From Deltaproteobacteria bacterium (lineage in GTDB: Bacteria > Desulfobacterota > GWC2-55-46), in assembly GCA_016219015.1 (NCBI GenBank), contig JACRCL010000032.1, forward strand, positions 26,588 through 90,587: a stretch of DNA of 64,000 nt. The letters are read 5' to 3'. Both the position numbers and the translations under genes were made by a program. This document shows positions 1 to 64,000 of this stretch, piece after piece; within the stretch, counting starts at the first letter, position 1, and every line of letters starts with the position of its first letter. The notes under the pieces are model-generated. The model was not told the origin of the DNA. It ran no database searches and saw only the letters and a list, made by a program, of their open reading frames with translations.

Positions 1-513
1 GAAAGGCCGAGGGACTCATCGGGCTCGGCGGTGGTATCGAGCCTCGAAGGGACCCGGACGATACTCGTCGAGGTGCAGTCGCTCGTCTGCCCGACCCTTT
101 TCGGGATGCCGAGGAGGACGGTGGTGGGGGTCGATTACAACAAGGTCATACTCCTTGCCGCGGTCCTCGAGAAAAAAGCCGGGATAGCCCTTGCCAACCA
201 CGACATATTCATAAAGGTGGCCGGCGGGATGAGGCTCGACGAGCCGGCCATAGACCTCGGGGTGCTCGCCTCCATGACGTCGAACTTCCTCGATAAGCCC
301 ATAGACCCATCCACCGTTATATTCGGCGAGGTCGGCCTTGCCGGAGAGGTGAGGGCCATAAGCCAGGTGGAGCCGAGGGTAAGGGAGGCCTCGAAGCTCG
401 GCTTTCAGAGGTGCATACTGCCTAAAGATAACCTAAAGGGGCTTAAAAAACCCGGCGATATGAAGCTTGACGGAGTTTCCAACATAAAAGAGGCTATAGA
501 GAAGTTCTTCTAA
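1..513 (+). CDS. radA: DNA repair protein RadA/Sms, C-terminal Lon-protease-like domain. 5'-partial: the frame is open from position 1.
   Basis: The translation (ILVEVQSLVCPT...VGVDYNKVILLAAVLEKKAGIALANHDIFIKVAGG...GEVGLAGEVRAI) matches the conserved RadA C-terminal Lon-like domain. No start codon lies inside the window, so the gene begins upstream. Confidence 0.8.
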   Translation, partial: ERPRDSSGSAVVSSLEGTRTILVEVQSLVCPTLFGMPRRTVVGVDYNKVILLAAVLEKKAGIALANHDIFIKVAGGMRLDEPAIDLGVLASMTSNFLDKPIDPSTVIFGEVGLAGEVRAISQVEPRVREASKLGFQRCILPKDNLKGLKKPGDMKLDGVSNIKEAIEKFF

Positions 514-520
514 GGAAGCT

Positions 521-675
521 CTGATTAATTATGTCTTCCTGTCATTCTGAGGGAGCGGAGTGACCGAAGAATCTCGTAACTTGCTGATTTGTATACTACG
601 AGATTCTTCCCCTTCACTTCGCTCAGGGCTTCGGCTCACACGCTCAGAATGACATGCTGTTGCAAATTAATCAGA
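521..675. repeat. Family-B nested palindromic MITE-like element (copy B1)
   Basis: Outer inverted repeats ctgattaatt (521-530) and aattaatcag (666-675). Inner inverted repeats gtcattctgag (541-551) and ctcagaatgac (643-653). Central 13-bp inverted pair gaagaatctcgta / tacgagattcttc. An inverted near-copy lies at 20421-20554. Confidence 0.7.
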
Positions 676-849
676 GGTTCCCTAAGAGGGTTGCGGAAAA
701 AGTCCTCAAAGTTGTCATTCTGATGGGCCGAGCGGCGAAGATAACGCGGCAGGTGGGCTTTTTCAGCAGCCTTTAATAAATAATGTATTATCTCTTTGAT
801 TTTGCTATAATATCAACTACATTCCTGAGGCGGTGCGGGGTTACTGGTC

Positions 850-2388
850 ATGGGTATTGGCAGAAGGAGAGCTTGCAGGGACGGTTTATTGTTCTTTCTC
901 ATGGTATTCGCGCTGTTATCGATAAGGGGCCGGGCTGAAGGCTCGGACAGGCCCTATTACACGGACATCGGCCAGTTCAATTACGCCAAGTTCCTCATGC
1001 GCGAAGGGGATTACAAGGCCGCCTCAAAGGAGTTCGCGAGGTTCATAGAGGGCTTCCCGGAAAGCCCCCTCATGTCCGAGGCCCAGTTCGGGCTATCCAA
1101 GGCATACTTTTACGCCGGCCTTTTCCGCGAGGCGGAGGAGGAGTTGAGCCTGTATCTTTCAAACTTCGGGGACAGCCCCGACGCCCTGGAGGCGTTGGCT
1201 TTGTTGGGCGAGACCGAAAAAAAGCTCAAGGAAAAGAGCATCCCGGTAATAACCCCCAGGCCGGGCGAGCCCGTAAGGGCGCTTAGGGCCGTACAGGTCA
1301 TGCTCTTCGAGGGTAAGGACTACACGGGGGTGGAAGAAGAGCTTGAATCCCTCAGAAACGCGGGGGTGGATACCGTTATATTGAGGGTCTTCCATAATAC
1401 CGGGGACAGGTACTATCCTTTCGCAAGGCCGGGTGACAGGCGCGGGGTGTATTTCAAGACCTCCAATTCGCCCGTGGTCGACGACATACTGGCGCAGGTG
1501 GTCCCTGCCGCGCACAGGCGCGGCTTGAAGGTCTTCGCGTGGATGACGACGCGCTACGCCGATTACGGGGTCGAGGGGGACGGGGCGCTGTCGTGCAAGG
1601 GCTATGACATCGCAAGAAAAACGCCTGCTGCCTGCAAAGGGCTCGACCTCTTCAACGAGGACGCGGTCAGGCGGCTTGAGGGCATATACTCGGACCTGGC
1701 TGAATACGATATCGACGGGGTGCTGTTCCAGGACGACCTTGTATTGCGGCATAACGAGGGCTTCGGCCCTTTCATGGAATCGGAGTTCAGGAAGGATACC
1801 GGGGACAACGCGGACCCCGAGGGGTTCTATCTGAGGCAGGGCGACGGCTCGGTGCATTATACGCAGCCGTTCTGGAAGTGGGCCTCATGGAAGAACAGGC
1901 GGCTGCTCAAGGTCGCTCAACGGCTGAGGGACGCGGTAAGGAAGAAAAGGCCCCAGGCGAAGTTCGCTATAAACCTCATGTACGAGTCGGTGACGAACCC
2001 GCCTTACGCCCTTGCGTGGCTGTCGCAGAACCTCGACGAGGCTGTAAAGGCCGGGTTCGATTATTATTCAATAATGGCGTACCACAGGCAGATGGAAGAG
2101 GAGCTGAATAAGACCCCGGAGGAAGTAAGGGAGATGATAGCGCGGATGGCCGGGGACGCCGTCAAGGCCATAGGGGAGCCGGGCAGGGTATTGATAAAGC
2201 TCCAGACTATAGACTGGAGGACCGGCAACGCGCTTCAAAACAGCGAGGTGGTATCGGTCATCAGGCAGGTGAAAGGAAAGGACCTGAGCCTGGCCCTGGT
2301 CCCGTACAGGGGGGACTTCCCCTTTCACGAGCTGGGCGGGACGGGGGCCGAAGGGATGGCTTCAATCGGCATCAACGGGGCGATTTGA
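850..2388 (+). CDS. Secreted protein with an N-terminal TPR-like region and a glycoside-hydrolase-like domain resembling the PgaB C-terminal / GHL10 fold.
   Basis: 512-aa ORF with an N-terminal hydrophobic signal (LLFFLMVFALLSI). It carries a TPR-like segment (YAKFLMREGDYKAASKEFARFIEG...SKAYFYAGLFREAEE), then VILRVFHNTGDRYYPF...GLKVFAWMTTRY...DIDGVLFQDD. That second part is typical of PgaB-C / YddW-like hydrolase-like domains. Codon usage matches neighbouring genes. Confidence 0.6.
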   Translation: MGIGRRRACRDGLLFFLMVFALLSIRGRAEGSDRPYYTDIGQFNYAKFLMREGDYKAASKEFARFIEGFPESPLMSEAQFGLSKAYFYAGLFREAEEELSLYLSNFGDSPDALEALALLGETEKKLKEKSIPVITPRPGEPVRALRAVQVMLFEGKDYTGVEEELESLRNAGVDTVILRVFHNTGDRYYPFARPGDRRGVYFKTSNSPVVDDILAQVVPAAHRRGLKVFAWMTTRYADYGVEGDGALSCKGYDIARKTPAACKGLDLFNEDAVRRLEGIYSDLAEYDIDGVLFQDDLVLRHNEGFGPFMESEFRKDTGDNADPEGFYLRQGDGSVHYTQPFWKWASWKNRRLLKVAQRLRDAVRKKRPQAKFAINLMYESVTNPPYALAWLSQNLDEAVKAGFDYYSIMAYHRQMEEELNKTPEEVREMIARMAGDAVKAIGEPGRVLIKLQTIDWRTGNALQNSEVVSVIRQVKGKDLSLALVPYRGDFPFHELGGTGAEGMASIGINGAI

Positions 2389-2469
2389 TACGGAAATATC
2401 AAGCGTTAACCGAACGCAAGAAATGGCTTTAGACGAGGCGGCCGACGAGGAAAACCGCAGGCGTACTTT

Positions 2470-2499
2470 TTAGCAGGCTGTTGTAAACAGCCTGCTAAG
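2470..2499. repeat. Perfect 13-bp-stem palindrome that looks like the fused ends of a family-A element
   Basis: Sequence: ttagcaggctgtt-gtaa-aacagcctgctaa. The arm begins with the TTAGCAGGCTG motif that starts the family-A left inverted repeat, but there is no internal segment. Confidence 0.55.
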
Positions 2500-2692
2500 C
2501 AATCCATGGAAGGATTGCCAAATTGCGAGGCTTAAAAGCCGGGCAATTTGTGAGACTTGGACGGATTTATTCCGGCCAAGTCGTTGTTGAAAAAGCCATG
2601 GATGGACTTTTTCAATATGATAGTACGTCGAGGATTTTCCTTAGGAGGACAACAAAGTATAAAGACATTTATTGCGTTCGCATAGAGGGTAT

Positions 2693-3406
2693 ATGACGGT
2701 CATATTGGACAAAAACTCGATCTGCTCTCTCTGCCAGTGCCACATAAGGGAGAATGCGCTTTTCACGGGGCTTAACGAGAGCCAGCTCGACGCGTTCAAG
2801 GACGTGGTCGTAATCTCCTCGTTCAAGAAGCGCGAGATAGTGTTCATGGAGGGGGACGACTGCACCGGGCTCTATATCATAAGGACGGGCAGGGTAAAGG
2901 TGGTAAGGTCCTCGTCCACGGGAAAAGAGCAGATAATAAATATCCTCAACCCCGGAGACCTCCTCGGCTTCGAGGTCTTCTACGAGGGGAAGCTCTACAG
3001 GAACACGGCCGTGGCCATGGACGACTGCGAGCTCTGCTACATAGACAAGAACTCGTTCTTCAACATACTGGAGAAAGAGCCGGACGTGTCCAGGAAGCTC
3101 ATAATCTCGCTCGGCAAGGAGCTTAACCACGCCTACGAGAGGATCGGCAACCTCGGCCTGCTGAACGCCAAGGAGAAGCTCGGGCACCTCCTCTACACGC
3201 TCGCCTCGGAGTACGGGGTGAAGGCCGACGGGGGCGTCAAGCTCCAGCTCACGCTCTCCAGGCTTGAGATAGCGGAGCTGCTGGGCATAACGCAGGAGAC
3301 CTCGATAAGGCTCCTTAAGAGCTTCAAGGAAGACGGCATCCTCGACATAAAGAGGAAAGAGATAATAATAAAATCCCTGGCCAGGCTCAAGGAGTTCGGC
3401 CAATAG
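2693..3406 (+). CDS. Crp/Fnr-family transcriptional regulator with an N-terminal Cys cluster (FNR-like)
   Basis: It has a cNMP-binding-type beta-roll (FMEGDDCTGLYIIRTGRVKV) and a C-terminal HTH (RLEIAELLGITQETSIRLLKSFKEDG). An N-terminal C-x2-C-x-C motif (CSLCQCH) and a later Cys are present. I chose the ATG at 2693, which follows the RBS-like agaggg; the ORF track extends to a TTG at 2672. Confidence 0.8.
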   Translation: MTVILDKNSICSLCQCHIRENALFTGLNESQLDAFKDVVVISSFKKREIVFMEGDDCTGLYIIRTGRVKVVRSSSTGKEQIINILNPGDLLGFEVFYEGKLYRNTAVAMDDCELCYIDKNSFFNILEKEPDVSRKLIISLGKELNHAYERIGNLGLLNAKEKLGHLLYTLASEYGVKADGGVKLQLTLSRLEIAELLGITQETSIRLLKSFKEDGILDIKRKEIIIKSLARLKEFGQ

Positions 3407-3453
3407 GGACAAGTCCGACAAAAGCGCGTCCCGCGCGCAGACACTGACCTTTC

Positions 3454-4872
3454 ATGGCATTTTCCATCCGCACAAGGCTGACCTTCTGGTACGTGACTCT
3501 CCTCACGGTGAGCCTCCTTGCCTTCGGGGCGGCCTTCTCTTATTCGCTTGCCAAGACCTTCATGGACCATACCGACAGCCAGATAAGCTCGGTTGCGAAC
3601 ATGATGGTCCATACCGTCATAAAGCCTTCGGGGCAGCTTTTCCTGCCAAGGGACTTCGACATAATCCTCGAGAGGTTCTTCGGCATAAGGACCGCCGGCA
3701 ACTACATCCAGGTCCTCGACCCGCACGGCCAGATAGTGGCCAAGTCCTCGAACCTCGAGACCTTCAGCATGCCGCTCGTGGGCGCGACATACCACGCCGC
3801 CATCGGCGGGGCCACGACCTTCGAGATAGTCCGTAACGTCGGCAGGTACCCGGTGAGGGTCGTCACCAAGCCGATAATACTGAAGGAAAAAGGGCTTGTG
3901 GCCATTGTGCAGGTCGGCAGCTCGCTGGAGGGGATGGACGAGATATTCCATTCGCTGGCGTACATCTTCATCCTCGCGATAATCGCATCGGTCCTCATAT
4001 CCGGCTTCATCGGGTGGGCCCTGGCGCGCAAGGCCTTGAAGCCCGTGGCCGAGATAACGAAGACCGCGCGCAGGATCGGGGCCGAGAGCCTCAACGAGAG
4101 GATAAACATAACGGTCCCGCAGGACGAGATAGGGATGTTAGCCTCCACGATAAACGAGATGATGGAGAGGCTCGAGAAGTCGTTCAAGCAGATAAGACAG
4201 TTCACGGCCGACGCCTCGCACGAGCTTAAGACCCCGCTGACAATACTAAAGGGCGAGATGGAGATAGCGCTGCGGTCAAAGGACAACGTGGAGTACATGA
4301 AAGAGGCCTTGAATAGCAGCCTCGAAGAGATAGACAGGATGAACGACATAGTGAGGAACCTGCTTGACCTCGCGAAGATGGACGTTGAGAAGGGTGCGGT
4401 GCCGAAAGAGCCGGTGGACCTTGAGAAGGTCTTGAGCGACAGGTACGAGCAGTTGAAGAAGGTCGCCCTTGACAGCGGGATACACATGGCTATCCTCAGA
4501 AGTAAGCCCCTTATCGTAAGCGGCGACGCCGTAAGGATAGGCCAGCTCCTCTCCAACCTCATCGACAACGCCATCAAGTACACGCATAGGGGAGGGGCCG
4601 TCGAGCTTTCGCTTGACAGCGACGGGGGCTCGGCCGTGTTCATGGTGAGGGACACGGGGGTGGGCATCTCGAAGGAGGACCTGCCCTATATATTCGACAG
4701 GTTCTACAGGGTGGACAAGGCCCGTTCGCGCGAGGTCGGCGGCGCGGGCCTCGGGCTTTCGATATGCAAGGAGATAGCCGAATCTCACGGCGGCTCGCTC
4801 GAAGTGGACAGCGCCCACGGGCAAGGCTCGACGTTTACGGCGCGCCTCCCGCTCGCGGCGCAGACCGCCTGA
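3454..4872 (+). CDS. Two-component sensor histidine kinase (periplasmic loop, HAMP, HisKA, HATPase_c)
   Basis: Two hydrophobic transmembrane segments. H-box ADASHELKTPLT, N-box LLSNLIDNAIKYT, and G-boxes RDTGVGIS / GGAGLGLSICKEIAESHGG are all present. Confidence 0.9.
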   Translation: MAFSIRTRLTFWYVTLLTVSLLAFGAAFSYSLAKTFMDHTDSQISSVANMMVHTVIKPSGQLFLPRDFDIILERFFGIRTAGNYIQVLDPHGQIVAKSSNLETFSMPLVGATYHAAIGGATTFEIVRNVGRYPVRVVTKPIILKEKGLVAIVQVGSSLEGMDEIFHSLAYIFILAIIASVLISGFIGWALARKALKPVAEITKTARRIGAESLNERINITVPQDEIGMLASTINEMMERLEKSFKQIRQFTADASHELKTPLTILKGEMEIALRSKDNVEYMKEALNSSLEEIDRMNDIVRNLLDLAKMDVEKGAVPKEPVDLEKVLSDRYEQLKKVALDSGIHMAILRSKPLIVSGDAVRIGQLLSNLIDNAIKYTHRGGAVELSLDSDGGSAVFMVRDTGVGISKEDLPYIFDRFYRVDKARSREVGGAGLGLSICKEIAESHGGSLEVDSAHGQGSTFTARLPLAAQTA

Positions 4873-4915
4873 ACGGTTCGGCATCTAAACAATGTACTGA
4901 AAATCAAAATTCGAA

Positions 4916-5030
4916 AGGCTGCTCAAAAAGCTCCGGATGCGAGGCGTCAAGGAGCGAGGAATGAGGCGTGCTCTCCTTGCGTTATGACAAGACGAAGACA
5001 ACAAAGCAGACGGGCTTTTTCAGCAGCCTG
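4916..5030. repeat. Family-A MITE/REP-like element (copy A5, subfamily 2), inverted relative to A4
   Basis: Ends are aggctgctcaaaaag and ctttttcagcagcctg. The interior is the reverse complement of the interior of the copy at 16860-16975. Confidence 0.7.
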
Positions 5031-5054
5031 TACCACAAAAAGGAGGGCTTATAA

Positions 5055-6089
5055 ATGAACATAGGGATACTTACAGGCGGCGGCGACTGCCCGGGGCTTA
5101 ACGCCGTGATAAGGGCGGTGGTCAAGCGCGGGCTCCAGTTCGGATATGAATTTACCGGCATAAGGGACGGCTGGAGGGGCCTCATACAGCCAAAGCCGTC
5201 CACCATGAAGCTCACCCGCCAGGCGGTATCGGGCCTGCTGCCTCTCGGGGGGACCATACTCGGCACGTCGAGGACAAACCCCTTCAAGGACCCGAAAGAC
5301 ACGGAAACGCTCCTCAGGAACATAAAAGACCTCAAGCTCGACGCAATCATCTGCATAGGCGGGGACGATACTTTGTCCGTTGCCGAGAAGCTCTTCGCCA
5401 GGGGGATAAAGACCATAGGCGTGCCGAAGACCATAGACAACGACCTTTCGGGCACGGACTTCACCTTCGGGTTCGACACAGCCGTAAGCATAGTCACGTG
5501 GGCGCTCGACAGGCTCCACTCCACGACCGAGGCGCACCAGAGGGTCATGGTAGTCGAGGTAATGGGCAGGCACGCCGGCTGGATAGCGGTCTACGGCGGG
5601 ATAGCCGGCGGGGCCGACGTGATACTGATACCCGAGAAGCCCTTTGACGTTGAAGAGGTCTGCGGGTACATAAAAAAGAGGAAAGAGGCGGGCAAGAACT
5701 TCAGCCTCGTCGTTGCCGCCGAGGGCGCGTACCCCAAGGAGGCGGGCGGCATGATAACGAAGGACAAGGAGCTCGACGCCTTCGGCCACGCGAAGCTCGG
5801 GGGCGTCGGGGAGTTCCTCGCAAGCGAGATAGAAAAAAGGCTCGGGCTCGAGTCCCGCTTCGTTGTCCTCGGCCATTTGCAGAGGGGCGGCACGCCCACG
5901 GCCTACGACAGGGTACTCGCCACGCGATTCGGCGTGAGGGCCATAGAGATGGTCAACGAGGGCAAGTTCGGCAGGATGGTCGCGCTCCAGGGCAATAAGA
6001 TAGTCGATATATCGCTCCAGGAGGCCACAGCCAAGCTCAAGACCGTGGATATGGAGATGTACCGGACGGCCCAGATATTCTTCGGCTAA
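5055..6089 (+). CDS. pfkA: ATP-dependent 6-phosphofructokinase
   Basis: N-terminus MNIGILTGGGDCPGLNAVIRAVV, plus the ICIGGDDT and MGRHAGW motifs. RBS aaaggaggg sits 5 nt upstream of the ATG. Confidence 0.93.
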   Translation: MNIGILTGGGDCPGLNAVIRAVVKRGLQFGYEFTGIRDGWRGLIQPKPSTMKLTRQAVSGLLPLGGTILGTSRTNPFKDPKDTETLLRNIKDLKLDAIICIGGDDTLSVAEKLFARGIKTIGVPKTIDNDLSGTDFTFGFDTAVSIVTWALDRLHSTTEAHQRVMVVEVMGRHAGWIAVYGGIAGGADVILIPEKPFDVEEVCGYIKKRKEAGKNFSLVVAAEGAYPKEAGGMITKDKELDAFGHAKLGGVGEFLASEIEKRLGLESRFVVLGHLQRGGTPTAYDRVLATRFGVRAIEMVNEGKFGRMVALQGNKIVDISLQEATAKLKTVDMEMYRTAQIFFG

Positions 6090-6212
6090 CAGGCTGCTGA
6101 AAAAGCCCAATCTGCGGCGTCGTCTTCAAAATTCGTCACTGCGGCGTACAAAGTACGCCGCCTCATTCCTCATTTTTCGACTCCTTGCATCTTAGACTTT
6201 TTGAGCAGCCTG
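6090..6212. repeat. Family-A MITE/REP-like element (copy A1)
   Basis: 16-bp terminal inverted repeats caggctgctgaaaaag and ctttttgagcagcctg flank a conserved ~90-bp core (..gtcgtcttcaaaattcgtcactgcggcgtac...cattcctcatttttcgactccttgcatcttagac). It starts 1 nt after the pfkA stop. Confidence 0.8.
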
Positions 6213-6240
6213 ATGCGATTTGAGTCTTTTAGCGATACCT

Positions 6241-6708
6241 ATGCATATCTCAAGACTCTTTATATTACTACTTGCGCTCGCTGTTATTATTCCGGCCTGC
6301 GGGAAAAAGTCTACTGACGAGGAGCTTGTAAGAAAGGCCGTGGACAGGGCCGTAAGAAATGTCGAGGAAAAGGACGTAAGCGCCTTCATGAAGCTCGTCT
6401 CAAAAGACTACAGGGACAACGAGGGGAACGACTATAACGGGGTCAAGGGGATACTCGTCTACGAGCTTTTAAGGAAAGAAAGGGTGAGGGTCTTCGTAAG
6501 GAGCCTTGCCGTAGAGGTAAAGGGGGATGAGGCCCTTATCGACGCGAGGGTGGCGCTTGTAAGGGGCATGGACGCGGAAGGCGTTAAAGACATCATCCCG
6601 GAGAACGCCGAGGCCATGAGGTTCAACGTGGTATTCAGGAAAGAGGGAGGGGACTGGAAGGCCGTAAACGCAAGCTGGACGCACCTGGGCGCAACGGGCC
6701 TTTTATGA
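6241..6708 (+). CDS. Hypothetical lipoprotein
   Basis: Signal peptide with a lipobox-like motif (LLLALAVIIPACGKK). The ATG at 6241 is preferred over the track start at 6220. The mature part is charged and globular with no family-diagnostic motif. Its stop overlaps the next start (ATGA). Confidence 0.6.
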   Translation: MHISRLFILLLALAVIIPACGKKSTDEELVRKAVDRAVRNVEEKDVSAFMKLVSKDYRDNEGNDYNGVKGILVYELLRKERVRVFVRSLAVEVKGDEALIDARVALVRGMDAEGVKDIIPENAEAMRFNVVFRKEGGDWKAVNASWTHLGATGLL

Positions 6709-7280
6709 ACACGCATAGCGAGCGCAAAGCGAGCGAACAGAAATCGAAATCTTCCTTATGTGTCGAAGATCCCCCGCAGCTTGCTGCGGGGAGATTCAGC
6801 GAGGAGCCGGAAGGGAAAAGGTTCATAGCCGACGCCATGCTCGGCAAGCTCGCCAGATGGATGAGGACGCTCGGCTATGACGTCGAGTACGAAAAGTCAA
6901 TTGGCGACGAGGAGCTTGTAAAAAGGGCTTTGGACGAAGACAGGCTTATAATCACGAGGGATACACTGTTAATAAAGCGGCGGAAGGTCAGAGGCCGCTT
7001 TTTTTTCGTAAAGAGCGATGAGGCCGCCGGACAGTTAAAGGAAATAACCGGGCAATTCAAGCCCCCGGAGGGCCTCTTCCTTACGCGGTGCCTGAGGTGC
7101 AATACCGCGCTTATAGACGCGGACAAAAAAGATATGGAAGGCAAGGTCCCGCCGTATGTATTCAAGACACAGGAACACTTCTCGGTCTGTACGAGGTGCG
7201 GGCGCATATACTGGGGCGGCACGCACAGGGCGCGGATGGTCGAGGAGCTGGAGAGGATGCTTAAGGGCGAAGGCGGATAA
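6705..7280 (+). CDS. Mut7-C RNase-domain protein (PIN-like nuclease domain plus C-terminal zinc ribbon)
   Basis: The FIADAMLGKLARWMRTLGYDV motif is typical of the Mut7-C/PIN-like family. Two C-x2-C pairs are present (CLRCNTAL, CTRCGRIYWGG). Confidence 0.65.
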   Translation: MNTHSERKASEQKSKSSLCVEDPPQLAAGRFSEEPEGKRFIADAMLGKLARWMRTLGYDVEYEKSIGDEELVKRALDEDRLIITRDTLLIKRRKVRGRFFFVKSDEAAGQLKEITGQFKPPEGLFLTRCLRCNTALIDADKKDMEGKVPPYVFKTQEHFSVCTRCGRIYWGGTHRARMVEELERMLKGEGG

Positions 7281-7399
7281 AATTCATTATGGGATTATTT
7301 CGCGCCCTTGCAATGACGATATTCCCCCCCCGTTCTCCGTATTGCTTTATCCCCATAAAGATGTTAGCGTCATCTCGATCAGATACAGGGAGATAATCC

Positions 7400-7726
7400 A
7401 TGGGTGAGCGCTATATCCTTGTTTTTTCGACTGTCCCGAGCCCGGAGGAGGGCGCGCGGATAGGCAAGGCGGTCGTCGGGGAGGGGCTTGCGGCCTGCTG
7501 TAATATCATCCCCGGCCTCCGCTCCATATACCTCTGGAAAGGCAAGCTCTGCGACGAGGGCGAGGCGCTCTGCCTCCTAAAGACAAGGGCGCAGCTCTTC
7601 GACAGGCTCAAAGACAGGATAAAGGAGCTCCACACCTACGAGGTCCCCGAGATAGTAGCTATTGATATAAAGGACGGGCTCAGGGAGTACCTGAGCTGGA
7701 TTGGCACGGTCACGGAAGGGCCGTGA
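7400..7726 (+). CDS. cutA: Divalent-cation tolerance protein CutA
   Basis: 108 aa, full-length similarity to CutA1: VVFSTVPSPEEGARIGKAVVGEGLAACCNIIPGLRSIYLWKGKL...YEVPEIVAIDI. Confidence 0.85.
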   Translation: MGERYILVFSTVPSPEEGARIGKAVVGEGLAACCNIIPGLRSIYLWKGKLCDEGEALCLLKTRAQLFDRLKDRIKELHTYEVPEIVAIDIKDGLREYLSWIGTVTEGP

Positions 7727-7827
7727 GGCATGGCCTACCCCTCTCGCGCACAGGCGCACCTGTCTTTTTCCCGTTTTTTCAACTCACAGCAGGAAGATAA
7801 GGCCCGGCTTTGCGGCACCCTTTTCTT

Positions 7828-7856
7828 TTGACAAAGGATTAGCGATTCTTTACAAT
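7828..7856 (+). promoter_or_regulatory. Near-consensus sigma70 promoter: TTGACA, 17-nt spacer, TACAAT
   Basis: ttgaca at 7828-7833, 17-nt spacer aaggattagcgattctt, tacaat at 7851-7856. A family-A repeat (7879-8003) and then lepA (8059) lie downstream. Confidence 0.45.
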
Positions 7857-7878
7857 ATAATATTACGGTTTTTTTTAA

Positions 7879-8003
7879 CAGGCTGCTGAAAAAGCCCTGT
7901 TCTACCGCGTCGTCTTCAAAATTCGTCTTTGCGGCGTACAAGGCAAGTACGCCTCATTCCTCATTTTTCGACTCCTTGCATCTTAGACTTTTTGAGCAGC
8001 CTG
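7879..8003. repeat. Family-A MITE/REP-like element (copy A2)
   Basis: Same terminal inverted repeats and core as A1. It sits in the 5' leader of lepA. Confidence 0.8.
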
Positions 8004-8058
8004 TTTGTGATTTTGAGTTTTTTCAACCTGTTAAAAAAACGCTTTATACCGGAGGAAA

Positions 8059-9858
8059 GTGACGGACCAGAGCCTCATAAGGAATTTTTCGATAATCGCG
8101 CATATAGACCACGGAAAATCAACGCTTTCGGACAGGCTCCTCGAATACACGGGGACGATCTCGAAAAGGGAGATGGTAGACCAGTTCCTCGACAAGATGG
8201 AGCTTGAGAGGGAGCGCGGCATAACCATAAAGGCGCAGACGGCACGGCTTTCCTACAAGGCCGACGACGGGAAGACCTACACCTTGAACCTCATCGACAC
8301 GCCGGGCCACGTGGACTTCAGCTACGAGGTGAGCAGGTCGCTTTCCGCCTGCGAGGGGGCGATACTCATCGTGGACGCCTCACAGGGTGTCGAGGCCCAG
8401 ACCGTGGCGCACCTCTACACCGCCGTGGACGTAGGTCTTGAGATATTCCCGGTATTGAACAAGATAGACCTGCCGCAGGCCGACCCGGAGAGGATAAAAA
8501 AGGAGATAGAGGATGTCCTCGGGCTCGACGCCTCGGACGCGGTCCTTGCCAGCGCCAAGGAGGGCCTTGGCATAAAAGACGTCCTCGAGGCGATAGTAAA
8601 GAGGGTCCCTCCGCCGGCAGGCGACAACTCGAAGCCCCTTAAGGCCCTTGTCTTCGACAGCTGGTACGACACCTACCAGGGCGTTGTCGTCCAGATAAGG
8701 GTATTCGACGGGCGCGTAAGGAAGGGCACGAAGATAAAGTTCATGGCCACGGGAAAGACCTTCGACGTCGACAATGTCGGCGTCTTCTCACCCGGCCCCA
8801 AGGAGGTCGAGGAGCTCGGGGTGGGGGATGTCGGGTTCGTGATAGCGGGCATAAAGGAAGTAAGGGACACGAACGTCGGCGATACGATAACAGGCGCCGA
8901 GAACCCGACCGAAGCGCCGCTCCCCGGCTACAAGGCCGCCAAATCCATGGTCTTCAGCGGCCTCTATCCCGTCGATTCCGCCCAGTACGAGAACCTCAAG
9001 GAGGCCGTCATAAAGCTCCGGCTGAACGACTCGTCCTTCACCTTCGAGCCGGAGACTTCGCTCGCCCTCGGGTTCGGGTTCAGGTGCGGCTTCCTCGGGC
9101 TGTTCCACATGGAGATAATACAGGAGAGGCTCGAGAGGGAGTACGGCCTCGAGCTCATAACGACGGCCCCGACCGTCATATACAGGGTGACGAAGACGGA
9201 CAAGACCGTGGTGCTCGTCGATAACCCCACGAACCTCCCCCCGCCGCAGTACATAGAGATGATAGAGGAGCCTTACATACAGGCTACCCTCCATCTGCCC
9301 TCCGAGTACCTTGGCGCGGTCCTGGGCCTCTGCGAGAGCAAGAGGGGGATACAGAAAGAGATAAAGTACCTTTCCACGTCGAGGGTCATGGTCGTCTACG
9401 AGATACCGCTTAACGAGATAGTGCTGGACTTCTACGACAAGTTGAAGACCATGACAAAGGGCTACGCCTCCATGGACTACGAGTACCTGGACTTTAGGGA
9501 ATCCGACCTCATAAAGCTCGACATACTCATAAACGGCGAGGCCGTGGACGCCCTTTCCCTCATAGTCCCGAGGGAGCGCGCCTTCATGAGGGGCAAGGAC
9601 CTGGCCGAGAAGATGAAGGAGATAATACCGAGGCAGATGTTCGAGGTCATCATACAGGCCGCCATAGGGAGCAAGGTAATAGCGAGGGAGACGATAAAGG
9701 CGCTCCGCAAGAACGTCACCGCCAAATGCTACGGGGGCGACATCACGAGGAAGAGGAAGCTCCTCGAGAAGCAGAAGGAAGGCAAGAAGCGCATGAAGCA
9801 GGTCGGCAGGGTGGAACTCCCGCAGGAGGCCTTCCTGGCGGTATTGAAGGTAAGCTAA
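8059..9858 (+). CDS. lepA: Elongation factor 4 (LepA)
   Basis: GTG start after RBS ggaggaaa. GTP-binding motifs [25 protein letters not shown] and NKID are present. The LepA-specific C-terminus is ...[15 protein letters not shown]. Confidence 0.95.
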
Positions 9859-9883
9859 AAAAGGCAAAAAGGAGAAACAACAG

Positions 9884-10549
9884 TTGGGAACAGCCGAGAA
9901 GAAGGACAAGAAGAAACATTTCAGGGATATAGCCGAGGCCGTTATAATAGCCTTGATTTTAGCGCTCCTTATAAGGGCGTTCATAATACAGGCCTTCAAG
10001 ATACCCTCGGGCTCGATGGAGGACACGCTCCTCATAGGCGACCACATAATCGTAAGCAAGTTCGCCTACGGCCTGCAGGTCCCTCAGCCGGCCGTGATAA
10101 AGGTGCTCGGCGCGTCGGTCCCGTTCTTCGAGACCAGGCTCGTGACCTCGTGGGGGGAGGTAAAGAGGGGCGACGTGATAGTATTCCGTTTCCCCGGCGA
10201 CAGGTCCAAGGACTATATAAAGAGGGTCGTGGGCCTTCCGGGCGACAAGGTCGAGCTCAAGAACAAGGCCATCTATATTAATAACGAGAAGTGGGAGGAC
10301 CACTGGGGGGTCAACAAGGGCGGGCTCTTCGGTGAGGAGTCGGACAGGAACACTAACTTCGGCCCCTACACCGTGCCCGAAGGCTCCGTCTTCGCGATGG
10401 GCGACAACCGCGATAGAAGCTTCGATTCCCGCTACTGGGGGCCCGTGCCCATCAGGGACATAAAAGGGAAGGCGATAATCATCTACTGGTCGTGGAACAA
10501 GGACAATCACTGGGTCAGGTTTGATAGGATCGGCAAGATCATACATTAG
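9884..10549 (+). CDS. lepB: Signal peptidase I
   Basis: TTG start. Catalytic Ser region PSGSMEDTLLIGD, plus GDNRDRSFDSRYWGPVP (box E). Immediately downstream of lepA, the conserved arrangement. Confidence 0.9.
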   Translation: MGTAEKKDKKKHFRDIAEAVIIALILALLIRAFIIQAFKIPSGSMEDTLLIGDHIIVSKFAYGLQVPQPAVIKVLGASVPFFETRLVTSWGEVKRGDVIVFRFPGDRSKDYIKRVVGLPGDKVELKNKAIYINNEKWEDHWGVNKGGLFGEESDRNTNFGPYTVPEGSVFAMGDNRDRSFDSRYWGPVPIRDIKGKAIIIYWSWNKDNHWVRFDRIGKIIH

Positions 10550-10675
10550 CAGGCTGCTGAAAAAGCCCAATCTGCGGTGTCGTCTTCAAAATTCGTCACT
10601 GCGACGTACGGACAGAAGTACGTCTCATTCCTCATTTTTCGACTCCTTGCATCTTGGGACTTTTTGAGCAGCCTG
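10550..10675. repeat. Family-A MITE/REP-like element (copy A3)
   Basis: Begins 1 nt after the lepB stop. Same terminal inverted repeats and core as A1/A2. Confidence 0.8.
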
Positions 10676-10777
10676 CTGTTGAGTTTTTTAACGGCCTTTT
10701 AGATTTTTCAGCATAAATACAGGGAAAACACTTAAAAAACCATTGAAGGTTTCGCGTTTTGATGTTATAAGGCAAAA

Positions 10778-11701
10778 ATGCCCGGCCCTGTGCCCGACCC
10801 TGTGCCCAAACCTGTTGACGATTTCATCAGGTACCTTGAGGTAGAGAGGAACGCATCACTCAATACGAGGCTTTCCTACCTGAGGGACCTGAGGGAATTC
10901 GAGGCGTTCTTGAACGGCTCCGGCATCGCCTTTGACGTAAAGACGATAAAAGAGCCGGATATCACGGCCTTTGTCTACAGGCTCTTTAGAAGCAACAAGA
11001 AGGTATCGATAGCGAGGAAGCTCTCCTCGATAAGGTCTTTTTTCAGGTTCCTTTCAAGGAAGGGGCTCGTCGAGGCCAACCCGGCGGAGCTTGTGCCCAC
11101 GCCGAAGGTCGAGAAGTACCTCCCGCCGGTCCTTACGGCCGAGGAGGCCGTATCGCTCGTCGAGGGGCCGATAAAGACGGACTCACCCACGGCGCTGCGC
11201 GACCTTGCCATACTCGAGGTCCTTTACTCCTCGGGCATAAGGGTGAGCGAGCTTACGGGCGTCGCCCTTAAAGACGCAGACCTTGAAGCGGGCACGATAA
11301 AGGTGCTCGGCAAGGGCAACAAGGAGCGGATAGCGTACCTCGGCGACTACGCGAAGGACTCGTTGAAGAGATACATCGATAAAGAAAGAAGCGCAGCGGA
11401 GACAGACGCGCCCCTGTTCGCGGGCAAGGGCGGGGGCGGCAGGGTCTCCGTCCGGACGGTACAGAGGCTCGTAGGCAAGTACGTCGTGACGAGCGGGATA
11501 GACAAGACCCCGACCCCTCACGCCCTCAGACACTCGTTCGCCACGCACCTGCTCGACGCCGGTGTGGACCTGAGGTCGATCCAGGAGATGCTCGGGCACA
11601 GCAAGTTATCGACGACGCAGAGGTACACTCGGGTCAGCATGAAGTCGATGATGGAGGCCTACGACAAGGCCCACCCGAGGTCGAAGATGGGGAAGAAATG
11701 A
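10778..11701 (+). CDS. xerC: Tyrosine site-specific recombinase XerC/XerD
   Basis: Catalytic motifs are present: [36 protein letters not shown] (R-H-R-Y). The downstream hslVU pair matches the common xerC-hslVU arrangement, which supports calling it XerC rather than XerD. Confidence 0.8.
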
Positions 11702-11777
11702 ACTACCCTGCAGCTTGCTAAAGGGAGTGCTCAAGTTAAAAGAAATTTTTTTATGGAATGGGGCTACCAATAATTAT

Positions 11778-12311
11778 ATGACGACATTTCACGGAACGAC
11801 TGTGATAGCGATAAGGAGGGACGGCCGCGTCGCGATAGCTGGCGACGGGCAGGTTACCCTCGGCAATACCATCATGAAAAAAGGCGCGGTCAAGGTAAGG
11901 CGCATAAAGGACAAGGTCCTTGCGGGCTTCGCCGGCTCCACGGCCGACGCCATGACGCTCTTCGACAAGTTCGAGAGCAAGCTGGAGGAGTCGAGGGGCA
12001 ACATCACGAAGGCCGTGGTGGAGCTTGCAAAGGACTGGAGGACAGACAGGGTCTTACGTAGGCTTGAGGCCCTCTTGATAGTGGCCGACAAGGACCATAC
12101 CTTCATCGTCTCCGGCAGCGGCGACGTAATCGAACCCGAGGACGGCATAGCCTCCATCGGGAGCGGCGGGGCCTTCGCGTCAGCGGCGGCAAAGGTGCTG
12201 ATGCGCCACACAAGCCTCGACGCCAGGGCAATAGCCGAGGAATCGATAAAGACGGCCGCCGAGATATGCATATACACGAACAGCGAAATAACCATAGAGG
12301 AACTTTTCTGA
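11778..12311 (+). CDS. hslV: ATP-dependent protease subunit HslV
   Basis: The Thr-first motif (M)[15 protein letters not shown] follows the ATG at 11778. The track ORF adds 21 non-conserved residues from 11715. Confidence 0.9.
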
Positions 12312-12312
12312 G

Positions 12313-13671
12313 ATGAAGAGCTTTACACCAAGGGAGATAGTATCCGAGCTCGACAAGTACATAATCGGGCAGAAGAAGGCGAAGAGGGCGGTGGCGATAG
12401 CTTTGAGGAACCGCTGGAGGCGCCAGCAGGTCAGGGCCGACCTCCGGGACGAGATATCCCCGAAGAACATCATCATGATAGGGCCCACGGGCGTGGGCAA
12501 GACTGAGAGATCGAGGAGGCTCGCCAAGCTCGCTCAGGCGCCTTTCATCAAGGTCGAGGCGAGCAAGTTCACCGAGGTGGGCTATGTCGGAAGGGACGTG
12601 GAGTCGATCATAAGGGACCTGACCGAGTTGTCTGTAAAGATGGTAAAGGACGAGGAGAAGGTAAGCGTGCTCGTAAAGGCGAAGGACGCGGCCGAGGAGA
12701 GGGTCCTCGACTTCCTCCTCCCGCCCGTCACCGCCGCCCCGTTCCAGCCCGCTGACCAGGAGAGGATTATCAAAGAGCGGGAGCTTCAGAAGGCCACGCG
12801 GGACAAGTTAAGGACGCTGCTGCGTGAAGGCAAGCTCGACGACAGGACGGTGGAGATAGAGACGGCCGAGCAGCAGAAGATGCCCTCGATAGAGATACTA
12901 TCTTCGGCGGGGGTGGAAGAGATGGACATGAACCTGAAGGACATGTTCTCGAACATCTTCCCGAAGAAGACCCGGAAGAGGAAGGTGAAGGTCCCGGAGG
13001 CATACGAGCTTATAACGCAGGAAGAGGCGCAGAAGCTCATAGACATGGACAAGGTCGTAAAGGAGGCCGTGGAGCGCGTCGAGCAGTCCGGCATCGTCTT
13101 CATAGACGAGATAGACAAGATCGCCGGCAGGCAGGCCGGGACGACCCCGGACATATCGAGGGAGGGCGTCCAGAGGGACCTCCTGCCTATAGTCGAGGGC
13201 TCCACCGTGAACACCAAGTACGGGATGGTGAAGACCGACCATATACTCTTCATCGCCTCCGGCGCGTTCCATGTGGCCAAGCCGTCGGACCTGATACCGG
13301 AGTTCCAGGGCAGGTTCCCGATAAGGGTCGAGCTCGAGCCGCTCGGCGAGGAGGACTTCATACGGATACTCACCGAGCCGGAGAACGCGCTGTTGAAGCA
13401 GTACAAGGCCCTGCTTGAGACCGAGACGATAGAGATAACCTACACCGACGACGCCGTGCGGGAGATAGCGTCGATCGCAGCGCTCGTCAACGAGCGGATG
13501 GAGAATATCGGCGCGCGGAGGCTCCATACGGTCATGGAGAGGGTCTTTGACGAGATATCCTTCGAGGCCCCGGACATGCCCCGCAAGGCGCTCGTCATAG
13601 ACAGGGAATACGTGAGAAAGAGGCTCTCCGACATAGTAAAGGACGAGGACCTCTCTCGGTATATATTATAA
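12313..13671 (+). CDS. hslU: ATP-dependent protease ATPase subunit HslU
   Basis: N-terminus [37 protein letters not shown], Walker A GPTGVGKT and a ClpX-type AAA+ domain. The start is 1 nt after the hslV stop. Confidence 0.95.
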
Positions 13672-13741
13672 CAGAAAGCAATACGGTCCAGCCGTGGCGG
13701 GCCCTGGCCCAGCCGCGGTATTTAAATTTTATGGAGCCGCC

Positions 13742-14599
13742 GTGCAGAAGAACCTTGAAAAGATAAGGACCCTATTTGAATCCCTTCCCTACATAAGGAA
13801 GTTCTACAACAAGACCATCGTGATAAAATACGGCGGCCACGCCATGGTCGAGGAGGGGCTCAAGATGAGCTTCGCCAGGGACATGGTGCTCATGAAGTAC
13901 GTGGGCATAAACCCCGTCATTGTACACGGCGGCGGCCCGCAGATAGGCGGCCTGCTTGCCCGGCTCGGCAAGGAATCGAGGTTCGTAAAGGGGATAAGGG
14001 TCACTGACGACGAGACCATGGACGTCGTGGAGATGGTCCTCGTCGGCAAGATAAACAAGGAGATAGTCGGCCTCATAAACCACTTCGGCGGCAGGGCCGT
14101 GGGGCTCGGCGGCAAGGACGGCGGGCTCATAAAGGCCAAAAGCCTCAAGATAAAGGGCGAGGAGATGGGGTTCGCCGGGGACGTCGATTCCATCGACCCG
14201 TCGGTCATAAAGACCCTCGAGATGAATAACTTCATCCCCGTGATAGCGCCCGTCGGAGGCGGGGAGGGCGGCCACAGCTACAACATAAACGCCGATACCG
14301 TGGCCGGTAAGGTCGCAAGCGCCCTGAAGGCCGAGAAGCTGATACTCCTTACGGACGTGGCCGGGGTGCTCGACAAGAACAAGAAGCTCCTGTCGAGCCT
14401 GAGCCTTTCTGAGGCGCGCTCGCTAATAAACAAGAAGATAGCCGTTGGCGGGATGATACCGAAGCTCCAGTGCTGCATGGAGGCCGTGGCCTCCGGGGTA
14501 ACCACCGCGCACATAATAGACGGCAGGGTAGAGCACGCGGTCATGCTCGAGGTCTTCACGGACCAGGGCGTTGGCACGGCTATAGGGTTGAAGAAATAA
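13742..14599 (+). CDS. argB: Acetylglutamate kinase
   Basis: [22 protein letters not shown] and [10 protein letters not shown] are both present. I chose the GTG at 13742, which follows a GGAG RBS. The ORF-caller start at 13694 (also GTG) would add 16 aa. Confidence 0.88.
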
Positions 14600-14618
14600 T
14601 CTTTGGAAGGGGACTGAG

Positions 14619-15815
14619 TTGACTAACAGGGAAGTAATCGCGCTTACGGAAAAGCACGTAGCCAACACATACGGCAGGTTCCCGGTCGCAATCGTCAGGG
14701 GGCAGGGCAGGCGGGTCTGGGACGCGGATGGCAGGGCGTACCTTGATTTCACGTCGGGGCTTGCCGTCTGCAACCTCGGCCACTGCCACCCGAATGTCGT
14801 TGCCGCCATCAAGGCGCAGGCCGAAAAGCTCATCCATATCTCGAACCTCTACCATATCGAGACACAGTCCGAGCTGGCAAGGCTCCTTACCGAAAACTCC
14901 TTCGCGGACAAGGCGTTTTTCTGCAACTCAGGGGCCGAGGCGAACGAGGCCGCGATAAAGCTCGCCCGCAAGTATTTCAGCAATAAGGGAGAGGGCAGGT
15001 TCCAGGTAATAACGATGGAGAAGTCCTTCCACGGCAGGACCCTGGCCGCGCTCGCGGCAACGGGGCAGAAAAAATTTCAGGCCGGGTTTGAGCCTCTTTT
15101 GGAGAAGTTCACCTACGTGCCCTTCAACGACGTCCCGGCGCTCAAGGCCGCCGTGAACGGACAGACCGCGGCCGTAATGATAGAGCCCATACAGGGCGAG
15201 GGCGGGGTCAACGTCCCTTCGGACGAATACCTGAAGGGTGTAAAAGAGGTCTGCAAAAAGGCGGGCGCGCTCCTCATATACGACGAGGTGCAGGTCGGCA
15301 TGGGCAGGACTGGAACGCTCTTCGCCTACGAGAACTATAACGTCGCGCCCGACATAATGACTCTCGCCAAGGGGCTTGCCGGGGGCGTAGCCATAGGAGC
15401 GATGCTCGCCACCGACGAGGTAGCCGCGGCCTTTACCCCGGGCTCCCACGCCTCTACCTTCGGGGGCAACCCGCTGGCGACTGCCGCCGGCATAGCCGCG
15501 ATTAAAACCATGCTCGGCGAGAATGTCCTCGATAACTGCAGGAAGTCCGGCGGATACCTTTTCAGGAAGCTGGAAGAGCTAAAGAGTAAATATCATTTCA
15601 TAAAAGAAGTGCGCGGCAAGGGGCTAATAATCGGCATGGAGCTTGCCGAGGGGATAAAGGGCGGGGATATAGTGAAAGAGTGCCTCGGCAAGGGGCTTCT
15701 CATCAACTGCGTCGGAGATAAGACGCTCCGGTTCATCCCTGCGCTTACGGTAACAACGGAAGAGATAGACGAGATGCTCGGTACACTTGAAGGGGTGCTG
15801 GCGGGGGTTAAATAA
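14619..15815 (+). CDS. argD: Acetylornithine aminotransferase (class III PLP enzyme)
   Basis: TTG start. Motifs FCNSGAEANEAAIKLARKY and LIYDEVQVGMGRTGTLFAYE, with PLP-Lys context TLAKGLAGG. Confidence 0.9.
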   Translation: MTNREVIALTEKHVANTYGRFPVAIVRGQGRRVWDADGRAYLDFTSGLAVCNLGHCHPNVVAAIKAQAEKLIHISNLYHIETQSELARLLTENSFADKAFFCNSGAEANEAAIKLARKYFSNKGEGRFQVITMEKSFHGRTLAALAATGQKKFQAGFEPLLEKFTYVPFNDVPALKAAVNGQTAAVMIEPIQGEGGVNVPSDEYLKGVKEVCKKAGALLIYDEVQVGMGRTGTLFAYENYNVAPDIMTLAKGLAGGVAIGAMLATDEVAAAFTPGSHASTFGGNPLATAAGIAAIKTMLGENVLDNCRKSGGYLFRKLEELKSKYHFIKEVRGKGLIIGMELAEGIKGGDIVKECLGKGLLINCVGDKTLRFIPALTVTTEEIDEMLGTLEGVLAGVK

Positions 15816-15934
15816 TTTTTGTCGATACGGGTGGGTCGCAGGTTGATCTTTCACCCTCAATTCACCCTCCTCTCAATCCCCTCCCATCTTAGGGAGGGGA
15901 GGAATTAAAATCAAATCGAAACAGCGGAGCATAG

Positions 15935-16852
15935 ATGAACCTCCTTACGATAGCTGATCTAAACAAGGAAGAGATAGACGACCTCATCGGGCGGGCGGGG
16001 GCGTTGAAGGAAAGGCACAGGAAGGGCATACCGCATACGCCGCTCCGCGGGAAGACGCTCGGGATGATATTCGAGAAGTCCTCCACAAGGACGCGGGTGT
16101 CGTTCGAGGTGGCGATGCATCAGCTCGGGGGCAGCTCGATATTCATAAGCGGCAAGGACTCCCAGATAGGCAGGGGCGAGCCGATAAAGGACACCTCCCG
16201 CGTGATGTCGAGGTACGTTGACGCGATAGTCATAAGGACCTTCGGCCACGAGATAATAGAGGAGTACGCTCGGTACTCGTCCGTCCCGGTCATAAACGGC
16301 CTGACGGACGCGCACCACCCGTGCCAGGTGCTCGCGGACGTGCTTACCGTGGTCGAGAAAAAGGGCGGCTACGAGGGGCTCAAGTTCTGCTGGATAGGCG
16401 ACGGCAACAACATGGCGAACTCCTGGATAGAGGCCGCCATGAGGCTCGGTTTCGACCTTACACTTGCCTGCCCGAGGGGGTACGCCCCTGATAACGTCTT
16501 CCTGAAGAGGGCGAAGGCCGAGGGCGCGGCAAGGGTCCGTGTCACGGAAGACATCGCCGGGGCCGCGAAAGACGCCGACGTGCTCAATACCGACGTATGG
16601 GCCTCGATGGGGCAGGAGGAAGAAAGCGCCAAAAGGAGGCTGGCCTTCGCCGGTTACCAGATAAACTCGGAAGTCCTCAAGCTCGCCAAGAAGGACGCCG
16701 TTGTCCTCCACTGCCTCCCGGCCCACAGAGGGGAAGAGATAACCGACGAGGTGATCGAAGGGGCGAATTCAGCGGTGTGGGACGAGGCCGAGAACAGGCT
16801 CCACATACAGAAGGCGATACTCGAGTGGCTTTTGGTGGATGGCGGAAGGTAA
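15935..16852 (+). CDS. argF: Ornithine carbamoyltransferase
   Basis: Carbamoyl-phosphate-binding motif STRTRVSFE, ornithine-binding HCLPAHRGEE and a DVWASMG-like motif. Confidence 0.92.
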   Translation: MNLLTIADLNKEEIDDLIGRAGALKERHRKGIPHTPLRGKTLGMIFEKSSTRTRVSFEVAMHQLGGSSIFISGKDSQIGRGEPIKDTSRVMSRYVDAIVIRTFGHEIIEEYARYSSVPVINGLTDAHHPCQVLADVLTVVEKKGGYEGLKFCWIGDGNNMANSWIEAAMRLGFDLTLACPRGYAPDNVFLKRAKAEGAARVRVTEDIAGAAKDADVLNTDVWASMGQEEESAKRRLAFAGYQINSEVLKLAKKDAVVLHCLPAHRGEEITDEVIEGANSAVWDEAENRLHIQKAILEWLLVDGGR

Positions 16853-16859
16853 AATTTAG

Positions 16860-16975
16860 CAGGCTGCTCAAAAAGTCCATCTGCTTTGTTGTCTACGTCT
16901 TGTCATAACGCAAGGAGAGCACGCCTCATTCCTCGCTTCTCGACGCCTCGCATCTGGAGCTTTTTGAGCAGCCTG
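16860..16975. repeat. Family-A MITE/REP-like element (copy A4, subfamily 2)
   Basis: Perfect terminal inverted repeats caggctgctcaaaaag / ctttttgagcagcctg. The core is a diverged relative of A1 and the inverted counterpart of the copy at 4916-5030. Confidence 0.75.
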
Positions 16976-17079
16976 AGCAAGATTTGAGTTTTTAGCAACC
17001 ATTAAATTATAATATGTTACAGCAGTTATTTGATAAAAAATTTTAAGTATTGCATTAGACAATAAGGCATAAAGGAGAA

Positions 17080-18291
17080 GTGATGGGCAAGGAGATAAAG
17101 AGGGTAGTCCTGGCGTACTCGGGCGGGCTCGATACGTCGGTAATAATGAAGTGGCTCATCGAGAGGTACGGCTGCGAGGTCGTCGCCTTCTCAGCCGATA
17201 TCGGGCAGGGCTCCGAGCTGAAGGGGCTCAAGGAAAAGGCCGTCAATACCGGAGCGAAAAAAATATATATAAAAGACCTGAGGGCGGAGTTCGTCTCCGA
17301 CTTCGTCTTCCCGATGCTCAGGGCCGCCTCGGTCTACGAGGGGACTTACCTCCTCGGCACTTCCATCGCGAGGCCGCTCATAGCAAAGGCCCAGATGGAG
17401 ATAGCCAGGGCCGAGAGGGCCGACGCCGTGTCGCACGGGGCCACGGGCAAGGGCAACGACCAGGTCAGGTTCGAGCTTACCTACTATTCGATAAACCCTC
17501 ACATAAAGGTCATAGCGCCCTGGCGCGAATGGGACATGAAGGGCAGGGCCGACCTCATCCGCTACGCCAAAAAGCACGGCATCCCGGTGCCGGTCACGAA
17601 GTCGAAGCCCTACAGCTCCGACAGGAACCTCTTCCACATAAGCTTCGAGGGCGGCATACTCGAAGACCCGTGGGCCGAGCCGCCCGAGGACATGTACGTC
17701 CTTACGAAGTCCCCGGAGAAGGCCCCGAACAGGCCGTCCTACGTCGAGGTAGGCTTCGAGGCCGGTAACCCCGTCTCCGTGAACGGCAGAAGGATGGCCC
17801 CGGCAGCGCTCCTTTCAAGGTTGAACGAGCTTGGAGGGGAGAACGGCGTCGGCAGGGTCGATATGGTCGAGAGCCGCTACGTGGGCATGAAGTCGAGGGG
17901 CGTCTACGAGACCCCCGGAGGCACGATACTCCACGCGGCGCGCAGGGCAGTCGAGTCGATAACAATGGACAGGGAGCTTATTCACCTGCGGGACAGTTTG
18001 ACGCCGAGGTACTCGCAGCTCGTCTACTACGGGTACTGGTACTCCCCTGAGAGGAAGGCCCTCCAGGGACTGATAGACGAGGCCACCGGCAATGTCACTG
18101 GGGTGGCGCGCGTAAAGCTTTACAAGGGCAACGTGATAATAGCGGGCAGGAAGGCCCAGGCGTCGCTCTATCACCCGGACTTCGCGACCTTCGAGGAGGA
18201 TACGGTCTACGACCAGAAGGACGCCGAGGGGTTCATAAAGATAAATGCCCTGAGGCTCAAGATAAAGGCGATGGCCGACAGGAAGAAATAA
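17080..18291 (+). CDS. argG: Argininosuccinate synthase
   Basis: N-terminal motif [13 protein letters not shown], plus ADIGQG and the conserved ...[15 protein letters not shown]. Confidence 0.95.
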
Positions 18292-18328
18292 CGGGCAAGG
18301 GACGCTTGATAAAAAAGGAGTCGAGGTT

Positions 18329-19090
18329 TTGAAGCTCTGCAGGTTTTCTTTTAATAACAAGGTCTCATACGGAGTAATAGAGGAAGGGGCCGTCTATGAG
18401 ACGGACAGCCCGTTTTCCGGCGTCGTCAAAAAGGGGGAGGGCAGAAGGCTCGAAGACGTAAGGCTCCTTGCGCCTGTGGAGCCTTCGAAGATAGTCGCCA
18501 TAGGGCTCAATTACAGGGCGCACGCCGCCGAGTTCGGGAAAGCGCTACCCGAAGAGCCGATGATCTTCATGAAGCCCTCAACGGCAGTCATCGGCCCGGA
18601 GGACGAAATAGTCTACCCGTCCCACATGTCCCACAGGGTCGATTACGAAGGAGAGCTCGGGGTGGTGATAGGGAAAAGGGCCAAGGACGTGAGGGTCGAG
18701 GACGCGGCCTCGTTCATATTGGGCTATACATGCTTCAACGACGTCACCGCGAGGGACCTCCAGGGCAAGGACGTGCAGTTCACGAGGGCGAAGGGCTTCG
18801 ATACCTTCGCGTGCGTGGGGCCGTGGATAGAGACCGGTATTAACCCGCTGGACGCGAGGATCGAGACGTACCTGAACGGCGAGAAGAAGCAGGACACCTC
18901 CACGCACGACATGATATTCGACGTCTTCAAGATAGTCAGCTTCGTCTCCCACGTGATGACGCTCCTTCCCGGCGACATGATAGCCACCGGCACGCCCCCG
19001 GGCGTGGGAAAGATGAAGCCGGGCAATATAGTGGAAGTTAGGATAAGCGGGATAGGGACGTTAAAAAACATAGTGGTTGAAAGGGCTTAG
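18329..19090 (+). CDS. Fumarylacetoacetate hydrolase (FAH)-family protein
   Basis: TTG start. [10 protein letters not shown]...[14 protein letters not shown]...[13 protein letters not shown] are typical of the FAH / HpaG-YcgM fold. Confidence 0.8.
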
Positions 19091-19142
19091 AGGTAGCCTG
19101 GACTTAAACAGCGCAGCATATATCAAGGAGGTATCTGGGAAC

Positions 19143-20375
19143 ATGGCCGATGATTACATTCAGGGGCTTTTTGCCGAAAGGATAGGCGGGGCCTCCTTTG
19201 GGAAATCGACCAAGGTCTACAAGTTCGAGAAGATAAAGAGGGCGAAGGCCGAGGCGAAAAAGAAGAACCCCAACGTCGAGCTATTGGACTTCGGAGTGGG
19301 CGAGCCTGACGAGATGGCGTTCCCGCTTGTCGTCGAGGCCCTGAGGCTCGAGTGCGCCAAGCCCGAGAACAGGGGCTATTCAGATAACGGCATCGTAGAG
19401 CTCAAGGAGGCCGCGGCAAGGTACCTTGAGAAGGTATACGGTGTAGCCGGCATAGACCCGGCCAAAGAGGTCATCCACTCGATAGGCTCGAAGCCCGCGC
19501 TCGCGATGCTGCCGGACGCGTTCATAAACCACGGCGACGCCGTGCTCATGACAGTTCCGGGCTACCCGATACTCGCGACCCACACCGAGTGGAACGGCGG
19601 GAAGGTCATAAAGCTCCCCTTGAAAGAGGAGAACGGTTTCCTCCCTGACCTCGATAGCGTCCCCGAAAAGGACCTGAAGGCCGTAAAGCTATTGTACCTC
19701 AATTACCCGAATAACCCCACGGGCGCCACCGCCACGCCGGAGTTCTTCGGCAAGGTCGTCGAGTTCGCGAAGAAGAACAGGATAATAGTCGTGCATGACG
19801 CCGCTTACGCGGCCCTTTCCTTCGAGGGCAAGCCGTTGAGCTTCCTTTCCATCGAAGGCGCGAAGGACGTAGGAATAGAGATACACTCGTTCTCGAAGGC
19901 CTTCAACATGACCGGGTGGAGGCTCGCCTTCGTTGCGGGTAACGAAAAGGTCGTAGCGGCCTACGGCAACGTCAAGGACAATTTCGACTCCGGCCAGTTC
20001 ATAGCCATACAGAAGGCGGGCATACACGCCCTCGACCATCCGGAGATAACGGAGAAAATATCGGCCAAGTACAAAAGAAGGCTTAAGCTCATGGTAGACG
20101 CCCTGAACGCCTGCGGCTTTTCCGCCGCCATGCCCAAAGGGTCGTTTTACCTCTACGCCGGAGCGCCGAAGAAGGCGAAGGGCGTGAAGTTCGGCAGCGC
20201 CGAGGACGTCTCCGAGTACCTTATAAAGGAGGCGCAGATATCCACGGTGCCGTGGGACGACGTGGGCAGGTACTTGAGGTTCTCGGCGACCTTCGCGGCA
20301 AAGGACACGCAGGACGAGTACAGGGTCATAGAGGAGATGCAGAAGAGGCTGAAGGCCCTTGAGCTTGAGTTCTGA
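19143..20375 (+). CDS. Class I/II PLP aminotransferase, LL-diaminopimelate-aminotransferase-like
   Basis: Motifs LDFGVGEPD, YLNYPNNPTG and the SFSKAFNMTGWRLAF PLP-Lys motif. ATG at 19143 follows RBS aggagg; the track ORF extends to 19077. Confidence 0.7.
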   Translation: MADDYIQGLFAERIGGASFGKSTKVYKFEKIKRAKAEAKKKNPNVELLDFGVGEPDEMAFPLVVEALRLECAKPENRGYSDNGIVELKEAAARYLEKVYGVAGIDPAKEVIHSIGSKPALAMLPDAFINHGDAVLMTVPGYPILATHTEWNGGKVIKLPLKEENGFLPDLDSVPEKDLKAVKLLYLNYPNNPTGATATPEFFGKVVEFAKKNRIIVVHDAAYAALSFEGKPLSFLSIEGAKDVGIEIHSFSKAFNMTGWRLAFVAGNEKVVAAYGNVKDNFDSGQFIAIQKAGIHALDHPEITEKISAKYKRRLKLMVDALNACGFSAAMPKGSFYLYAGAPKKAKGVKFGSAEDVSEYLIKEAQISTVPWDDVGRYLRFSATFAAKDTQDEYRVIEEMQKRLKALELEF

Positions 20376-20420
20376 GATCGTACCTTTAACAATTGACAGC
20401 CGCTGGAAACTTTGGAATTT

Positions 20421-20554
20421 CTGATTAATTCGCAGCCGCATGTCATTCTGAGCGTGTGAGCCGAAGCCCTGAGCGAAGCGAAGGGGAAGAATCTCATGGT
20501 AAAAAAAATCAGCAGTTACGAGATTCTTCGGTCGCTCCGCTCCTTCAGAATGAC
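20421..20554. repeat. Family-B palindromic element (copy B2), inverted relative to B1
   Basis: ctgattaatt...gtcattctgag...ttcagaatgac. The interior is essentially the reverse complement of 541-653. It ends 20 nt before the folK ATG. Confidence 0.7.
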
Positions 20555-20574
20555 GGAAGCAGCCTGCTAAAGCC

Positions 20575-21063
20575 ATGCTCCAGAAGGCATTCATCTCCAT
20601 AGGCTCCAACAAGGGCGGCAGGATCGACAACTGCCGGACGGCCGTCTGGCTCGTCGGCTCCGGCAGGAAGACCTTTGTCGTAAAGAAAAGCTCCTTTTAC
20701 GAGACCGAGCCCTGGGGCAACCCGGACCAGCCCCCTTTCATAAACGCAGTAATAGAGGTAAGGACGGAGCTTGGGCCGAGGGAGCTTCTCGGGCTTTTGA
20801 AGTCAATAGAGCGGAAGATGGGCAGGACCCCGTCGGTCCCGCTGGGGCCGAGGGTGATAGACCTCGACATAATATTCTACGGGCAGGCCGTCATAAACGA
20901 AAGAGGGCTAAAGGTGCCGCACCCGCAAGCTGGTGAGCGCGCGTTCGTCCTCCTGCCCCTGAACGAGATAGCCCCGGAGTTCGTCCATCCCTCGCTGAAA
21001 AAAAAGGTCTTTGAGCTGGCCGCCTCGCTCAAGGACACGGGCGGGATAAAGAGACTTGTCTGA
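20575..21063 (+). CDS. folK: 2-amino-4-hydroxy-6-hydroxymethyldihydropteridine pyrophosphokinase (HPPK)
   Basis: AFISIGSNKG...YETEPWG...RVIDLDIIFYG...VPHPQAGERAFVLLPL matches the HPPK signature. Confidence 0.88.
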   Translation: MLQKAFISIGSNKGGRIDNCRTAVWLVGSGRKTFVVKKSSFYETEPWGNPDQPPFINAVIEVRTELGPRELLGLLKSIERKMGRTPSVPLGPRVIDLDIIFYGQAVINERGLKVPHPQAGERAFVLLPLNEIAPEFVHPSLKKKVFELAASLKDTGGIKRLV

Positions 21064-21066
21064 AAT

Positions 21067-21321
21067 ATGAAGCCGGTAATCGTACTCCTCGCCATATTCT
21101 TCCTCATCTCTATCCTGAGGAAAAGGTCGAAGCCCCTGCGGAAGCCGCGCCCCGGTTCTGACGAAGCCCGGCCCAAAAGGGACGGCGAGGAGATGGTCTT
21201 CGACACGGTCTGCAACAGCTACATACCGGTAAGCTCGGCGATAAGCCTCAAGGTGGACGGGGAGCTTGAATATTTCTGCTCGGAAGAATGCAGGGAGAAG
21301 TTCAGGCAGGGGAAGGCTTGA
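21067..21321 (+). CDS. Small membrane-anchored protein with a C-terminal YHS/TRASH-like Cys motif
   Basis: N-terminal transmembrane segment MKPVIVLLAIFFLISIL, a basic linker, then VCNSYIPVSS...YFCSEECREKF. Confidence 0.5.
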   Translation: MKPVIVLLAIFFLISILRKRSKPLRKPRPGSDEARPKRDGEEMVFDTVCNSYIPVSSAISLKVDGELEYFCSEECREKFRQGKA

Positions 21322-21601
21322 GGCCAGGTTTCGTATAGGACCCCCGCTCCCCGTATTCCAGCCGATCCTCCCAACTCCCCTTCAGACAGGTCCAGCCGGG
21401 CGGTAAAACTCAGTTTAGCCGGGTGGACGCAGCCGTCACATGATGGCCTTGCCGCGCCGCTTTCAGGGCGGATAAATCAGTTGACGGGGCGGCTATACCT
21501 TGTTATTCTACCTAAATGTGTGTTTTCTTGGGGTTTTCCTGTGATAAAACGGTCTTTTTTATAATCCTGCAAAAATAATAGGGCTTGAAAAGGAGGAATT
21601 T

Positions 21602-22402
21602 ATGGACTGGGGCATGAAAAACCGGCTTTCAAAGATAATCCGTCCTGAAACAGGCAGGACCGTCATGCTCGCGGTAGACCACGGCTATTTCCTCGGGCCG
21701 ACCACGGGCCTTGAGGAGCCGGGCAAGACCGTCGAACCGCTTCTTCAGTACGCCGATACCCTCATGCTCACCAGGGGCGTATTAAGGTCGTGCATGGACG
21801 CCTCGAAGAACGTGCCCATAGTCTTAAGGGTTTCCGGGGGCACGAGCATCTTAGGCAACCTCGCCGACGAGGGGACGACGGTCTCGATGAGGGACGCGCT
21901 CCGTCTTAACGTCTCCGGGGTGGCCATGTCGATATTCGTAGGCTCGGAGCTTGAGAGGAAGAGCCTTTTGGCCCTCGCGGACCTCATAAACGAGGCAGAG
22001 GAGTTCGGCGTGCCGGTACTGGCGGTCACGGCCGTGGGCAAGGAGATGGCGAGGGACGCGAGGTACCTTGGGCTCGCGTGCAGGATAGCGGCCGAGCTCG
22101 GCGCCCATGTCGTCAAGACATACTACTGCGAGGAGTTCGAGAAGGTCGTCAAGAACTGCCCCGTGCCCATAGTCATAGCCGGAGGGAAGAAGATACCGGA
22201 AAGGGAAGCCATAGAGCTTTCGTACAACGCTGTCAGGAGGGGGGCGGTGGGCGTGGACATGGGAAGGAACATCTTCCAGTCCGAGCACCCGGTGGCCATG
22301 ATAAGGACCGTGCGCGAGATAGTCCACAAGGACCTCGCCCCGGACAAAGCCTGGGACCTTTTCAATACGCTCGCGCGTGAAAAAGGCAAGGCGTTCGCGT
22401 AA
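21602..22402 (+). CDS. Class I aldolase of the DhnA / AroA' (2-amino-3,7-dideoxy-D-threo-hept-6-ulosonate synthase) family
   Basis: 266 aa with motifs matching the archaeal-type family: VMLAVDHGYFLGP, VLRVSGGTSILG, Schiff-base Lys context GAHVVKTYY, CPVPIVIAGGKK and GVDMGRNIFQSEHP. RBS aaaggagg. Confidence 0.75.
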   Translation: MDWGMKNRLSKIIRPETGRTVMLAVDHGYFLGPTTGLEEPGKTVEPLLQYADTLMLTRGVLRSCMDASKNVPIVLRVSGGTSILGNLADEGTTVSMRDALRLNVSGVAMSIFVGSELERKSLLALADLINEAEEFGVPVLAVTAVGKEMARDARYLGLACRIAAELGAHVVKTYYCEEFEKVVKNCPVPIVIAGGKKIPEREAIELSYNAVRRGAVGVDMGRNIFQSEHPVAMIRTVREIVHKDLAPDKAWDLFNTLAREKGKAFA

Positions 22403-22412
22403 GGAGGGGCGC

Positions 22413-23438
22413 TTGAGGGCGGCATTTTATTACAACAATAACGACGTCCGCGTGCAGGAGGTCGCCACCCCCAGAATAGGCAACGGGGAGCTTCTGGTCA
22501 AGATAGAAGCGAGCGGCATCTGCGGCAGCGACGTCATGGAGTGGTACCGGATAAAGAAGGCCCCGCTCGTGCTCGGCCATGAGATAGCCGGGACAATCGT
22601 CGAAGCCGGCGCGGACGTAAAGAGGTTCAAGGCGGGCGACCGCGTGACCGTGGCGCACCACGTGCCGTGCAACACCTGCAGGTTCTGCCTCGCCGGGAAC
22701 CATTCGGTATGCGACACGCTCCGCGCCACGAACTTCGACCCCGGCGGGTTCGCGGAGTTCGTCCGAGTCCCTTCCATAAACGTCGACAGGGGCGTGTTCA
22801 AGCTCCCGGATGCCATGACCTTCGACGAGGGGACGTTCTCAGAGCCCCTCGGGTGCGTGGTAAGGGGCCTCCGTGCCGCGGGGATGGAGCCGGGCAAGAC
22901 CGTGCTCGTCATAGGTAGCGGCATGGCGGGTTTGCTGAACATAAGGCTGGCGAAGGCGCTCGGCGCGGGCTTGGTTGTGGCCACGGACATAAACGGCTTC
23001 AGGCTCGAGGCCGCGAAAAGGTCGGGGGCCGATACGGTTTTGAAGGCTGACAGCGACGTGCCCGCCCTCGTTAAAGAGGCCCTCGGAGGGAGGCTGGCGG
23101 ATATAGTAGTCATCTGCGCCGCTGTAGACCCCGCGATAGCGCAGGGCTTGAAGAGCGTCGAGAGGGGCGGGACCGTCCTTTTTTTCGCTCCAAAGGAGCC
23201 GGGGGCGGCCTACCCGATGCCGCTTTTCGAGCTGTGGCGCGACAACATCACAATCGTCAACTCGTACGCCGCTCCCCCGTCCGACACCCTGGTGGCGCTT
23301 GACCTCATAGAAAGCGGGAGGGTGAAGGTAGCCGACCTCGTCACGCACAGGCTGCCTTTAAAGGATATCCAGGAGGGTTTCAGGCTCGCCGCCGGCGCGG
23401 GGGAGTCGATAAAGGTCGTTATCGAGCCGCATAGATAG
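22413..23438 (+). CDS. Zinc-dependent medium-chain dehydrogenase/reductase (threonine/sorbitol-dehydrogenase-like)
   Basis: TTG start at 22413 after RBS ggagg. Catalytic Zn motif GICGSDV...GHEIAGTIVE, structural Zn Cys cluster CNTCRFCLAGNHSVC, and Rossmann motif VIGSGMAGL. Confidence 0.8.
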   Translation: MRAAFYYNNNDVRVQEVATPRIGNGELLVKIEASGICGSDVMEWYRIKKAPLVLGHEIAGTIVEAGADVKRFKAGDRVTVAHHVPCNTCRFCLAGNHSVCDTLRATNFDPGGFAEFVRVPSINVDRGVFKLPDAMTFDEGTFSEPLGCVVRGLRAAGMEPGKTVLVIGSGMAGLLNIRLAKALGAGLVVATDINGFRLEAAKRSGADTVLKADSDVPALVKEALGGRLADIVVICAAVDPAIAQGLKSVERGGTVLFFAPKEPGAAYPMPLFELWRDNITIVNSYAAPPSDTLVALDLIESGRVKVADLVTHRLPLKDIQEGFRLAAGAGESIKVVIEPHR

Positions 23439-23456
23439 TGATTTAATGGAGGAGCG

Positions 23457-24347
23457 TTGAAAAAGGTCGGGCTTGTCGTAAAGGTCAGCAACCCCGAGGC
23501 CATAAAGCTGGCCGACGAGATAGCCGGATGGGTCACTGAAAGGGGAGGGGAGGTCTTCGCGGACAGGACGCTTGCGGGCATGGTCAGGCTCGGCCTTGCC
23601 GGGGTGCCCGTAAACATCGTAGCCCCGGAGAAGTTCCCGGACTCCATAGAGCTTTTGATAGTGCTCGGCGGCGACGGCACGATGCTCCACGCCGCGAGGC
23701 TCCTTGACGGCAGGAAGGTCCCGATACTCGGAGTAAACCTCGGGAGCCTCGGCTTCCTTACGGCCATCACCGTCAAAGAGGTCTTCCCGCTGCTCGAACG
23801 GATATTCAGGGGCGACTGCGTCGTGGAAGAGAGGATGACGCTCTCGGTGGAGCTTAAGAGGAAGGACGGGGGCGTGATGAAGCACACGGTCTTGAACGAC
23901 GCCGTCATAAAGGGCGAGGCCGCCCGGCTCGTGAGGCTGGAGACCCGCATCAACATGGAATACGTGAACACCTACAGGGCGGACGGCCTTATCGTTGCCA
24001 CCCCGACGGGCTCGACCGCGTATTCCCTCTCGGCCAACGGGCCGATACTCTACCCGACCATACACTCGATAATCGTTGCGCCCATCTGCCCGTTCAACCT
24101 GACCAACAGGCCCGTCGTCATACCCGACTGGATGACCGTGGACGTGACCGTGAGCCCGGACCAGGCGAACGTGGAGCTGATACTCGACGGGCAGGTCGAG
24201 GTGCCGCTTGAAAGCGGGGACATGGTAAGGATAAAGAGGGCGCAGGCGAGCGTATACCTGATCAAGTATGAAGGCAAGAGCTATTTTGATATACTCAGGG
24301 AAAGGCTCATGTGGGAGGTAAAGACCAACAGGAGCGGCAAGGCTTAG
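23457..24347 (+). CDS. nadK: NAD kinase
   Basis: GGDGTML motif, plus NDAVI and the conserved C-terminal region. TTG start. Confidence 0.88.
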   Translation: MKKVGLVVKVSNPEAIKLADEIAGWVTERGGEVFADRTLAGMVRLGLAGVPVNIVAPEKFPDSIELLIVLGGDGTMLHAARLLDGRKVPILGVNLGSLGFLTAITVKEVFPLLERIFRGDCVVEERMTLSVELKRKDGGVMKHTVLNDAVIKGEAARLVRLETRINMEYVNTYRADGLIVATPTGSTAYSLSANGPILYPTIHSIIVAPICPFNLTNRPVVIPDWMTVDVTVSPDQANVELILDGQVEVPLESGDMVRIKRAQASVYLIKYEGKSYFDILRERLMWEVKTNRSGKA

Positions 24348-24348
24348 C

Positions 24349-24366
24349 AGGCTGCTGAAAAAGTCC
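24349..24366. repeat. Solo left inverted repeat of a family-A element (truncated copy A6)
   Basis: agcaggctgctgaaaaag overlaps the nadK stop. No matching right end or core follows. Confidence 0.5.
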
Positions 24367-24401
24367 ATCGGCTAACAGCGGTTTTTTCTATTTTTTAAAC
24401 T

Positions 24402-26117
24402 ATGCTCTTAGAACTCAGGATCAAAGACTTCGCTATAATAGAGGGCCTGAACGTCTCCTTCGGCCCTGGGCTCAATATATTTACCGGGGAGACAGGGGCG
24501 GGCAAGAGCATTATCCTCGACGCCATAGCCCTCATACTCGGCGACCGCGCGTCGAACGACATAATAAGGGCCAATAAGGACGAGGCGCAGGTCGAGGCCC
24601 TCTTCGACATCACCGGGAACAGGAACCTCGGCAACGTCCTTAAAGAGGCGGGCATCGAGGCTGCAAAAGAGCTTGTCATAAAAAGGGTCATCCAGAAGGC
24701 CGGAAGGAACAGGATATACATAAACGGCGGGCTCGCCACCCTCGTCACTCTTACCGAGGTCGGAAGACGCCTCATAGACATATACGGCCAGAGCGAGCAC
24801 CAGTCCCTTACCAGGCCCGAGGAGCACGTCGAGGTGCTCGACGCGTTCGGGGACTTCGGCAAGCTGAGGGACTATATGGCCGAGTGCCACAGGGCCTACG
24901 CATCGATTAAGAAGGAATATGATTCACTCACCAGCGACTCAAAAAGCTCGGAGGAAAAAAGGGAACTGCTTGCCTTCCAGCTCAAGGAGATAGAGGACGC
25001 GGCAATCTCCCCGGGTGAGGACGCGGAGCTTAAGAAGTTGAAGGAGAAGCTCCAGAACTCCGAGAAGATAAAGGCCGTGACCGCCGAGGCCGAGAGAGGG
25101 CTTTATTCTGACCCCGGGTCGGTGATAGAAAGGCTCGGCGGCATGATCAAGGCGCTGAAGGAGATGGCGAAGGTGGACGACAAGCTCGCCAAAACAGCCG
25201 ACGCCCTTGAGGCGAGCCTCTTCCAGCTCGAGGACTCCGAAAGGTTCCTCCGCGATTACTCGGATTCGATCGAGGCCGACCCCGAGGCCCTTGAAAAGGT
25301 CGCTGGCAGGCTCGACCACGTCATAAAGATAAAGAGGAAGTACGGCCCGGAGATAGAGGACGTATTGGGCAGGAAGGCCTCCTTTGAAAAAGAGCTGAAG
25401 AATCTATCCAATTTCGAGGAGAGGCTCAAGGCGCTCGACTCATCCGTAAAGGCGGCGAGGGAAAAGGCGGCCACGGCCGCAAATAACCTCTCCGAGGCGC
25501 GCAAGGCCGCGGCAAGGGAGTTCGAGGCGAAGGTGCAGGAAGAGCTCGCTACCCTCGGCATGAAGGGCTCGGTCTTCGAGGTCGCCATAGACGCCGAGAA
25601 AAACCCGGACGGCTCGCCGCGTTTCGGCGAGAAGGGCTCCGACAGGGTAAGTTTTTTCATCTCGACCAACCCCGGCGAAGGGATAAAGCCCCTGGCGCGC
25701 ATAGCATCGGGCGGGGAACTGTCGAGGATAATGCTGTCGATGAAGAGCGTAACGGCCTCCGGCAGGGTGCCGACGCTCATATTCGACGAGATAGACAACG
25801 GGGTCGGCGGCGCCATGGCGCAGGTCGTGGGGATGAAGCTCAAGGAGGTGGCGAGGTCGAACCAGGTTCTCGCCATAACGCACCTGCCGCAGGTGGCCGC
25901 CTTCGCCGACAGGCATTACAATGTTGCGAAGCAGGCACAGAGCGGAAGGACCGTCACGTCGGTAAGAGAGCTCTCAAAGGAAGAAAGCGTCGAGCATATC
26001 TCGTTTATGCTCGGCGGCATGAAGGTCACGGACACTTCGAGGAAGCAGGCCATGGAGCTGATGGAAGCCGCCAGGTCGCTGTCGGCGGGTAAAACATCGG
26101 CCCGGAAAGGCAAGTGA
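24402..26117 (+). CDS. recN: DNA repair protein RecN
   Basis: N-terminal Walker A FTGETGAGKSIILDAIALILG, a long coiled-coil middle, and a C-terminal ABC signature with Walker B (GGELSRIMLS...LIFDEIDNGVGG). Downstream of nadK, a conserved arrangement. Confidence 0.93.
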   Translation: MLLELRIKDFAIIEGLNVSFGPGLNIFTGETGAGKSIILDAIALILGDRASNDIIRANKDEAQVEALFDITGNRNLGNVLKEAGIEAAKELVIKRVIQKAGRNRIYINGGLATLVTLTEVGRRLIDIYGQSEHQSLTRPEEHVEVLDAFGDFGKLRDYMAECHRAYASIKKEYDSLTSDSKSSEEKRELLAFQLKEIEDAAISPGEDAELKKLKEKLQNSEKIKAVTAEAERGLYSDPGSVIERLGGMIKALKEMAKVDDKLAKTADALEASLFQLEDSERFLRDYSDSIEADPEALEKVAGRLDHVIKIKRKYGPEIEDVLGRKASFEKELKNLSNFEERLKALDSSVKAAREKAATAANNLSEARKAAAREFEAKVQEELATLGMKGSVFEVAIDAEKNPDGSPRFGEKGSDRVSFFISTNPGEGIKPLARIASGGELSRIMLSMKSVTASGRVPTLIFDEIDNGVGGAMAQVVGMKLKEVARSNQVLAITHLPQVAAFADRHYNVAKQAQSGRTVTSVRELSKEESVEHISFMLGGMKVTDTSRKQAMELMEAARSLSAGKTSARKGK

Positions 26118-26124
26118 GGCAGAG

Positions 26125-26622
26125 TTGGTAAGAAAGGCCGTACTGAACGACGCCGCGTCGATATACGAGATAGTGGAGTCGTTCTCAAAAAAAGGGTTGA
26201 TGCTGCACCGTCCCCTGAACGACATACACGACAGCATCCGGGACTTCTTCGTGTGCGAGGCGGACGGCGGCATAATAGGCGCGGCCGCCCTGCACATAAG
26301 CTCCGAGGACATGGGCGAGATAAGGTCCCTGGCGGTCAGGGAGGGGCATACGAGAAAGGGCTTCGGCACAAAGCTCGTCACCGCCTGCCTCGATGAGGCG
26401 AGAGGGCTGGGTTTGAAGAAGGTATTCGCCCTTACGTACAAGCCGGGCTTTTTCCAGAAGCTGAACTTCAGGATAGTGAACAAGGAGGTACTCCCCCACA
26501 AGATATGGGGCGACTGCATAAGGTGCATAAAGTTCCCGAACTGCGACGAGAACGCCGTCCTTATAGAGCTTGGCGAAAGGCCGCCAAAGCCGGGGACCGG
26601 CGATAAGAAAGGCGAGAATTGA
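26125..26622 (+). CDS. GNAT acetyltransferase, short N-acetylglutamate-synthase-like (ArgA-like)
   Basis: TTG start. Acetyl-CoA-binding motif RSLAVREGHTRKGFGTKLV. Its size and layout resemble short ArgA / S-NAGS proteins. Confidence 0.6.
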   Translation: MVRKAVLNDAASIYEIVESFSKKGLMLHRPLNDIHDSIRDFFVCEADGGIIGAAALHISSEDMGEIRSLAVREGHTRKGFGTKLVTACLDEARGLGLKKVFALTYKPGFFQKLNFRIVNKEVLPHKIWGDCIRCIKFPNCDENAVLIELGERPPKPGTGDKKGEN

Positions 26623-27977
26623 AAGAAAAGGTGGAAGGCTCCGAAAAGGTAATAGGTCCGCTCAGGCGCCTGCTCAAGGGCAGGGCCGGCGCCTACGAGA
26701 TATTCTATTCCGTTGATACAGGCTTCGGCGTGGAGGCCAAGGACGCACGCGTGGATTCCCTGAAGCTACGCTCGAACGAAGGCGTGGGCCTCCGCACCAT
26801 ATCCGGCGGTAGGCAGGGCTTCGGTTTCTCAAGCGTCCTTACCGAAGACGCGCTCGAGGACCTTGTTAAAAAGACCATAGGCGGGTCCGCGGAAGCCGCC
26901 AAAGACGAGTTCCTCTCCTTCCCCGGCCCGGCTGAAAAGGCCGCCTCCGAGGAGGCGCTGAGGCTTTACGACGGCTCGTTCGAAAAGACCCCGGAGGAGG
27001 AGAAGATAAAGACCGCCCTCGACATAGAGAAGTCCGCCCGCGCCTTCGACGCCCGCGTAAAGAGAGTGAGGAAGGCGTCTTATTCCGAGTCCGTCCATTT
27101 CTCAAGGATAGTCAACTCGAACGGGGTCGACACATCACACAGGGCGACGTTCTATTCAGGGAGCGTCACCGCCGTGGCCGAAAAGGACAACGAATCCGAG
27201 ATGGGCTGGGAGATAGGCATGGGGCACGATAGAAATTCCGTCGAGCCCGGAAAGATCGGCAGGGGCGCGGCCGAAAACGCCGTACGGCTCCTGGGCGCGA
27301 GGAAATTGAAGACTATCAAATGCCCGGCCGTCATCGAAAATACCGTGGCCTGTGAGTTCCTCGAATCCCTGGCCGGGTCGTTCCTCGGGGATAACGTCAT
27401 CAAGGGCAAATCCATGCTCATCGGCAAGGCCGGGAAAAAGGTCGCCTCCGCGAAGTTGAATATCTTCGACGACGGCATTTTACCGGGCGGGTGGGCGTCT
27501 TCTTCCTTCGACGGCGAGGGCGCGGGCAGGGGGCGGACCGCTCTGCTGGAGGCCGGGGTATGCCGCGCCTTCCTGTACGACACCTACTGGGCCGCGAGGG
27601 CCAAGACGAGGTCGACGGGCAATTCCGCGAGGTCGAACTTCAAGAGCTACCCCGGCATAGGCATATCGAACCTTTATATAGAGAAGGGCGAAAAGGACGC
27701 CAAAGAACTCTTGAAGGACGTCTCGAAAGGGCTTTTCATAACCGAGGTCCTCGGGGTCCATACCATAAACCCGGTAAGCGGGGATTTTTCACTCGGCGCC
27801 TCGGGCTTCTGGGTCGAGGGAGGCGGGGCCGAATACCCCGTCAGGGGCATGGCCATTTCCGGCAACCTCCTTGACCTTTTTTCTAAAGTAGACGGCTGCG
27901 CCTCCGATATACGGTTTATCGGCTCCATCGGCGCCCCGTCTCTCCTTATTAACGAAATAGAGGCGAGCGGAACATGA
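26619..27977 (+). CDS. TldD/PmbA-family metalloprotease (peptidase U62)
   Basis: The C-terminal NPVSGDFSLGASGFWVEGG motif is typical of PmbA/TldD. TTG start overlaps the upstream stop. Only one member of the usual TldD/TldE pair is present in the window. Confidence 0.8.
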   Translation: MKEKVEGSEKVIGPLRRLLKGRAGAYEIFYSVDTGFGVEAKDARVDSLKLRSNEGVGLRTISGGRQGFGFSSVLTEDALEDLVKKTIGGSAEAAKDEFLSFPGPAEKAASEEALRLYDGSFEKTPEEEKIKTALDIEKSARAFDARVKRVRKASYSESVHFSRIVNSNGVDTSHRATFYSGSVTAVAEKDNESEMGWEIGMGHDRNSVEPGKIGRGAAENAVRLLGARKLKTIKCPAVIENTVACEFLESLAGSFLGDNVIKGKSMLIGKAGKKVASAKLNIFDDGILPGGWASSSFDGEGAGRGRTALLEAGVCRAFLYDTYWAARAKTRSTGNSARSNFKSYPGIGISNLYIEKGEKDAKELLKDVSKGLFITEVLGVHTINPVSGDFSLGASGFWVEGGGAEYPVRGMAISGNLLDLFSKVDGCASDIRFIGSIGAPSLLINEIEASGT

Positions 27978-28660
27978 CCGAGAAGACAAGAGACGAGCAG
28001 AAAAAGGAAGGCATGAAAAAGATCGAGGAGCCGCTTTCCAGAAACCCGCTCTTCAGCGGCCTTGAGGACTTCTACCTGAAGGACATCATCGGGCGCGGGG
28101 AGATAAGGTCGTGGCCCGACTCCAGCCAGATAATAATCGAGGGCGAAAGCGGGGACGCGGTATTTTTCATCCTGAACGGCAGGGTCAAGGTGACACTTTA
28201 CGGCGAGGAGGGCAGGGAGATAGTCCTTGCGATACTCAAGGAAGGCGACATGTTCGGGGAGATGTCGATAATAGACGACAAGCCCCGCTCCGCGAACGTC
28301 GAGGCCATCTCGGAGCTCGAGTGCCTCGTGGTGAGCAAGTCGGCCTTCCTCGACTACCTATCGCGCCACCACAAGGTGTACATGAGGTTCTTCGCCTACC
28401 TGACCGGCAGGCTCAGGGAGGCCACGAGGAAGATAGGAGGCCTGGCGCTCCTCGACGTCTGCGGCAGGATCGCCCATACGCTCATGGGCATGTCGAAGGC
28501 GTCGGGCGCCGAGAAGGAAGTCTCCATCGAGAGGCCGACCCATGAGGAGCTTGCCGCCATGATAGGCTCTTCCCGCGAGGTCGTGAGCAGGGCGTTGAAG
28601 AAGATGTCGCAGGAAGGCTACATAAAGATAGAAAAAGACAAGATACTTCTCTACCCGTGA
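27974..28660 (+). CDS. Crp/Fnr-family transcriptional regulator
   Basis: cNMP-binding domain (IIIEGESGDAVFFILNGRVKV) and a C-terminal HTH (HEELAAMIGSSREVVSRALKKMSQEG). There is no N-terminal Cys cluster. The start overlaps the upstream stop (ATGA). Confidence 0.85.
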   Translation: MTEKTRDEQKKEGMKKIEEPLSRNPLFSGLEDFYLKDIIGRGEIRSWPDSSQIIIEGESGDAVFFILNGRVKVTLYGEEGREIVLAILKEGDMFGEMSIIDDKPRSANVEAISELECLVVSKSAFLDYLSRHHKVYMRFFAYLTGRLREATRKIGGLALLDVCGRIAHTLMGMSKASGAEKEVSIERPTHEELAAMIGSSREVVSRALKKMSQEGYIKIEKDKILLYP

Positions 28661-28944
28661 CGTGACCCCCGTCACTGTTTGCGCCCGCCCTTGTATTATA
28701 GACTGCGGGTGTTTTGAGGCGACCCGCAGAGGGACGATATAAAACTTGACTTCATGGGCGCCTTTATGCTAAGTAAGCAATCCTGACCGGCCTGAAGACC
28801 GACAGGCGCTTAAAAACTCAAAGAAGGCAGTCCGCATCAAAGCCATTCACACCCGCGGCAATCGGCCGCTCCACGCTACACCGTTTCAGATTCAAGGAAA
28901 ATTTTTCAGGACCGGTAAGGAACCACCGCTTTTTTGATCTTAAG

Positions 28945-29015
28945 GGTGCCTCTAAAAAGCAGGAATTTTTTCTGAAGTCAGAGGTCAGGGAAAAGAACAA
29001 TTTTTACAGGCAGCC
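28945..29015. repeat. Family-C MITE-like element, short form (copy C1)
   Basis: ggtgcctctaaaaagcaggaattttttctgaagtcagaggtcagggaaaagaacaatttttacaggcagcc. It shares its ends and the core gaattttttctgaagtca...gaggtcagggaaaagaacaattttta with the copies at 56899 and 58375. Confidence 0.65.
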
Positions 29016-29043
29016 TTAAAAAAAATGGAAGGGGGGTCGTAAA

Positions 29044-29928
29044 TTGGACAAACGATTCCTTACGCTCTTCGTTCTTACAAACGACGCTTCCAGACCGAGG
29101 CAGCTGAGGATACCTTTCAAATTCCTCAAGGCCGGCGTAACCGCCGCCGTGCTCCTCTTCGCGGTCTTGACGTTCGTAGTATTCGACTACGCCAGGATAA
29201 GGACGCACAGCGTCGAGCGCTACGAGGTGCAGGGCTTCGCCTCTAAGATAAGAGAGCTTGAGTCCCAGATAGCCAAGCTCAGCAACTTCGACAGGAAGAT
29301 ACGCATAATCGCCAACATCGGGGATCCGAAAGGCGCGAAGGATACGGACGTCATGACGGGCATGGGCGGGGGCTCGCCCGCCGAGGACGAGGCGTACATG
29401 GACGGCGCCGCAAACGGCGGGGACCTCGTCGACAAGATGCGCTCCGATATAAAGGACCTCGAGGACAGGGCCGCCACGCAGGAGAAGAGCTTCACGGAAC
29501 TGCAGGGTTATCTGATGAAGCAGGCCTCTTTCCTCGCCTCGACCCCTTCGATATGGCCGTCGCGCGGGTGGGTCACCTCGACCTACGGGCAGAGGATATC
29601 ACCCTTTACCGGGAACCCGCAGATGCACAAGGGCATGGACATAGCCAACCGGATCGGCACGCCCATCGTCGCGTCCGCCGACGGGATAGTCGTTGCGGCG
29701 GGCCCGGACCCGGGGCTCGGAATGACGGTGGTAATATCGCACGGCTACGGGATAAAGACGGTCTACGGCCATCTCGACAAGGTCCTTGTCCACGCGGGGC
29801 AGAAGGTAAAGAGGGGCCTGGAGATAGCCACGATGGGCAATACGGGCCGCTCCACGGGCCCGCACCTACATTACGAGGTATCCCTGAACGGGGTGGCTGT
29901 AAACCCTTCAAGGTATATAATCAACTGA
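29044..29928 (+). CDS. M23-family metallopeptidase (LytM domain), membrane-anchored
   Basis: TTG start after RBS ggaaggggg. N-terminal transmembrane segment, coiled-coil, then C-terminal HKGMDIA...GYGIKTVYGHLD...GNTGRSTGPHLHYEV (HxxxD / HxH Zn motifs). Confidence 0.88.
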   Translation: MDKRFLTLFVLTNDASRPRQLRIPFKFLKAGVTAAVLLFAVLTFVVFDYARIRTHSVERYEVQGFASKIRELESQIAKLSNFDRKIRIIANIGDPKGAKDTDVMTGMGGGSPAEDEAYMDGAANGGDLVDKMRSDIKDLEDRAATQEKSFTELQGYLMKQASFLASTPSIWPSRGWVTSTYGQRISPFTGNPQMHKGMDIANRIGTPIVASADGIVVAAGPDPGLGMTVVISHGYGIKTVYGHLDKVLVHAGQKVKRGLEIATMGNTGRSTGPHLHYEVSLNGVAVNPSRYIIN

Positions 29929-30005
29929 ATGCCGGGGGCGGAAAGCGCCCCCCGGTGACCGACGAAGCCCTGCGAAATGCCGATGCGGGGCTTTTTTTAT
30001 TTTAA

Positions 30006-30145
30006 CAGGCTGCTGAAAACCGTTTTAGTACGTCATTCTGAGCGTAGCGAAGAATCCCAGAGCTGATAGAAACAACAAGTAACGGGATTCTTCGTCGCCT
30101 CCGGCTCCTCAGAATGACAACTTCGTGGACTTTTTGAGCGGCCTG
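30006..30145. repeat. Composite repeat: family-A inverted-repeat ends enclosing a family-B-type core
   Basis: caggctgctgaaaac ... gtcattctgagcgtagcgaagaatccc ... gggattcttcgtcgcctccggctcctcagaatgac ... ctttttgagcggcctg. Confidence 0.7.
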
Positions 30146-30277
30146 TTTAAGGGTATTCGCGCCGTTTTTTTCCCTTTTAGCCTGTAGAAAATTCAGTATA
30201 ATTATGCTATTATGCTATATTGTGTTAAAATGCCCGGCAACATATACTTGGATGAAAGGATAATACCCGGACGATAA

Positions 30278-32998
30278 ATGTTAAATAATCTCCTGAAAAA
30301 GGTATTCGGCAGCAAGAACGAAAGGGAAGTAAAGAGGTTCCAGCCCATAGTGGAGAGGATAAACTCCCTTGAGCCGTCGATGAAGAATTTAAGCGACGAG
30401 GGCTTCCGGGACCTGACGAGAAAGTTCAGGGAAGAGCTCTCATCCGGCAAGACCCTCGACGACATACTCCCGGAGGCGTTCGCCGCCGTAAGGGAAGTGG
30501 CGTGGAGGAAGCTCCAGATGCGCCACTTCGACGTCCAGCTCATGGGCGGCATGGTCCTGCACGAGGGGAAGATCTCCGAGATGAAGACAGGCGAGGGCAA
30601 GACGCTCGTGGCCACCCTCCCTTTGTACCTTAACGCCCTTACCGGAAGAGGCGCCCACCTCGTCACCGTGAACGACTACCTGGCCAGGAGGGACAGCCAC
30701 TGGATGGGCGCGGTTTACCACGCCCTCGGCCTCTCGGTCGGGGTCATCCAGCACGAGGCGAGCTTCATCTACGACCCGGAGCACAGGGGGCAGGGGAGCT
30801 TCATCCACTTCAGGCCGACATCCAGGAAAGAGGCCTACAACGCCGATATCACCTACGGCACCAATAACGAGTTCGGCTTCGATTACCTGAGGGACAACAT
30901 GAAGTTCTCCCTCGAGGAGTACGTCCAGAGGGACCTCAACTACGCGATAGTGGACGAGGTAGACTCCATCCTCGTGGACGAGGCCCGCACCCCGCTTATC
31001 ATCTCCGGCCCCACCGAGGAATCGACCGATAAATATTACACGATAGACAGGATAATGCCGGGGCTCCAGAAAGAGCTCCATTATACGGTCGACGAGAAGG
31101 CCCGGCAGGTATTGATGACCGACGACGGAGTAATGAAGGTCGAGGAGCTCCTTGACATCGGCAACCTCTACGACCCGGAGAACATAGAAACGCTCCACCA
31201 CGTAAATCAGGCCCTGAGGGCGCACGTGCTCTTCCACAGGGACATAGACTACGTGGTGAAGGACGACCAGGTAATAATAGTCGATGAGTTCACGGGCCGG
31301 TTGATGCCGGGGCGGCGCTGGAGCGACGGGCTCCATCAGGCCGTCGAGGCGAAGGAGAAGGCGAAGATAGAGAACGAGAACCAGACGCTCGCCACCATCA
31401 CCTTCCAGAACTACTTCAGGATGTACGACAAGCTCGCCGGCATGACCGGCACGGCCGACACCGAGGCCGCCGAGTTCCATTCCATCTACAAGCTCGAGGT
31501 CCTTATCATCCCGACGAACAAGCCGATGTCGAGGACGGATACCATGGACCTCGTTTACAAGACCAAGAAGGAGAAGTTCAAGGCCGTGGTAAAGGAGATA
31601 GAGGACCTGCACAGGAAGGGCAGGCCCGTGCTCGTCGGCACCATCTCGATAGACGATTCCGAGAAGCTCGCCGCCATACTTACCCGGAACGGCATCCCGC
31701 ACCACGTGCTTAACGCCAAGCAGCACGAGCGCGAGGCCGAGATAGTCGCGCAGGCCGGGCGCCTCCGCGCCGTGACGATATCCACCAACATGGCGGGCAG
31801 GGGCACGGACATACTCCTCGGGGGCAACCCGGAGTACCTGGCCTCGGCGCGCGCCGGCAAGGACGACTCCACCGAAGAGTACCATCAGGCGCTCGAACGG
31901 GCCCGCGTCACGTGCGAGGAGGAGAAGCAAAAGGTCCTCGATCTCGGAGGGCTTCACATACTCGGCACCGAGAGGCACGAGTCCAGGCGCATAGACAACC
32001 AGTTGAGGGGCCGCGCCGGCCGCCAGGGCGACCCCGGCTCATCGAGGTTCTACCTATCGCTGGAGGACGACCTGCTGAGGATATTCGGCAGCGAAAGGAT
32101 AGCCTCCATCATGAGCAGGATCGGCATGGAGGAGGACGTGCCCATAGAGCACGGCCTCGTGTCAAAGGCCATAGAGAACGCGCAGAAGAAGGTCGAGGCG
32201 CACAACTTCGACATAAGGAAGCACCTGCTTGAGTACGACGACGTAATGAACCAGCAGAGGGAGGTCGTCTACGGGTACAGGAAGCAGATACTCTCCCATG
32301 CGGGCCTGAGGGAGATGGTAAGGGAGTTCAGCGTCGAGGTCGCCGAAGGCCTCGTCAATACCCATATAGAGGAGAAGGCGCACCCGGAGGAATGGGACCT
32401 GAAGGCATTGGGAGACGCCGTCCTCAACCAGTTCGGGGTCACCTTCGGCTCGAACGACTCGCATGAGGCTAACAGCAGGGAGGCCCTTGCCGAATCAATA
32501 GTGGAGAGGGCGTGGAAGGTCTACAACGACAAGGTCACGATGGTAGGGGACGAGCCCTTCGCGCAGTTCGAGAGGGTCATAATGCTCCATACGCTCGACA
32601 CCCTCTGGAAGGACCACCTCCTTTCGATGGACCACCTGAAGGGCGGGATAGGGCTGCGCGGTTACGGGCAGAAAGACCCTCTGCAGGAGTACAAGAAAGA
32701 GGGGTTCGACCTCTTTGTCGAGATGATATTCAGGCTGAAATCCGAGGTGACCGAGAGGCTCTTCAAGGTGCAGATAAAGAAGGAAGAGGAGGCCCAGGCC
32801 GAGGCGTCGAAGCCGATTGAGCCCAGGCCGAAGAGGCACGTAAACCAGAGAAAGCTTAAATATAGCCGCGGCGAGGAGGAGAAGGCCGAGGACAAGGAAC
32901 AGCCCGTCACAAGGCAGGGCGAAAAGGTCGGCAGGAACGACCCGTGCCCCTGCGGGAGCGGCAAGAAGTATAAGAGGTGCTGCGGGGCGACCGCCTGA
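30278..32998 (+). CDS. secA: Preprotein translocase ATPase SecA
   Basis: 906 aa. Motifs [32 protein letters not shown] and the C-terminal zinc finger [14 protein letters not shown]. Confidence 0.97.
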
Positions 32999-33039
32999 CC
33001 TTCGCATAAATCCATTTCCCCCTGAAAGGCTTTAAAGAG

Positions 33040-34248
33040 ATGCCGCCGAAGAAGAAAAGACCTTCCGCCGAGTTCGCGGTGCCCGGCTTCAAGGCCGCGG
33101 GCATTGCCTGCGGCATCAAGAAGAACGGGAAAAAAGACCTCGCCCTTATATTGAGCGACGGACCCGCGAGCGTGGCCGGGCTTTTTACCACGAACAGCGT
33201 CAAGGCCGCCCCTGTGCTCCTTGACATGAAAAGGGTCAGAAAGGGCGTATCCAGAGGCGTCATAATAAACAGCGGGAACGCCAACGCGTGCACCGGCAAG
33301 CCCGGATACGAGGCTGCCGCCGCCATGGCTACACTGGCTGAGCGGGCCTCGGGCGCTAAAAAAGGCTCCATCATGGTCGCCTCCACCGGGGTCATCGGCG
33401 TGCCTTTCCCGATAAAGAAGGTCGAGGCCGGGATATCCTCACTCGTCGGGTCTTTAAGCTACTCGGGGATGAAGAGCGCGGCCGAGGCGATAATGACCAC
33501 CGACGCATTCATGAAAAAGGCGTCCGCAAAGGTCAATATCAACGGCAGGAAGGTGACCATAGCCGGGATAGCCAAGGGCGCGGGCATGATATGCCCCGAC
33601 ATGGCGACGATGCTCGCCTTTTTCGCGACCGACGCGGAGATAAAGGCCCCGGCCCTCAGGAAGGCGCTCAAGCTCGCCGCGGACGCCTCGTTCAACAGCA
33701 TAATAGTGGACAACGACACCTCTACCAACGATACCGTCATGGCCTTCGCCAACGGCTGTTCGGGATGCGGGGAAATAAGGCCCGGCACAAAGGAGTTCGC
33801 GGCGTTCGAGCGCGCGTTAAGGTCCGTCTCGCTTGATCTTGCCCACATGATAGTCAGGGACGGCGAGGGGGCCACGCGCTTTATCGAGATAGACTTGAAG
33901 GGCGCGGCCTCGGTTGCCTCCGCCCGGAAGGCCGCGAGGACGATAGCCGAGTCCTTCCTCGTCAAGACCGCCTTTTTCGGGGGAGACCCGAACTGGGGCA
34001 GGATATTGGCCGCCCTCGGCAGGTCCGGTGTAAGGATGAGGGAGGAGAAGGTAGATATCTCCCTGAACGGGGTCCAGGTAGTGAAGAAGGGGCTCGACAC
34101 GGGCAGGGAGCGGGAGGCCGCGAAGGCGATGAAGGAAAAAGAGGTCAGTGTCTCGGTAGCCCTGAATATCGGGCGGCACTCCGCAAAACTCTGGACCTCC
34201 GACCTTTCTTTCGAGTACGTTAGGATAAACTCGGCGTACAGGACTTAA
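33040..34248 (+). CDS. argJ: Bifunctional glutamate N-acetyltransferase / amino-acid acetyltransferase ArgJ
   Basis: Autoproteolytic site context ATML (..GMICPDMATMLAFFATD), N-terminal FKAAGIACGIKKNG and conserved C-terminal TSDLSFEYVRINSAYRT. Confidence 0.92.
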   Translation: MPPKKKRPSAEFAVPGFKAAGIACGIKKNGKKDLALILSDGPASVAGLFTTNSVKAAPVLLDMKRVRKGVSRGVIINSGNANACTGKPGYEAAAAMATLAERASGAKKGSIMVASTGVIGVPFPIKKVEAGISSLVGSLSYSGMKSAAEAIMTTDAFMKKASAKVNINGRKVTIAGIAKGAGMICPDMATMLAFFATDAEIKAPALRKALKLAADASFNSIIVDNDTSTNDTVMAFANGCSGCGEIRPGTKEFAAFERALRSVSLDLAHMIVRDGEGATRFIEIDLKGAASVASARKAARTIAESFLVKTAFFGGDPNWGRILAALGRSGVRMREEKVDISLNGVQVVKKGLDTGREREAAKAMKEKEVSVSVALNIGRHSAKLWTSDLSFEYVRINSAYRT

Positions 34249-34259
34249 AGGAGGTATTT

Positions 34260-34682
34260 ATGGAGCTTCTCTTCAAAGAGGCCGACAGGTGGCTCAGGCA
34301 GGCGGAATACGACCTGAAGGCCGCGGAATGGAACCAGCAGGGCGGCTTTTTCGCCCCGGCCTGCTTCCTCGCGCAGCAGAGCGCGGCTAAATCGCTCAGG
34401 GCTTTTCTCTTCCTCAACAGGGAGGACGCGAGGGAGACAAGGTCGGTAGCCGACCTCCTCGACAGGGCGATGACCTATGAGGAAGAGTTCGGCAAGTTCG
34501 CGGGCACGTCCAAGGGCCTCGACCTTTACTACAAGACCTCGCGCTTCCCGGACGCGCTTCCGGGCGGGATACCCGCCGAGATAATATCCGGGAAAGACTC
34601 GCGGGACGCCATAAAGCAGGCTTCGGACATAATCTCGATAGTCGAGAAGAAGAGGAAGGGCTATCTCCCTGAGACCCTGTAA
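34260..34682 (+). CDS. HEPN-domain protein (stand-alone)
   Basis: 140 aa after a perfect RBS aaaggagg. N-terminal segment LRQAEYDLKAAEW...FFAPACFLAQQSAAKSLRAFL is typical of the HEPN fold. No adjacent nucleotidyltransferase (MNT) gene. Confidence 0.6.
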   Translation: MELLFKEADRWLRQAEYDLKAAEWNQQGGFFAPACFLAQQSAAKSLRAFLFLNREDARETRSVADLLDRAMTYEEEFGKFAGTSKGLDLYYKTSRFPDALPGGIPAEIISGKDSRDAIKQASDIISIVEKKRKGYLPETL

Positions 34683-34735
34683 AGGGGACGGCGCAAGGCC
34701 GGGTTCCTTCAAAGCCGTAAACATGGCGGTCATAG

Positions 34736-35515
34736 ATGGGTGATAAGTTTGTGCTGATCCTGCCTTTTGTCTTCGGGGCCGTGATAGGCAGTTTCCTGAA
34801 CGTCTGCATCTACCGTATCCCGATAGGGCTTTCGATAGTCTCTCCCCCCTCGAAGTGCCCTTCCTGCGGCAGGAACATCCCTTTCTACTATAATATACCC
34901 ATCATAAGCTACGTCGTCCTTATGGGCAGGTGCGGGCTTTGCGGGGCGCCGATTTCCCCCAGGTACCTTCTCGTGGAGTCCTTCACGGGCCTTGCCGCCG
35001 TATCGCTCTTCCTGAAGTTCGGCCCCTCCTTTGAGCTGCTGGCCTATTTCGTCTTCGTCTCATCCCTTATCGTGGTCACATTCATAGACCTCAAATACCA
35101 GATAATACCGGACGTGATAAGCCTGCCGGGCATAGCCGTGGGCCTTGCCGCGTCCTTTTTCATCCCTTCCGTGAATTTCCTCAACTCGTTCATCGGCATA
35201 CTCGCCGGGGGCGGGGTGCTCTTCGGGATAGCCACGGCTTACTACCTCCTTACCGGCAAGGAGGGTATGGGCGGCGGGGACGTGAAGCTGCTCGGGATGA
35301 TTGGGGCCTTCCTCGGGTGGAAGGGCGTTATAGTAACGCTCCTTTTAGGCTCTTTTCTCGGGGCCGTTATAGGGTCGTTCATAATGCTCCTTTCCGGAAA
35401 GGGGAGCAGGCACCCGATACCCTTCGGCCCGTTCCTCGCCATCGGGGCGGCCGCGCACCTTTTCTTGGGCGAGGAGCTTATAAGGTGGTACATAGTTACG
35501 GCCGTCGGGGCCTGA
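34736..35515 (+). CDS. pilD: Prepilin peptidase / N-methyltransferase (A24 family)
   Basis: N-terminal tetra-Cys motif CPSCGRN...CGLCGAPIS, eight transmembrane segments and catalytic Asp context GGGDVKLLGMIGAFLGW. Confidence 0.9.
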   Translation: MGDKFVLILPFVFGAVIGSFLNVCIYRIPIGLSIVSPPSKCPSCGRNIPFYYNIPIISYVVLMGRCGLCGAPISPRYLLVESFTGLAAVSLFLKFGPSFELLAYFVFVSSLIVVTFIDLKYQIIPDVISLPGIAVGLAASFFIPSVNFLNSFIGILAGGGVLFGIATAYYLLTGKEGMGGGDVKLLGMIGAFLGWKGVIVTLLLGSFLGAVIGSFIMLLSGKGSRHPIPFGPFLAIGAAAHLFLGEELIRWYIVTAVGA

Positions 35516-35572
35516 GGCCGGGGTGCTATAACCTATGGACAACCTTTATTTTTTAAACGCCGGTTCACGGTC

Positions 35573-37135
35573 ATGAGATATACCCTCGGCATACGGGCGC
35601 AGCTCATAGCCGGCATAGTGCTTACGACCCTTGCCGGCATAGGGCTTATCGGCATCCTGAGCATAAAGATAGTCGAGAACAGCGCCGTCTACTCGAAAGC
35701 ACGCGAGGCCGGGTCCATCGCGCGGTTCGCATCGCTGTCCTCGCGCCTTGCGGCCCCCCTGAACGACCCGTCCGCTCCGGTCAGGTCAATAGGGGCCGTG
35801 CTGAAGGGCTACGGGGTATCTGATTTCAGGGTCGTTGACGCCTCCGGGAAGGTCTTATCAAAGGAAGGGGTGCTGCCGATAGAGGCCGGCGAGCGCCTGC
35901 CGTACGCGGGGGATATGACCATAAGGAAGGCCGGCGTAGGGTTCCTGAAAGGCCCGGGAGAGGCGCTTTTGATAACGGCCCCGCTGAGCGCTCCAGGCAG
36001 GGCGACACTCGAGTTCTCCATGCCGCTCGGCGGGATAAAGGAGGAGATGGCGGGGATAAAAAGGTTCCTCCTCCTCTACGCCGCGCTCGACTCGGTAGTC
36101 ATAATCGTCTTCGGCGTCTTTTTCCTCTCGCGCTCGATAGTCAGCCCGATAAGCAAACTTACGGACGCGGCCATGCGAATATCCGGCGGGGACCTGAGCG
36201 AAAGGGCCGAGGTCGCGGCCGATAACGAAATCGGCAGCCTCGCGTCGTCGTTCAATATCATGGCCGACAGGCTCGAGGACGAGATAAAGAGCCTCGAGAG
36301 GGTCAACAAGGAGCTCGTGACCGCGCAGGAGGAACTGCTGAGGTCGTCCACGCTGGCCGTGGTCGGCAGGCTTGCCGCGGGCATAGCCCACGAGATAGGC
36401 AACCCGCTCGGCGCCGTGAGGGGCTACCTCGACATACTCTCCAGGGGCCTCCCGGACAGGGACGAGGAAAAAGAGATAGTGGAAAGGACCATAAAAGAGG
36501 TATCCCGGATAGACTTCATCGTAAGGGAGTTCCTCGAGGTATCGAGGCCGGCGCTCAGGTCTTCAGGGGCGGTGGACGTGAACAGGCTCCTCGAAGAGAC
36601 GGTATCGACGATAACCGTCCACAGGGACTTGAGCGGCATAGAGATAAGGACCGCGCTCAATGAAGGGCTGCCGCCGGTGGTCATGGACGAAAGGAAGCTC
36701 AGGCAGGTATTCATGAACCTCCTTGTAAACGCCGCGCACTCGTTCGAAGGAAAGGCCCAATCCCGATCAAATGACAGGCTCATCACCATAGAGTCCGGCC
36801 TCTTTAAAAAGCAGATAGAGAGGCCGCGCGTAAGGAGGAGGAGGGGGGACACCCCGCTTACGGCCCCGCCGGAGATCGAGGACAGGGAGTTCGTGTTCAT
36901 AAGGTTCACGGACACCGGCGCCGGGATAAGCGGGGAGGGGGCCGGGAGGATATTCGAGCCCTTCTATACCACGAAGGCCCCGGGCCAGGGCACGGGGCTC
37001 GGGCTTTTCGTCTCGCAGTCGATAATAAAGGCCTACGGCGGAGAGATAACGCTTCATACCAAAGAGGGCGAGGGGTCGAGCTTTACCGTATTGCTCCCCC
37101 CCGGAGAGGGCCATGAAGATACTCATAATAGATGA
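35573..37135 (+). CDS. Sensor histidine kinase, PilS-like partner of the downstream sigma54-dependent regulator
   Basis: Two transmembrane segments, HAMP, H-box GIAHEIGNPLGAV, N-box FMNLLVNAAHSF, G-boxes DTGAGIS / GTGLGLFVSQSIIKAYGG. It overlaps the response-regulator start by 23 nt. Confidence 0.85.
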   Translation: MRYTLGIRAQLIAGIVLTTLAGIGLIGILSIKIVENSAVYSKAREAGSIARFASLSSRLAAPLNDPSAPVRSIGAVLKGYGVSDFRVVDASGKVLSKEGVLPIEAGERLPYAGDMTIRKAGVGFLKGPGEALLITAPLSAPGRATLEFSMPLGGIKEEMAGIKRFLLLYAALDSVVIIVFGVFFLSRSIVSPISKLTDAAMRISGGDLSERAEVAADNEIGSLASSFNIMADRLEDEIKSLERVNKELVTAQEELLRSSTLAVVGRLAAGIAHEIGNPLGAVRGYLDILSRGLPDRDEEKEIVERTIKEVSRIDFIVREFLEVSRPALRSSGAVDVNRLLEETVSTITVHRDLSGIEIRTALNEGLPPVVMDERKLRQVFMNLLVNAAHSFEGKAQSRSNDRLITIESGLFKKQIERPRVRRRRGDTPLTAPPEIEDREFVFIRFTDTGAGISGEGAGRIFEPFYTTKAPGQGTGLGLFVSQSIIKAYGGEITLHTKEGEGSSFTVLLPPGEGHEDTHNR

Positions 37136-38474
37136 CGAAGAGTCGATGCGCCACATGCTCTCGGTCATCCTCAAGAGGGAGGGCTACTCGACCGTAGCCA
37201 TGCCGGACGCGAAGAAGGCCCTCGACGTGCTCGAAGGGGATGACTTCGATTTCATACTATGCGACATAAAGATGCCTGGCATGGACGGGATCGAGTTCCT
37301 CAAAGCCCTGAAGGAGCGCGGCGCGAACCATACCGTCATAATGATGTCGGCCTACGGGACCATGGACAACGCCATAGAGTGCATGAAGCTCGGCGCGTAC
37401 GACTACATATCGAAGCCCTTCAAGGCCGACGAGATAATACTGACGGTAAAAAAGGCGGAGGAGAGGGAGAGGCTCAAGAAAGAGAACCTGAGGCTCAGGG
37501 AGGAAACGCTTGCCGACTATGACATAAGGAATATATTTACCGAAGATGAAAAGATGCTCGACGTCCTCGGTCTGGTGAAAAAGGTCTCGGACTACTCGAC
37601 CTCCGTCCTCATAACCGGCGAGAGCGGCACGGGCAAGGAGCTTGTGGCCAGGGCCATACACTACAGCGGCAACCGCGCCGCCAGGCCCTTCGTGGTGGTC
37701 AACTGCGGGGCGATACCCGGTGCGTTGCTGGAAAGCGAGCTTTTCGGCCACGTAAAGGGCGCGTTCACCGACGCCCACCGGAACAAGGCGGGCCTCTTCC
37801 AGGAGGCCGACAGCGGCACGATCTTCCTCGACGAGGTCGGGGAACTGCCGATGGAGCTGCAGGTGAAGCTCCTCCGCGTCCTGCAGGAAGGCGAGATAAG
37901 GAGGGTGGGGGATACCCGGCCCGTAAAGTTGGATACGAGGGTCGTCGCCGCCACGCTGAAGGACCTGAGGGAGGAGATTAAAAAAGGGACTTTCAGGGAA
38001 GACCTCTTCTACAGGTTGAACGTCATAGAGATAAAGCTCCCCCCCTTGAGGGAAAGGGCCTCTGATATACCGGCCCTCGCGGCGCACTTCGTCGAGAAGT
38101 ACGCGAAGAAGTTCGGCAAGCCCGCCAAGAGGCTTTCTGAAGAAGTGCTCGAAACTCTTGCCCGCCACGACTGGCCCGGCAACGTCCGCGAGCTCGAAAA
38201 CGTCATAGAAAGGGCGATGATACTCGAAGAGACCGATACCATCAGGAACAGGTCCCTCCCCATGACAGGCCGGGAGCCTTCCTTCCACTCCCCCCGCTCC
38301 CCCCACTCCCCACACTCCAATGACCTCTCCATAAAGAAGGCCGAGGAGGCTATCGAAAAAGAGCTTATAAGAAAGGCACTGGAGAAGACCGGCAACAACA
38401 AGACCAGGGCCGCCGAGATCCTCGAGATAAGCCACAGGGCCCTCCTCTACAAGATAAAAAATTACGGACTATGA
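37113..38474 (+). CDS. pilR: Sigma54-dependent response regulator (NtrC family), PilR-like
   Basis: Receiver domain (ILIIDDEESM...ILCDIKMPGMDG), AAA+ sigma54-activator domain (GESGTGKELVARAIH, GAFTDA variant of GAFTGA, ESELFGH) and a C-terminal Fis-type HTH (TRAAEILEISHRALLYKIKNYGL). Confidence 0.9.
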   Translation: MKILIIDDEESMRHMLSVILKREGYSTVAMPDAKKALDVLEGDDFDFILCDIKMPGMDGIEFLKALKERGANHTVIMMSAYGTMDNAIECMKLGAYDYISKPFKADEIILTVKKAEERERLKKENLRLREETLADYDIRNIFTEDEKMLDVLGLVKKVSDYSTSVLITGESGTGKELVARAIHYSGNRAARPFVVVNCGAIPGALLESELFGHVKGAFTDAHRNKAGLFQEADSGTIFLDEVGELPMELQVKLLRVLQEGEIRRVGDTRPVKLDTRVVAATLKDLREEIKKGTFREDLFYRLNVIEIKLPPLRERASDIPALAAHFVEKYAKKFGKPAKRLSEEVLETLARHDWPGNVRELENVIERAMILEETDTIRNRSLPMTGREPSFHSPRSPHSPHSNDLSIKKAEEAIEKELIRKALEKTGNNKTRAAEILEISHRALLYKIKNYGL

Positions 38475-38539
38475 AAAAAGTATCGGGTTTATGACACCTC
38501 CTGAAAATGGGAGTGTAATATAATCAGGTACTTACCTTT

Positions 38540-38555
38540 TGGCACGGGTATTGCT
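38540..38555 (+). promoter_or_regulatory. Sigma54 (-24/-12) promoter: TGGCACG-N4-TTGCT
   Basis: ttggcacgggtattgcta exactly matches the RpoN consensus TGGCACG-N4-TTGCW. It lies 25 nt upstream of the minor-pilin ATG and just downstream of the sigma54-dependent activator gene. Confidence 0.6.
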
Positions 38556-38579
38556 AAATATCATTGCAGAGGTATATCC

Positions 38580-39059
38580 ATGGCTAAAAGCTCTCAAAAA
38601 GGATTTTCGATAGCAGAGATACTTGTAGTGATGGGGCTGGCCGCCACCATTATCGCCATCGGCGCCCCGGCCCTCATAAGAGAGATGTCGCACCTGCGCC
38701 TCAAGAGGTCGGTCATGGACGTATCTACGGAGCTGAACGCCGCGAGGATGAAGGCGATAGCTAATAACACCAAGTACAGGGTCGAGTTCACATTGAACGC
38801 GGCCCCCACGCCCGACACGTTCAAGCTCGCGTACTACGATACGGGCACGAGCACATGGGTGCCCGACCCGAAGCACGCCACGAAGGGTGTAGAGCCGGGC
38901 ATTGACATAACCTCCCCGAACGCGGACTTTCAGGTGGAGTTCTACCCCACGGGCACTGGCACGAACAAGGATATATGCCTTCAGAACACCGCGACAGACA
39001 GGATGAAGGTCAGCGTGGAATTCGCGGTGGGCAAGATAACGGTCGATACAGGCTGCTAA
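38580..39059 (+). CDS. Type IV minor pilin, FimT/FimU (GspH-domain) family
   Basis: Prepilin leader MAKSSQKG|FSIAEILVV with Glu at +5. LIREMSHLRLKRSVMDVSTELNAARMKAIANNTKYRVEF resembles the FimT/GspH N-terminal region. Confidence 0.75.
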   Translation: MAKSSQKGFSIAEILVVMGLAATIIAIGAPALIREMSHLRLKRSVMDVSTELNAARMKAIANNTKYRVEFTLNAAPTPDTFKLAYYDTGTSTWVPDPKHATKGVEPGIDITSPNADFQVEFYPTGTGTNKDICLQNTATDRMKVSVEFAVGKITVDTGC

Positions 39060-39071
39060 AAAGAGGCTGCC

Positions 39072-39578
39072 GTGAAGATGGCACTGGACAGAAAAGGTTT
39101 TACGCTCATAGAGGTCCTCATAGCCATAACTCTCCTGAGCATCGGTATACTCGGGATCGCCGGGCTCGCGGGCACCGCCATAAAATCATCCGGCTACAGC
39201 CAGGCCATCACCCAGGCCAATAACCTCGCCCAGGAGAAGGTCGAGGCCCTCCTGAGCGTTGATTACAACAACATCCAGGCGACCGACACGACCACGGGCA
39301 ATTCGGCCCTTTGGAGGACCTGCGCGCAGACAGGTTTCGCGGCCAACAGGCCCGAATTCACCTGCACGCCGACCACGGCCACCGTGACCTCGCTCGGCAA
39401 GCCGTTCACATGGTCTTACAAGGTCACCTACATAGACCTTGACGGCGACAACATCGCGAACGCGAGCGTTGACGGGCTTAAAAGGATAGACCTGACGGTC
39501 TCATGGACCGACATACTCTGGCACACGACCAAGAACGTTACGATTGTGAGCTTAAGGAGCAGGGACTTCATCGAATAG
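39072..39578 (+). CDS. pilV: Type IV pilus minor pilin PilV-like
   Basis: GTG start after RBS aagagg. Prepilin leader MKMALDRKG|FTLIEVLIAITLLSIGILGIAGL. Confidence 0.8.
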   Translation: MKMALDRKGFTLIEVLIAITLLSIGILGIAGLAGTAIKSSGYSQAITQANNLAQEKVEALLSVDYNNIQATDTTTGNSALWRTCAQTGFAANRPEFTCTPTTATVTSLGKPFTWSYKVTYIDLDGDNIANASVDGLKRIDLTVSWTDILWHTTKNVTIVSLRSRDFIE

Positions 39579-39603
39579 CGCGACCTCAAAGACGGGGGAA
39601 GAT

Positions 39604-42600
39604 ATGATAAGGCCTCGCAACAGTTCTTCGGTTCATCTCAGGGAAAAAGGGTTCTCGCTCATAGAGATGCTCATAGCCATCTTCATTACCGGGGTGGTGG
39701 CGGTATCCCTTTACTCGGTCTATAACATATTCTTCCGGCAGTCGAGCACGCAGGACATGGTCCTCGAGGCGCAGCAGAACGCGAGGGTCGCTATCAACCT
39801 GATGGAGAGGGAGCTCATAAACGCGGGCTACGCCTCGGCCACCCCGGACATAATAACGGTCGCCAACCCGAGCGAGATAGAGTTCATCTATACCGACCCG
39901 GCTACCGACAACAACATAAGCCCCACGGCCGGGAAAAGGCTCAAGGTCAAATACGCCCTCCAGACCACCGGCGGCATCCAGTACCTTACCCGCAAGGCCG
40001 ACAACCTCACCGAAGCCACGACCGGCAACACCGAGAAGGTCATCCCTTACGTCGACAGCCTCGCCTTCGGCTACTTCGAGAGGGAAGGGGAGACGGCCAC
40101 CACCACGACCCAGAACGACAGGAACGAGATAAAGTTCATAACCGTAACCCTCCAGACAAGGACAAAGAGCAACGCCCCCGGCACCTCAAGCCCCAAGACC
40201 TTCAAGGTGGAGACCCATATAAGGCTCAGGAACATCGGGGTGGGGCAGACGGGCCTCGACACCTCCCCTCCGTCCGCGCCCACGGGCCTTCAGGTCAGGG
40301 ACCCCGGCGTATGCGGCAGGCTCAAGGTGAAATGGACCAAGAACACCGAGGGCGACATCTCGGGCTATAAGATATACTACGGCACTGCCTCGGGCAATTA
40401 TACGGGCGTCATAAACGTCCCGATGGCGGTCCTTGCCGGTTCTACATACAGCTGCACCGAGGCCGGCTCATCGATAGAGTGCTCCATATTCCCATCGAGC
40501 CCGACCCTCGGCTACGTGGCCTCCAACGCCGCTGCCGGCACCGAGACGGTCTACTATGTCGCCGCGAAGGCCTACGACAATTCTCTAAACCACAGCTCGT
40601 TCTCAGGCGAGGTGAGCGGCAACCCCGCCACCAGCAACGCCGTTTTCGACGCAGGCGCTGACGACAGCACGATAAACCCGGAAAAGCCCGCTGCCGTAGC
40701 CGGGCTTACCGCTGCAGACGGGGCAGCCGACGGGCAGGTAAACCTTAGCTGGACGGCTTACGATTATACGACCGCCAACCCCGGGGTCGTCGGCTTCAGG
40801 GTCTACAGGTCCGCTAACCCGTTCGCGTCGTACCCCATAGAGCCGGGCGCGGGGATAGAATGGATAGCCGGAGAGCCGGGCAGCGGCATGCCCGAGATAA
40901 GCTCCTCGGCCACCGCCTACACGGACCCGGGCCCAGGACTTGTCGGGTGCAGGAAGTACTACTACGCCATAGCGCCGGTCAACTGCGACCCGACGCTTAT
41001 AACCGATAACGGCGGCGACCCTGATTCGAAGAAGTACCTCCAGGCCGAATACAACGCCACATGCGGCGACGGCGTAGCGGCCTGCTCTCCTGGCTCCGGC
41101 TTCGCCTCCGTGACAGGCTCGGATACCGCGCCCAGAAAGACCACCGTGCCGTCAGCCCCGACCATAAACGCGAGGGCCGGGTGGAAGAGGGTCGCGCTGT
41201 CGCTTACGCAGCCGGCTGATACGGACCTCGACCAGACATGCGTCTATGAGAACGACAGCGCGTCTTACCCGGAGCTTCTTACCGATACTACGAGCTATCC
41301 GAAGGTGAGCAAGTGCTACCAGGCTAATATCACGGTAACGCCTGACGCGAGGCTTGTCCCGGACTCCGGCGGCATATTCACCTCCACCGAGGTAGCGCCG
41401 TCGCAGTCCACATCTTTCTGGCATGATTCGATGACCTTGGAGAACCCCGGCACGCCGTCGCTGGCCGAAACGGGGACGTATTCGTACAGGGCCGTCTCCT
41501 TCGACCTCTGCGGCAACGGCTCGGCGCCCTCGGCGGCGCAGGCCACGACCATACTCTGCGGCGAGGACCCGTCCACCGGAGAAAAGCCCCCGGCGGTAAC
41601 GGCTGCGCAGTTCTCGAACTGCGACTCCCCGGCAGGGCTCACGTGGACGGCCGTTTCAAGCGACACGGCCTTCCCCTCCTCGCCGGACAACCCCTACGAC
41701 CTCGCCGGGTACAGGGTCTTCAGGGCCACAAGCCCGGTCTTCACGACGTCGACGATGGTATCCGGAGCGGCCCCCTTCTGGGGCACCTCGTATAACGATA
41801 CGACTATAACCGAGGGAGGGACTTACTATTACAGGGTCGTATCGACGGACTGCCCGTATGAGCGCGTAGACCCCTCGGAGGCCGTAATAAAGACCGACAT
41901 GGTCAATAACGTGCTCCATTCGGCCCTCCTTGGCCCCGTCAAGCCTGGCAGGATAGACAGGGACTTGAAGTGCGAGGACACGGTAGGGGCCGTTGACAGC
42001 GTATGCAACAAGGCCAACCCGCAGCACAGGGAGATACTGACCGGCGTTTCCATGAACAACTCAAGCGGCACCGGCAACGGAAGCAGCACGCCGGGGACGT
42101 CCTTTACGCATAACGCCATAACGATGTTTTTCAACAACACCAGCGCCGGGACGATGACGATAACCGGCGCAACGGTGAACTGGGTGAACTCGGCCGCCTT
42201 CCTGAGGGAAGTAAAGATAGGCGGCGGCAGGAGCGGCGTCGGGCAGACGTCGACGAACATCCCGCAGGCCTCCACCGTAGCCTCCGGCACTTCTCCTTAC
42301 ACGAGCATGGTGTCGAACGTGACGCTTACGAGCGCGCAGATACCGGCGGGCGCGCGCTATGTGCCGGTAAAGTTCGAGTTCAAGGACTCCGGCGGCACGA
42401 GCGCGGTGGACATGAGGGACGACCAGCTCCTTGTAACGCTCCAGGTCACCAACGACACGAGCGGGACAACGACGTGCGCCGCTTACCTGACAATATCACA
42501 GGTGCAGGAGGGCATAATCGTCCCCTTCGGGCCGTCTGTCTCGGCCACACAGCAGAACCAGCCCGCCAGCCCGACCTTCAGCTACGCGGTTCCGGGCTCG

Positions 42601-44001
42601 ACCGGGCTTAACAGCGTGCCGAACGGCTCGAACGGGTCGATAGTGGCCGGCTCAGGCACGACCGTCACGGTCTCGGCGAGCGTTCTGAGCAACACCACCG
42701 ACGAGGCCACGGGCTCCAAGATAGCCATATCTACGGCGAAGCTCTATTACAAGGCGACCGACAAGACGACCACTACGCCGCCAACGTCCGGCTTTACCGA
42801 GGTCACGATGACCCGGAGCGGCAACATCTGGTCCGGGAACATACCCGCCGAGGACGGCGAGAGGGTCTGGTACTACATAGTGGCCACCGACGCGGACGGG
42901 AACTGGGACAGGGACCCGGAGATAGCCGACGGCGCGTACGTCTACGACCAGGACAACTTCGACGCCTGCAACGTCACGCCCAACCCGCCGACGAACCTGA
43001 CGGCCACGCCGAGCGGCGCGAGCACCATAAACCTCGCATGGACCGCGACCGCAACATATACGAACGGGGCTGCGATAAACCCCTCGGACTCCATCGTATA
43101 CAGGATATCCCGGACGCCTGTATTCGCCACCCAGCCCGCGGACCAGGCCGGCACGACCTACTCCAACACCGGGCTTGCGGCGGGCGTCTACAGCTACACG
43201 GTAAAGGCAAAGAACTCGTGCTCCACCTCCGAGAGGATAAGCGCTAATTCCAATACGGCCGCTTCCTGCGTGGGCAACACGGCGCAGGCGACGCTGTCGG
43301 TAGATAAGACTCAGCTTTACAGGGGCGACAGCTATACGGTCACAATAGTCGACTGCTACGCCATGAGGACGGACATACCCGTAACGCCCCCGACCTACGG
43401 CGCGAGCATACAGACCGTAAACGGCGCGGACGCGAACTTCAACGGTTTCACCAACACGAGCACCGCGCCCGGGTCTTACAGCCCGTCGTTCGACGAGACG
43501 GGCGCTGCCACCGGCACCTTCGTAAAGACCATAACGACCACGAGCGACGCTACGGACTCCACAAAGCTCCTCGTGCTGCCGACGGACACGATAACGGTGA
43601 CCTATCCGTTCGCGACCCCGGCAACCAAGACAGTAAGCGTGATAGTCGACCCGTGCACCACTACGCCCAAGGCTCCGACCGCGCTCACCGGCTCCACGAC
43701 CGGCCAGAACATAACGGTATCGTGGACAGGGGTTACGCAGAACACCGACAACTCCGCCATAACGGACCTCGCCGGGTACAGGATATACGAGAAGGTCTGC
43801 GCCAACGGCAAGCCTAACTGCACGGGCTCCGACATAGTGGCCGACTGGTTCCTGAGGACGAGCGTGACAGGGGCGGTCACCAAGACCGTGGACGCCGACC
43901 AGGGCAACCTGAGCCAGAGGATATACTACTTCAAGGTGACGGCCTACGACACGTGCTCCACGCCAAAAGAGAGCGCGTACTCGAACACGTGGAACGAATA
44001 G
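39604..44001 (+). CDS. Giant PilW-like prepilin-type protein (1465 aa) with about six FN3-like modules; putative pilus tip adhesin
   Basis: N-terminus MIRPRNSSSVHLREKG|FSLIEMLIAIFITGVVAVSLYSVYNIFFRQSSTQDMVLEAQQNARVAINLMERELINAGY is a classic PilW-type prepilin domain (~210 aa). The ~1250-aa extension that follows carries recurring FN3-like signatures. Examples: P-S/P-A-P-T-x-L, then NLSWTA / ITVSWTG / LTWTAV, then GYRVFRA / GFRVYRS / GYRIYEK / GYKIYYG, then YYYRVVSTD / YYFKVTAYD / YYVAAKAYD. Confidence 0.75.
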   Translation: MIRPRNSSSVHLREKGFSLIEMLIAIFITGVVAVSLYSVYNIFFRQSSTQDMVLEAQQNARVAINLMERELINAGYASATPDIITVANPSEIEFIYTDPATDNNISPTAGKRLKVKYALQTTGGIQYLTRKADNLTEATTGNTEKVIPYVDSLAFGYFEREGETATTTTQNDRNEIKFITVTLQTRTKSNAPGTSSPKTFKVETHIRLRNIGVGQTGLDTSPPSAPTGLQVRDPGVCGRLKVKWTKNTEGDISGYKIYYGTASGNYTGVINVPMAVLAGSTYSCTEAGSSIECSIFPSSPTLGYVASNAAAGTETVYYVAAKAYDNSLNHSSFSGEVSGNPATSNAVFDAGADDSTINPEKPAAVAGLTAADGAADGQVNLSWTAYDYTTANPGVVGFRVYRSANPFASYPIEPGAGIEWIAGEPGSGMPEISSSATAYTDPGPGLVGCRKYYYAIAPVNCDPTLITDNGGDPDSKKYLQAEYNATCGDGVAACSPGSGFASVTGSDTAPRKTTVPSAPTINARAGWKRVALSLTQPADTDLDQTCVYENDSASYPELLTDTTSYPKVSKCYQANITVTPDARLVPDSGGIFTSTEVAPSQSTSFWHDSMTLENPGTPSLAETGTYSYRAVSFDLCGNGSAPSAAQATTILCGEDPSTGEKPPAVTAAQFSNCDSPAGLTWTAVSSDTAFPSSPDNPYDLAGYRVFRATSPVFTTSTMVSGAAPFWGTSYNDTTITEGGTYYYRVVSTDCPYERVDPSEAVIKTDMVNNVLHSALLGPVKPGRIDRDLKCEDTVGAVDSVCNKANPQHREILTGVSMNNSSGTGNGSSTPGTSFTHNAITMFFNNTSAGTMTITGATVNWVNSAAFLREVKIGGGRSGVGQTSTNIPQASTVASGTSPYTSMVSNVTLTSAQIPAGARYVPVKFEFKDSGGTSAVDMRDDQLLVTLQVTNDTSGTTTCAAYLTISQVQEGIIVPFGPSVSATQQNQPASPTFSYAVPGSTGLNSVPNGSNGSIVAGSGTTVTVSASVLSNTTDEATGSKIAISTAKLYYKATDKTTTTPPTSGFTEVTMTRSGNIWSGNIPAEDGERVWYYIVATDADGNWDRDPEIADGAYVYDQDNFDACNVTPNPPTNLTATPSGASTINLAWTATATYTNGAAINPSDSIVYRISRTPVFATQPADQAGTTYSNTGLAAGVYSYTVKAKNSCSTSERISANSNTAASCVGNTAQATLSVDKTQLYRGDSYTVTIVDCYAMRTDIPVTPPTYGASIQTVNGADANFNGFTNTSTAPGSYSPSFDETGAATGTFVKTITTTSDATDSTKLLVLPTDTITVTYPFATPATKTVSVIVDPCTTTPKAPTALTGSTTGQNITVSWTGVTQNTDNSAITDLAGYRIYEKVCANGKPNCTGSDIVADWFLRTSVTGAVTKTVDADQGNLSQRIYYFKVTAYDTCSTPKESAYSNTWNE

Positions 44002-44023
44002 CCCTTAATGGAAAGGCGGCGTC

Positions 44024-45283
44024 ATGAAGGCTATGGACAAATTAAAGAGCGATAAGGGCTTCATCCTCATACTCGCGCTCGTGACCATGCTCGCGATGAC
44101 CCTCATCGGCATAAGCGTGGTCATGAACATGACGACCGACCTGGGACTTTCCCGGAACGAGCGCGAGGCCAAGCTCGCCACGCAATTGGCCGAGTCCGGG
44201 ATAAACGAGGCGATATCCCGCCTCCACCTCGCCAAAGTGAAGGCGCGCTACGTCGGGGAGGATACCGGGGATGCCGGCTACAGGGCCACCGGATGGAACT
44301 CGGACGATTCCAAGAACTTCGGCTACAACGGGAGCGCCGACAGGAGGAGCGCCGACAACCTCAAATACTCGGTCGACATAAAGTACCTCGACGAGACTAA
44401 CACCGAGGGCTTCTGCGACAGCAACAACAACGTAAGCCCGAACACCTCTTTAAACTCATCCACCTACCCGGCGGCATGGACGTGCGACAACGCCACGCCC
44501 GAGATAGTCATGTTCGGCCGGGACTTCAAGATGAACGACACTCTTACGAAGATAAGCTACGGCAAGCTCCCGGTCTACAGGATAACCTCCACCGGCACCT
44601 CGAACGACACGACGAAGACGATCATAGCCTACGTGGGCGCGAGCAACCTCAATACCGACACCGACTCCGCCATAAACACCAACGGGTGCGTGAACATCAA
44701 CGGCGGGTCTACCACGATAAGCGGAGGGGTGAAGGAGGCGGGCACCGGCGGTTGCACCACCTGCAACGACGGTATCTCCTGCAACACGAAGTCGTCCGAC
44801 GACTTGCAGACCTACCTCGGGATGGAACTGACCGAGGTGATAAACATGGCCAACGAGAAGCACAAGTGCAAGAACATCACCTGCAGCGCCGCGGGCGACG
44901 ACATCCCGTCGAGCGGCAAGATAGATACCGTGGTGACCGACTGGGGCGACTACGCGGGCAACTCATACTCGACCATGATATACATCGACAACTCCGGCGG
45001 CAAGGAGGTCGAGATTTCGGGCAATTTCCAGGGCAGGGGCATCCTTATCGTGACGGGGGACCTGAAGCTTTCCGGCACGCTTGCCTACGAGGGCCTCATC
45101 TATGTCTTAGGCAATCTCACCATAAGCGGCGGCGGCAGCGACCTTAACGTCACGGGGGGGGTCATGGCCAGCAACACCGTGGGCCTGAACGGCAACGTCT
45201 CCGTCACCTACGACCAGCAGACGCTCCTGGACGTGTCCAAGGAGAACTCCACCTCGGCCGTAATCCTCTGGAAAAGGCTTTGA
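44024..45283 (+). CDS. PilX-like pilus assembly protein, enlarged (419 aa) and Cys-rich
   Basis: N-terminus MKAMDKLKSDKG|FILILALVTMLAMTLIGISVVMNMTTDLGLSRNEREAKLATQLAESGINEAISRL is typical of the PilX N-terminal domain. Typical PilX is ~200 aa; this one has a long Thr/Asn/Cys-rich C-terminal part. Confidence 0.7.
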   Translation: MKAMDKLKSDKGFILILALVTMLAMTLIGISVVMNMTTDLGLSRNEREAKLATQLAESGINEAISRLHLAKVKARYVGEDTGDAGYRATGWNSDDSKNFGYNGSADRRSADNLKYSVDIKYLDETNTEGFCDSNNNVSPNTSLNSSTYPAAWTCDNATPEIVMFGRDFKMNDTLTKISYGKLPVYRITSTGTSNDTTKTIIAYVGASNLNTDTDSAINTNGCVNINGGSTTISGGVKEAGTGGCTTCNDGISCNTKSSDDLQTYLGMELTEVINMANEKHKCKNITCSAAGDDIPSSGKIDTVVTDWGDYAGNSYSTMIYIDNSGGKEVEISGNFQGRGILIVTGDLKLSGTLAYEGLIYVLGNLTISGGGSDLNVTGGVMASNTVGLNGNVSVTYDQQTLLDVSKENSTSAVILWKRL

Positions 45284-45598
45284 GCCGGGAAGTTCCCTGT
45301 GGTTTGCCGCGGGGTTCCCTGTAAAACCCCTCCCCCTTGACGGGGGAGGGTAGGGTGGGGGTGAAATGGGTTGTCGGTTTACGGTTATCGGTTATCAGCA
45401 GATAACGGACAACCGATAACTGATAACTTTCAAAAAAAACTCACCCTCCCCTCAGTCCCCTCCCGTCAGGGAGGGGAGATTAAGTAGATACCCCGGGGCT
45501 TGCTCCGGGGGGGCATAATAAAACTTTTCAGATTTTCCTAAATTTTTTTTTTGCCCGTCCGATATTATATATAATTATGTATCAATTAAAAAAATAGA

Positions 45599-45627
45599 TT
45601 GACATTTAAACCATATTGGAATAGATT
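45599..45627 (+). promoter_or_regulatory. Putative sigma70 promoter for the HTH-pilMNOPQ unit
   Basis: ttgaca, 17-nt spacer, tagatt, inside a ~200-bp AT-rich tract. Confidence 0.35.
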
Positions 45628-45753
45628 TCAATCAACTATCCTGAAAGCAGGCATAAGTTTGAGTAAAATAGCTGAAATTCCGGTAAATTCCCGTTATGTG
45701 ACTTTGGTGCTTGTTTTATGAACAGAAATAATCTAAAAAAGGTAAGAGAGAAC

Positions 45754-45915
45754 ATGCTCCTCTCGAAATCCGAGCTGGCTCGGAAGGCCGGTATCTCGCC
45801 TCTGACGATAGACAGGATAGAGAAGGGCTACCCGTGCAGGGTCGACACCAAGAGGAAGATCCTCCAGGCGCTGGGGCTCAGGGTAACCGATAAGGGGAAG
45901 GTATTCACGGAGTAA
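45754..45915 (+). CDS. Small XRE-family helix-turn-helix protein
   Basis: MLLSKSELARKAGISPLTIDRIEKG is an HTH_XRE signature. The ATG at 45754 follows RBS gagag. The track ORF starts at 45718 with no RBS. Confidence 0.6.
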   Translation: MLLSKSELARKAGISPLTIDRIEKGYPCRVDTKRKILQALGLRVTDKGKVFTE

Positions 45916-45924
45916 CGGGGGTTT

Positions 45925-46995
45925 ATGAATTTAGAGATGCCTTTTCTAAGGAAGAAAGACTCTGTCGCCTTTGACATAGGGTCCAGTTCCATAAAGCTCG
46001 TCCAGATGAACCGCACCAAGAGGGGTTGGGAGCTTGTAAAGCTCGGGGCCGCGGAACTGCCTCCCGAGGCCATCGTCGACGGCTCGATAATAGACTCCAT
46101 GACCGTGACCAACACCTTGAAGGACCTCATCAAGGAGCATAACGTAAAGGTCAAGGACGCGGTATCCTCCCTTACGGGCCACTCGGTCATCATAAAGAAG
46201 GTCAGCTTCCCCGCCATGACGGAGGAGGAACTGGCTGACTCCATCCAGTGGGAGGCCGAGCAGTACATCCCGTTCCCGATAACCGACGTAAACATAGATT
46301 TCCAGATACTCGGCGCCGACACCGAGGGCAGGGGCCAGATGGACGTTATGCTGGTGGCCGTGAAAAAGGACGTCATAAACGACTACACGAACGTCATCAA
46401 GGAAGCGGGCCTGAACCCGGTCGTCATAGACGTCGATTCCTTCGCGCTCGAAAACATGATGGAGATAAACTACCCCATGACCCCCGGCGAGAACCTCGCC
46501 ATGGTGAACGTGGGCGCCTCGATAACCTCCATAAGCGTCATACTCGGCGGCCTCACCATCTTCACGAGGTCCATACCCATGGGCGGCAACCAGTTCACGG
46601 AAGAGATACAGAGGCAGATGAACATAAGCTTCAAGGAGGCCGAGGAGCTGAAGACCGGCAAAAAGGCCGGCTCGGCCGAGGCGAACTCGATGCCCTACGC
46701 GATAGACACCGTGTCCACGAACCTCACCTTCGAGGTGAAAAGGTCGCTGGACTTCTTCCTCGGCGGCAGCCAGGGCTCCTACGTGAACAAGATATACTTG
46801 AGCGGCGGCGGGTCCAAGATAACGGGTCTTCAGAACCTCATGCAGGAGAAGACCTCGATACCGGTGGAGACCGTCAACCCCTTCAAGAACGTAGAGGCGA
46901 GCCCCAAGCAATTCGATAAGGAGAAGTTGAAGGAAATGGCGCCTCTTTTCGGCGTGGCCGTGGGCCTGGCCACGAGGAGGTTCGCCGACAGATGA
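45925..46995 (+). CDS. pilM: Type IV pilus assembly protein PilM (actin-like ATPase fold)
   Basis: FDIGSSSIKLVQM near the N-terminus, ~356 aa. Gene order M-N-O-P-Q follows. Confidence 0.9.
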   Translation: MNLEMPFLRKKDSVAFDIGSSSIKLVQMNRTKRGWELVKLGAAELPPEAIVDGSIIDSMTVTNTLKDLIKEHNVKVKDAVSSLTGHSVIIKKVSFPAMTEEELADSIQWEAEQYIPFPITDVNIDFQILGADTEGRGQMDVMLVAVKKDVINDYTNVIKEAGLNPVVIDVDSFALENMMEINYPMTPGENLAMVNVGASITSISVILGGLTIFTRSIPMGGNQFTEEIQRQMNISFKEAEELKTGKKAGSAEANSMPYAIDTVSTNLTFEVKRSLDFFLGGSQGSYVNKIYLSGGGSKITGLQNLMQEKTSIPVETVNPFKNVEASPKQFDKEKLKEMAPLFGVAVGLATRRFADR

Positions 46996-47564
46996 TACGC
47001 ATAAACCTCCTGCCCGTAAGGGCCGCCAAGAAAAAAGAGTCCATGAGGTTCCAGGTCACGGTAGCCGGCCTCATCACCTTCTTCGTCTTCGCCGTCTCCA
47101 TGGTCGCTTATTTCACCGTGAGGGGCGAGGCCAACTCCTTAAGCGACCAAATTTCGCGCGGGAACCAGGAGATAGAGGAGCTCAAGAAAAAGATAGGCGA
47201 GCTCTCAAAGATAAAAGAGCAGAAGAGGATAGTCGAGGAAAAACTCAAGATAATAACCGACCTCGAGGCCGCGCGCACCGGCCCGGTGAAGCTCTTCAAG
47301 AGGATCAGCGGGGCCATCCCGGAGAAGGCCTGGCTCCAGTCCATGAAGGACGACGGCTCGCTCGTGGTGTTGAAGGGCTACGCCGCCGACGACGAGATCG
47401 TGGCGGACTTCATGCGGGGCCTCCAGAAGAACAGGGAGCTCGGCAGCGTGGAGCTCGAGATAGCGCAGAGGATGATGGAGAAGGAAACCGGCATGGAGCT
47501 CGTGAGCTTCACCATAAGGCTTGAGAAGGAAAAGGAGAGGCCCGTACAGAGGGAGAAGAAGTAG
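46992..47564 (+). CDS. pilN: Type IV pilus assembly protein PilN
   Basis: N-terminal MIRINLLPVRAAKKKE, a single transmembrane segment and a coiled-coil. Overlaps the pilM stop. Confidence 0.85.
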   Translation: MIRINLLPVRAAKKKESMRFQVTVAGLITFFVFAVSMVAYFTVRGEANSLSDQISRGNQEIEELKKKIGELSKIKEQKRIVEEKLKIITDLEAARTGPVKLFKRISGAIPEKAWLQSMKDDGSLVVLKGYAADDEIVADFMRGLQKNRELGSVELEIAQRMMEKETGMELVSFTIRLEKEKERPVQREKK

Positions 47565-48185
47565 ATGGCGATACCCCTGAAGATAAACCTTGACTCGGTG
47601 ATAAAGCTCCCGCTGCCCAAGAGGATAATGATCCTCGCGGCGGTGAACATCGTCATAGTCGGCGCGGTCTACTGGTTCCTCATAGGCCCCAAATACACCG
47701 AGGTTAAGGGCCTCCGTGGACAGCTCCAGGAGTTGAACGTAAAGCTCACGGAGAACAGGCTGATTGCCGCCGACATACCGAAATACATCCACGACAAAGA
47801 GGAGATGGAAGACAAGCTCAGGAACGCGGTCGCCCAGCTCCCTAACGAGAAGGAGATACCCGACCTTATCGACAGCATCAGCAGCGCCGGAGAGAAGTCG
47901 GGCCTCAAGATACTCATCTTCAAGCCCGGCAAGGAGGTCAAGAAGGGCTTCTACGCGGAGGTCCCGGTGAGCATGTCCGTCGAGGGCAAGTTCGAGAGCC
48001 TCTACGACTTCAGCGACAAGGTCGGGCATTTCCCGAGAATAGTAAACATATCCGGGATGGACATATTATCCACCGGCCACAGGAACAGGGTGCCGGTGCT
48101 GAAGGCAAGCTTCACCGCCACTACCTTCAGGTTCATACCGGCCCCTCCCGAGGGAGCGCAAGCGCAAGGAGCGCCTAAAAAATAA
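47565..48185 (+). CDS. pilO: Type IV pilus assembly protein PilO
   Basis: Single transmembrane segment, coiled-coil, ~200 aa. Its position between pilN and pilP supports the call. Confidence 0.8.
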   Translation: MAIPLKINLDSVIKLPLPKRIMILAAVNIVIVGAVYWFLIGPKYTEVKGLRGQLQELNVKLTENRLIAADIPKYIHDKEEMEDKLRNAVAQLPNEKEIPDLIDSISSAGEKSGLKILIFKPGKEVKKGFYAEVPVSMSVEGKFESLYDFSDKVGHFPRIVNISGMDILSTGHRNRVPVLKASFTATTFRFIPAPPEGAQAQGAPKK

Positions 48186-48715
48186 TGGCAAGGACTTTTA
48201 AGATAACGGCCCTGGCAGTCCTGGTCCCTCTCGTCTTTCTCTCGTGCAAAAAGCAGGAGCAGCCCTCGCCCCCGCCGCCCGTGAAGAAGGCCCCGGCGGC
48301 CCAGAGCGCGCCCGCGGTCCCGGCCGGCGGCGCGGATACCTCGGCCCCGGCGGACTCGACGACCGACGCGAGGAACCGTAACCCGTTCCTGAGCCATATA
48401 CTCCTTATGAAAGGGATTGAAGGGCCCAGGAAGATGAAAGGGCCGATAGAATGCTGCGACCTTACCCTTTTCAGGCTCGTCGCGGTGGTGGCAAGCCCGG
48501 AGAGCTCCTTCGCGCTCGTGCAGGCCCCTGACGGCAAGAGGTACGTCGTGAAGAAAGGGGACCTCATAGGGTCGAGGGAAGGCAGGATATCAAGGATCGA
48601 GCAGAGGTCGATAACGGTAAGGGAATACAACAAGGACGAGAACGGCAAGGTCGTCTCTTCCGAGGATATAGAGCTAAAGATACCGACCGAGAAGGAATCC
48701 CCCCAGAAGCGCTAA
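48185..48715 (+). CDS. pilP: Type IV pilus assembly lipoprotein PilP
   Basis: Lipoprotein signal VLVPLVFLSCKK, Pro/Ala-rich linker, C-terminal beta domain. The start overlaps the pilO stop (ATAATG). Confidence 0.75.
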   Translation: MARTFKITALAVLVPLVFLSCKKQEQPSPPPPVKKAPAAQSAPAVPAGGADTSAPADSTTDARNRNPFLSHILLMKGIEGPRKMKGPIECCDLTLFRLVAVVASPESSFALVQAPDGKRYVVKKGDLIGSREGRISRIEQRSITVREYNKDENGKVVSSEDIELKIPTEKESPQKR

Positions 48716-48780
48716 AGGCGCTTCCGGTTTTTTTGCCCGTTGATTTGCCAATCAAGCGATTGAGATTGCAGGAGGTCTCT

Positions 48781-51600
48781 ATGCATATTCTGGATAACCG
48801 GCTCAGGCACGCGCTGACCGGCCTTATGGCCGCGGCTGTTTTACTGTTCTCGGGGTGCGCCTCTACCGGGCCCAAGGCGGTCAACGAGCCAACCCCTGGA
48901 GAGGAAAAGACGGAAAAGGCCCAGCAGCAGGCCCCGAAAGAGGAGAACAAGGCGCCTGAGAAGACGGCGGTCGAGTACATAAACGTAGTGGGCGAGGGCG
49001 ACAGGGTCCTCATAGGCACCACGGGGTCGGTAAGGTACACGGTGTTCAAGCTCTCGGACCCTTCGAGGCTCATAGTCGACATGCCCGGCGTGAACCTTGA
49101 CAAGGTCTCGGCGAACATCTCCGTCGGCAACGACTTCCTGAACGACATCACGGCCGTGAACTACGGCGAGAACAAAGAAATAGGAAGGCTCGTCATAAAC
49201 CTCAAGGAGGGCATAGACCACGAGGTGAAATCCGGCGAGAACAGCATCCTCGTTACCCTTAGAAAGGGCGGGGCCGCCGTAGACGCTTCGGCCGCCGTCG
49301 TAAAGGCTTCAGCCTCGGCCGAGGTAAAAGAGAGCGCGCCTGTTGCGGTCGCGCAGGCGCCCGCTGAGGAGCAGACACCCGCGCCTCCGGCCGTCGAGCC
49401 AGCCCCTCCTGTCGCGCCGGCCCCCGAACAGGCCGCCCCGGAGCAGCCTGCCCTGAAACAGGCCACGAAGATCGTAAAGATAGACTCGTCGAAAGACGGG
49501 CAGAATACGGTGATAAAGATACAGGCTGACGGGGCACTGGGGAATTTCAATTCCTTTGAGCTCGACTCGCCTTCGCGCATAGTCGTTGACATCTGGGGCG
49601 TCGATAGCGCCCTCGGCAAAGACCTCGTGAAACTTAAGGGCGGTCACATAAAGGACGTTAGGGTCGGCAGCCACCCCGACAAGGCGCGCCTCGTCTTCGA
49701 CGCCGCAAAGGCGAAGCTCCCGCCCCATTCGATAGTCAAGGATAACGATACAATAACCATAACCATCGGCCCGGCGGTCATCCCTGCTGAAAAGAAGGCC
49801 CAGGCCCCGAAGGAGTCCGTTGCAAAGGCCGAGGCGCCTGCTGTGAACGCGGCCCCTAAGGAGCCCGCAAGCCCGGCGCCGCAAATGCCGGCCGAATCCG
49901 AGGCAAAGTCGAGGATAGAGTCCGTTGACTTCAGGAAAGTGGCCGGCACCGCGAGGCTCACCATCACCGGCACCGCCAAGACAGAACACGCCGTAAAGGA
50001 CTCGTCCGACGGCAAGACCCTGGTCATCGACATAAAGGACGCGGTAATCTCGAAAGAGCTGACGAGGACGCTCGACGCCTCGAAGTTGAAGACCAATGTG
50101 CTGTCGATAAGCTCGTACCAGGAGTCGACTAAAGCACCTCAGACAGTTCGAGTCCTTGTAAAGCTCGTTGACAGGACCGCGTACAACGTAACTGAAGAGA
50201 ACGGGTCCGTCGTGGTCGAGTTCGCTTCCCCGGCCGAGGCGCAGCCCGCGGAAGAGAAGGCGGCAGCCGCCAAGAAAGAAGCGCCCATAACGGTTACCGG
50301 GAAAGAGGGCGCGGGCAGGGAATACACCGGCAGGAGAATCGACCTCGACATGCTGGACGCCAACATAACGGACGTTATCAGGCTCCTGGCCGAGATAAGC
50401 AACCTTAACATCATCGCCTCTGACGACGTGAAGGGCACGATATCGCTCCGGCTCAAGAACGTCCCCTGGGACCAGGCCTTCGACATAATACTCAAGGCAA
50501 AGGACCTCGACAGCATCAGGGACGGCAACGTAGTAAGGGTCGCCCCGGCGCTTAAGATAAGGCAGGAGAAAGAGACCGCCCTCGCCTCCAGCAGGGCTCA
50601 GGAAAAATTGGAGAACCTCGAAACGGAGTTCATCCCGGTAAGCTACGCCAACGCGGACGACCTCATCCCGCACATAAAACCCGTATTGACCGAGCGCGGC
50701 AACGTAACGAGCGAGAAGAGAACGAGCACGCTCATCGTACGCGACATAAGGAAAGGGATAGAGGCGGCAAAGGAGCTTGTAAAGAGGCTCGACAAGATAA
50801 CACCCCAGGTATTGATAGAGGCCCGGATAGTCGAGGCTGAAAGCTCGTTCGCCAGGGACCTCGGCATCCAGTGGGGCGCGGACTTCCAGACCGGCGGCGA
50901 TCTCAGCACGAACACGTTCGGCAGCACCGCCACGGCCGGCCAGACCCCGCCCAACCCCTCGGTCACCCCCCCGACATTCACGGGCAGGAGCGGCGTGCAG
51001 GACTTCGCGGTAAACCTCCCGGCCGCGGGCACGGCCGGCCCGCTCGGCGCGCTCGGCTTCGTGCTCGGCAAGGCAGGGTCGAACCCGCTTATCATCGACC
51101 TCCGCCTCTCTGCCGGAGAGTCCGAAGGCAAGGTGAAGACCATATCACGCCCGAGGATAAGCACGCTCGATAACAAGGACGCGAAGATAGAGCAGGGTGA
51201 GTCGATCCCGTTCGAGACGACATCGGCCTCAGGCACGGCCACGCAGTTCGTGGACGCTAACTTAAGCCTCACCGTGACGCCGCACATCACGCCGGACGGA
51301 AGGGTGTCGATGAAGATAAAGGCGAGCAGGAACTCCATCGGCTCCTTCAGGACGTCGTCCGGCGCGCCTTCGATAAACAAGAAGGAGTCCTCCACGGAGG
51401 TGCTCGTATCGGATAACGAGACGACCGTCATAGGCGGCATAGTGATAACCGACAAGAGCGAAACCGAAAAGGGCATCCCTCTGTTGAAGGACATCCCGGT
51501 ATTGGGCTGGCTCTTCAAGAGCAAGTCGGTCTCCGACAAGCAGACGGAACTCCTCATATTCATAACGCCGACAATCATGAAGGACAAGATAGCAGGCTGA
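48781..51600 (+). CDS. pilQ: Type IV pilus secretin PilQ with N-terminal AMIN domains and a long Ala/Pro/Glu-rich linker
   Basis: ATG at 48781 after RBS aggagg gives a lipoprotein-type signal MHILDNRLRHALTGLMAAAVLLFSGCAS. The C-terminal secretin domain carries ...VIGGIVITDKSETEKGIPLLKDIPVLGWLFKSKSVSDKQTELLIFITPTIM. Confidence 0.9.
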   Translation: MHILDNRLRHALTGLMAAAVLLFSGCASTGPKAVNEPTPGEEKTEKAQQQAPKEENKAPEKTAVEYINVVGEGDRVLIGTTGSVRYTVFKLSDPSRLIVDMPGVNLDKVSANISVGNDFLNDITAVNYGENKEIGRLVINLKEGIDHEVKSGENSILVTLRKGGAAVDASAAVVKASASAEVKESAPVAVAQAPAEEQTPAPPAVEPAPPVAPAPEQAAPEQPALKQATKIVKIDSSKDGQNTVIKIQADGALGNFNSFELDSPSRIVVDIWGVDSALGKDLVKLKGGHIKDVRVGSHPDKARLVFDAAKAKLPPHSIVKDNDTITITIGPAVIPAEKKAQAPKESVAKAEAPAVNAAPKEPASPAPQMPAESEAKSRIESVDFRKVAGTARLTITGTAKTEHAVKDSSDGKTLVIDIKDAVISKELTRTLDASKLKTNVLSISSYQESTKAPQTVRVLVKLVDRTAYNVTEENGSVVVEFASPAEAQPAEEKAAAAKKEAPITVTGKEGAGREYTGRRIDLDMLDANITDVIRLLAEISNLNIIASDDVKGTISLRLKNVPWDQAFDIILKAKDLDSIRDGNVVRVAPALKIRQEKETALASSRAQEKLENLETEFIPVSYANADDLIPHIKPVLTERGNVTSEKRTSTLIVRDIRKGIEAAKELVKRLDKITPQVLIEARIVEAESSFARDLGIQWGADFQTGGDLSTNTFGSTATAGQTPPNPSVTPPTFTGRSGVQDFAVNLPAAGTAGPLGALGFVLGKAGSNPLIIDLRLSAGESEGKVKTISRPRISTLDNKDAKIEQGESIPFETTSASGTATQFVDANLSLTVTPHITPDGRVSMKIKASRNSIGSFRTSSGAPSINKKESSTEVLVSDNETTVIGGIVITDKSETEKGIPLLKDIPVLGWLFKSKSVSDKQTELLIFITPTIMKDKIAG

Positions 51601-51618
51601 TATAACGCTTCAAACTCG

Positions 51619-51653
51619 ATGCACCCCCTCTCGCGAGGGGGTGCATTTTTTTA
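51619..51653 (+). terminator. Rho-independent terminator after pilQ
   Basis: 12-bp GC-rich stem atgcaccccctc / gagggggtgcat, loop tcgc, then a run of 7 T. Confidence 0.8.
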
Positions 51654-51709
51654 TGCCTTTTTTCCAATTTATTAGTGCTTAAACAGGGATAATTTGGTAT
51701 AAAAGACTG

Positions 51710-52900
51710 ATGCTTCGATACCTTACATCAGGCGAGTCCCACGGGAAGGCCCTCATGGCGATACTCGAGGGCATGCCTTCCGGGCTTGCGATAAGCTCAT
51801 CCTTCATAAACGGGGAGCTTAAAAGGAGGCAGTCCGGCTACGGCAGGGGCGGACGGATGCGGATAGAGTCCGACCGGGCCGAAATAATCTCCGGCATAAG
51901 GGGAGGCCTGACGCTCGGCAGCCCCATAGGGCTCCTTATAAACAACCGCGACTGGGAGAACTGGAAGGACGCGATGTCGCCCGGTGCTGTAACCGGAGAT
52001 AGCAGGGCAGTGACCAGGCCCCGGCCCGGACATGCCGACCTCACCGGCGGGCTTAAATACGACCATACGGATTTGAGGAATATACTCGAACGCTCAAGCG
52101 CGCGCGAGACCGCCGCGAGGGTGGCGGTAGGCGCTGTCGCCAAAAGGCTCCTTGAAGAGTTCGGGATAGAGGTCTACAGCTGGGTCACCAACATAGGCGG
52201 CGTAGAGTGGAAGGCCTCGCACGATAAGCCAGGCAGGATTTTCGAAATGGCCGAGGCTTCGGATTTAAGGTGCCCCGACGCGAAGGCAACTGATGAGATG
52301 AAAAAAAGGATAGACCGGGCGCGCAAGGACGGAGACAGCCTCGGAGGCATATTCGAGGTCGTTGCCGTGGGCGTGCCTCCGGGGCTCGGCAGCCACGTCC
52401 AGTGGGACAGGAAGCTCGACGGCAGGCTCGCGCAGGCGCTTATGTCCATACAGGCGATAAAGGGCGTCGAGGCGGGCGTGGGGTTCAGGGCAGGGGCCCT
52501 GCCCGGCTCAAGGGTACACGACGAGATATTCTATAAGCGTGGCGGGACAAAGGTGAGGGGCTTCTGGCCGCAAACCCCGCGCTTTTTCAGAAAGACCAAT
52601 AACGCGGGCGGGATAGAGGGCGGCATGTCCAACGGGGAGCCGGTTGTCCTGAGGGCCGTTATGAAGCCGATACCGACGCTCTATAAGCCCCTCCGGTCGA
52701 TCGACATCCAGACCAAAAGGCCTTTTAAGGCGAGCGTCGAGAGGTCGGATATATGCGCCGTCCCGGCGGCCGCGGTCATAGCCGAAGGGGCAGTAGCATT
52801 CGAATTGGCTAATGCTTTCATTGATAAGTTCGGAGGAGACTCCGTCGCAGAGACAGGCCGGAACTACAGAGGGTATTTGAAGCAGATATCGGTTTATTGA
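51710..52900 (+). CDS. aroC: Chorismate synthase
   Basis: N-terminus [26 protein letters not shown], and GRSSARETA-like motif [15 protein letters not shown]. Confidence 0.93.
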
Positions 52901-52951
52901 CCTCCTTTAGTCTATTCAGCCAAATCCGGATAATAAAAGTCAGGGCTTATC

Positions 52952-53470
52952 ATGCACAATATCGTGCTCACGGGCTTTATGGGCACAGGGAAATCGACTG
53001 TCGGAAGGATACTGGCAAAGGAGCTCGATCTAAAGCCCGTTGACCTCGACGAGCTTATAGAAAAAGAGGCGGGCATGGCCGTCAAGGATATCTTCAGGGT
53101 CCACGGCGAGGCGCGCTTCAGGGAGATGGAGGCGGAGGTCATAAAAAAGCTCTCATCCGGCGCCTTCGGGCAGGGCCTCATCGTATCGACCGGCGGGGGC
53201 GCGGTCTTGAACCCACTTAACAGGGATTCTCTCAGGAAGTGGGGGACCCTCGTCTGCCTCACGGCCTCGGTCGATGAGATAATAAAAAGGGTAGGGGACA
53301 GGGGTGAAAGGCCGCTCCTTGCCACGGGCGACAAAAGGCAGGCGGTACTCAGGCTCCTGAAGGAGAGGGAGGATGCCTACAGGGACTGCGACATCGAGGT
53401 GGATACTACCTCGATAGACGCGAGGGGCGTGGCGGACAAGATAAAATCGTTCATACAAAAAAATAAGTAA
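52952..53470 (+). CDS. aroK: Shikimate kinase
   Basis: Walker A GFMGTGKSTVGRILA. 172 aa. Confidence 0.9.
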   Translation: MHNIVLTGFMGTGKSTVGRILAKELDLKPVDLDELIEKEAGMAVKDIFRVHGEARFREMEAEVIKKLSSGAFGQGLIVSTGGGAVLNPLNRDSLRKWGTLVCLTASVDEIIKRVGDRGERPLLATGDKRQAVLRLLKEREDAYRDCDIEVDTTSIDARGVADKIKSFIQKNK

Positions 53471-53509
53471 ATCAAGTTGTTTAACCGCATAATTGATAAA
53501 ATACTTTAA

Positions 53510-54607
53510 ATGAAGACCCGCAAAGTCGTTGTCGCTCTCGGCGACCGCTCATACGAGATAACCATCAAAAGGGGCGTCCTTGACGAGGCAGGCCCTCTTG
53601 TAAAGGGGCTCGGCCTTACGGGCAGGGCCGCCGTTATCTCAAACCCGCTCGTCTTCGGCCTCTACGGCGAACAGGTCCTGAAAAGTCTGAAAGGAGCTGG
53701 TTTCGACGCCGTGTCCATAACCGTCCCTGACGGCGAGGAACACAAGAACCTCAAAGAGCTATCGGCCATCTACGACTCGCTTATCGCGCATAAGATGGAG
53801 AGGTCTTCGCCTATAGTCGCGCTCGGCGGGGGCGTAATAGGGGACATGGCAGGCTTCGCGGCCGCGACTTTTTTAAGGGGCGTCCCCTGCATACAGGTCC
53901 CCACGACTCTCCTTTCACAGGTGGACAGCTCGGTCGGCGGCAAGACCGGCGTCAACCACCCCCTGGGCAAGAACCTCATCGGCTCTTTCTATCAGCCGAA
54001 GGCGGTCTTCATAGACCCGGACGTCCTAAAGACCCTCGACAAACGCGAGGTAAGGGCCGGGCTTGCGGAGGTAGTCAAATACGGCGTGATACGCGATAAA
54101 GGCTTCTTCGAGTTCCTTGAAAATAGCTCCGGGAAGCTCACGGGCCTCGGCCCTGAGATAGAAGAGGCGATAGAGCGGTCCTGCGCCATAAAGGCCGATG
54201 TCGTGGGCAAGGACGAGACCGAGACGGGGCTCCGCTCCATGCTCAACTTCGGCCACACCTTCGGCCATGCGATAGAGGCCCTTTCCGGGTACGGCAGCTT
54301 CAGGCACGGCGAGGCGGTATCCATAGGCATGGTGATGGCTTCCAGCCTCTCGGTGGCTCTCGGCCTTTGCGCCCCGTCCGTAGAAACCCGCGTAAAGGCC
54401 CTCTTCAACTCATTGGGCCTGCCCGTAGACCCTCCCCTGATACCCGTGGACAAGTGGATCGAGTCGATGAAGCTCGATAAGAAGGTTAAAGAGGGGAAAA
54501 TTCGGTTCATCCTCACTGAGGATATAGGCAGGGTAGCGCTCAGGGAGGTTAGGGAAGAAGAATTGAGGGCCTTTTTAAGGGGTTTGGGCGCCGTAGGGAA
54601 AGCATAA
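53510..54607 (+). CDS. aroB: 3-dehydroquinate synthase
   Basis: GGGVIGDMAGFAAATFLRGVPCIQVPTTLL and HTFGHAIE metal-binding motifs. Confidence 0.92.
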   Translation: MKTRKVVVALGDRSYEITIKRGVLDEAGPLVKGLGLTGRAAVISNPLVFGLYGEQVLKSLKGAGFDAVSITVPDGEEHKNLKELSAIYDSLIAHKMERSSPIVALGGGVIGDMAGFAAATFLRGVPCIQVPTTLLSQVDSSVGGKTGVNHPLGKNLIGSFYQPKAVFIDPDVLKTLDKREVRAGLAEVVKYGVIRDKGFFEFLENSSGKLTGLGPEIEEAIERSCAIKADVVGKDETETGLRSMLNFGHTFGHAIEALSGYGSFRHGEAVSIGMVMASSLSVALGLCAPSVETRVKALFNSLGLPVDPPLIPVDKWIESMKLDKKVKEGKIRFILTEDIGRVALREVREEELRAFLRGLGAVGKA

Positions 54608-54656
54608 GTTTTGCTTGACTTATCATCGATTCTTTAATAATTTAGGGCATTACCTA

Positions 54657-54869
54657 ATGGGCAATATCAAGGCCGGAGACGACATATTCTTTACCGCTAC
54701 GATGGCGGAAGTCCTCGAAAAGCAGGGGCATTTCGAGGACGCCCTCATGATATACAAGATACTCGCCGACACCACCCCCTGGGACCAGACCCTTAACTTC
54801 AAGATAGAAAGGCTGAAGGGGCTCGCCGAGAAGAGCAGGAGGAAACCGGCCCCAAGGTCAGGCTCTTGA
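54657..54869 (+). CDS. Small hypothetical protein (TPR-like single helical hairpin)
   Basis: 70 aa from the ATG at 54657 (the track ORF starts at 54615). No diagnostic motif. Kept only because it fills the gap and matches local codon usage. Confidence 0.3.
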   Translation: MGNIKAGDDIFFTATMAEVLEKQGHFEDALMIYKILADTTPWDQTLNFKIERLKGLAEKSRRKPAPRSGS

Positions 54870-54888
54870 CCCCCATGGCGGGGAGGTT

Positions 54889-55251
54889 ATGATGGCTTTC
54901 CTCGAAATCTTAAAGGACATGGTCGAAGGCGTTGGCGGCGGGGTAGCCGCTACCATCATGGGCATGGACGGCCTGTCGATACAGCACTACGCCTCCTCGT
55001 CCGATTACGACGTCGACTCCGTCGGGGTCGAGTACGGAAAGGTCATAGACGAGATAAAGCACGCGTCCACCCTCCTTAACCTCGGCGAGGTCGAGGAGGT
55101 GATGGTTTCCACCCACGGGACGGACGTCCTTTTGAGGATGGTCACCCCTGAGTACTACATAGCCTTTGTGATAGGCCACGGCGCCAACGCGGGCAGGGCA
55201 AGGTACCTGCTCCGCAGGGCCACGGCAAGGGCCAAAGAAGAGCTCAAGTAA
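54889..55251 (+). CDS. Roadblock/LC7-domain protein (MglB-like)
   Basis: RBS ggggagg. ILKDMVEGVGGGVAATIMGMDGLSI...EVMVSTHGTDVLLRMV is typical of the Roadblock/LC7 fold. Confidence 0.65.
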   Translation: MMAFLEILKDMVEGVGGGVAATIMGMDGLSIQHYASSSDYDVDSVGVEYGKVIDEIKHASTLLNLGEVEEVMVSTHGTDVLLRMVTPEYYIAFVIGHGANAGRARYLLRRATARAKEELK

Positions 55252-55274
55252 AATAGCGGCGGCAAAGGCACCTT

Positions 55275-56369
55275 ATGAGGGGGAAACCGGACGTGCCCGG
55301 CTACAAGGCAAGGCTTGACGGCGTCGGCTCGAAGATGGATGAAAAGAAGCTCGGCGCGCTTCTTGTTACCGACATAAAGAACATAAGGTATCTATCGGGG
55401 TTTACGGGCTCAAGCGCGTACATACTGTTATCAAAAGGAAAGAGGTGGTTCCTCACAGACCCGAGATACGCGACACAGGCCGGGGAAGAGGTAAAGGGCT
55501 TCAACATAAAGATATATAAAAAAAAGGCCCTCGATACGATAGCGGGGCTCATGGCCGCGCCTTCAGCGCGGCCAATAGGTTTTGAAAGCGATAATATAAG
55601 CTTTGACGCTTACGGGAAGCTCAAAAAAGGCCTGCCCGGGGCGAAACTGAAGCCCGCGCCCGGCATAATAGCGGATTTAAGGAAGAGGAAAGACCCTTTC
55701 GAGGTACGGCGCATAAGGGACTCGGTCGGGGTGCTCGACGCGGGCTTTGAAAAGGCCATGCGCCTCCTTAAGCCGGGGGCTATTGAGCGGGAAGCGGCCC
55801 TTGAGATAGAGTTCGTCTTCAAGGAAAAGGGCGCCGAGGGCCTCGCGTTCGATACGATAATAGCCTCGGGTCCCCGCGGCGCGCTCCCGCACGGCAAGGC
55901 CTCTTCCAAAAAGATAAAAAAGGGCGAGCTCGTCGTGGTGGACATGGGGGCCCTGAAAGACGGATACAACTCGGACGAGACCCGGACCTTCTCCATAGGC
56001 AGGCCTTCCACGGAACAGAGGAAGGTATACGGGGTAGTAAAAGACGCGCAGGCAAAGGCAATAGACGCGATAAGGCCGGGGGTAAAGGCGTCCGCGGTGG
56101 ACGCGGCCGCGAGAGGCCACATAAAAAAGGCGGGCTACGGTAAGTTCTTCGGCCACGGCACCGGCCACGGGGTAGGGCTTGAGATCCACGAGGGCCCCGC
56201 GATAAGCCCCCTCAGCAGGGAAGTGCTCGAAGAGGGGATGGTCATAACCATAGAACCAGGGATATATCTGCCCGGCTCTTTCGGCGTGCGGATAGAGGAT
56301 ATGGCGCTTGTCACCAGGGACGGCTGCGAGGTATTGACCCGGACATCAAGGGAGCTTGTTTCTTTGTAA
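55275..56369 (+). CDS. Xaa-Pro aminopeptidase / M24B metallopeptidase
   Basis: Creatinase-like N-terminal domain (RLDGVGSKMDEKKLGALLVTD) and M24 pita-bread motifs (HGTGHGVGLEIHE, ITIEPGIY, RIED). Confidence 0.88.
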   Translation: MRGKPDVPGYKARLDGVGSKMDEKKLGALLVTDIKNIRYLSGFTGSSAYILLSKGKRWFLTDPRYATQAGEEVKGFNIKIYKKKALDTIAGLMAAPSARPIGFESDNISFDAYGKLKKGLPGAKLKPAPGIIADLRKRKDPFEVRRIRDSVGVLDAGFEKAMRLLKPGAIEREAALEIEFVFKEKGAEGLAFDTIIASGPRGALPHGKASSKKIKKGELVVVDMGALKDGYNSDETRTFSIGRPSTEQRKVYGVVKDAQAKAIDAIRPGVKASAVDAAARGHIKKAGYGKFFGHGTGHGVGLEIHEGPAISPLSREVLEEGMVITIEPGIYLPGSFGVRIEDMALVTRDGCEVLTRTSRELVSL

Positions 56370-56380
56370 TAGGAGGATAG

Positions 56381-56824
56381 ATGGACATTAAGGACATTAA
56401 AAACATATACAAGTTCCTTAAAGAGACGGACATAGTCGAGTTCGAGCTTGAGGGGCAGGACGGCAAGGTGAGGATAAAAAGGGGCGTTGCCGCCATGGAG
56501 ATGCCCGCGCCCGTGATAATGGAGAGAGAGGCCGCGAAAGAGGCGAAGAAGGAAGAGCCTGTTGAGAAGAAGCCCGAGAACGTAAAGATAATAACCTCGC
56601 CCATGGTAGGCACGTTCTACAGGTCGCCCTCCCCGGAGGCCCAGTCCTTCATCGAGCTCGGCTCCATAGTCAAGACCGGGCAGACGATGTGCATAATAGA
56701 GGCGATGAAGCTCATGAATGAGGTCGAGAGCGAGTATAACGGCAAGGTGATTTCCGTCCTCGTCGAGAACGGCCAGCCTGTCGAGTACGGCGAGCCGCTC
56801 TTCCACATAGAGGTCTCGAAGTAG
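56381..56824 (+). CDS. accB: Acetyl-CoA carboxylase biotin carboxyl carrier protein
   Basis: Biotinylation motif [10 protein letters not shown] and a lipoyl/biotinyl C-terminal domain. Confidence 0.92.
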
Positions 56825-56898
56825 AGATAATAAATATCGGTTCCCGGCCTTGACGCCTTTCCAACCGGTCCCCGGCCGCAATCCCAAGCAAAGAAAGG

Positions 56899-57032
56899 AA
56901 GCCTCTAAAAATAAAAATTAGGAATTTTTTCTGAAGTCAAGGAAGGGCGGAAATAAAAAGCGCAGCATTTGTCCATTTTTATTTTCGGCCTGACGCAGAG
57001 GTCAGGGAAAAGAACAATTTTTAGAGGTAGCC
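56899..57032. repeat. Family-C MITE-like element, long form (copy C2)
   Basis: gcctctaaaaa...gaattttttctgaagtca[60-nt insert]gaggtcagggaaaagaacaatttttagaggtagcc. It ends 6 nt before the accC ATG. Confidence 0.7.
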
Positions 57033-57038
57033 GAAAAT

Positions 57039-58373
57039 ATGTTCAACAAGATACTAATAGCCAACAGGGGCGAGATCGCCATAAGGGTAATAAGGGCGTG
57101 CAAGGAGATGGGCATAAGGACGCTGGCGGTGTATTCCGAGGCGGACAGGGAGGCCCTGCACACGAGGTTCGCGGACGGCGCCATCTGCATCGGCCCGGCC
57201 AAGAGCGCCGACAGCTACCTGAACGTCACCTCGCTCATAAGCTCGATGGAGGTCGCGGACGCCGAGGCCGTGCACCCCGGCTACGGTTTTCTTTCCGAGA
57301 ACGCGAGCTTCGCCGAGGCCTGCGAGAAATGCGGCATAAAGTTCATAGGCCCGACGTCCGCCACCATGCGCCTTATGGGCAACAAGGTACAGGCCAAGAA
57401 GACGGCCGAGGAGCTCAAGGTCCCGGTCCTGCCGTGGTCGAACAGGGCGCTTAGCGACGAGAAGGAGGCGATAGAGGTCTCCAAGAAGATAGGCTTCCCG
57501 GTGCTCATCAAGGCGGCGAGCGGCGGGGGCGGCAGGGGCATGAAGCTCGTCCATACGCAGGCGAGCCTCGCCAGCGCCTTCAACATGGCGAAGACCGAGG
57601 CGATCGCGGCCTTCGGCGACGGGGAGGTCTTCATCGAAAGGTTCTGCGAGCTGCCGCGCCATATAGAGATACAGATAGTGGCCGACGAGCACGGCAACGT
57701 CATACACCTGGGCGAGCGCGAATGCTCCATCCAGAGGAGGCACCAGAAGATACTCGAGGAATCCCCCTCCCCGCAGGTCGACAAGCGCCTCCGGCATAAG
57801 ATGGGAGAGGCGGCCGTAAAGCTCGCCAAGGGGATAAACTACACGAACGTCGGCACGGTGGAGTTCCTGCTCGACAAGGACAAGAACTTCTACTTCATGG
57901 AGATGAACACGAGGGTCCAGGTGGAGCACCCCGTAACCGAGATGGTCACCGGCGTGGACCTCGTTAAGGAGCAGATAAGGATAGCGGCCGGACAGAAGCT
58001 AAGACTCAAGCAGAAGAACGTCGAGTTCAAGGGGCACAGCATAGAATGCAGGATAAACGCCGAAGACCCGAGGACATTCATGCCGTCGCCGGGCAAAATA
58101 ACCGAGCTCGTCTTCCCGGGCGGGCCCGGCGTAAGGATTGACGCGGCCATTTATTGCGGCTACAACGTCCCGCCCTACTACGACAACCTCCTTGCGAAGC
58201 TCATAGTCCATGCCGAGACAAGGGCGGACGCCATCATACGCATGACCAGGGCGCTCGAGGAGTTCCACATAGGGGGGATAAAGACCAATATACCCCTGCA
58301 CCTCAAGATAATGAAGGACCACGACTTCATAGCCGGCAAGACGGACATAGACTTCCTTTCAAGGTTTACTTAA
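57039..58373 (+). CDS. accC: Acetyl-CoA carboxylase biotin carboxylase subunit
   Basis: [26 protein letters not shown], an ATP-grasp domain and C-terminal [14 protein letters not shown]. Confidence 0.96.
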
Positions 58374-58374
58374 G

Positions 58375-58501
58375 GCTACCCCTAAAAATTGTTTTTTTTC
58401 CTGACCTCTGCGTAGGGAAAATAAAAATGGGCATTTGCTCCGCTTTTTATTTTCGCCCTTCCTTGACTTCAGAAAAAATTCCTTTTTTTTTAGAGGCAGC
58501 C
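58375..58501. repeat. Family-C MITE-like element, long form (copy C3), inverted relative to C2
   Basis: It starts 2 nt after the accC stop (58373). It is the reverse complement of C2 at high identity (ggctacccctaaaaattg...tttttagaggcagcc). Confidence 0.7.
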
Positions 58502-58702
58502 TTAAAGCGGCGCACAGGTTAAACCCGCCTGAATCCCCTCTTATGGCGCCGGGCCTGTATTGAGCGGCATTCTGCCAGGAATTTTGTGTTTTTCCTTAAT
58601 ATTCCCCCATATTCCTCCGATATGTACTATAAATCGTTTTCGTGGCAAATCCCGGCGAATTAGAGTAGAATATATTGGATATTTTATTCTACGAGGTCTG
58701 TT

Positions 58703-59533
58703 ATGGAATCCTGGAGGCTCATCCTCGACCCTGATCTTGAGGGCCCCGAAAACATGGCTCGGGACGAGGCGATATTGCGGGCCGCTGACTCGGGCTCCAA
58801 GCTCCCGGCATTGCCGACATTGAGAGTCTACGGGTGGGCTTCTCCGACCATCTCCATAGGGTTTGTACAGAACCCCTCGCATCTGCTCGGCCACGGCCTG
58901 CCGGTAGTCCGCAGGGTCACCGGCGGCAGGGCCGTATTGCACGATAACGAGCTTACCTATTCCATCGTGGTGCCTTCCTCGAACCCCCTTTTCTTAGAAG
59001 GCATAACAGGGGCGTATTCAGCCATAAGCGCCTGCATATTGAAAGCCCTAAAAGACATCGGCATAACGGCGTCGTTCTCCCGCGGCACGCCGAAAGGGCG
59101 TAGCCCGCAGAAGGACGGTTGCTTTTTCTCGGCCTCGAGGTACGAGATACTCGTCGAGGGTAAAAAGCTCGTCGGGAGCTCACAGAGACGCTTCAGGAAC
59201 GCGTTCCTCCAGCACGGCTCCATCCTCTTCGGCGTAAACGCCGGGCTCAATGCCCGGCTTTTCGGCAAGGGCGTGGTGGACAGGATGTCGTGGATAGGGG
59301 CGCACTCAAAGGCGGGCAGGGGCGACTTCAGGGGGATGCTGGTAAGGCGGGTCTCTGAAGGGCTCGGCGCGTCGTTCTCCCCCTCGGGCCTGACTGAACA
59401 GGAGCTCTATCTGAGGGACAGCCTCATGAAGGCGAAGTACTCAAGCCCGCTCTGGAACCACTCGTGCGCCAGGAGGTTTCAGGATATTGTCCGCACAGTC
59501 CCATCCAACGGGGAAAGACCCGAAGAAGAATAG
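58703..59533 (+). CDS. Lipoate-protein ligase / octanoyltransferase-family protein (BPL/LPL catalytic domain, LplA/LipM-like)
   Basis: 276 aa. LRVYGWASPTISIGFVQN...RRVTGGRAVLHDNELTYSI and a conserved Lys context (VEGKKLVGSSQRR). Confidence 0.7.
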   Translation: MESWRLILDPDLEGPENMARDEAILRAADSGSKLPALPTLRVYGWASPTISIGFVQNPSHLLGHGLPVVRRVTGGRAVLHDNELTYSIVVPSSNPLFLEGITGAYSAISACILKALKDIGITASFSRGTPKGRSPQKDGCFFSASRYEILVEGKKLVGSSQRRFRNAFLQHGSILFGVNAGLNARLFGKGVVDRMSWIGAHSKAGRGDFRGMLVRRVSEGLGASFSPSGLTEQELYLRDSLMKAKYSSPLWNHSCARRFQDIVRTVPSNGERPEEE

Positions 59534-59581
59534 CCTCCCGGGTTTTTACCCGCGGAAATTACTCCAAGGCTGGTAAAAGGC

Positions 59582-62056
59582 ATGGCGTTAAAAGAAAAGA
59601 TACTCGACAGGGCTCAGAAGTACATACAGAAGGGCAACTTCGACAAGGCCATAGCGGAGTACAGGGCCGCCGCCGATATCGACCCGAGGGATATCTCCAT
59701 CAGGCTCAGGATCGGCGACCTCTTTGTAAAGACCGGCAGGAAGGCCGAGGCCGTGAAGGAGTATACCGAGGTCGCCAAGGCGAACACCCAGAGGGGCTTC
59801 TATCTGAAGTCCATAGCTGTCTACAAGCAGGTCCTGAAGCTCGATGAATCCCTTGAGATACACCACCGGCTCGCGGAGCTTTACGTAAAACAGAGGCTCA
59901 TAGCCGACGCGATAAGCGAATACAATTACATAATGAGCTTCTTTGAGAAAAGGGGCAAGACCGCCGAGGTGATTGACCTCCTGAAGAAGATGGCGGAGAT
60001 CGACCCCGAGAACATCGGGGTCAGGCTCAAGCTCGCCGACCTCTACATGAAGCTATCGTTCGACAAGGACGCCTTCTCGGAATACTCGTGGGTGCTCGAC
60101 AGGCTCGTATCCCAGGATAAGTTCGAGAAGGCGGAGAAGATATACCAGACCCTCCACTCCTCGAAGCCCGGAGAAGCCTGGGTGCTCAAAGGCCTCGCCG
60201 GGCTTTACATGAAAAAAGGCGATGCCTCCCATGCCGTCAAATACTTAAAGCCGCTTTTAAAGGCGCACGAGGAAGCCGGGGACGATGAGGCAGCAAAAGC
60301 CGTATGCGAATCGATACTCCAGCTCGACCCGCGCGACAGGGACGGCCTCGATTTCCTTGACTCCATAAGGCAGCAGGAGTCCCCGGCTGAATGGACGCCG
60401 TCAGGGGAAAAACCCTTATTGGACTTCCCTGAGCTGCCAAAGGCCGCCGGGGAAAAGGAGGCCGGGCCCGAAGAGGAGGCGGCCGGGGAGGAAGAGCCGA
60501 AAGCGGCGCCCGCCCCTGCCAATGACGAGATAGAGATAACCCTTGAGGGCTTTGAGGAAGAGCCGGAGGAGGCCGTAGAAAAAACGCCTAAGGCTGAGGC
60601 CCCTGAAGAGGTCGAAATAGAGATAGAGGAGGAAAGGGCTGCGGCCCATGAAACACAGCCTGCCCCGGAAATACAGGCCTCGGAAGAGGCCGTAAAGGAA
60701 AATGTAAAAGACCTTCAAGCTGAGACCGGGGCCGGGGCGCAAGAAGAAAGGCCCTTTGAGATAGAGATAGAGCCTGAAGTCCCCGTGGAGGCCCCGCTGG
60801 AAACCCTGCCGGTGGTACCGGAAGAGGAGATAAAGGAGGCCATAGAAAGGCTTGAAGCTCAGCAGGAGGCGGAGGCTCAACAGAGGGCTGAAGAGCCGGG
60901 TGGAGTGGAACAGGAGATCAGGGAGGAAGTGCCTGATGCTGTAAATGAAGAGCCGGTTGTAAGTGAAGAGCCCGCGGAAGTAGAGATAGTTGTAAAGGAA
61001 GAAGTAAAAGAAGAGGTAAAAGAAGAGCCTCTGATACCCGCGCCAGAGGAGTTGGTGGAGCTTGAAAGGGAAGAGCAAAAGGCAGAGGACGTAGTATTGA
61101 ATGCGGCCTCTATCCCGGACATGGAGGAAAAAGAGACAGGGGAGCCTGAAACGGGGCTCGCCTCGGATGCCGCCGCGCGGGAAGAGGATAAGGCTGATGT
61201 CATGGAAGAAGAGCCTCTTATCGATGAGCCTTTGATCGAGGAGCTGCCTTCATCCATCGAACCTGAAGAGGTTGTCAGAGAAGAGGTTGCTAAAGAAGAA
61301 GTTATAATGGAAGATGCGACGGAGGCCGAGGCCCCTGACGCGACGACAGAGACCCCTGCCCAGGCCTCTCCCGTGGATAAGGCGGAGGAGCAGGAGGAGA
61401 TATCAAGCGCGATATCGGAGCTTATGGAGAAGATCGAGCCTGATGACGCGCTCCTGGGCCCCGATAAGATAGAGGAGCCGGCCGCTCCGGCGGAGACAGG
61501 GGAAGATGAGTACGTAGACCTCTCGGCCGAGCTCGGGATGAAAGAGGCGCTCGACGACAAGGCGGGCTCGTCGTGGGCCGGCGCTGACTCGAGGGACGCC
61601 TTTGACGAGTTCAAAAGCGGGATAGTAAAGCAGCTCAGCAGAGAGGACTCGGAGACGCACTATAACCTCGCCATAGCCTACATGGAGATGGAGATGTTTA
61701 ACGAGGCATCCAAGGAGTTCAAGATAGCCTTGAAGGACCCGCGCCTCGAGTTCGAATGCTACATAAGGCTCGGCCTTTGCGCCATGTCCACGTCAAGCCC
61801 CGAGGAGGCGATAGTCTATTACCTGAAGGGCCTCAAGGTCGAGGACAGGTCGGAGGACGAGAGAAAAGGCATAATGTACGAGCTGGCGCTGGCGTACGAG
61901 GCCGCGGGCGAGCGCGACGAGTCGACGCAGCTCTTTAAATCGATATATGAAATTGACCCGGAGTTCAGGGATGTCGCCAGGAAGGCGCGGGCTGCCGTGC
62001 CCGTGGCCCCTCGTATCCCGCTCGACGACGGGCTTATAGAGGTCGAGCTGCTGTGA
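59582..62056 (+). CDS. TPR-repeat protein with a ~350-aa poly-acidic (Glu/Pro/Ala-rich) central linker
   Basis: TPR motifs at the N-terminus (AIAEYRAAADIDPRD..., ADAISEYNYIMSFFEK...) and the C-terminus (HYNLAIAYMEMEMFNEASKEFKIAL..., ALAYEAAGERDESTQLFKSIYEIDP). The central region is dominated by E, P, A and V with short repeats such as EVKEEVKEE. Confidence 0.75.
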   Translation: MALKEKILDRAQKYIQKGNFDKAIAEYRAAADIDPRDISIRLRIGDLFVKTGRKAEAVKEYTEVAKANTQRGFYLKSIAVYKQVLKLDESLEIHHRLAELYVKQRLIADAISEYNYIMSFFEKRGKTAEVIDLLKKMAEIDPENIGVRLKLADLYMKLSFDKDAFSEYSWVLDRLVSQDKFEKAEKIYQTLHSSKPGEAWVLKGLAGLYMKKGDASHAVKYLKPLLKAHEEAGDDEAAKAVCESILQLDPRDRDGLDFLDSIRQQESPAEWTPSGEKPLLDFPELPKAAGEKEAGPEEEAAGEEEPKAAPAPANDEIEITLEGFEEEPEEAVEKTPKAEAPEEVEIEIEEERAAAHETQPAPEIQASEEAVKENVKDLQAETGAGAQEERPFEIEIEPEVPVEAPLETLPVVPEEEIKEAIERLEAQQEAEAQQRAEEPGGVEQEIREEVPDAVNEEPVVSEEPAEVEIVVKEEVKEEVKEEPLIPAPEELVELEREEQKAEDVVLNAASIPDMEEKETGEPETGLASDAAAREEDKADVMEEEPLIDEPLIEELPSSIEPEEVVREEVAKEEVIMEDATEAEAPDATTETPAQASPVDKAEEQEEISSAISELMEKIEPDDALLGPDKIEEPAAPAETGEDEYVDLSAELGMKEALDDKAGSSWAGADSRDAFDEFKSGIVKQLSREDSETHYNLAIAYMEMEMFNEASKEFKIALKDPRLEFECYIRLGLCAMSTSSPEEAIVYYLKGLKVEDRSEDERKGIMYELALAYEAAGERDESTQLFKSIYEIDPEFRDVARKARAAVPVAPRIPLDDGLIEVELL

Positions 62057-63564
62057 GCAGGGTGAAAGAGAAAGAACGCGCCAAAGCGGGCCGGTCCAGA
62101 CCGGCCCGTTCTTATTTCAGGGAGCTGAAAAAGGCCGCCGCCCTCAGGAAAGACCCCGTCCTTAAAACAGTCCATGGACTCGCGGTTGCCGGAGGCGTTG
62201 AGGTCTATCTCGTGGGCGGCCTCATAAGGAACCTGCTCCTTTCAGCGGAGATCATCCCTGATTACGACTTCGCGATAGAAGGCGACGCGGGGGTTTTCTC
62301 TAAAAAGACCGCCGCCCTCCTGAAGGGCACGGCCTTTATCCTCGACAGGAAGACCCCGTCTTACAGGGTGGTTGCCGGGAGGGGCGCCCGAAAATTGACA
62401 GTCGACCTCTCTCCTGTAAAGAAGGGCGGCATAGTCCCCGACCTAAGGAAAAGGGACTTCACCGTGAACGCCGCCGCCATAGGCATGCGGGCGCTCTTCG
62501 AGGGCGAAAGGCCGCTCCTTGACCCTTTGGGGAGCGTAGCCGACGCCGGGAGAAAGACATTGAGGGCCGCGTCGGCAACGGCGCTTAAGGACGACCCGCT
62601 GCGGTGCCTGAGGGCCGTGAGGCTCTCACAGCAGTACGGCCTCAAGATAGACCCCGCCACGATAGAGTCGATAAAAGCAAGTGCAAGACTCCTTAAAAGG
62701 ACTTCGGCGGAGAGGATAAGGGACGAGCTCGTGATCGTCTTCGCCAACCGCGGGACCGCGAAAAGCGTAAGTCTCCTCTACGAACTGGGCATCATGAAGG
62801 CGATACTGCCGGGGATAGCGGGGTGGGGTGACGTGGAAGGTTACGATCTTTTGACGCATTCGTTAAAGACACTCGCCGAGGCCGAGAAGATACTTTCAAG
62901 TCTGTCATCAAGGACATTCCCGAAATTCCACAAAGAGCTGCGGGCGCGCTTCGATGGTCCGGCAGGCCCCTTCAGCAGGGGCGCTTTTCTCAAGCTCTGC
63001 GCCTTCTTCCACGACACAGGGAAGCCCCATACCATAAGCAGGGAAGACGGCAGGCTCCGGTTCATCGGCCATGACTTCGAAGGGTCCCGCGCGGCAAAGG
63101 AATTATTGATGAGACTCAAGTTCAGCCGCGCGCTCATAAATGAAGCCGCGAACCTCATCAGGAACCACCACCGCGTCTTCATGCTCGCGGGGCTGGAAGA
63201 CAGGACCCCTCGCGCGAAGGCTCACCTTATAAGGGCTTCGGGCGATGAGGCCGCCATAGACCTCCTGCTCCTTTCGCTCGCCGATGCAAGGGCGACAAGG
63301 GGAGGGGAGGATAAGGATTTATTCAAGCTCGTAAAAGAGATGCTCGATTTTTATTACAATGTCTACAAAAAGAAAAGACCCAGGCCGCTCCTTAACGGAA
63401 ACGAGATAATGAAGGTGTTCTCGGTGCCACAGGGAAAGCTCGTGGGAGAGATAATGAGAAAGGTCAACGAAGGCGTCGAGGCCGGCGTCATTCAAAACAA
63501 GAGACAGGCCCTTCAATACGTAAGAGATTGGCTTCAAGAGAAAATGCCTGAAAACAAATCTTAA
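62053..63564 (+). CDS. cca: CCA-adding tRNA nucleotidyltransferase / poly(A)-polymerase-family protein with HD domain
   Basis: GTG start overlapping the upstream stop. Head-domain motif GGLIRNLLL...DYDFAIEGD, plus an HD-domain region with His/Asp residues (FFHDTGK...RNHHRVF). Confidence 0.8.
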   Translation: MSRVKEKERAKAGRSRPARSYFRELKKAAALRKDPVLKTVHGLAVAGGVEVYLVGGLIRNLLLSAEIIPDYDFAIEGDAGVFSKKTAALLKGTAFILDRKTPSYRVVAGRGARKLTVDLSPVKKGGIVPDLRKRDFTVNAAAIGMRALFEGERPLLDPLGSVADAGRKTLRAASATALKDDPLRCLRAVRLSQQYGLKIDPATIESIKASARLLKRTSAERIRDELVIVFANRGTAKSVSLLYELGIMKAILPGIAGWGDVEGYDLLTHSLKTLAEAEKILSSLSSRTFPKFHKELRARFDGPAGPFSRGAFLKLCAFFHDTGKPHTISREDGRLRFIGHDFEGSRAAKELLMRLKFSRALINEAANLIRNHHRVFMLAGLEDRTPRAKAHLIRASGDEAAIDLLLLSLADARATRGGEDKDLFKLVKEMLDFYYNVYKKKRPRPLLNGNEIMKVFSVPQGKLVGEIMRKVNEGVEAGVIQNKRQALQYVRDWLQEKMPENKS

Positions 63565-63827
63565 GTATGATATATTCCAAATTGTAAGACCTCAGAGCAC
63601 CCTCCTAAGGAACCCTTCAGCAGTTCAGGTCCGAATCCAAGGCAAAAGCTATATTTAAATTTTTTTGTTTATTTCAGATAAAATTTAAAACTTTCACTTG
63701 ACAGTGTATAAATATTCTGTTAATAATATATTTAAAGTAAACAAATCATGAAAATATACTGCAAGCGGATCCCCATAGTTATTCCGCAAGGCGCTACGAA
63801 AATACCAGTAGCCAGGGAGCGGTCGAG

Positions 63828-64000
63828 ATGGCTTGCATTCTCAGAAAATTCGACACAAAGGCGGATGACATGAGAAGACCAGTGATACTCATAGTCGACG
63901 ACGAAGAGATGGTCCGGAAGACCCTTGAAATACTCCTCAAGGACTACTACGAAATAGTGACCGCGAAGAACGCTTACGAGGCTATAGAGGCCGTCAGGGC
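63828..64000 (+). CDS. Response-regulator receiver domain protein. 3'-partial: it runs off the window end.
   Basis: PVILIVDDEEMVRKTLEILLKDYYEIVTAKNAYEAIEAV is a receiver-domain start. An alternative start lies at 63870. Confidence 0.6.
   Translation, partial: MACILRKFDTKADDMRRPVILIVDDEEMVRKTLEILLKDYYEIVTAKNAYEAIEAVR

Follow-up and report, generated by a model that had tools for sequence, protein, structure and literature searches.

The window considered here, a stretch of DNA of 64,000 nucleotides, carries a family of short repeats, family A, beside housekeeping genes, and its neighbours pfkA, lepB, argF and nadK, named in the original prediction, are confirmed by Pfam or homology (Pfam identifies the NAD kinase gene nadK, argF and argG). 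Copy 1 lies between a histidine-kinase gene (stop codon at 4870–4872) and pfkA (start at 5055), copy 2 begins directly 3′ of the pfkA stop codon (CTAA at 6086–6089), copy 3 sits in the leader of lepA, 3′ of the promoter at 7828–7856, copy 4 follows the lepB stop codon, and copy 5 lies between argF (stop codon at 16850–16852) and argG (start at 17080), preceded by TTAG at 16856–16859. The features are as follows, with bit scores from cmsearch.

687–773, minus strand: partial or rearranged family-A copy, terminal end at 758–773 (21.5 bits, E 0.014)
4890–5030, minus strand: family-A copy 1, with a degenerate outer end (4890–4905), an inner end copy (4915–4930), the hairpin and a terminal end (5015–5030) (end matches; 60.6 bits on the plus strand)
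6090–6239, plus strand: family-A copy 2, hairpin unit 6090–6212 and degenerate tail 6213–6239 (end matches; 81.1 bits)
7828–7856, plus strand: conserved sigma-70-type promoter, TTGACA-17-TACAAT, upstream of lepA and outside the element (11 of 12 positions match)
7875–8034, plus strand: family-A copy 3 with both TTAA target copies (7875–7878 and 8031–8034), element proper 7879–8030 (68.8 bits)
10546–10702, plus strand: family-A copy 4 with duplicated TTAG (10546–10549, which includes the lepB stop codon TAG, and 10699–10702), element proper 10550–10698 (81.9 bits)
16860–17002, plus strand: family-A copy 5 (end matches; 65.3 bits)
24348–24370, plus strand: truncated copy that retains the left end with about 7 nt more, immediately 3′ of the nadK stop codon (TTAG at 24344–24347) (end match)
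30006–30145, plus strand: chimera of family-A ends around a family-B palindrome, GTCATTCTGAG...CTCAGAATGAC at 30032–30118, with TTAA at 30002–30005 and TTTAA after the right end (18.6 bits)

The 16-nt end CAGGCTGCTSAAAAAG, searched as CAGGCTGCTGAAAAAG with at most 3 mismatches, occurs 18 times in the window against an expectation of 0.65 from 100 dinucleotide shuffles, where the maximum was 3 matches and none of the 100 reached 18. The five full copies of the original prediction are all recovered, with end pairs at 4915/5030, 6090/6212, 7879/8003, 10550/10675 and 16860/16975, as are its solo end (24348–24363), its fragment end (758–773) and its composite (30006–30145); the copy at 687–773 belongs to a composite with family-B repeats downstream of a radA-like gene (513–776). 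Other parts of that account need revision. The palindrome at 2470–2499, taken there for fused family-A ends, forms the end of an element from another repeat family (2470–2614), and the proposed division of the first three copies from the last two gives way to the groups {6090, 7879, 10550} and {4916 reversed, 16860}, copy 1 being 94% complementary to 16860–16974. The hairpin unit had been delimited correctly, but the mobile unit is longer, since a tail of 25–30 nt with a third copy of the end had been missed; with this tail, the full units run from 4890 to 5030, 6090 to 6239, 7879 to 8030, 10550 to 10698 and 16860 to 17002.

A full unit thus consists of CAGGCTGCTGAAAAAG, an irregular hairpin of about 90 nt, CTTTTTGAGCAGCCTG, a spacer of 8–14 nt and the outer, third end TTTTTCAGCAACCTG, with YTAR on either side of the whole, and is about 125–155 bp long and non-coding, within the 50–500 bp size range of MITEs. 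Lengths of 119, 120, 121, 122 and 123 nt are each frequent among the hairpin units, which shows that no reading frame is kept. The terminal inverted repeats, CAGG(C/T)TGCTGAAAAA, are 16 nt long and present at both sides, as is typical of MITEs; on one side the end is present twice, and the opposite end pairs with the inner copy, such that the entire interior forms one long irregular hairpin. The hairpins of the window copies have folding energies between −39 and −60 kcal/mol (z from −3.4 to −8), which bears out the strong RNA hairpins predicted from the ends. A covariance model built from copies of another phylum alone finds the five window copies at 61–82 bits (E 1e-15 to 5e-11), and the partial copies at 687–773 and 30006–30145 weakly. 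Unrelated interiors can replace the hairpin between family-A ends, as seen at 30006–30145 in the window and at three loci elsewhere (L028, L061, L088).

Target duplication could be assessed in the 43 of 115 copies with a recognizable tail, many older copies having no clean duplication. Here, 15 of 17 YTAR flank pairs are identical as direct repeats (8 non-palindromic and 7 palindromic) and none is inverted, as expected of a MITE; one flank pair is identical but non-canonical (CTGG/CTGG), and the 4-mer next to the element is sometimes GTAG rather than YTAR. IS630/Tc1 elements duplicate TA, IS200/605 elements make no duplication and REPs leave no target duplication. The YTAR duplication therefore argues against IS630/Tc1 and IS200/605, two of the parent families suggested originally, and points to the third, IS5, which duplicates 5′-YTAR-3′ (PMC5009759); it is the one feature from which we infer an IS5-type origin. 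Family A also resembles IS5 of E. coli and its derived MITEs in its short inverted repeats beginning GG..., and, like these MITEs, it is non-coding and would be mobilized in trans. However, its ends are unrelated to those of E. coli IS5A, GGAAGGTGCGAACAAG, the sole IS5-family element compared, beyond the initial GG, and the double end on one side and the single long conserved hairpin of the interior also set it apart. The absence of a cognate transposase from the window, as originally noted, is corroborated in that none of 30 window ORFs tested has a transposase domain and a tblastn search of all the fetched DNA with InsH of IS5 gives nothing below E 0.2. Neither an IS5-family transposase with matching ends nor any autonomous element with family-A ends was found in the window, about 0.9 Mb of fetched loci, plasmids or viral contigs.

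Comparison with relatives of the window lineage reveals four sites that are filled in the window and empty in syntenic genomes whose PfkA is 88–90% identical to that of the window: upstream of pfkA, at the pfkA stop codon, in the cutA–lepA spacer and at the lepB stop codon. The site of copy 1 is empty in L116, L117 and L119; in the same three loci, all without copy 2, PfkA ends ...IFFG* at the same codon, and the promoter at 7828–7856 is conserved. At lepA, the window has T8AA, element, TTA7 in place of the T6CA7 of L116, and in L121, which lacks copy 4, the TGA of lepB leads directly into the conserved xerC promoter region. The relatives carry copies of their own: the orthologue of the 687–773 site has a different family-A insertion in L121 and none in L122, and the relative JACRET01 harbours insertions elsewhere, in L043, in L063 and, within L121, at 1280 and 5832. 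In a second phylum, NC10, the pdhA–pdhB spacer contains the element in L015 but not in L125–L127, where it is empty. Dispersed copies with empty orthologous sites, as befits a MITE, are thus found at four sites in the window lineage and one in NC10, with unrelated flanks.

The further copies sought beyond the window proved to be widespread. Family-A ends with the hairpin are present at no fewer than 115 loci in 71 assemblies, from Nitrospirota, NC10/Rokubacteria, Binatia, Deltaproteobacteria-labelled MAGs, Omnitrophota and Auribacterota, with a separate subfamily in each lineage, while by our own estimate the search pattern would be expected by chance about 0.001 times in 596 Gb. A model from the NC10/Rokubacteria copies matches those of Deltaproteobacteria, Nitrospirota and Binatia at 50–100 bits. 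Rfam gives no match over the window at gathering thresholds and none on the elements at E up to 10, and no plasmid, viral or literature match to family A was found; the kind of element is ordinary, and family A itself is apparently undescribed.

Taking the ends, the duplication, the empty sites, the distribution of copies and the structural covariation together, as observed in this analysis, we consider it highly probable that family A consists of MITEs rather than REPs, that is, of a YTAR-targeting non-coding transposon, often on stop codons, with a conserved hairpin. This agrees with the recently active non-autonomous, MITE-like transposition proposed originally (inverted repeats, 4-bp duplications, empty orthologous sites, unrelated flanks and copies elsewhere), while the accompanying label of REP-like elements is rejected because a target duplication is present. 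Mechanistically, a DDE-type transposase encoded elsewhere would recognize the 16-nt ends, and the element would enter a 4-bp YTAR target (CTAG, TTAG, CTAA or TTAA), duplicating it as IS5 does. As YTAR contains TAA or TAG, insertion in a stop codon would leave an intact stop on the gene side, and insertion in a CTAG common to two convergent genes would leave a stop for both; such insertions would be nearly harmless and would build up at gene ends, within operons and in leaders.

The copies do favor such positions. In total, 43 of 115 (37%) coincide precisely with a genuine stop codon, that of an ORF no shorter than 80 codons, where duplication of the TAA or TAG keeps the gene intact, and a further 12 ORFs terminate at a TGA within the element end. 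Among the permissible YTAR sites of the window, real stop codons represent about 11%, against the 37% of copies, an excess that needs either selection or a target preference. Within the window, the claim that all copies abut stop codons stands for pfkA, lepB and nadK (0 nt), with argF at 7 nt, but fails for copy 3, in the lepA leader, and for copy 1, whose outer end lies 17 nt past a TGA. As a separate observation, in 36 cases only the left side of the element adjoins a gene end and in 17 only the tail side does, an orientation bias that the MITE model does not explain.

A strong terminator role, as had been suggested for these hairpins, is unlikely. Since the promoter at 7828–7856 lies upstream of copy 3, this copy, standing between that conserved promoter and lepA–lepB, must be transcribed through, and the NC10 copy lies within pdhAB; we infer that transcription runs through the element instead of being strongly terminated there. 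Nor does it resemble an intrinsic terminator, a GC-rich hairpin with a U-tract immediately behind it at the end of a transcription unit, since its T5 run lies within the stem, paired to A5, the closed stem being followed by TG and N with no U-run, and a terminator scan called none of the family-A elements. These results also weigh on the idea that the elements are gene-end signals evolved in place by the host (bidirectional terminators or 3′-stabilizing hairpins). Positions directly after stop codons, a core of A-tract, long hairpin and T-tract, and very stable RNA folds would all suit that idea; the copies in the lepA leader and between pdhA and pdhB, the empty sites with the same stop codon in close relatives, the flanking duplications carried by the element and the near-identical sequence at unrelated loci in several phyla do not, and we regard it as scarcely credible. 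Integron attC sites, which follow gene cassettes in arrays next to intI and are likewise about 120 nt long with an imperfect hairpin, strand-specific folding and a position directly after ORFs, are less credible still, given flanking housekeeping genes in conserved synteny, a flank consensus of YTAR-CAGG...CCTG with no RYYYAAC/GTTRRRY core sites, both orientations and target duplications.

Compensatory substitutions preserve the hairpin itself in all lineages: the paired cells amount to 92.9%, both sides change in 28 of the 42 pairs, and the covariation score is 0.356, compared to 0.124 for shuffled and 0.03–0.05 for slid alignments. Compensatory change in a palindrome is also possible through template-switch correction, without selection. 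The non-paired positions are strongly asymmetric, with 1102 purine–purine and 68 pyrimidine–pyrimidine mismatches on one strand (16:1), an asymmetry that a double-stranded DDE substrate does not predict. It raises the alternative that family A is a mobile carrier of a structure that functions single-stranded, the irregular hairpin of the C-first strand being what is selected, be it a protein-binding RNA, an RNA with an antisense or regulatory role that derives from the parent insertion sequence, or a single-stranded DNA transposition intermediate, any of which may coexist with the MITE reading. In keeping with this, the purine-rich C-first strand is the better-folding one in 105 of 115 copies and scores 61–82 bits in the covariance model versus 23–37 bits for the other strand, tandem G.A/A.G in CAGAUGC/GCAGAUG is exchanged for Watson–Crick pairs in Nitrospirota copies, and AAGGC, AACG and GAGGCGUAC...GUACG are almost invariant across phyla. 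We note, however, that the C-first strand is antisense to the adjoining gene in about two-thirds of clear cases (4 of 5 window copies) and would thus require a promoter of its own, none being evident, that overall G.T (247) and A.C (214) counts are nearly equal, that Rfam offers no match, that the interior can be replaced as described above, and that the copies, found in either orientation and in leaders and operons as well as between convergent genes, fit selfish spread. We hold this alternative to be rather unlikely.

Strand asymmetry would also suit a single-strand mechanism of movement. REP/REPIN and IS200/IS605-derived elements move as single-stranded hairpins, inserting beside a fixed tetranucleotide, and REPINs, mobilized by RAYT (a Y1 HUH enzyme), are hairpin doublets of about 100 nt, highly abundant in intergenic DNA, whose conservation is tied to a single-copy enzyme encoded elsewhere. 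Family A resembles these in forming an intergenic hairpin doublet, about 120 nt long, and in having a flanking tetranucleotide (YTAR, at times GTAG) that is conserved on one side; yet the 4-mer stands on both sides as a direct repeat, the filled and empty lepA sites fit a duplication, and the 16-nt ends are true terminal inverted repeats. REP units, by contrast, are palindromes of 20–40 nt with a GTAG-like tetranucleotide at their head, two of which make a REPIN with no target duplication, whereas the family-A end is not a palindrome, and no RAYT gene was seen in the DNA examined. An IS200/IS605-derived palindrome-associated element, which would have neither terminal inverted repeats nor a duplication and would lie 3′ of a fixed tetranucleotide on one side only, is contradicted by the inverted ends with two-sided direct repeats, and we judge this whole group of explanations very improbable.

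Among described MITEs, family A has several counterparts. Correia elements (CREE/NEMIS) of Neisseria have inverted ends that give rise to long RNA hairpins, and they lie near genes and are co-transcribed. They were first described as 204 bp long and occur in high copy number with many polymorphic insertions (PMC10969869); family A shares with them the MITE size of about 100–200 bp, the hairpin-forming ends and the proximity to genes, and differs in that the Correia elements, restricted to a single genus, have TA as their duplicated target and contain an IHF site as well as promoter elements, where family A duplicates YTAR and spans several phyla. ERIC/IRU elements, imperfect palindromes about 127 bp long, lie in intergenic DNA that is transcribed and have a conserved secondary structure, and their host range, Enterobacteriaceae and Vibrionaceae, is the widest cited for a bacterial MITE (PMC10969869). 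The range of ERIC extends no further than the level of bacterial families, whereas that of family A, which differs in sequence and target, takes in Nitrospirota, Methylomirabilota, Binatia, Deltaproteobacteria-labelled lineages, Omnitrophota and Auribacterota. The described placement of Chunjie, a MITE from Geobacter uraniireducens, corresponds to that of the pdhAB, argFG and lepA-leader insertions of family A, from which it is set apart by description, being 178–235 bp long and known from one species. At the argFG insertion in the window, the tail of copy 5 contributes a −35-like TTGAGT to a promoter-like site at 16984–17013.

The kind of element to which family A belongs is known, but the family itself is new, and it stands out for its occurrence across several phyla, for an architecture with three ends and for a strand-asymmetric hairpin that appears to be kept by compensatory change. 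The five full copies in the window lie where the original prediction placed them, with the end motif forming the inverted pairs 4915/5030, 6090/6212, 7879/8003, 10550/10675 and 16860/16975, and thus elements of 115–126 bp when measured end to end with the tail left out. The 16-mer CAGGCTGCTGAAAAAG has 18 matches in the window at ≤3 mismatches, compared with a mean of 0.65 after dinucleotide shuffling, and 18 was reached by 0 of 100 shuffles. With their tails, the copies extend as follows:

Family-A copies in the window, tails included
4890–5030: family-A copy with tail
6090–6239: family-A copy with tail
7879–8030: family-A copy with tail
10550–10698: family-A copy with tail
16860–17002: family-A copy with tail

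The solo end (24348), the fragment (758–773) and the chimera (30006–30145) were all found as described, the expected strong hairpins are borne out by folding energies of −39 to −60 kcal/mol for each window element (z −3.4 to −8), and the gene identities pfkA, lepB, argF and nadK hold, as do argG, cutA and xerC. Two details have to be redrawn: the subfamilies proposed as A1–A3 and A4–A5 are in fact the copies at 6090, 7879 and 10550 on the one hand and 4916 (reversed) and 16860 on the other, and the palindrome at 2470–2499, read as fused family-A ends, belongs to another repeat (2470–2614) that recurs in L027 and L016, two loci from other genomes. The observation itself is confirmed, and its interpretation as MITEs is supported by 4-bp target duplications and empty orthologous sites. 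These elements account for a sizeable share of the window's intergenic DNA.

We refer to the strand reading GGCTGCTGAAAAAG...CTTTTTGAGCAGCC as G-first, and to its complement as C-first. The end sequence CAGGYTGCTGAAAAA is present in inverted orientation at the two sides of the element, with Y-T-A-R immediately 5′ of CAGGCTG on the G-first strand. On the 3′ side of the closing CTTTTTGAGCAGCCTG there are 8–14 variable bases, followed by the end sequence a third time, as an outer copy, (GAG)TTTTTCAGCAACCTG, and by YTAR. This outer copy is perfectly complementary to the left end; in the inner copy, a conserved C occupies a position at which pairing with the left end would require G. A few copies, such as those at L058 and L110 in other genomes, are without a tail and have YTAR directly 3′ of the inner copy. 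Longer variants of 170–215 bp (L065:6829–7028, L097:~200–316, L121:5832–6046 and L012:5530–5712) are nested insertions with another small palindromic element in or near the apical loop, and L080:1348–1608 holds a tandem pair of near-identical copies in the same orientation, 20 nt apart. As to coding potential, composition leaves both strands open, yet length variation rules out a conserved frame.

A scan of 185,579 species-representative genomes with the pattern GGCTGCTSAAAAAG-N75–105-CTTTTTSAGCAGCC returned at least 115 stretches of DNA from at least 71 assemblies, where by our own estimate ~0.001 matches to the paired ends would be expected by chance in 596 Gb. Taking host names as the submitters' labels, the matches listed comprise 28 typical copies in Nitrospirota, 24 in NC10/Methylomirabilota and Rokubacteria, 10 in Binatia, and 35 in several Deltaproteobacteria/Thermodesulfobacteriota lineages (including the window); further hosts are one Omnitrophota, one Auribacterota and one ‘Sulfotelmatobacter’ MAG. 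Many of the matches lie on contigs of 0.2–5.6 Mb, and thus mis-binning cannot account for the spread across phyla. Interior identity among the matches listed has a median of 0.68–0.91 within a lineage, and is at best 0.69–0.79 between clearly different phyla; the picture suggested by these sequences is one of lineage-specific subfamilies, not of one recent sweep. Individual labels call for caution: copies of the NC10 subfamily are numerous in the MAG DASPOZ01 (at L009, L041, L059, L080, L081, L087, L091 and L107), which is labeled ‘Candidatus Sulfotelmatobacter sp. SMAG_U12160’. Their interior identity to NC10 copies is up to 94%, and the PdhA relatives of this MAG are NC10-like too, such that its label or binning appears doubtful. 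Several ‘Deltaproteobacteria’-labeled hosts carry Binatia-type copies (98%).

No Rfam match fell on the elements, either at gathering thresholds (whole window) or at E up to 10 (4800–17100), the paired-end pattern had 0 matches in viral contigs, and two copies compared by blastn with 72,556 plasmids gave no match. Full-text literature searches with four end strings returned unrelated primer matches only, and nothing relevant was found on MITE/REP elements in Nitrospira, Methylomirabilis, Rokubacteria or Binatia, or on IS701/YTAR. Bacterial MITE families described to date range over one genus or family, with ERIC the widest (PMC10969869). Family A, whose 16-nt ends are invariant and whose hairpin covaries, is present in Nitrospirota, Methylomirabilota, Binatia, Deltaproteobacteria-labeled lineages, Omnitrophota and Auribacterota. 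A family with this range marks gene flow between the phyla concerned and implies a transposase widely shared among uncultivated soil and groundwater bacteria.

The mode of insertion can be read from the flanks of the 43 copies (of the at least 115 loci) that have a recognizable tail. The flanking 4-mers form identical, nonpalindromic pairs in 8 of the 43 (CTAA..CTAA, TTAG..TTAG) and identical, palindromic pairs in 7; no pair is inverted, and one identical pair is noncanonical (CTGG..CTGG). Both flanks fit YTAR in 17 pairs, of which 15 are identical, and this, together with the lack of inverted pairs, excludes an extended palindrome. An IS630-like TA duplication with longer ends would give TTAG on the left and CTAn on the right, and direct repeats are seen instead in all 8 cases.

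Comparison with relatives of the window's lineage, whose PfkA is 88–90% identical, shows syntenic loci from which the family-A elements are absent, while the gene order (radA, a GHL13 gene, crp, a histidine kinase gene, pfkA, two small genes, cutA, lepA, lepB, xerC, hslVU, argB, argD, argF) is kept. The PfkA terminus (...IFFG-stop) ends at the same codon in filled and empty loci, and in L121, one of these loci, the conserved xerC promoter region lies directly 3′ of the lepB stop with no element between. The lepA leader is T8-AA[element]TT-A7 in the window and T6-C-A7 in L116, another of these loci, which, at the level of sequence, is a TTAA duplication. Insertion polymorphism, proposed earlier as a check, is also found: the relative JACRET01 carries family-A copies at sites other than the window's (L043, L063, and L121 at 1280 and 5832), and thus the filled/empty differences are insertion polymorphisms within one lineage, in which family A is or was recently active. 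Similarly, at the NC10 locus L015 the pdhA–pdhB spacer holds an element placed exactly on the stop codon of pdhA, and three NC10 relatives (PdhA 81–87% identical) have unrelated short spacers at this site.

Duplication of a 4-bp target of consensus YTAR is the signature of IS5 (PMC5009759), from which we infer that the mobilizing enzyme would be an IS5-type DDE transposase supplied in trans. The family-A ends bear no resemblance to those of E. coli IS5, and tblastn with E. coli InsH found nothing. In line with the original prediction, Pfam showed no transposase on 30 window ORFs, and searches of the window, of ~0.9 Mb of fetched DNA, of plasmids and of viral contigs turned up no autonomous copy; inverted end pairs 0.4–4 kb apart were all neighboring MITEs, and the solo ends examined as candidate parent elements were all tails or truncated copies. 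The REP-like alternative originally offered, as well as IS200/605, attC and terminator readings, each lack a defining feature of their class.

In 63 of the at least 115 copies, the TAR 5′ of the left end forms a stop triplet, and 43 of these triplets close an ORF of at least 80 codons. As YTAR contains TAA or TAG and is duplicated, a gene stays intact after insertion into its stop codon. Twelve further long ORFs read into the element and end at the TGA inside GGCTGCTGA (L006, L009:5690, L012, L021, L044, L058, L081, L091 and others), where, as judged from the reading frames, the element would provide the stop codon and the last residues; other ORFs terminate 2–12 nt 5′ of the element. About one adjacent gene in ten takes its stop codon from an element. 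With the palindromic target CTAG, both copies can be stops of convergent genes (L072, L063, L091), which suggests that the target at such loci was a CTAG common to two overlapping stop codons. Elements lie between convergent ORFs that each end in one CTAG copy at L072, L063, L091, L053 and L026, where some tail-side ORFs may be antisense artifacts. By regenerating stops, including both stops of CTAG-sharing convergent genes, a selfish element can be tolerated at zero distance from essential genes.

Stop-codon YTARs make up 10 of the 89 YTAR sites outside coding sequence in the window (~11%), and 37% across the family-A copies listed, an approximately three-fold excess. This could reflect selection, the stop codon being the position most distant from downstream promoters and ribosome-binding sites, or it could reflect target preference. 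Orientation is biased but not fixed: the left side alone coincides with a gene end in 36 cases and the tail side alone in 17, figures that are approximate because tail-side long ORFs include antisense artifacts such as that at L015, where the real neighbor is pdhB. The artifact there (L015:39–1931, +) is a 630-aa open frame running antisense across pdhB into the tail of the element. Such spurious ORFs, lengthened by T-poor MITE strands and by high G+C, can mislead annotation, and family-A elements probably also break metagenome assemblies.

A role as strong terminators, raised in the original prediction, is unlikely, since the copy at 7879–8030 lies between a promoter (TTGACA-17-TACAAT, 11/12, conserved in three relatives) and lepA-lepB, further copies lie between pdhA/pdhB and between argF/argG, and a U-tract directly 3′ of the closed hairpin is absent, with a T5 run inside the stem. 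Insertion may have made a hybrid promoter at 16984–17013 (10/12), where a candidate −35 (TTGAGT) comes from the MITE tail and a −10 (TATAAT) from the flank, 67 nt 5′ of argG.

A covariance model trained on 30 NC10/Rokubacteria-type copies scores the window copies at 61–82 bits on the C-first strand and 23–37 bits on the other, and finds 92 copies beyond the training set at 50–100 bits. In the model alignment, 92.9% of cells are paired (77.9% when shuffled, 32–41% when slid), both partners change in 28 of 42 pairs (544 cells), and the covariation score is 0.356 (0.124 shuffled, 0.03–0.05 slid), although the alignment is fitted to the model and its cells are not independent events, such that these figures overstate independent support. 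Helices 4–7 retain pairing between phyla with entirely different sequences, and the ends, GC-AAGGC in the 5′ arm, AACG in the 3′ arm and an apical GAGGCGUAC-loop-GUACG are near-invariant across phyla. These comparisons argue that the hairpin is conserved by compensatory change, an appearance that template-switch correction of quasi-palindromes could also create without selection.

The C-first strand folds better in 105 of the at least 115 copies, with a mean advantage of 7.4 kcal/mol, and is usually antisense to the neighboring gene. Non-Watson–Crick arm positions on this strand are mostly purine opposite purine (G.A 792, G.G 177, A.A 133), with 68 pyrimidine–pyrimidine oppositions in all, and this is the real strand asymmetry. 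G-U wobble was rejected as a strand marker, being clear in the apical stem but near balance overall (G.T 247, A.C 214). The tandem G.A/A.G of CAGAUGC/GCAGAUG is replaced by Watson–Crick pairs in Nitrospirota copies.

Such asymmetry is not predicted by a double-stranded transposase substrate. Candidate explanations are that the C-first strand was the sense strand of a lost transposase gene, that the hairpin is a regulatory one from the parent element, that selection keeps the mRNA-sense strand free of Shine–Dalgarno and AUG signals, or that transposition includes a single-strand step. A more far-reaching reading, to which we give little credence, is that the hairpin is a conserved, strand-specific, transposon-borne structured module under selection in at least five phyla, in RNA or single-stranded DNA form. 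As RNA, it would either descend from the parent element as a regulatory or antisense hairpin, or bind a protein as a 3′-UTR or leader module on which hosts have become dependent; as DNA, it would be a single-stranded form needed for transposition by an unconventional route in which a 4-bp duplication is nevertheless produced. If true, family A would be the first bacterial MITE with its interior under phylum-wide structural selection.

Three other repeat families are present in the window:

Other repeat families
28944–29015, 56897–57032 and 58374–58501: family C, a second MITE family, ends GGCTRCCYCTAAAAA
541–653 (repeat to 681), 20442–20554 (repeat from 20414), 30032–30118, and a fragment at 714: family B, palindromic
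2470–2614, with L027:6362–6505 and 50–73 and L016:3700–3767 in other genomes: family D, a fourth family

The family C ends resemble those of family A, and its flanks are 4-bp direct repeats (TTAA..TTAA twice, GAAA..GAAA once); a transposase identical or related to that of family A probably mobilizes family C. The ends of family B are GTCATTCTGAG...CTCAGAATGAC; this family is found alone, as part of a longer CTCTGATTAAT...ATTAATCAGAG repeat, and enclosed by family-A ends (30006–30145). The terminus of family D is a short palindrome, TTAG-CAGGCTGTTG-TAA-ACAGCCTG-CTAA, beside GCAATCC...GGATTGC, and the window copy is ~83% identical to that in L027.

Follow-up and report, generated by a model that had tools for sequence, protein, structure and literature searches.

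Modular pilins, in which effector modules are grafted onto a pilin module and are predicted to be exposed at the pilus tip, were described by Raynaud et al. in 2021 (PNAS, PMC8179133). The catalogue covers both monoderms and diderms and comprises more than 1200 proteins with 264 architectures; 12 of the proteins are of the pilin plus FN3 type (IPR012902-IPR003961), and mixed architectures are listed as well. Its prototypes are PilB and PilC of S. sanguinis, with a vWA and a lectin module, respectively, the vWA module of PilB being a proven adhesin, and a parallel between modular pilins and PilY1 is drawn explicitly (PMC8179133). PilY1 is a non-pilin protein recognized by its beta-propeller at the C-terminus and by a terminal strand with which it complements PilK/PilX (PMC8179133, PMC12918778). 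In systems that lack PilY1, the priming or "plug" role falls to the PilK/PilX subunit (PMC12918778; bioRxiv 10.64898/2026.02.12.705559). The place of PilY1 is there taken by large apical minor pilins, namely Thermus ComZ, a cyanobacterial PilX with a beta-solenoid, Caulobacter CpaL and T2SS GspK (PMC8179133, PMC12918778, bioRxiv 10.64898/2026.02.12.705559).

In this article, we describe a giant PilW-like prepilin from a deltaproteobacterial DNA stretch of 64,000 nucleotides, analyzed as a whole and referred to below as the window. The protein is a very large example of the modular pilin design. A sequence-only reading had taken this design to be new for type IVa pili, which does not hold, since modular pilins including the pilin plus FN3 combination were catalogued in 2021 (PMC8179133). 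We propose that the protein acts as a core minor pilin of modular type in a type IVa pilus, with its extension serving as an accessory surface contact, and we assign this reading a probability of roughly 0.6.

The pilus cluster and the prepilin module

The genes of the cluster are arranged in the order pilD, histidine kinase, sigma54 regulator, gspH-like, pilV, giant pilW, pilX and pilMNOPQ, with the following features:

34736..35515, +, prepilin peptidase PilD (Pfam A24_N_bact E 3.5e-31, Peptidase_A24 E 8.6e-24)
35573-37135, +, PilS-like HAMP histidine kinase (Pfam HAMP, HisKA, HATPase_c)
37113-38474, +, PilR-like sigma54-dependent response regulator (Response_reg, Sigma54_activat E 2.8e-70, HTH_8)
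38540..38554, +, sigma-54 type -24/-12 promoter element TGGCACGGGTATTGC, 26 nt 5' of the minor-pilin operon
38580..39059, +, GspH/FimT-FimU-like minor pilin, 159 aa (weak Pfam N_methyl and GspH)
39072..39578, +, PilV (GspI-class) minor pilin, 168 aa (TIGR02523 type_IV_pilV 53.5 bits against 52.2; N_methyl E 1.1e-8)
39604..44001, +, giant PilW, a 1465-aa ORF with 0 internal stops (translation)
44024..45283, +, PilX, GspK/PilK-class apical minor pilin, 419 aa (Pfam PilX_N E 2.8e-8)
45718..45915, +, 65-aa HTH_3/XRE-type regulator directly 5' of pilM (ORF)
45925..51600, +, pilM, pilN, pilO, pilP and pilQ, a secretin with AMIN domains (PilM_2 E 1e-78, Secretin E 3.6e-50, AMIN x3)

PilN, PilO and PilP were assigned via Pfam-annotated syntenic loci; the pilMNOPQ set corresponds to the subcomplex for alignment and outer-membrane passage of type IVa pili. 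A Pfam HTH_3 gene occupies the matching position in loci L001, L004, L005, L006 and L007. In NCBIfam the 159-aa pilin matches XpsH and GspH-type models best, none of which reaches its cut-off. PilX begins with KG/FILILALV and lacks Glu5; its residues 323-389 match two beta-helix families, Bactofilin (E 0.011) and the antifreeze protein 7dc5 (E 0.036), at non-significant levels, and a beta-solenoid at its C-terminus is possible on this evidence. The gene profile matches agree with the minor-pilin order gspH/fimT-like, pilV, giant pilW, pilX that had been read from the sequence. The reported absence of pilY1 and pilE nearby likewise stands: the 64-kb window contains no PilY1-like gene, no further pilin gene, and no gene for a major pilin, pilB, pilT or pilC, and neither pilY1 nor pilE was found in ~20 syntenic clusters.

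The promoter element is the sole + strand match in the window with the full TGGCAC-N5-TTGC pattern. It lies directly 3' of the sigma54-dependent regulator gene, and the exact consensus precedes the gspH-like gene at the matching position in nine other loci. For the looser pattern TGGC-N8-TGC the window has 10 matches, compared to a shuffle mean of 7.0, and 19 of 100 shuffles reach 10. Since the looser pattern is no more common than in shuffled sequences, the weight of the promoter call lies in its position and conservation.

The ATG of the giant gene is preceded at ~7 nt by a Shine-Dalgarno-like GGGGGA, and the GC content of the gene resembles that of its flanks. The encoded N-terminus reads ...LREKG/FSLIEMLIAIF, where position -1 is Gly16 and position +5 is Glu21. 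Two prepilin models score above their cut-offs, namely Pfam N_methyl (E 3e-7, 30.1 bits against 21.2) and TIGR02532 (23.3 bits against 16.3), and in alignments of 29-56 homologues Glu21 is invariant and Gly16 is conserved in at least 90%. The class III signal with Glu at +5 is thereby upheld, and the 1465-aa protein is confirmed, at the level of sequence, as a genuine prepilin. Its N-terminal part consists of three segments:

39604..39651, +, class III (prepilin) leader peptide, residues 1-16, ending with Gly16 (translation, Gly16 conservation)
39652..40245, +, pilin module, residues 17-214, with the alpha1 helix (19-72) and beta-sheets in a GspJ/PilW-class fold
40246..40266, +, short flexible linker, residues 215-221 (pLDDT <50 at 215-217)

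The Pfam PilW model does not match the 1465-aa protein, and gspJ TIGR01711 and PRK10557 match its N-terminal helix alone, far below their cut-offs. Because the sequence HMMs remain below cut-offs, the GspJ/PilW class is assigned by predicted fold and gene order. The earlier suggestion of a PilW-like N-terminal region agrees with both, i.e., with the fold in the AF2 model (pLDDT 86.5 for residues 1-680) and with the slot between PilV and the PilX_N protein.

Domain organization of the extension

Nine predicted beta-sandwich domains lie in the ~1250-residue extension; five of them are FN3, D3 is FN3-like, and D5, D6 and D8 are of unassigned family.

40267..40638, +, D1, FN3, residues 222-345, with a Cys284-Cys293 insertion
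40681..41019, +, D2, FN3, residues 360-472 (hhalign D4 97.9%, D9 97.2%; AF2 pLDDT >90)
41020..41145, +, Cys-containing connector, residues 473-514, Cys487/Cys494 (short helices and strands in AF2)
41146..41568, +, D3, divergent FN3-like beta-sandwich, residues 515-655 (hhalign D4 81%, partial; pLDDT ~89-96)
41581..41913, +, D4, FN3, residues 660-770 (hhalign D2, D9, D7 97-98%; AF2 model)
41914..42522, +, D5, ~200-aa beta-sandwich of unassigned family, residues 771-973 (AF2: all-beta, pLDDT mostly >90)
42523..42969, +, D6, ~150-aa beta-sandwich, residues 974-1122, with a highly conserved WYYIVATDADGNWDRDPE segment (AF2 model)
42970..43254, +, D7, FN3, residues 1123-1217 (hhalign D9 99.4%)
43255..43656, +, D8, Ig-like beta-sandwich, residues 1218-1351 (AF2 model)
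43657..44001, +, D9, C-terminal FN3, residues 1352-1465, and stop codon (hhalign D7 99.4%)

When the AlphaFold-delimited domains are compared by hhalign, D1, D2, D4, D7 and D9 are mutually homologous FN3 domains, with most pairs at 89-99%; the D1-D7 pair reaches 32% over 37 columns, and D1 is linked via D9, D2 and D4. The roughly six FN3 modules recognized earlier correspond to these five domains and the divergent D3, and the motifs listed for them were located: SWT-type motifs (LKVKW 240, VNLSW 379, INLAW 1142, ITVSW 1370), G(Y/F)R-type motifs (GYKIYY 254, GFRVYR 397, GYRVFR 702, GYRIYE 1391) and YYY-type motifs at 452, 626, 741, 1196 and 1441. D5, D6 and D8, which are not FN3 by sequence, had been overlooked.

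Domain databases miss most of the extension. Pfam detects one or two FN3 domains (fn3, 30.7 bits against a gathering score of 25), and over the extensions of 29 family members it returns fn3, Ig_RIMBP2 and RGI_lyase and nothing else, the Ig_RIMBP2 match being weak in D9 (1355-1396) and found in 13 of the 29. In D7, the family profile matches the FN3 domain of chitinase A1 (1k85, E 1.2e-4). D5 has no sequence match in Pfam, NCBIfam or PDB and no relation to the FN3 modules by hhalign, while D6 contains the invariant residues W1089, D1096, G1099, N1100, R1103 and P1105. The AF2 model of residues 641-1465 has a pLDDT of 90.4, and D9 is modelled at 88-96 up to the final residue. All 24 Cys of the protein are conserved at 68-100%, and most are co-conserved with a nearby Cys on or close to a domain border (Cys487 and Cys494 of the connector, 0.68 each), a pattern that reads as a signature of a secreted protein. 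No ligand-binding domain (lectin, vWA, PA14) was recognized in the extension, and no beta-propeller was found, including by Pfam over the 29 family members. The domain searches proposed earlier thus return FN3/Ig-type domains only, and together with the models they support an extension that is a chain of FN3/Ig-like beta-sandwich domains and nothing else.

Homologues, proposed role and rival explanations

We found 67 full-length or nearly full-length homologues of 28-94% identity, conserved over the whole length, with the domain order kept down to ~27% identity. The giant pilW is carried by 22 GTDB species (groundwater MAGs) with identical synteny in all; the carrier organisms are uncultured. 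An artefactual fusion of pilW to a separate FN3 protein, whether by frameshift, assembly join or pseudogene formation, is refuted by the uninterrupted architecture in more than 65 independent assemblies and in 22 species; the linker is conserved, as are the domains on either side of it. In L032, a frameshift-ridden long-read assembly, the giant gene is split, but so is every gene in the contig.

Relatives show the fusion in 22 species and a different arrangement in L006, where a matching cluster has a 237-aa PilW in the slot next to a large PilX of 44% identity; in L007 a 2871-aa protein occupies the same slot. Such length differences in one gene slot indicate that the extension is an accessory graft. 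The 150 best relatives of the pilin module include newly retrieved ones, of which about half have 300 aa or fewer and 39 are longer than 1300 aa (the longest 4445 aa), and a rough neighbour-joining tree requires at least nine switches between short and giant forms. Mean pairwise identity is 0.53-0.58 in D1, D2 and D6 (D6 0.57) versus 0.46-0.49 in D7-D9, whose lengths vary across the family. D8 is the least conserved and most length-variable domain (0.455, 118-254 aa), and residues 1251-1275 form the segment of lowest conservation (0.38).

Transcription would probably start at the sigma54 promoter under control of the adjacent PilR-like regulator, and the leader would be cleaved by the neighbouring PilD peptidase. 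The established model of the priming complex consists of GspH-I-J-K or FimU-PilV-W-X. By this model, the GspH-like protein, PilV, PilX and the pilin module would together form the complex from which each pilus starts and which is retained at its tip, where one copy of the ~1250-residue chain would be carried behind a predicted flexible linker of 7-10 residues. With domains 2-3 nm wide the chain could thread the PilQ secretin and, fully extended, could reach roughly 30-40 nm past the tip. The giant PilW is probably displayed at the pilus tip. The conserved proximal domains, the variable D7-D9 and the absence or doubling of the extension in relatives point to an accessory surface-contact function; the extension most likely serves adhesion or reach rather than pilus assembly as such, and a putative adhesive role is plausible. 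FN3 arrays are often mere spacers, which, like the lack of a recognized ligand-binding domain, counts against such a role.

The protein could instead be a fused equivalent of PilW and PilY1 that takes over from PilY1 the function of tip adhesin and the licensing of pilus initiation. The absence of a PilY1-like gene from the window and ~20 syntenic clusters is consistent with this, as are the ~1250 extra residues, close in size to PilY1 or MshQ, the latter being a ~1200-aa non-propeller protein proposed as a PilY1 analogue (PMC12918778). The family-wide conservation of the C-terminal ...ES..S..WNE tail would also fit, but this tail is modelled within D9 at pLDDT ~92 and not as a free strand, the beta-propeller is absent, and in PilY1-less systems PilK/PilX gives the complementing strand in cis (PMC12918778). 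Moreover, the otherwise identical cluster of L006 has no pilY1 although its PilW is short, which makes the absence of pilY1 from the cluster independent of the extension. Of the earlier idea of a PilY1 substitute, the absence of pilY1 from the clusters therefore stands and the dependence of that absence on the extension does not. We regard the replacement of PilY1 as unlikely; by analogy, the neighbouring large PilX, which lacks Glu5, is the likelier candidate for the assembly or "plug" role of PilY1.

Somewhat less probable still is a passive structural element, such as a stalk or spacer, a tether that bears force, or a part of the priming complex that gates the secretin or spans the periplasm. 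The exclusive presence of FN3/Ig-type domains with no recognized binding domain, the domain order kept to ~27% identity and the conserved Cys pairs at domain borders would suit it, but the same machine does without the extension in L006 and has it doubled in L007, and variability greatest in the distal domains better fits an exposed, ligand-facing end. We consider it very improbable that the cluster builds a short pseudopilus similar to those of type II secretion or EPS export, with the prepilin helix anchoring a periplasmic or cell-surface protein in the membrane. The missing major pilin, pilB, pilT and pilC genes in the window and the GspH-I-J-K-like minor pilins could be so explained, as could weak NCBIfam matches to the Hps EPS pseudopilins HpsB/HpsC, which are restricted to relatives P0109 and P0076 and, within the window, to PilV (HpsB, E 0.0035). 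However, pilMNOPQ with an AMIN-domain secretin is a type IVa pilus signature, PilV scores above the type IV PilV equivalog cut-off, and a PilB-type ATPase adjoins the cassette in L003.

Comparison with known systems

The type IVb minor pilins CofB/TcpB also combine a pilin module, a linker and beta-rich tip domains (PMC8179133), but each is a single homotrimer-forming minor pilin with two extra domains, and we saw no sequence or operon relation to the giant PilW. ComZ, the cyanobacterial PilX, CpaL and GspK share the principle of a tip-complex minor pilin with a bulky extra domain where PilY1 is absent. There the enlarged subunit is of K/PilX class with a solenoid or alpha-domain insert inside the pilin fold, whereas here the J/PilW-class subunit is enlarged by a C-terminal string of beta-sandwiches; judging from its weak beta-helix matches, the neighbouring 419-aa PilX may itself belong to the large apical group.

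The GspJ/PilW/PilJ family (XcpW 3nje, EpsJ 2ret, GspJ 3ci0, Thermus TTHA1219 5g23) shares with the giant PilW the Glu5 and the gene order GspH-, GspI/PilV-, J-, K/PilX-like, but its known members are of ~150-280 aa and lack C-terminal modules. The PilY1/PilC tip adhesins and the proposed MshQ are similar in exceeding 1000 aa, in their association with minor-pilin operons, in a presumed surface-contacting tip location and in the logic of a carrier with a variable effector module (PMC8179133). In contrast to PilY1, the giant PilW has a pilin module and no propeller and occupies the J slot rather than a position downstream of K.

Modular pilins share the N-terminal pilin module, the short linker, the C-terminal non-pilin modules and the predicted tip display. 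The prototype PilB is a proven adhesin, whereas the giant PilW is known here from sequence and models. It differs further in its nine extra domains and length of 1465 aa, compared to 860 aa for the largest cited modular pilin (PMC8179133), and in its carrier: the prototypes are accessory pilins of monoderms, whereas here the modules are borne by a core GspJ/PilW-class priming pilin of a diderm type IVa pilus.

Giant prepilin gene and its pilus cluster

The open reading frame at 39604-44001 on the forward strand is intact, encodes 1465 aa, and is preceded by a Shine-Dalgarno-like GGGGGA about 7 nt 5' of its ATG. The protein, here called giant PilW, has at its N-terminus (LREKG/FSLIEMLIAIF) a short charged leader whose last residue is Gly at -1, and then a hydrophobic alpha1-N segment that carries Glu at +5. 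The class III (prepilin) signal noticed in the sequence-only reading is confirmed by these residues and by two profiles that score above their curated cut-offs, namely PF07963 (N_methyl; 30.1 bits against 21.2) and TIGR02532 (23.3 bits against 16.3). Across the aligned homologues Glu21 never varies, and Gly16 is kept in at least 90%. A gene for PilD (Peptidase_A24) lies in the same cluster 4 kb upstream, and cleavage and N-methylation of giant PilW by the prepilin peptidase are predicted.

Every gene of the window lies on the forward strand; the relevant features are, in 5' to 3' order:

secA, then argJ, +, before the HEPN gene
34260-34682, +, HEPN gene
pilD, +, prepilin peptidase
after pilD, +, HAMP histidine kinase and sigma54-dependent response regulator
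38580-39059, +, GspH/FimT-like pilin
PilV gene, +, TIGR02523 over its cut-off
39604-44001, +, giant PilW gene
44024-45283, +, PilX, a 419-aa PilX_N protein without Glu5
45718-45915, +, 65-aa HTH gene
pilM, pilN, pilO, pilP and pilQ (secretin with AMIN domains), +, after the HTH gene
aroC, aroK and aroB, +, after pilQ

The domain assignments agree with the order of minor-pilin genes read earlier (GspH/FimT-like, PilV, giant gene, PilX). None of pilA, pilB, pilT, pilC or pilY1 occurs in the window, the remaining 40 kb of which is housekeeping. A small pilin gene hidden in the gap at 45283-45925 is ruled out, the sole ORF there being the HTH gene. That gene, of HTH_3/XRE type, abuts pilM on its upstream side and is found there in all related loci that are complete (L001, L004, L005, L006 and L007, contigs of other genomes or metagenomes); the surrounding segment 45000-45999 has the lowest GC of the region (0.50). 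The HEPN gene (140 aa, E 1.6e-21) stands alone between argJ and pilD, is conserved in most related loci, and has no partner nucleotidyltransferase gene evident beside it. In a single lineage (L005 and L021, which are one genome) a DUF3617 gene (L005 18959-19438) is inserted between pilN and pilO, pilMNOPQ being otherwise conserved.

Directly after the gene of the sigma54-dependent response regulator, 26 nt 5' of the GspH-like gene, lies a perfect sigma54 -24/-12 element (TGGCACGGGTATTGC, 38540-38554), and the exact consensus recurs at the matching position in nine related loci. What the PilS/PilR-like pair controls in these organisms seems to be the minor-pilin operon and not a major pilin gene next to it.

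Assignment of giant PilW to a pilin class depends on the predicted fold and on gene order. The model has a GspJ-type globular fold on the alpha1 helix, and the gene stands between PilV (GspI class) and PilX (GspK class), after a gene of the GspH/FimU class, an order shared by about 20 related loci. Sequence profiles do not place the protein in the GspJ/PilW class: Pfam PilW gives no match, and TIGR01711 gspJ (16.9 bits against a cut-off of 64.85) and PRK10557 (29.9 against 120) match the N-terminal helix only. The protein is a prepilin with a predicted GspJ-class head. The neighbouring GspH-like and PilV proteins have weak N-terminal NCBIfam matches to proteins D, A and C of the 'Verru_Chthon cassette', an NCBIfam-defined four-gene prepilin cassette of Verrucomicrobia and Chthoniobacter whose member A is modelled at approximately 1300 positions; this may be an independent case in which a single member of a minor-pilin cassette is giant.

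Domains and cysteines of the extension

Two AlphaFold2 models built on an alignment of 56 sequences cover giant PilW with pLDDT of 86.5 (residues 1-680) and 90.4 (residues 641-1465). The pilin module (residues 17-214) is followed by a linker of low pLDDT (215-221), flanked by two confident domains, and then by nine beta-sandwich domains, D1 (222-345) to D9 (1352-1465). The sequence-only reading had described about six FN3 modules from a recurring motif series; the series is indeed present, Pfam fn3 exceeds its gathering score, and seven-strand beta-sandwiches matching PF00041 and FN3 structures are found. In profile-profile comparison D1, D2, D4, D7 and D9 are homologous FN3 modules (89-99% for most pairs); direct comparison of D1 with D7 gives only 32%, and D1 is tied to the group via D9, D2 and D4. 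D3 is a divergent FN3 module (81%). By the same comparison D5 (~200 aa), D6 (~150 aa) and D8 (~130 aa) have no sequence relation to the FN3 modules, and they match nothing among Pfam, NCBIfam and PDB sequence profiles. Homologues of D5-D6 were also sought with a word-indexed search, which brought up no more than three fragments, all from this family and one of them from a frameshifted assembly. A calcium-binding reading of DADGNWDRD in D6 was dropped, the segment resembling a common bacterial motif of the FN3 F-G hairpin (Y-x-V-x-A-x-D-x-x-GN).

Giant PilW contains 24 Cys residues, each 68-100% conserved. Neighbouring residues with matching conservation frequencies form the putative pairs 284/293, 487/494, 546/571, 790/801 and 1399/1406, and the pairs 449/461, 636/652, 673/750, 1122/1206, 1222/1251 and 1351/1451 are invariant. 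The pattern is what would be expected for disulfides of an exported protein. Apart from these 22 residues in neighbouring co-conserved pairs, Cys237 in D1 (40312-40314) and Cys958 in D5 (42475-42477) are invariant and lack an evident partner in the same domain; they could form a long-range D1-D5 disulfide in a folded-back chain, make an intermolecular bond, or be free thiols.

Homologues and length variation in the PilW slot

Among 5.8 billion proteins searched, giant PilW has 67 full-length or nearly full-length homologues at 28-94% identity, the complete ones 1387-1729 aa long, all from metagenomes and MAGs of uncultured 'Deltaproteobacteria' or Thermodesulfobacteriota. Conservation runs along the entire length of their alignment. 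The gene is present in 22 GTDB species representatives, all of them groundwater-type MAGs, and every locus long enough to judge has GspH, PilV, the giant gene and PilX followed by pilMNOPQ, without an additional large gene. A homologue of 31% identity in a different neighbourhood keeps the four-gene cassette. An assembly or frameshift artefact, including the joining of two genes that the earlier reading had named as a possible objection, is ruled out by the more than 65 full-length homologues and by identical synteny in 22 species. A horizontal island was considered and rejected, the GC content (0.57-0.63) being like that of the flanks. In one long-read metagenome assembly (L032) nearly every gene is in fragments, the giant pilin included, and some of the short database 'homologues' come from it; these broken genes look like sequencing frameshifts, not biology.

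Lengths in the PilW slot vary widely. A profile of the pilin module compared with 1.84 billion cluster representatives matched 91 proteins at E<=1e-30. Among 140 relatives drawn from the best 150 matches, half (70) have the usual PilW length of up to 300 aa and 39 exceed 1300 aa, the longest having 2871, 3653 and 4445 aa. Each of the 53 relatives above 800 aa aligns with giant PilW at 24-48% identity, in most cases collinearly across the greater part of the query, and the domain order is fixed down to ~27% identity. The longest run past giant PilW with further FN3/Ig-like sequence, beyond which Pfam recognises in the 2871-4445-aa proteins only one weak BNR-like match. Within the family the proximal D1, D2 and D6 are the most conserved domains (mean identity 0.53-0.58, against 0.47 for the pilin module); conservation is lowest, and length most variable, in the distal D7-D9.

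Two metagenomic contigs are the decisive cases. The cluster of L006 (pilD-gspH-pilV-pilW-pilX-HTH-pilMNOP) encodes a 237-aa PilW (2639-3352) that stops just past the pilin module, next to a PilX 44% identical to that of the window; the matching cluster of L007 has a 2871-aa protein in the PilW slot (5534-14149). A rough neighbour-joining tree of the pilin modules, an approximate method, requires at least nine switches between short and giant forms, with the L006 protein nested among giants. From the short PilW of L006, the 2871-aa PilW of L007 and these switches we infer that the extension is an accessory graft, which can be lost or lengthened with the rest of the machine unchanged.

Proposed role and comparison with known modular pilins

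As predicted from sequence and the AlphaFold2 model, the protein would consist of a flexible linker and a chain of nine beta-sandwich domains on a GspJ-class head, and the genes for its cognate peptidase, minor-pilin partners and secretin form one cluster with a sigma54 promoter element. Under the established GspH-I-J-K / FimU-PilV-W-X priming-complex model (Treuner-Lange 2020), giant PilW would enter the complex that initiates each pilus and remain at the tip. Because giant PilW would be part of the tip complex, one chain of ~1250 residues would be displayed per pilus; threaded through PilQ, it could reach a few tens of nanometres. Both the polymorphism of the slot and the variability of the distal domains indicate that the extension has an accessory role and faces outwards. 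Adhesion or reach is predicted as the most likely function, by analogy with the prototype modular pilin PilB, in which the demonstrated role of the grafted module is adhesion (PMC8179133). Chains of FN3 domains may also serve simply as spacers.

The sequence-only reading had suggested that a prepilin with its own adhesin modules could substitute for PilY1, which is encoded in none of the pilus clusters examined. A contribution as adhesin is possible; replacement of PilY1 in assembly is doubtful, because the L006 cluster has neither the extension nor pilY1, because giant PilW lacks the C-terminal PilY1-type beta-propeller (PF05567 / IPR008707) and its C-terminal tail is packed on D9 in the monomer model (pLDDT ~92), and because the PilY1 licensing strand acts on the PilK/PilX subunit, which supplies it in cis where PilY1 is absent, as in T2SS, Com, Tad and V. 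cholerae competence pili (PMC12918778). PilX is conserved beside short and giant PilW alike. Cyanobacterial and Thermus PilX/ComZ carry a beta-solenoid proposed to act as a plug (bioRxiv 10.64898/2026.02.12.705559), and the PilX of the window may carry a similar one in its C-terminal part (GRGILIVTGDL...NVTGG...NGNVSVTYD, residues 323-389). The beta-helix matches of this segment are weak and non-significant (antifreeze protein 7dc5, E 0.036; Bactofilin, E 0.011; also MinC_C), so we regard the solenoid as a lead, not a result; no solved structure is matched significantly that would make PilX a relative of GspK or ComZ.

We give about one chance in four to the broader reading in which the J subunit (PilW/GspJ) is the adhesin carrier throughout this groundwater lineage. 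It would bear a disulfide-stapled beta-sandwich tether of 1250-4200 residues with a variable distal end on pili without any PilY1, solenoid-bearing PilX would serve as the plug, and the swapping of 0, 9 or >20 domains in the slot would be a fast-evolving determinant of host or substrate range. If true, this would be a third way to arm the tip of a T4a pilus, besides PilY1 in trans and an enlarged PilX/ComZ.

The earlier suggestion that such a design was not described does not hold, because modular type IV pilins, including pilin-FN3 combinations, were already defined and catalogued by Raynaud et al. 2021, who predicted their exposure at the tip (PMC8179133). That catalogue covers monoderms and diderms and sorts >1200 proteins into 264 architectures; it places pilin plus FN3 among the fifteen commonest of these and explicitly likens the strategy to PilY1 (PMC8179133). 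With N_methyl and fn3 over gathering scores and a low-pLDDT linker, giant PilW falls within the definition and shares the design; in the literature covered, which is incomplete, nothing specific to giant PilW or a PilW-FN3 fusion was found. What sets the present case apart is the scale and the core-subunit carrier. The largest modular pilin cited in PMC8179133 has 860 aa, in contrast to 1465 aa and nine domains in giant PilW and nine to >20 grafted domains in relatives reaching 4445 aa. The carrier is specific as well, being the core priming subunit (GspJ/PilW) of the type IVa pilus of a diderm, in a lineage with no pilY1 in its pilus clusters; so are the fixed domain order and the variable length of the proteins in the slot. 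For the present the practical impact is limited, the hosts being uncultured groundwater bacteria. Short, giant and double-giant PilW in one slot of an otherwise identical machine amount to a natural experiment, through which one can ask what a tip-borne extension contributes to pilus function and how so bulky a tip passes through the secretin.

Follow-up and report, generated by a model that had tools for sequence, protein, structure and literature searches.

Separate insertions of one MITE family very probably account for the inverted repeats that bracket accC in an uncultured deltaproteobacterial lineage

Prokaryotic MITEs such as Correia, ERIC, Chunjie and QMITE are AT-rich, lie between genes, occur in size variants and give rise to transcripts that fold into hairpins (PMC10969869). 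In bacteria these elements act through promoters, RNase III or RNase E sites, or terminators, and they can be involved in the movement of functional genes: class 1 integrons in Acinetobacter are flanked by identical MITEs and have been mobilised, and mcr-5 was mobilised by IR148 (PMC10969869). The family that we describe here, family C, resembles Correia (CREE) of Neisseria, ERIC, Chunjie of Geobacter uraniireducens and QMITE of Coxiella in being shorter than 500 bp, non-coding, AT-rich, intergenic and multicopy, in its terminal repeats and short duplications, and in having internal-deletion variants and a long stable hairpin. Like them, it often lies close upstream of a gene or in a 3' untranslated region (PMC10969869). 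Family C is not known to share sequence similarity with any of these four, and no promoter or IHF site was detected in it. Correia uses a TA target, whereas family C is flanked by a 4-bp, TTAA-like duplication.

The ends of insertion sequences of the IS5 group begin with GG, and their insertion produces a 4-bp duplication at an AT-rich palindromic target, YTAR; PIF/Harbinger-Tourist elements are the eukaryotic relatives of the IS5 family, with TWA as the PIF/Tourist target. Family C is like the IS5 group in its initial GG, in the length of its duplication and in its preference for TTAA. This last sequence fits YTAR, but the TATA, TACA and GAAA targets of family C do not, and beyond the leading GG its terminal repeat does not resemble the IS5 one.

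The window, by which we mean the whole 64,000-nucleotide stretch of DNA that was analysed, holds three copies of family C, two of which, C2 and C3, lie on either side of accC:

28940-28943 and 29016-29019: TTAA flanks of the short family-C copy
28944-29015, + strand: short family-C copy, 72 bp, derived by internal deletion, both terminal repeats intact
56381-56824, + strand: accB (biotin carboxyl carrier protein), upstream of C2; Pfam Biotin_lipoyl, E 3.5e-22
56893-56896: left target-site duplication of C2, GAAA, identical to 57033-57036
56897-57032, + strand: C2, 136 bp, a family-C copy in sense orientation relative to accBC; E 1.4e-38 with the family profile (nhmmer)
57024-57028, + strand: GAGGT, part of C2's right terminal repeat and a candidate Shine-Dalgarno sequence of accC
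57033-57036: right target-site duplication of C2, GAAA
57039-58373, + strand: accC (biotin carboxylase), 444 aa; Pfam Biotin_carb_N, CPSase_L_D2 and Biotin_carb_C; 94% identity to P0001
58370-58373: left-hand target-site duplication of C3, TTAA, overlapping the accC stop codon TAA
58374-58501, - strand: C3, 128 bp, a family-C copy in the rarer orientation, antisense to accC; nhmmer E 3.8e-34
58502-58505: right-hand target-site duplication of C3, TTAA

The initial annotation had described two inverted copies of such an element around accC. Both exist, about 1-2 nt off the limits first drawn, and their similarity survives proper alignment, with 90% identity over 113 nt in inverted orientation (blastn E 6.8e-31); the same pair is also found as inverted-repeat arms. 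C2 does end 6 nt ahead of the accC start codon (ATG at 57039). The 2 nt once placed between the accC stop and C3 disappear when an overlooked first G is counted, and C3 directly adjoins the stop codon (58371-58373). The shorter copy is real and lacks the central part of the element, but it measures 72 bp, with both arms present and the central 64 nt missing, rather than 71 bp with 60 nt missing. C2 and most copies elsewhere have the internal hairpin CCTGACGCAGAGGTCAGG; C3, L010 and L014 have CCTACGCAGAGGTCAGG in its place, which breaks it. The left terminal repeat of C2 is degenerate (GGAAGCC, not GGCTGCC), and C2 carries a 5-nt duplication. Allowing up to 2 mismatches, the 15-nt terminal motif GGCTGCCTCTAAAAA matches the window six times, and these matches are precisely the six element ends; shuffling gives 0.13 expected, and none of 100 shuffles reaches six. 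A search of the window with the family profile (nhmmer) returned no family-C copy beyond these three, which are 89% identical among themselves and all lack a 13-nt apical segment.

Every testable feature by which MITEs are recognised is found in family C, and the autonomous parent alone is missing. Copies range from 72 to 143 bp, the one at locus L034 reaching about 227 bp owing to an internal insert. They are non-coding and differ by indels of 5 and 13 nt, which rules out a conserved reading frame. The terminal inverted repeats are 17 bp long (GGCTGCCTCTAAAAATT and AATTTTTAGAGGTAGCC) and complementary at 16 of 17 positions in the consensus. When the copies are aligned with their flanks, a 4-bp direct duplication appears immediately outside these repeats. 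It is perfect at nine copies (TTAA six times, and TATA, TACA and GAAA), and since its sequence differs between copies, the 4-bp flanks come from duplication of the target and do not belong to the repeat. In three to four other copies the duplication is imperfect, with one-base decay (L012, L014 and L030), or the ends of the element are eroded (L001, L003 and L019). An alternative model with a 2-bp, TA-type duplication and repeats AGG...CCT was rejected: the GAAA/GAAA flanks of C2 fit the 4-bp model better, as it needs no extra coincident mutation to explain them. Rfam gave no match, either at the locus (E<=1) or across the whole window (gathering threshold), and no tRNA genes were found in the window. 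Family C is a genuine, previously undescribed MITE family of the ordinary kind, with filled and empty sites at orthologous positions.

These positions can be followed around accC. The order pepP-accB-accC-lplA-TPR is kept in 10 relatives, as far as the contigs reach, with or without elements. In the closest of them, L022 (94% amino acid identity in AccC, 86% nucleotide identity in accC), a MAFFT alignment with the window places an empty site upstream of the gene, TAAGGAAAAATATG and ...TTTTTAAGGAAAAATATG, and another downstream, ACATAGATTTAAGCGG. A comparison of accB-accC spacers in related genomes, which the initial annotation had proposed, finds the elements absent from 8 or more orthologous loci. 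In L023, L025-27, L035 and L038 the accB-accC spacer measures 67-79 nt and the accC-lplA spacer 177-199 nt; L036 agrees on the accC-lplA side only, since its contig begins 61 nt before accC. The corresponding spacers of the window are 214 and 329 nt long. Removing the 140 nt of C2 and its duplication from the 214 nt leaves 74 nt, so the remainder matches the unfilled spacers, and the extra length between accC and lplA consists of C3 (132 nt with its duplication) and about 70-80 nt not found in L022. AccC itself is intact, with the same C-terminus (...SRFT) as in relatives, and its stop codon is kept because the left TTAA of the C3 duplication preserves it. Exact-protein look-ups of the AccC and AccB of the window returned no record. 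In L034 accC is again bracketed, by a diverged family-C copy that lies 15 nt upstream of the ATG, in another site than that of C2 (flanks TGAA/TGAG), and by a family-A copy directly past the stop codon; L024 is empty at the site of the L034 family-C copy.

The exactness with which accC is bracketed follows from target choice and element density. That these elements prefer gene boundaries had been among the possibilities raised at first, and it holds: the duplication is of the TTAA type, and 17 of 17 insertion sites are intergenic, about eight of them within 20 nt of a stop codon, in several cases right beside it; for six of the sites, a start codon is at most 30 nt away. In the window, TTAA occurs 5.6 times per kb outside genes and 1.45 times per kb inside, a 3.9-fold difference, and three of 51 genes, accC among them, end in T+TAA. 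Interspersed repeats occupy 12 of 45 spacers of the window. If independence is assumed, 53 x (12/45)^2 = 3.8 single genes are expected to be bracketed, and three are seen. Besides accC, repeats surround:

5055-6089, + strand: pfkA, bracketed by inverted family-A copies
29044-29928: M23 peptidase gene, bracketed by interspersed repeats

In L001, L028 and L034, too, single genes lie between MITE pairs. In this reading, accC is bracketed as a by-product of high element density rather than as a unit that moves. We also considered accC as a locus-specific hot spot, and this is unsupported: family C occupies one of 10 orthologous spacers, a figure compatible with the per-spacer occupancy of the window. 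The recurrence at the accB-accC spacer of L034 could hint at a locus-specific effect, and one in 10 is also compatible with chance.

The following series of events would generate this pattern. A transposase supplied in trans would cut the element at its 17-bp terminal repeats GGCTGCCTCTAAAAATT and paste it into a staggered 4-bp cut, with a preference for TTAA-like sites of the form T-N-N-A. Such sites would be concentrated in the short AT-rich spacers and the T+TAA stop codons of a 57% G+C genome, and insertions within genes would be lethal, so that surviving copies would be left exactly at gene edges. C3 would have used the TTAA that contains the accC stop codon, and C2 the GAAA located 2 nt upstream of the accC start codon.

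Altogether we count 17 independent family-C insertion sites: three in the window, nine in JAUSLB01, one in MGPQ01, three in JGI metagenome contigs and one, with a diverged copy, in L034. With a 19-mer from an arm common to all three window copies, the representative-genome scan retrieved one copy in MGPQ01 (GWB2_55_19) and nine in JAUSLB01, the MAG of 'Deltaproteobacteria bacterium E14_metabat.bin.95'. For the JGI metagenomes the 19-mer was lengthened by one base, and of the five places that it matched, two are the MGPQ01 site again. Family C lies at 14 unrelated loci beside unrelated genes, for example modA. Between genomes, family-C copies show 87-97% identity over aligned columns, accC reaches 83-86% nucleotide identity, and accB-accC spacers are barely alignable between lineages. 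As the copies are more alike between genomes than accC is, the element is younger than the host splits; family C spread once the host lineages had separated, through recent activity or horizontal transfer. The empty orthologous sites agree with a late spread. C2 itself may no longer be mobile, given the degenerate GGAAGCC of its outer repeat.

The element responsible for mobilising family C is probably one with an IS5-like DDE transposase. In the window and 39 loci, neither the terminal repeat (<=2 mismatches) nor relaxed GGYTRCY..AAAA inverted pairs 0.6-3 kb apart led to a parent IS, and all terminal-repeat pairs at this distance enclose housekeeping genes and no transposase. Since no parent was found, we infer both the transposase family and current mobility. 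Four minus-strand ORFs of the window (5049-6110, 2669-3421, 34245-34733 and 47205-48029) were tried as transposases and rejected, as they have no Pfam hit; the first of them is a shadow of pfkA on the plus strand.

Each whole family-C element is predicted to fold as RNA into one long imperfect hairpin (-42 to -65 kcal/mol, z -5 to -10). The folding that the initial annotation had called for gives a single long hairpin of -46 kcal/mol (z -5.3) for C2, and the short copy reaches -26.9 kcal/mol (z -4.6). In the minimum-energy fold, the bases of the internal hairpin pair with the left arm instead. The terminator function suggested earlier finds no support: the hairpin is followed by UUAAAGCGG and not by a U-tract, and the promoter and terminator scan calls no terminator in 56897-57032 or 58374-58501 and no promoter inside C2 or C3. 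For a TTGACT inside the element, inspection by eye gave no acceptable -10 partner. Taking the orientation of C2 as the sense strand, sense RNA folds are stabler than antisense ones by 6-25 kcal/mol in 12 of 12 complete copies, owing to G.U pairs, of which the sense strand has 2-7 and the antisense strand 0-2. When genes are mapped with codon-usage scoring, 13 of the 16 informative copies run sense to their neighbours (two-sided binomial p ~0.02), C3 being one of the three antisense copies. Of 26 one-sided substitutions at predicted pairs, 16 leave the bases able to pair (counted from the pair table), and RNAalifold covariation found compensatory double changes in none of 48 pairs, so there is no positive proof of selection on structure. 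The stability of the sense strand and the orientation bias hint at RNA-level selection, which is unproven. REP/BIME sequences such as the malE-malF REP likewise place a stable hairpin between two cistrons of one operon, as C2 does, but they have neither terminal repeats nor target duplications and depend on RAYT (Y1) transposases, whereas family C has both repeats and duplications. By this parallel, the C2 hairpin could stabilise the upstream message and lower downstream expression.

Our findings argue that C2 and C3 are very probably two separate insertions of one non-autonomous terminal-inverted-repeat transposon (MITE, family C), since each copy owns its duplication and the outer flanks differ, which points to independent insertions and not to a composite. 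The initial annotation had also raised a composite transposon or mobilisable accC cassette, in which the outer repeats of C2 and C3 would cooperate to move accC as a 1605-bp unit (56897-58501). The outer ends indeed form a correctly oriented terminal-repeat pair, GGAAGCCTCTAAAAA and TTTTTAGAGGCAGCC, and mobilisation of cargo by flanking MITEs is documented (PMC10969869). The accC locus shares with the Acinetobacter integron and mcr-5 composites the two copies of one MITE around a functional gene; it differs in the duplication proper to each copy, in the ancestral context of its housekeeping gene and in the 10% divergence of the copies. Composite transposition is expected to leave one duplication around the whole unit, but here the outer flanks are GAAA and TTAA, each with its match at the other end of its own copy. 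Nor is the cargo in a new context: accC lies in the ancestral order pepP-accB-accC-lplA in every relative with a contig long enough to tell, including L022, where the gene is in place and both sites are empty. In addition, the outer repeat of C2 is the most degenerate end (mismatched at 2 of 15 positions), and pfkA and other housekeeping genes are bracketed alike. For past movement, the cassette is already contradicted, and as an account of the locus we hold it to be very improbable. The inverted pair would, by its arrangement, offer a substrate for RecA-mediated inversion of accC. We give practically no credence to the further reading that C2 and C3 are ordinary conserved accC untranslated regions, or intrinsic terminator or promoter sequences, and not mobile repeats. 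Their exact position at gene boundaries and strong folding would fit it, but the orthologous sites of 8 or more relatives are empty, the same sequence lies at the 14 unrelated loci beside unrelated genes, and no terminator or promoter is called inside.

An RNA role acquired after insertion is compatible with a MITE origin, and we regard it as unlikely: the hairpin would have been kept because it stabilises the transcript, offers an RNase III/E processing site or modulates translation. Placed between accB and accC, it would serve to tune the AccB:AccC ratio, which we likewise rate as unlikely. The better sense fold in all 12 copies speaks for such a role, although the G.U asymmetry is inherited from one master copy and so counts as a single event. 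The sense orientation of 13 of 16 copies points the same way, but it could equally come from a transposition bias relative to replication. While 16 of 26 one-sided substitutions keep pairing and L034 has an independent family-C insertion in the same spacer, the 48 pairs hold no compensatory double change, most relatives have no element at accC, C3 is in the less stable orientation, and no Rfam family matches. Correia and ERIC provide precedents for orientation-dependent effects on mRNA (PMC10969869).

For accC the insertion of C2 would have consequences at the translation start. In L022 the Shine-Dalgarno sequence AAGGA precedes the accC ATG by 5 nt; the alignment suggests that the matching position of the window has been displaced about 140 nt further upstream. 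The accBC transcript would contain a predicted hairpin of about -45 kcal/mol, and 6 nt would separate its end from the accC start codon. With the Shine-Dalgarno position displaced, accC would have to use the mostly paired GAGGT, use AAAGGAAG, or start without a Shine-Dalgarno sequence. The GAGG in C2, first proposed as the ribosome-binding site of accC, may be possible but is a weak candidate, because of its 11-nt spacing to the ATG (10 nt for GAGGT) and because it is predicted to be more than 95% base-paired (unpaired 0.02-0.05 by partition function, the start codon being about 60% open). We take as a Shine-Dalgarno sequence an accessible motif complementary to the anti-Shine-Dalgarno, about 4-9 nt upstream of the start codon; clear motifs in the window lie mostly 2-10 nt from the start, and about a third of the genes show none. 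AAAGGAAG, located at the 5' foot of the hairpin, would come near the ATG once the stem forms, and initiation without a Shine-Dalgarno sequence on the A-rich GAAAAUAUG would be an alternative. In phage T4 gene 38, the Shine-Dalgarno sequence and the start codon are brought together across the base of a hairpin. An element-built ribosome-binding site of accC would consist of the GAGGT of the terminal repeat, or of a Shine-Dalgarno sequence and start codon joined in the same way across the hairpin base. It is a rather remote proposal, and one we hold with less confidence than the RNA role discussed above, that the hairpin works orientation-dependently in RNA, that independent captures in two lineages re-tune AccB:AccC and that the element built the accC ribosome-binding site.

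Family C is a new family, restricted to an uncultured lineage labelled 'Deltaproteobacteria' or Thermodesulfobacteriota, to which at least two sister MITE families are also added. It offers a clean example of how a TTAA-type target preference, together with purifying selection, puts elements on the start and stop boundaries of a compact GC-rich genome, and of how such exact placement of mobile elements can mimic a 'cassette'. MITEs of this kind will fragment assemblies and confuse the annotation of untranslated regions in this uncultured lineage. At accC they present a natural experiment, in which the leader of an essential gene is replaced by a predicted -45 kcal/mol hairpin ending 6 nt from the ATG.

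The family-C hairpin is strand-asymmetric in all copies, as for instance in the copy upstream of accC (window 56897-57032) and in that of a contig fetched from a related genome or metagenome (L010 950-1091). On the sense strand, defined by the orientation of the copy upstream of accC, it contains 2-7 G.U pairs and its stability exceeds that of the antisense strand by 6-25 kcal/mol; 13 of the 16 informative copies lie sense to their flanking genes. At another fetched locus (L019 3380-3530), the terminal repeats of the family-C copy are replaced at both ends. Since the sequence adjoining its left side (...TTTTTGAGCAGCCT) looks like a family-A right end, this arrangement suggests nested or adjacent insertions.

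Family A is a second repeat family (CAGGCTGCTSAAAAAGYCC ... CTTTTTGAGCAGCCTG, about 115-150 nt), with terminal repeats resembling those of family C (GGCTGC..AAAAA). Its copies in the window are:

4916-5030, minus strand, family-A copy
6086-6237, family-A copy
7869-8028, family-A copy
10546-10709, family-A copy
16855-17000, family-A copy
24344-24373, family-A copy

Inverted copies lie on either side of pfkA (5055-6089). No clear target duplication could be defined for the family. The left end is preceded by CTAA, TTAA or TTAG, which in three copies forms the stop codon of the gene upstream (pfkA, 6087-6089, and the genes ending at 10549 and 24347).

A third family, B, contains TGTCATTCTGAGGGAGCGGAGTGACCGAAGAATCTCGTAAC and was found at the following positions:

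Window 540-730, family-B copy
Window 20414-20554, family-B copy
Window 30070-30152, family-B copy
L039 5033-5184, family-B copy between lplA and the TPR gene in a relative

The family-B arms at 541-681 and 20414-20554 (141 nt) are 87% complementary. A blastn match (E<1e-5) outside families A, B and C links window spacers 15816-15934 and 45284-45924. Downstream of the second family-C copy at accC, about 70-80 nt (58506-58585, AGCGGCGCACAGGTTAAACCCGCC...GGAATTTTGTG) occur once in the window and are absent from the closest relative, L022.

In relatives of the GWB2_55_19 branch, the accB-accC spacer holds a hairpin and T-run (GGTCTGAG...TCAGGCCTTTTT) that resemble a terminator:

L023 about 600-640, terminator-like hairpin
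L027 about 2955-2990, terminator-like hairpin
L034 2225-2250, terminator-like hairpin

A clear terminator (GCCGGGGC...GCCCCGGCTTTTTT) also lies 3' of accC in that branch; the branch of the window and L022 has neither the spacer hairpin nor the post-accC terminator.

Elements again bracket accC in L034 (AccC 91% identical), and a copy also occurs near accB in another relative:

L034 2259-2485, diverged family-C copy, 15 nt upstream of the accC ATG
L034 3836-3957, family-A copy directly 3' of the accC TAA stop codon
L038 1740-1874, family-A copy in the pepP-accB spacer

The family-C copy of L034 has about 70 nt of extra sequence inserted internally and is flanked by TGAA/TGAG, and the site that it fills is empty in the fetched locus L024 (1363-1485). 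Spacers throughout the conserved accC neighbourhood are struck by differing MITE families in differing lineages.
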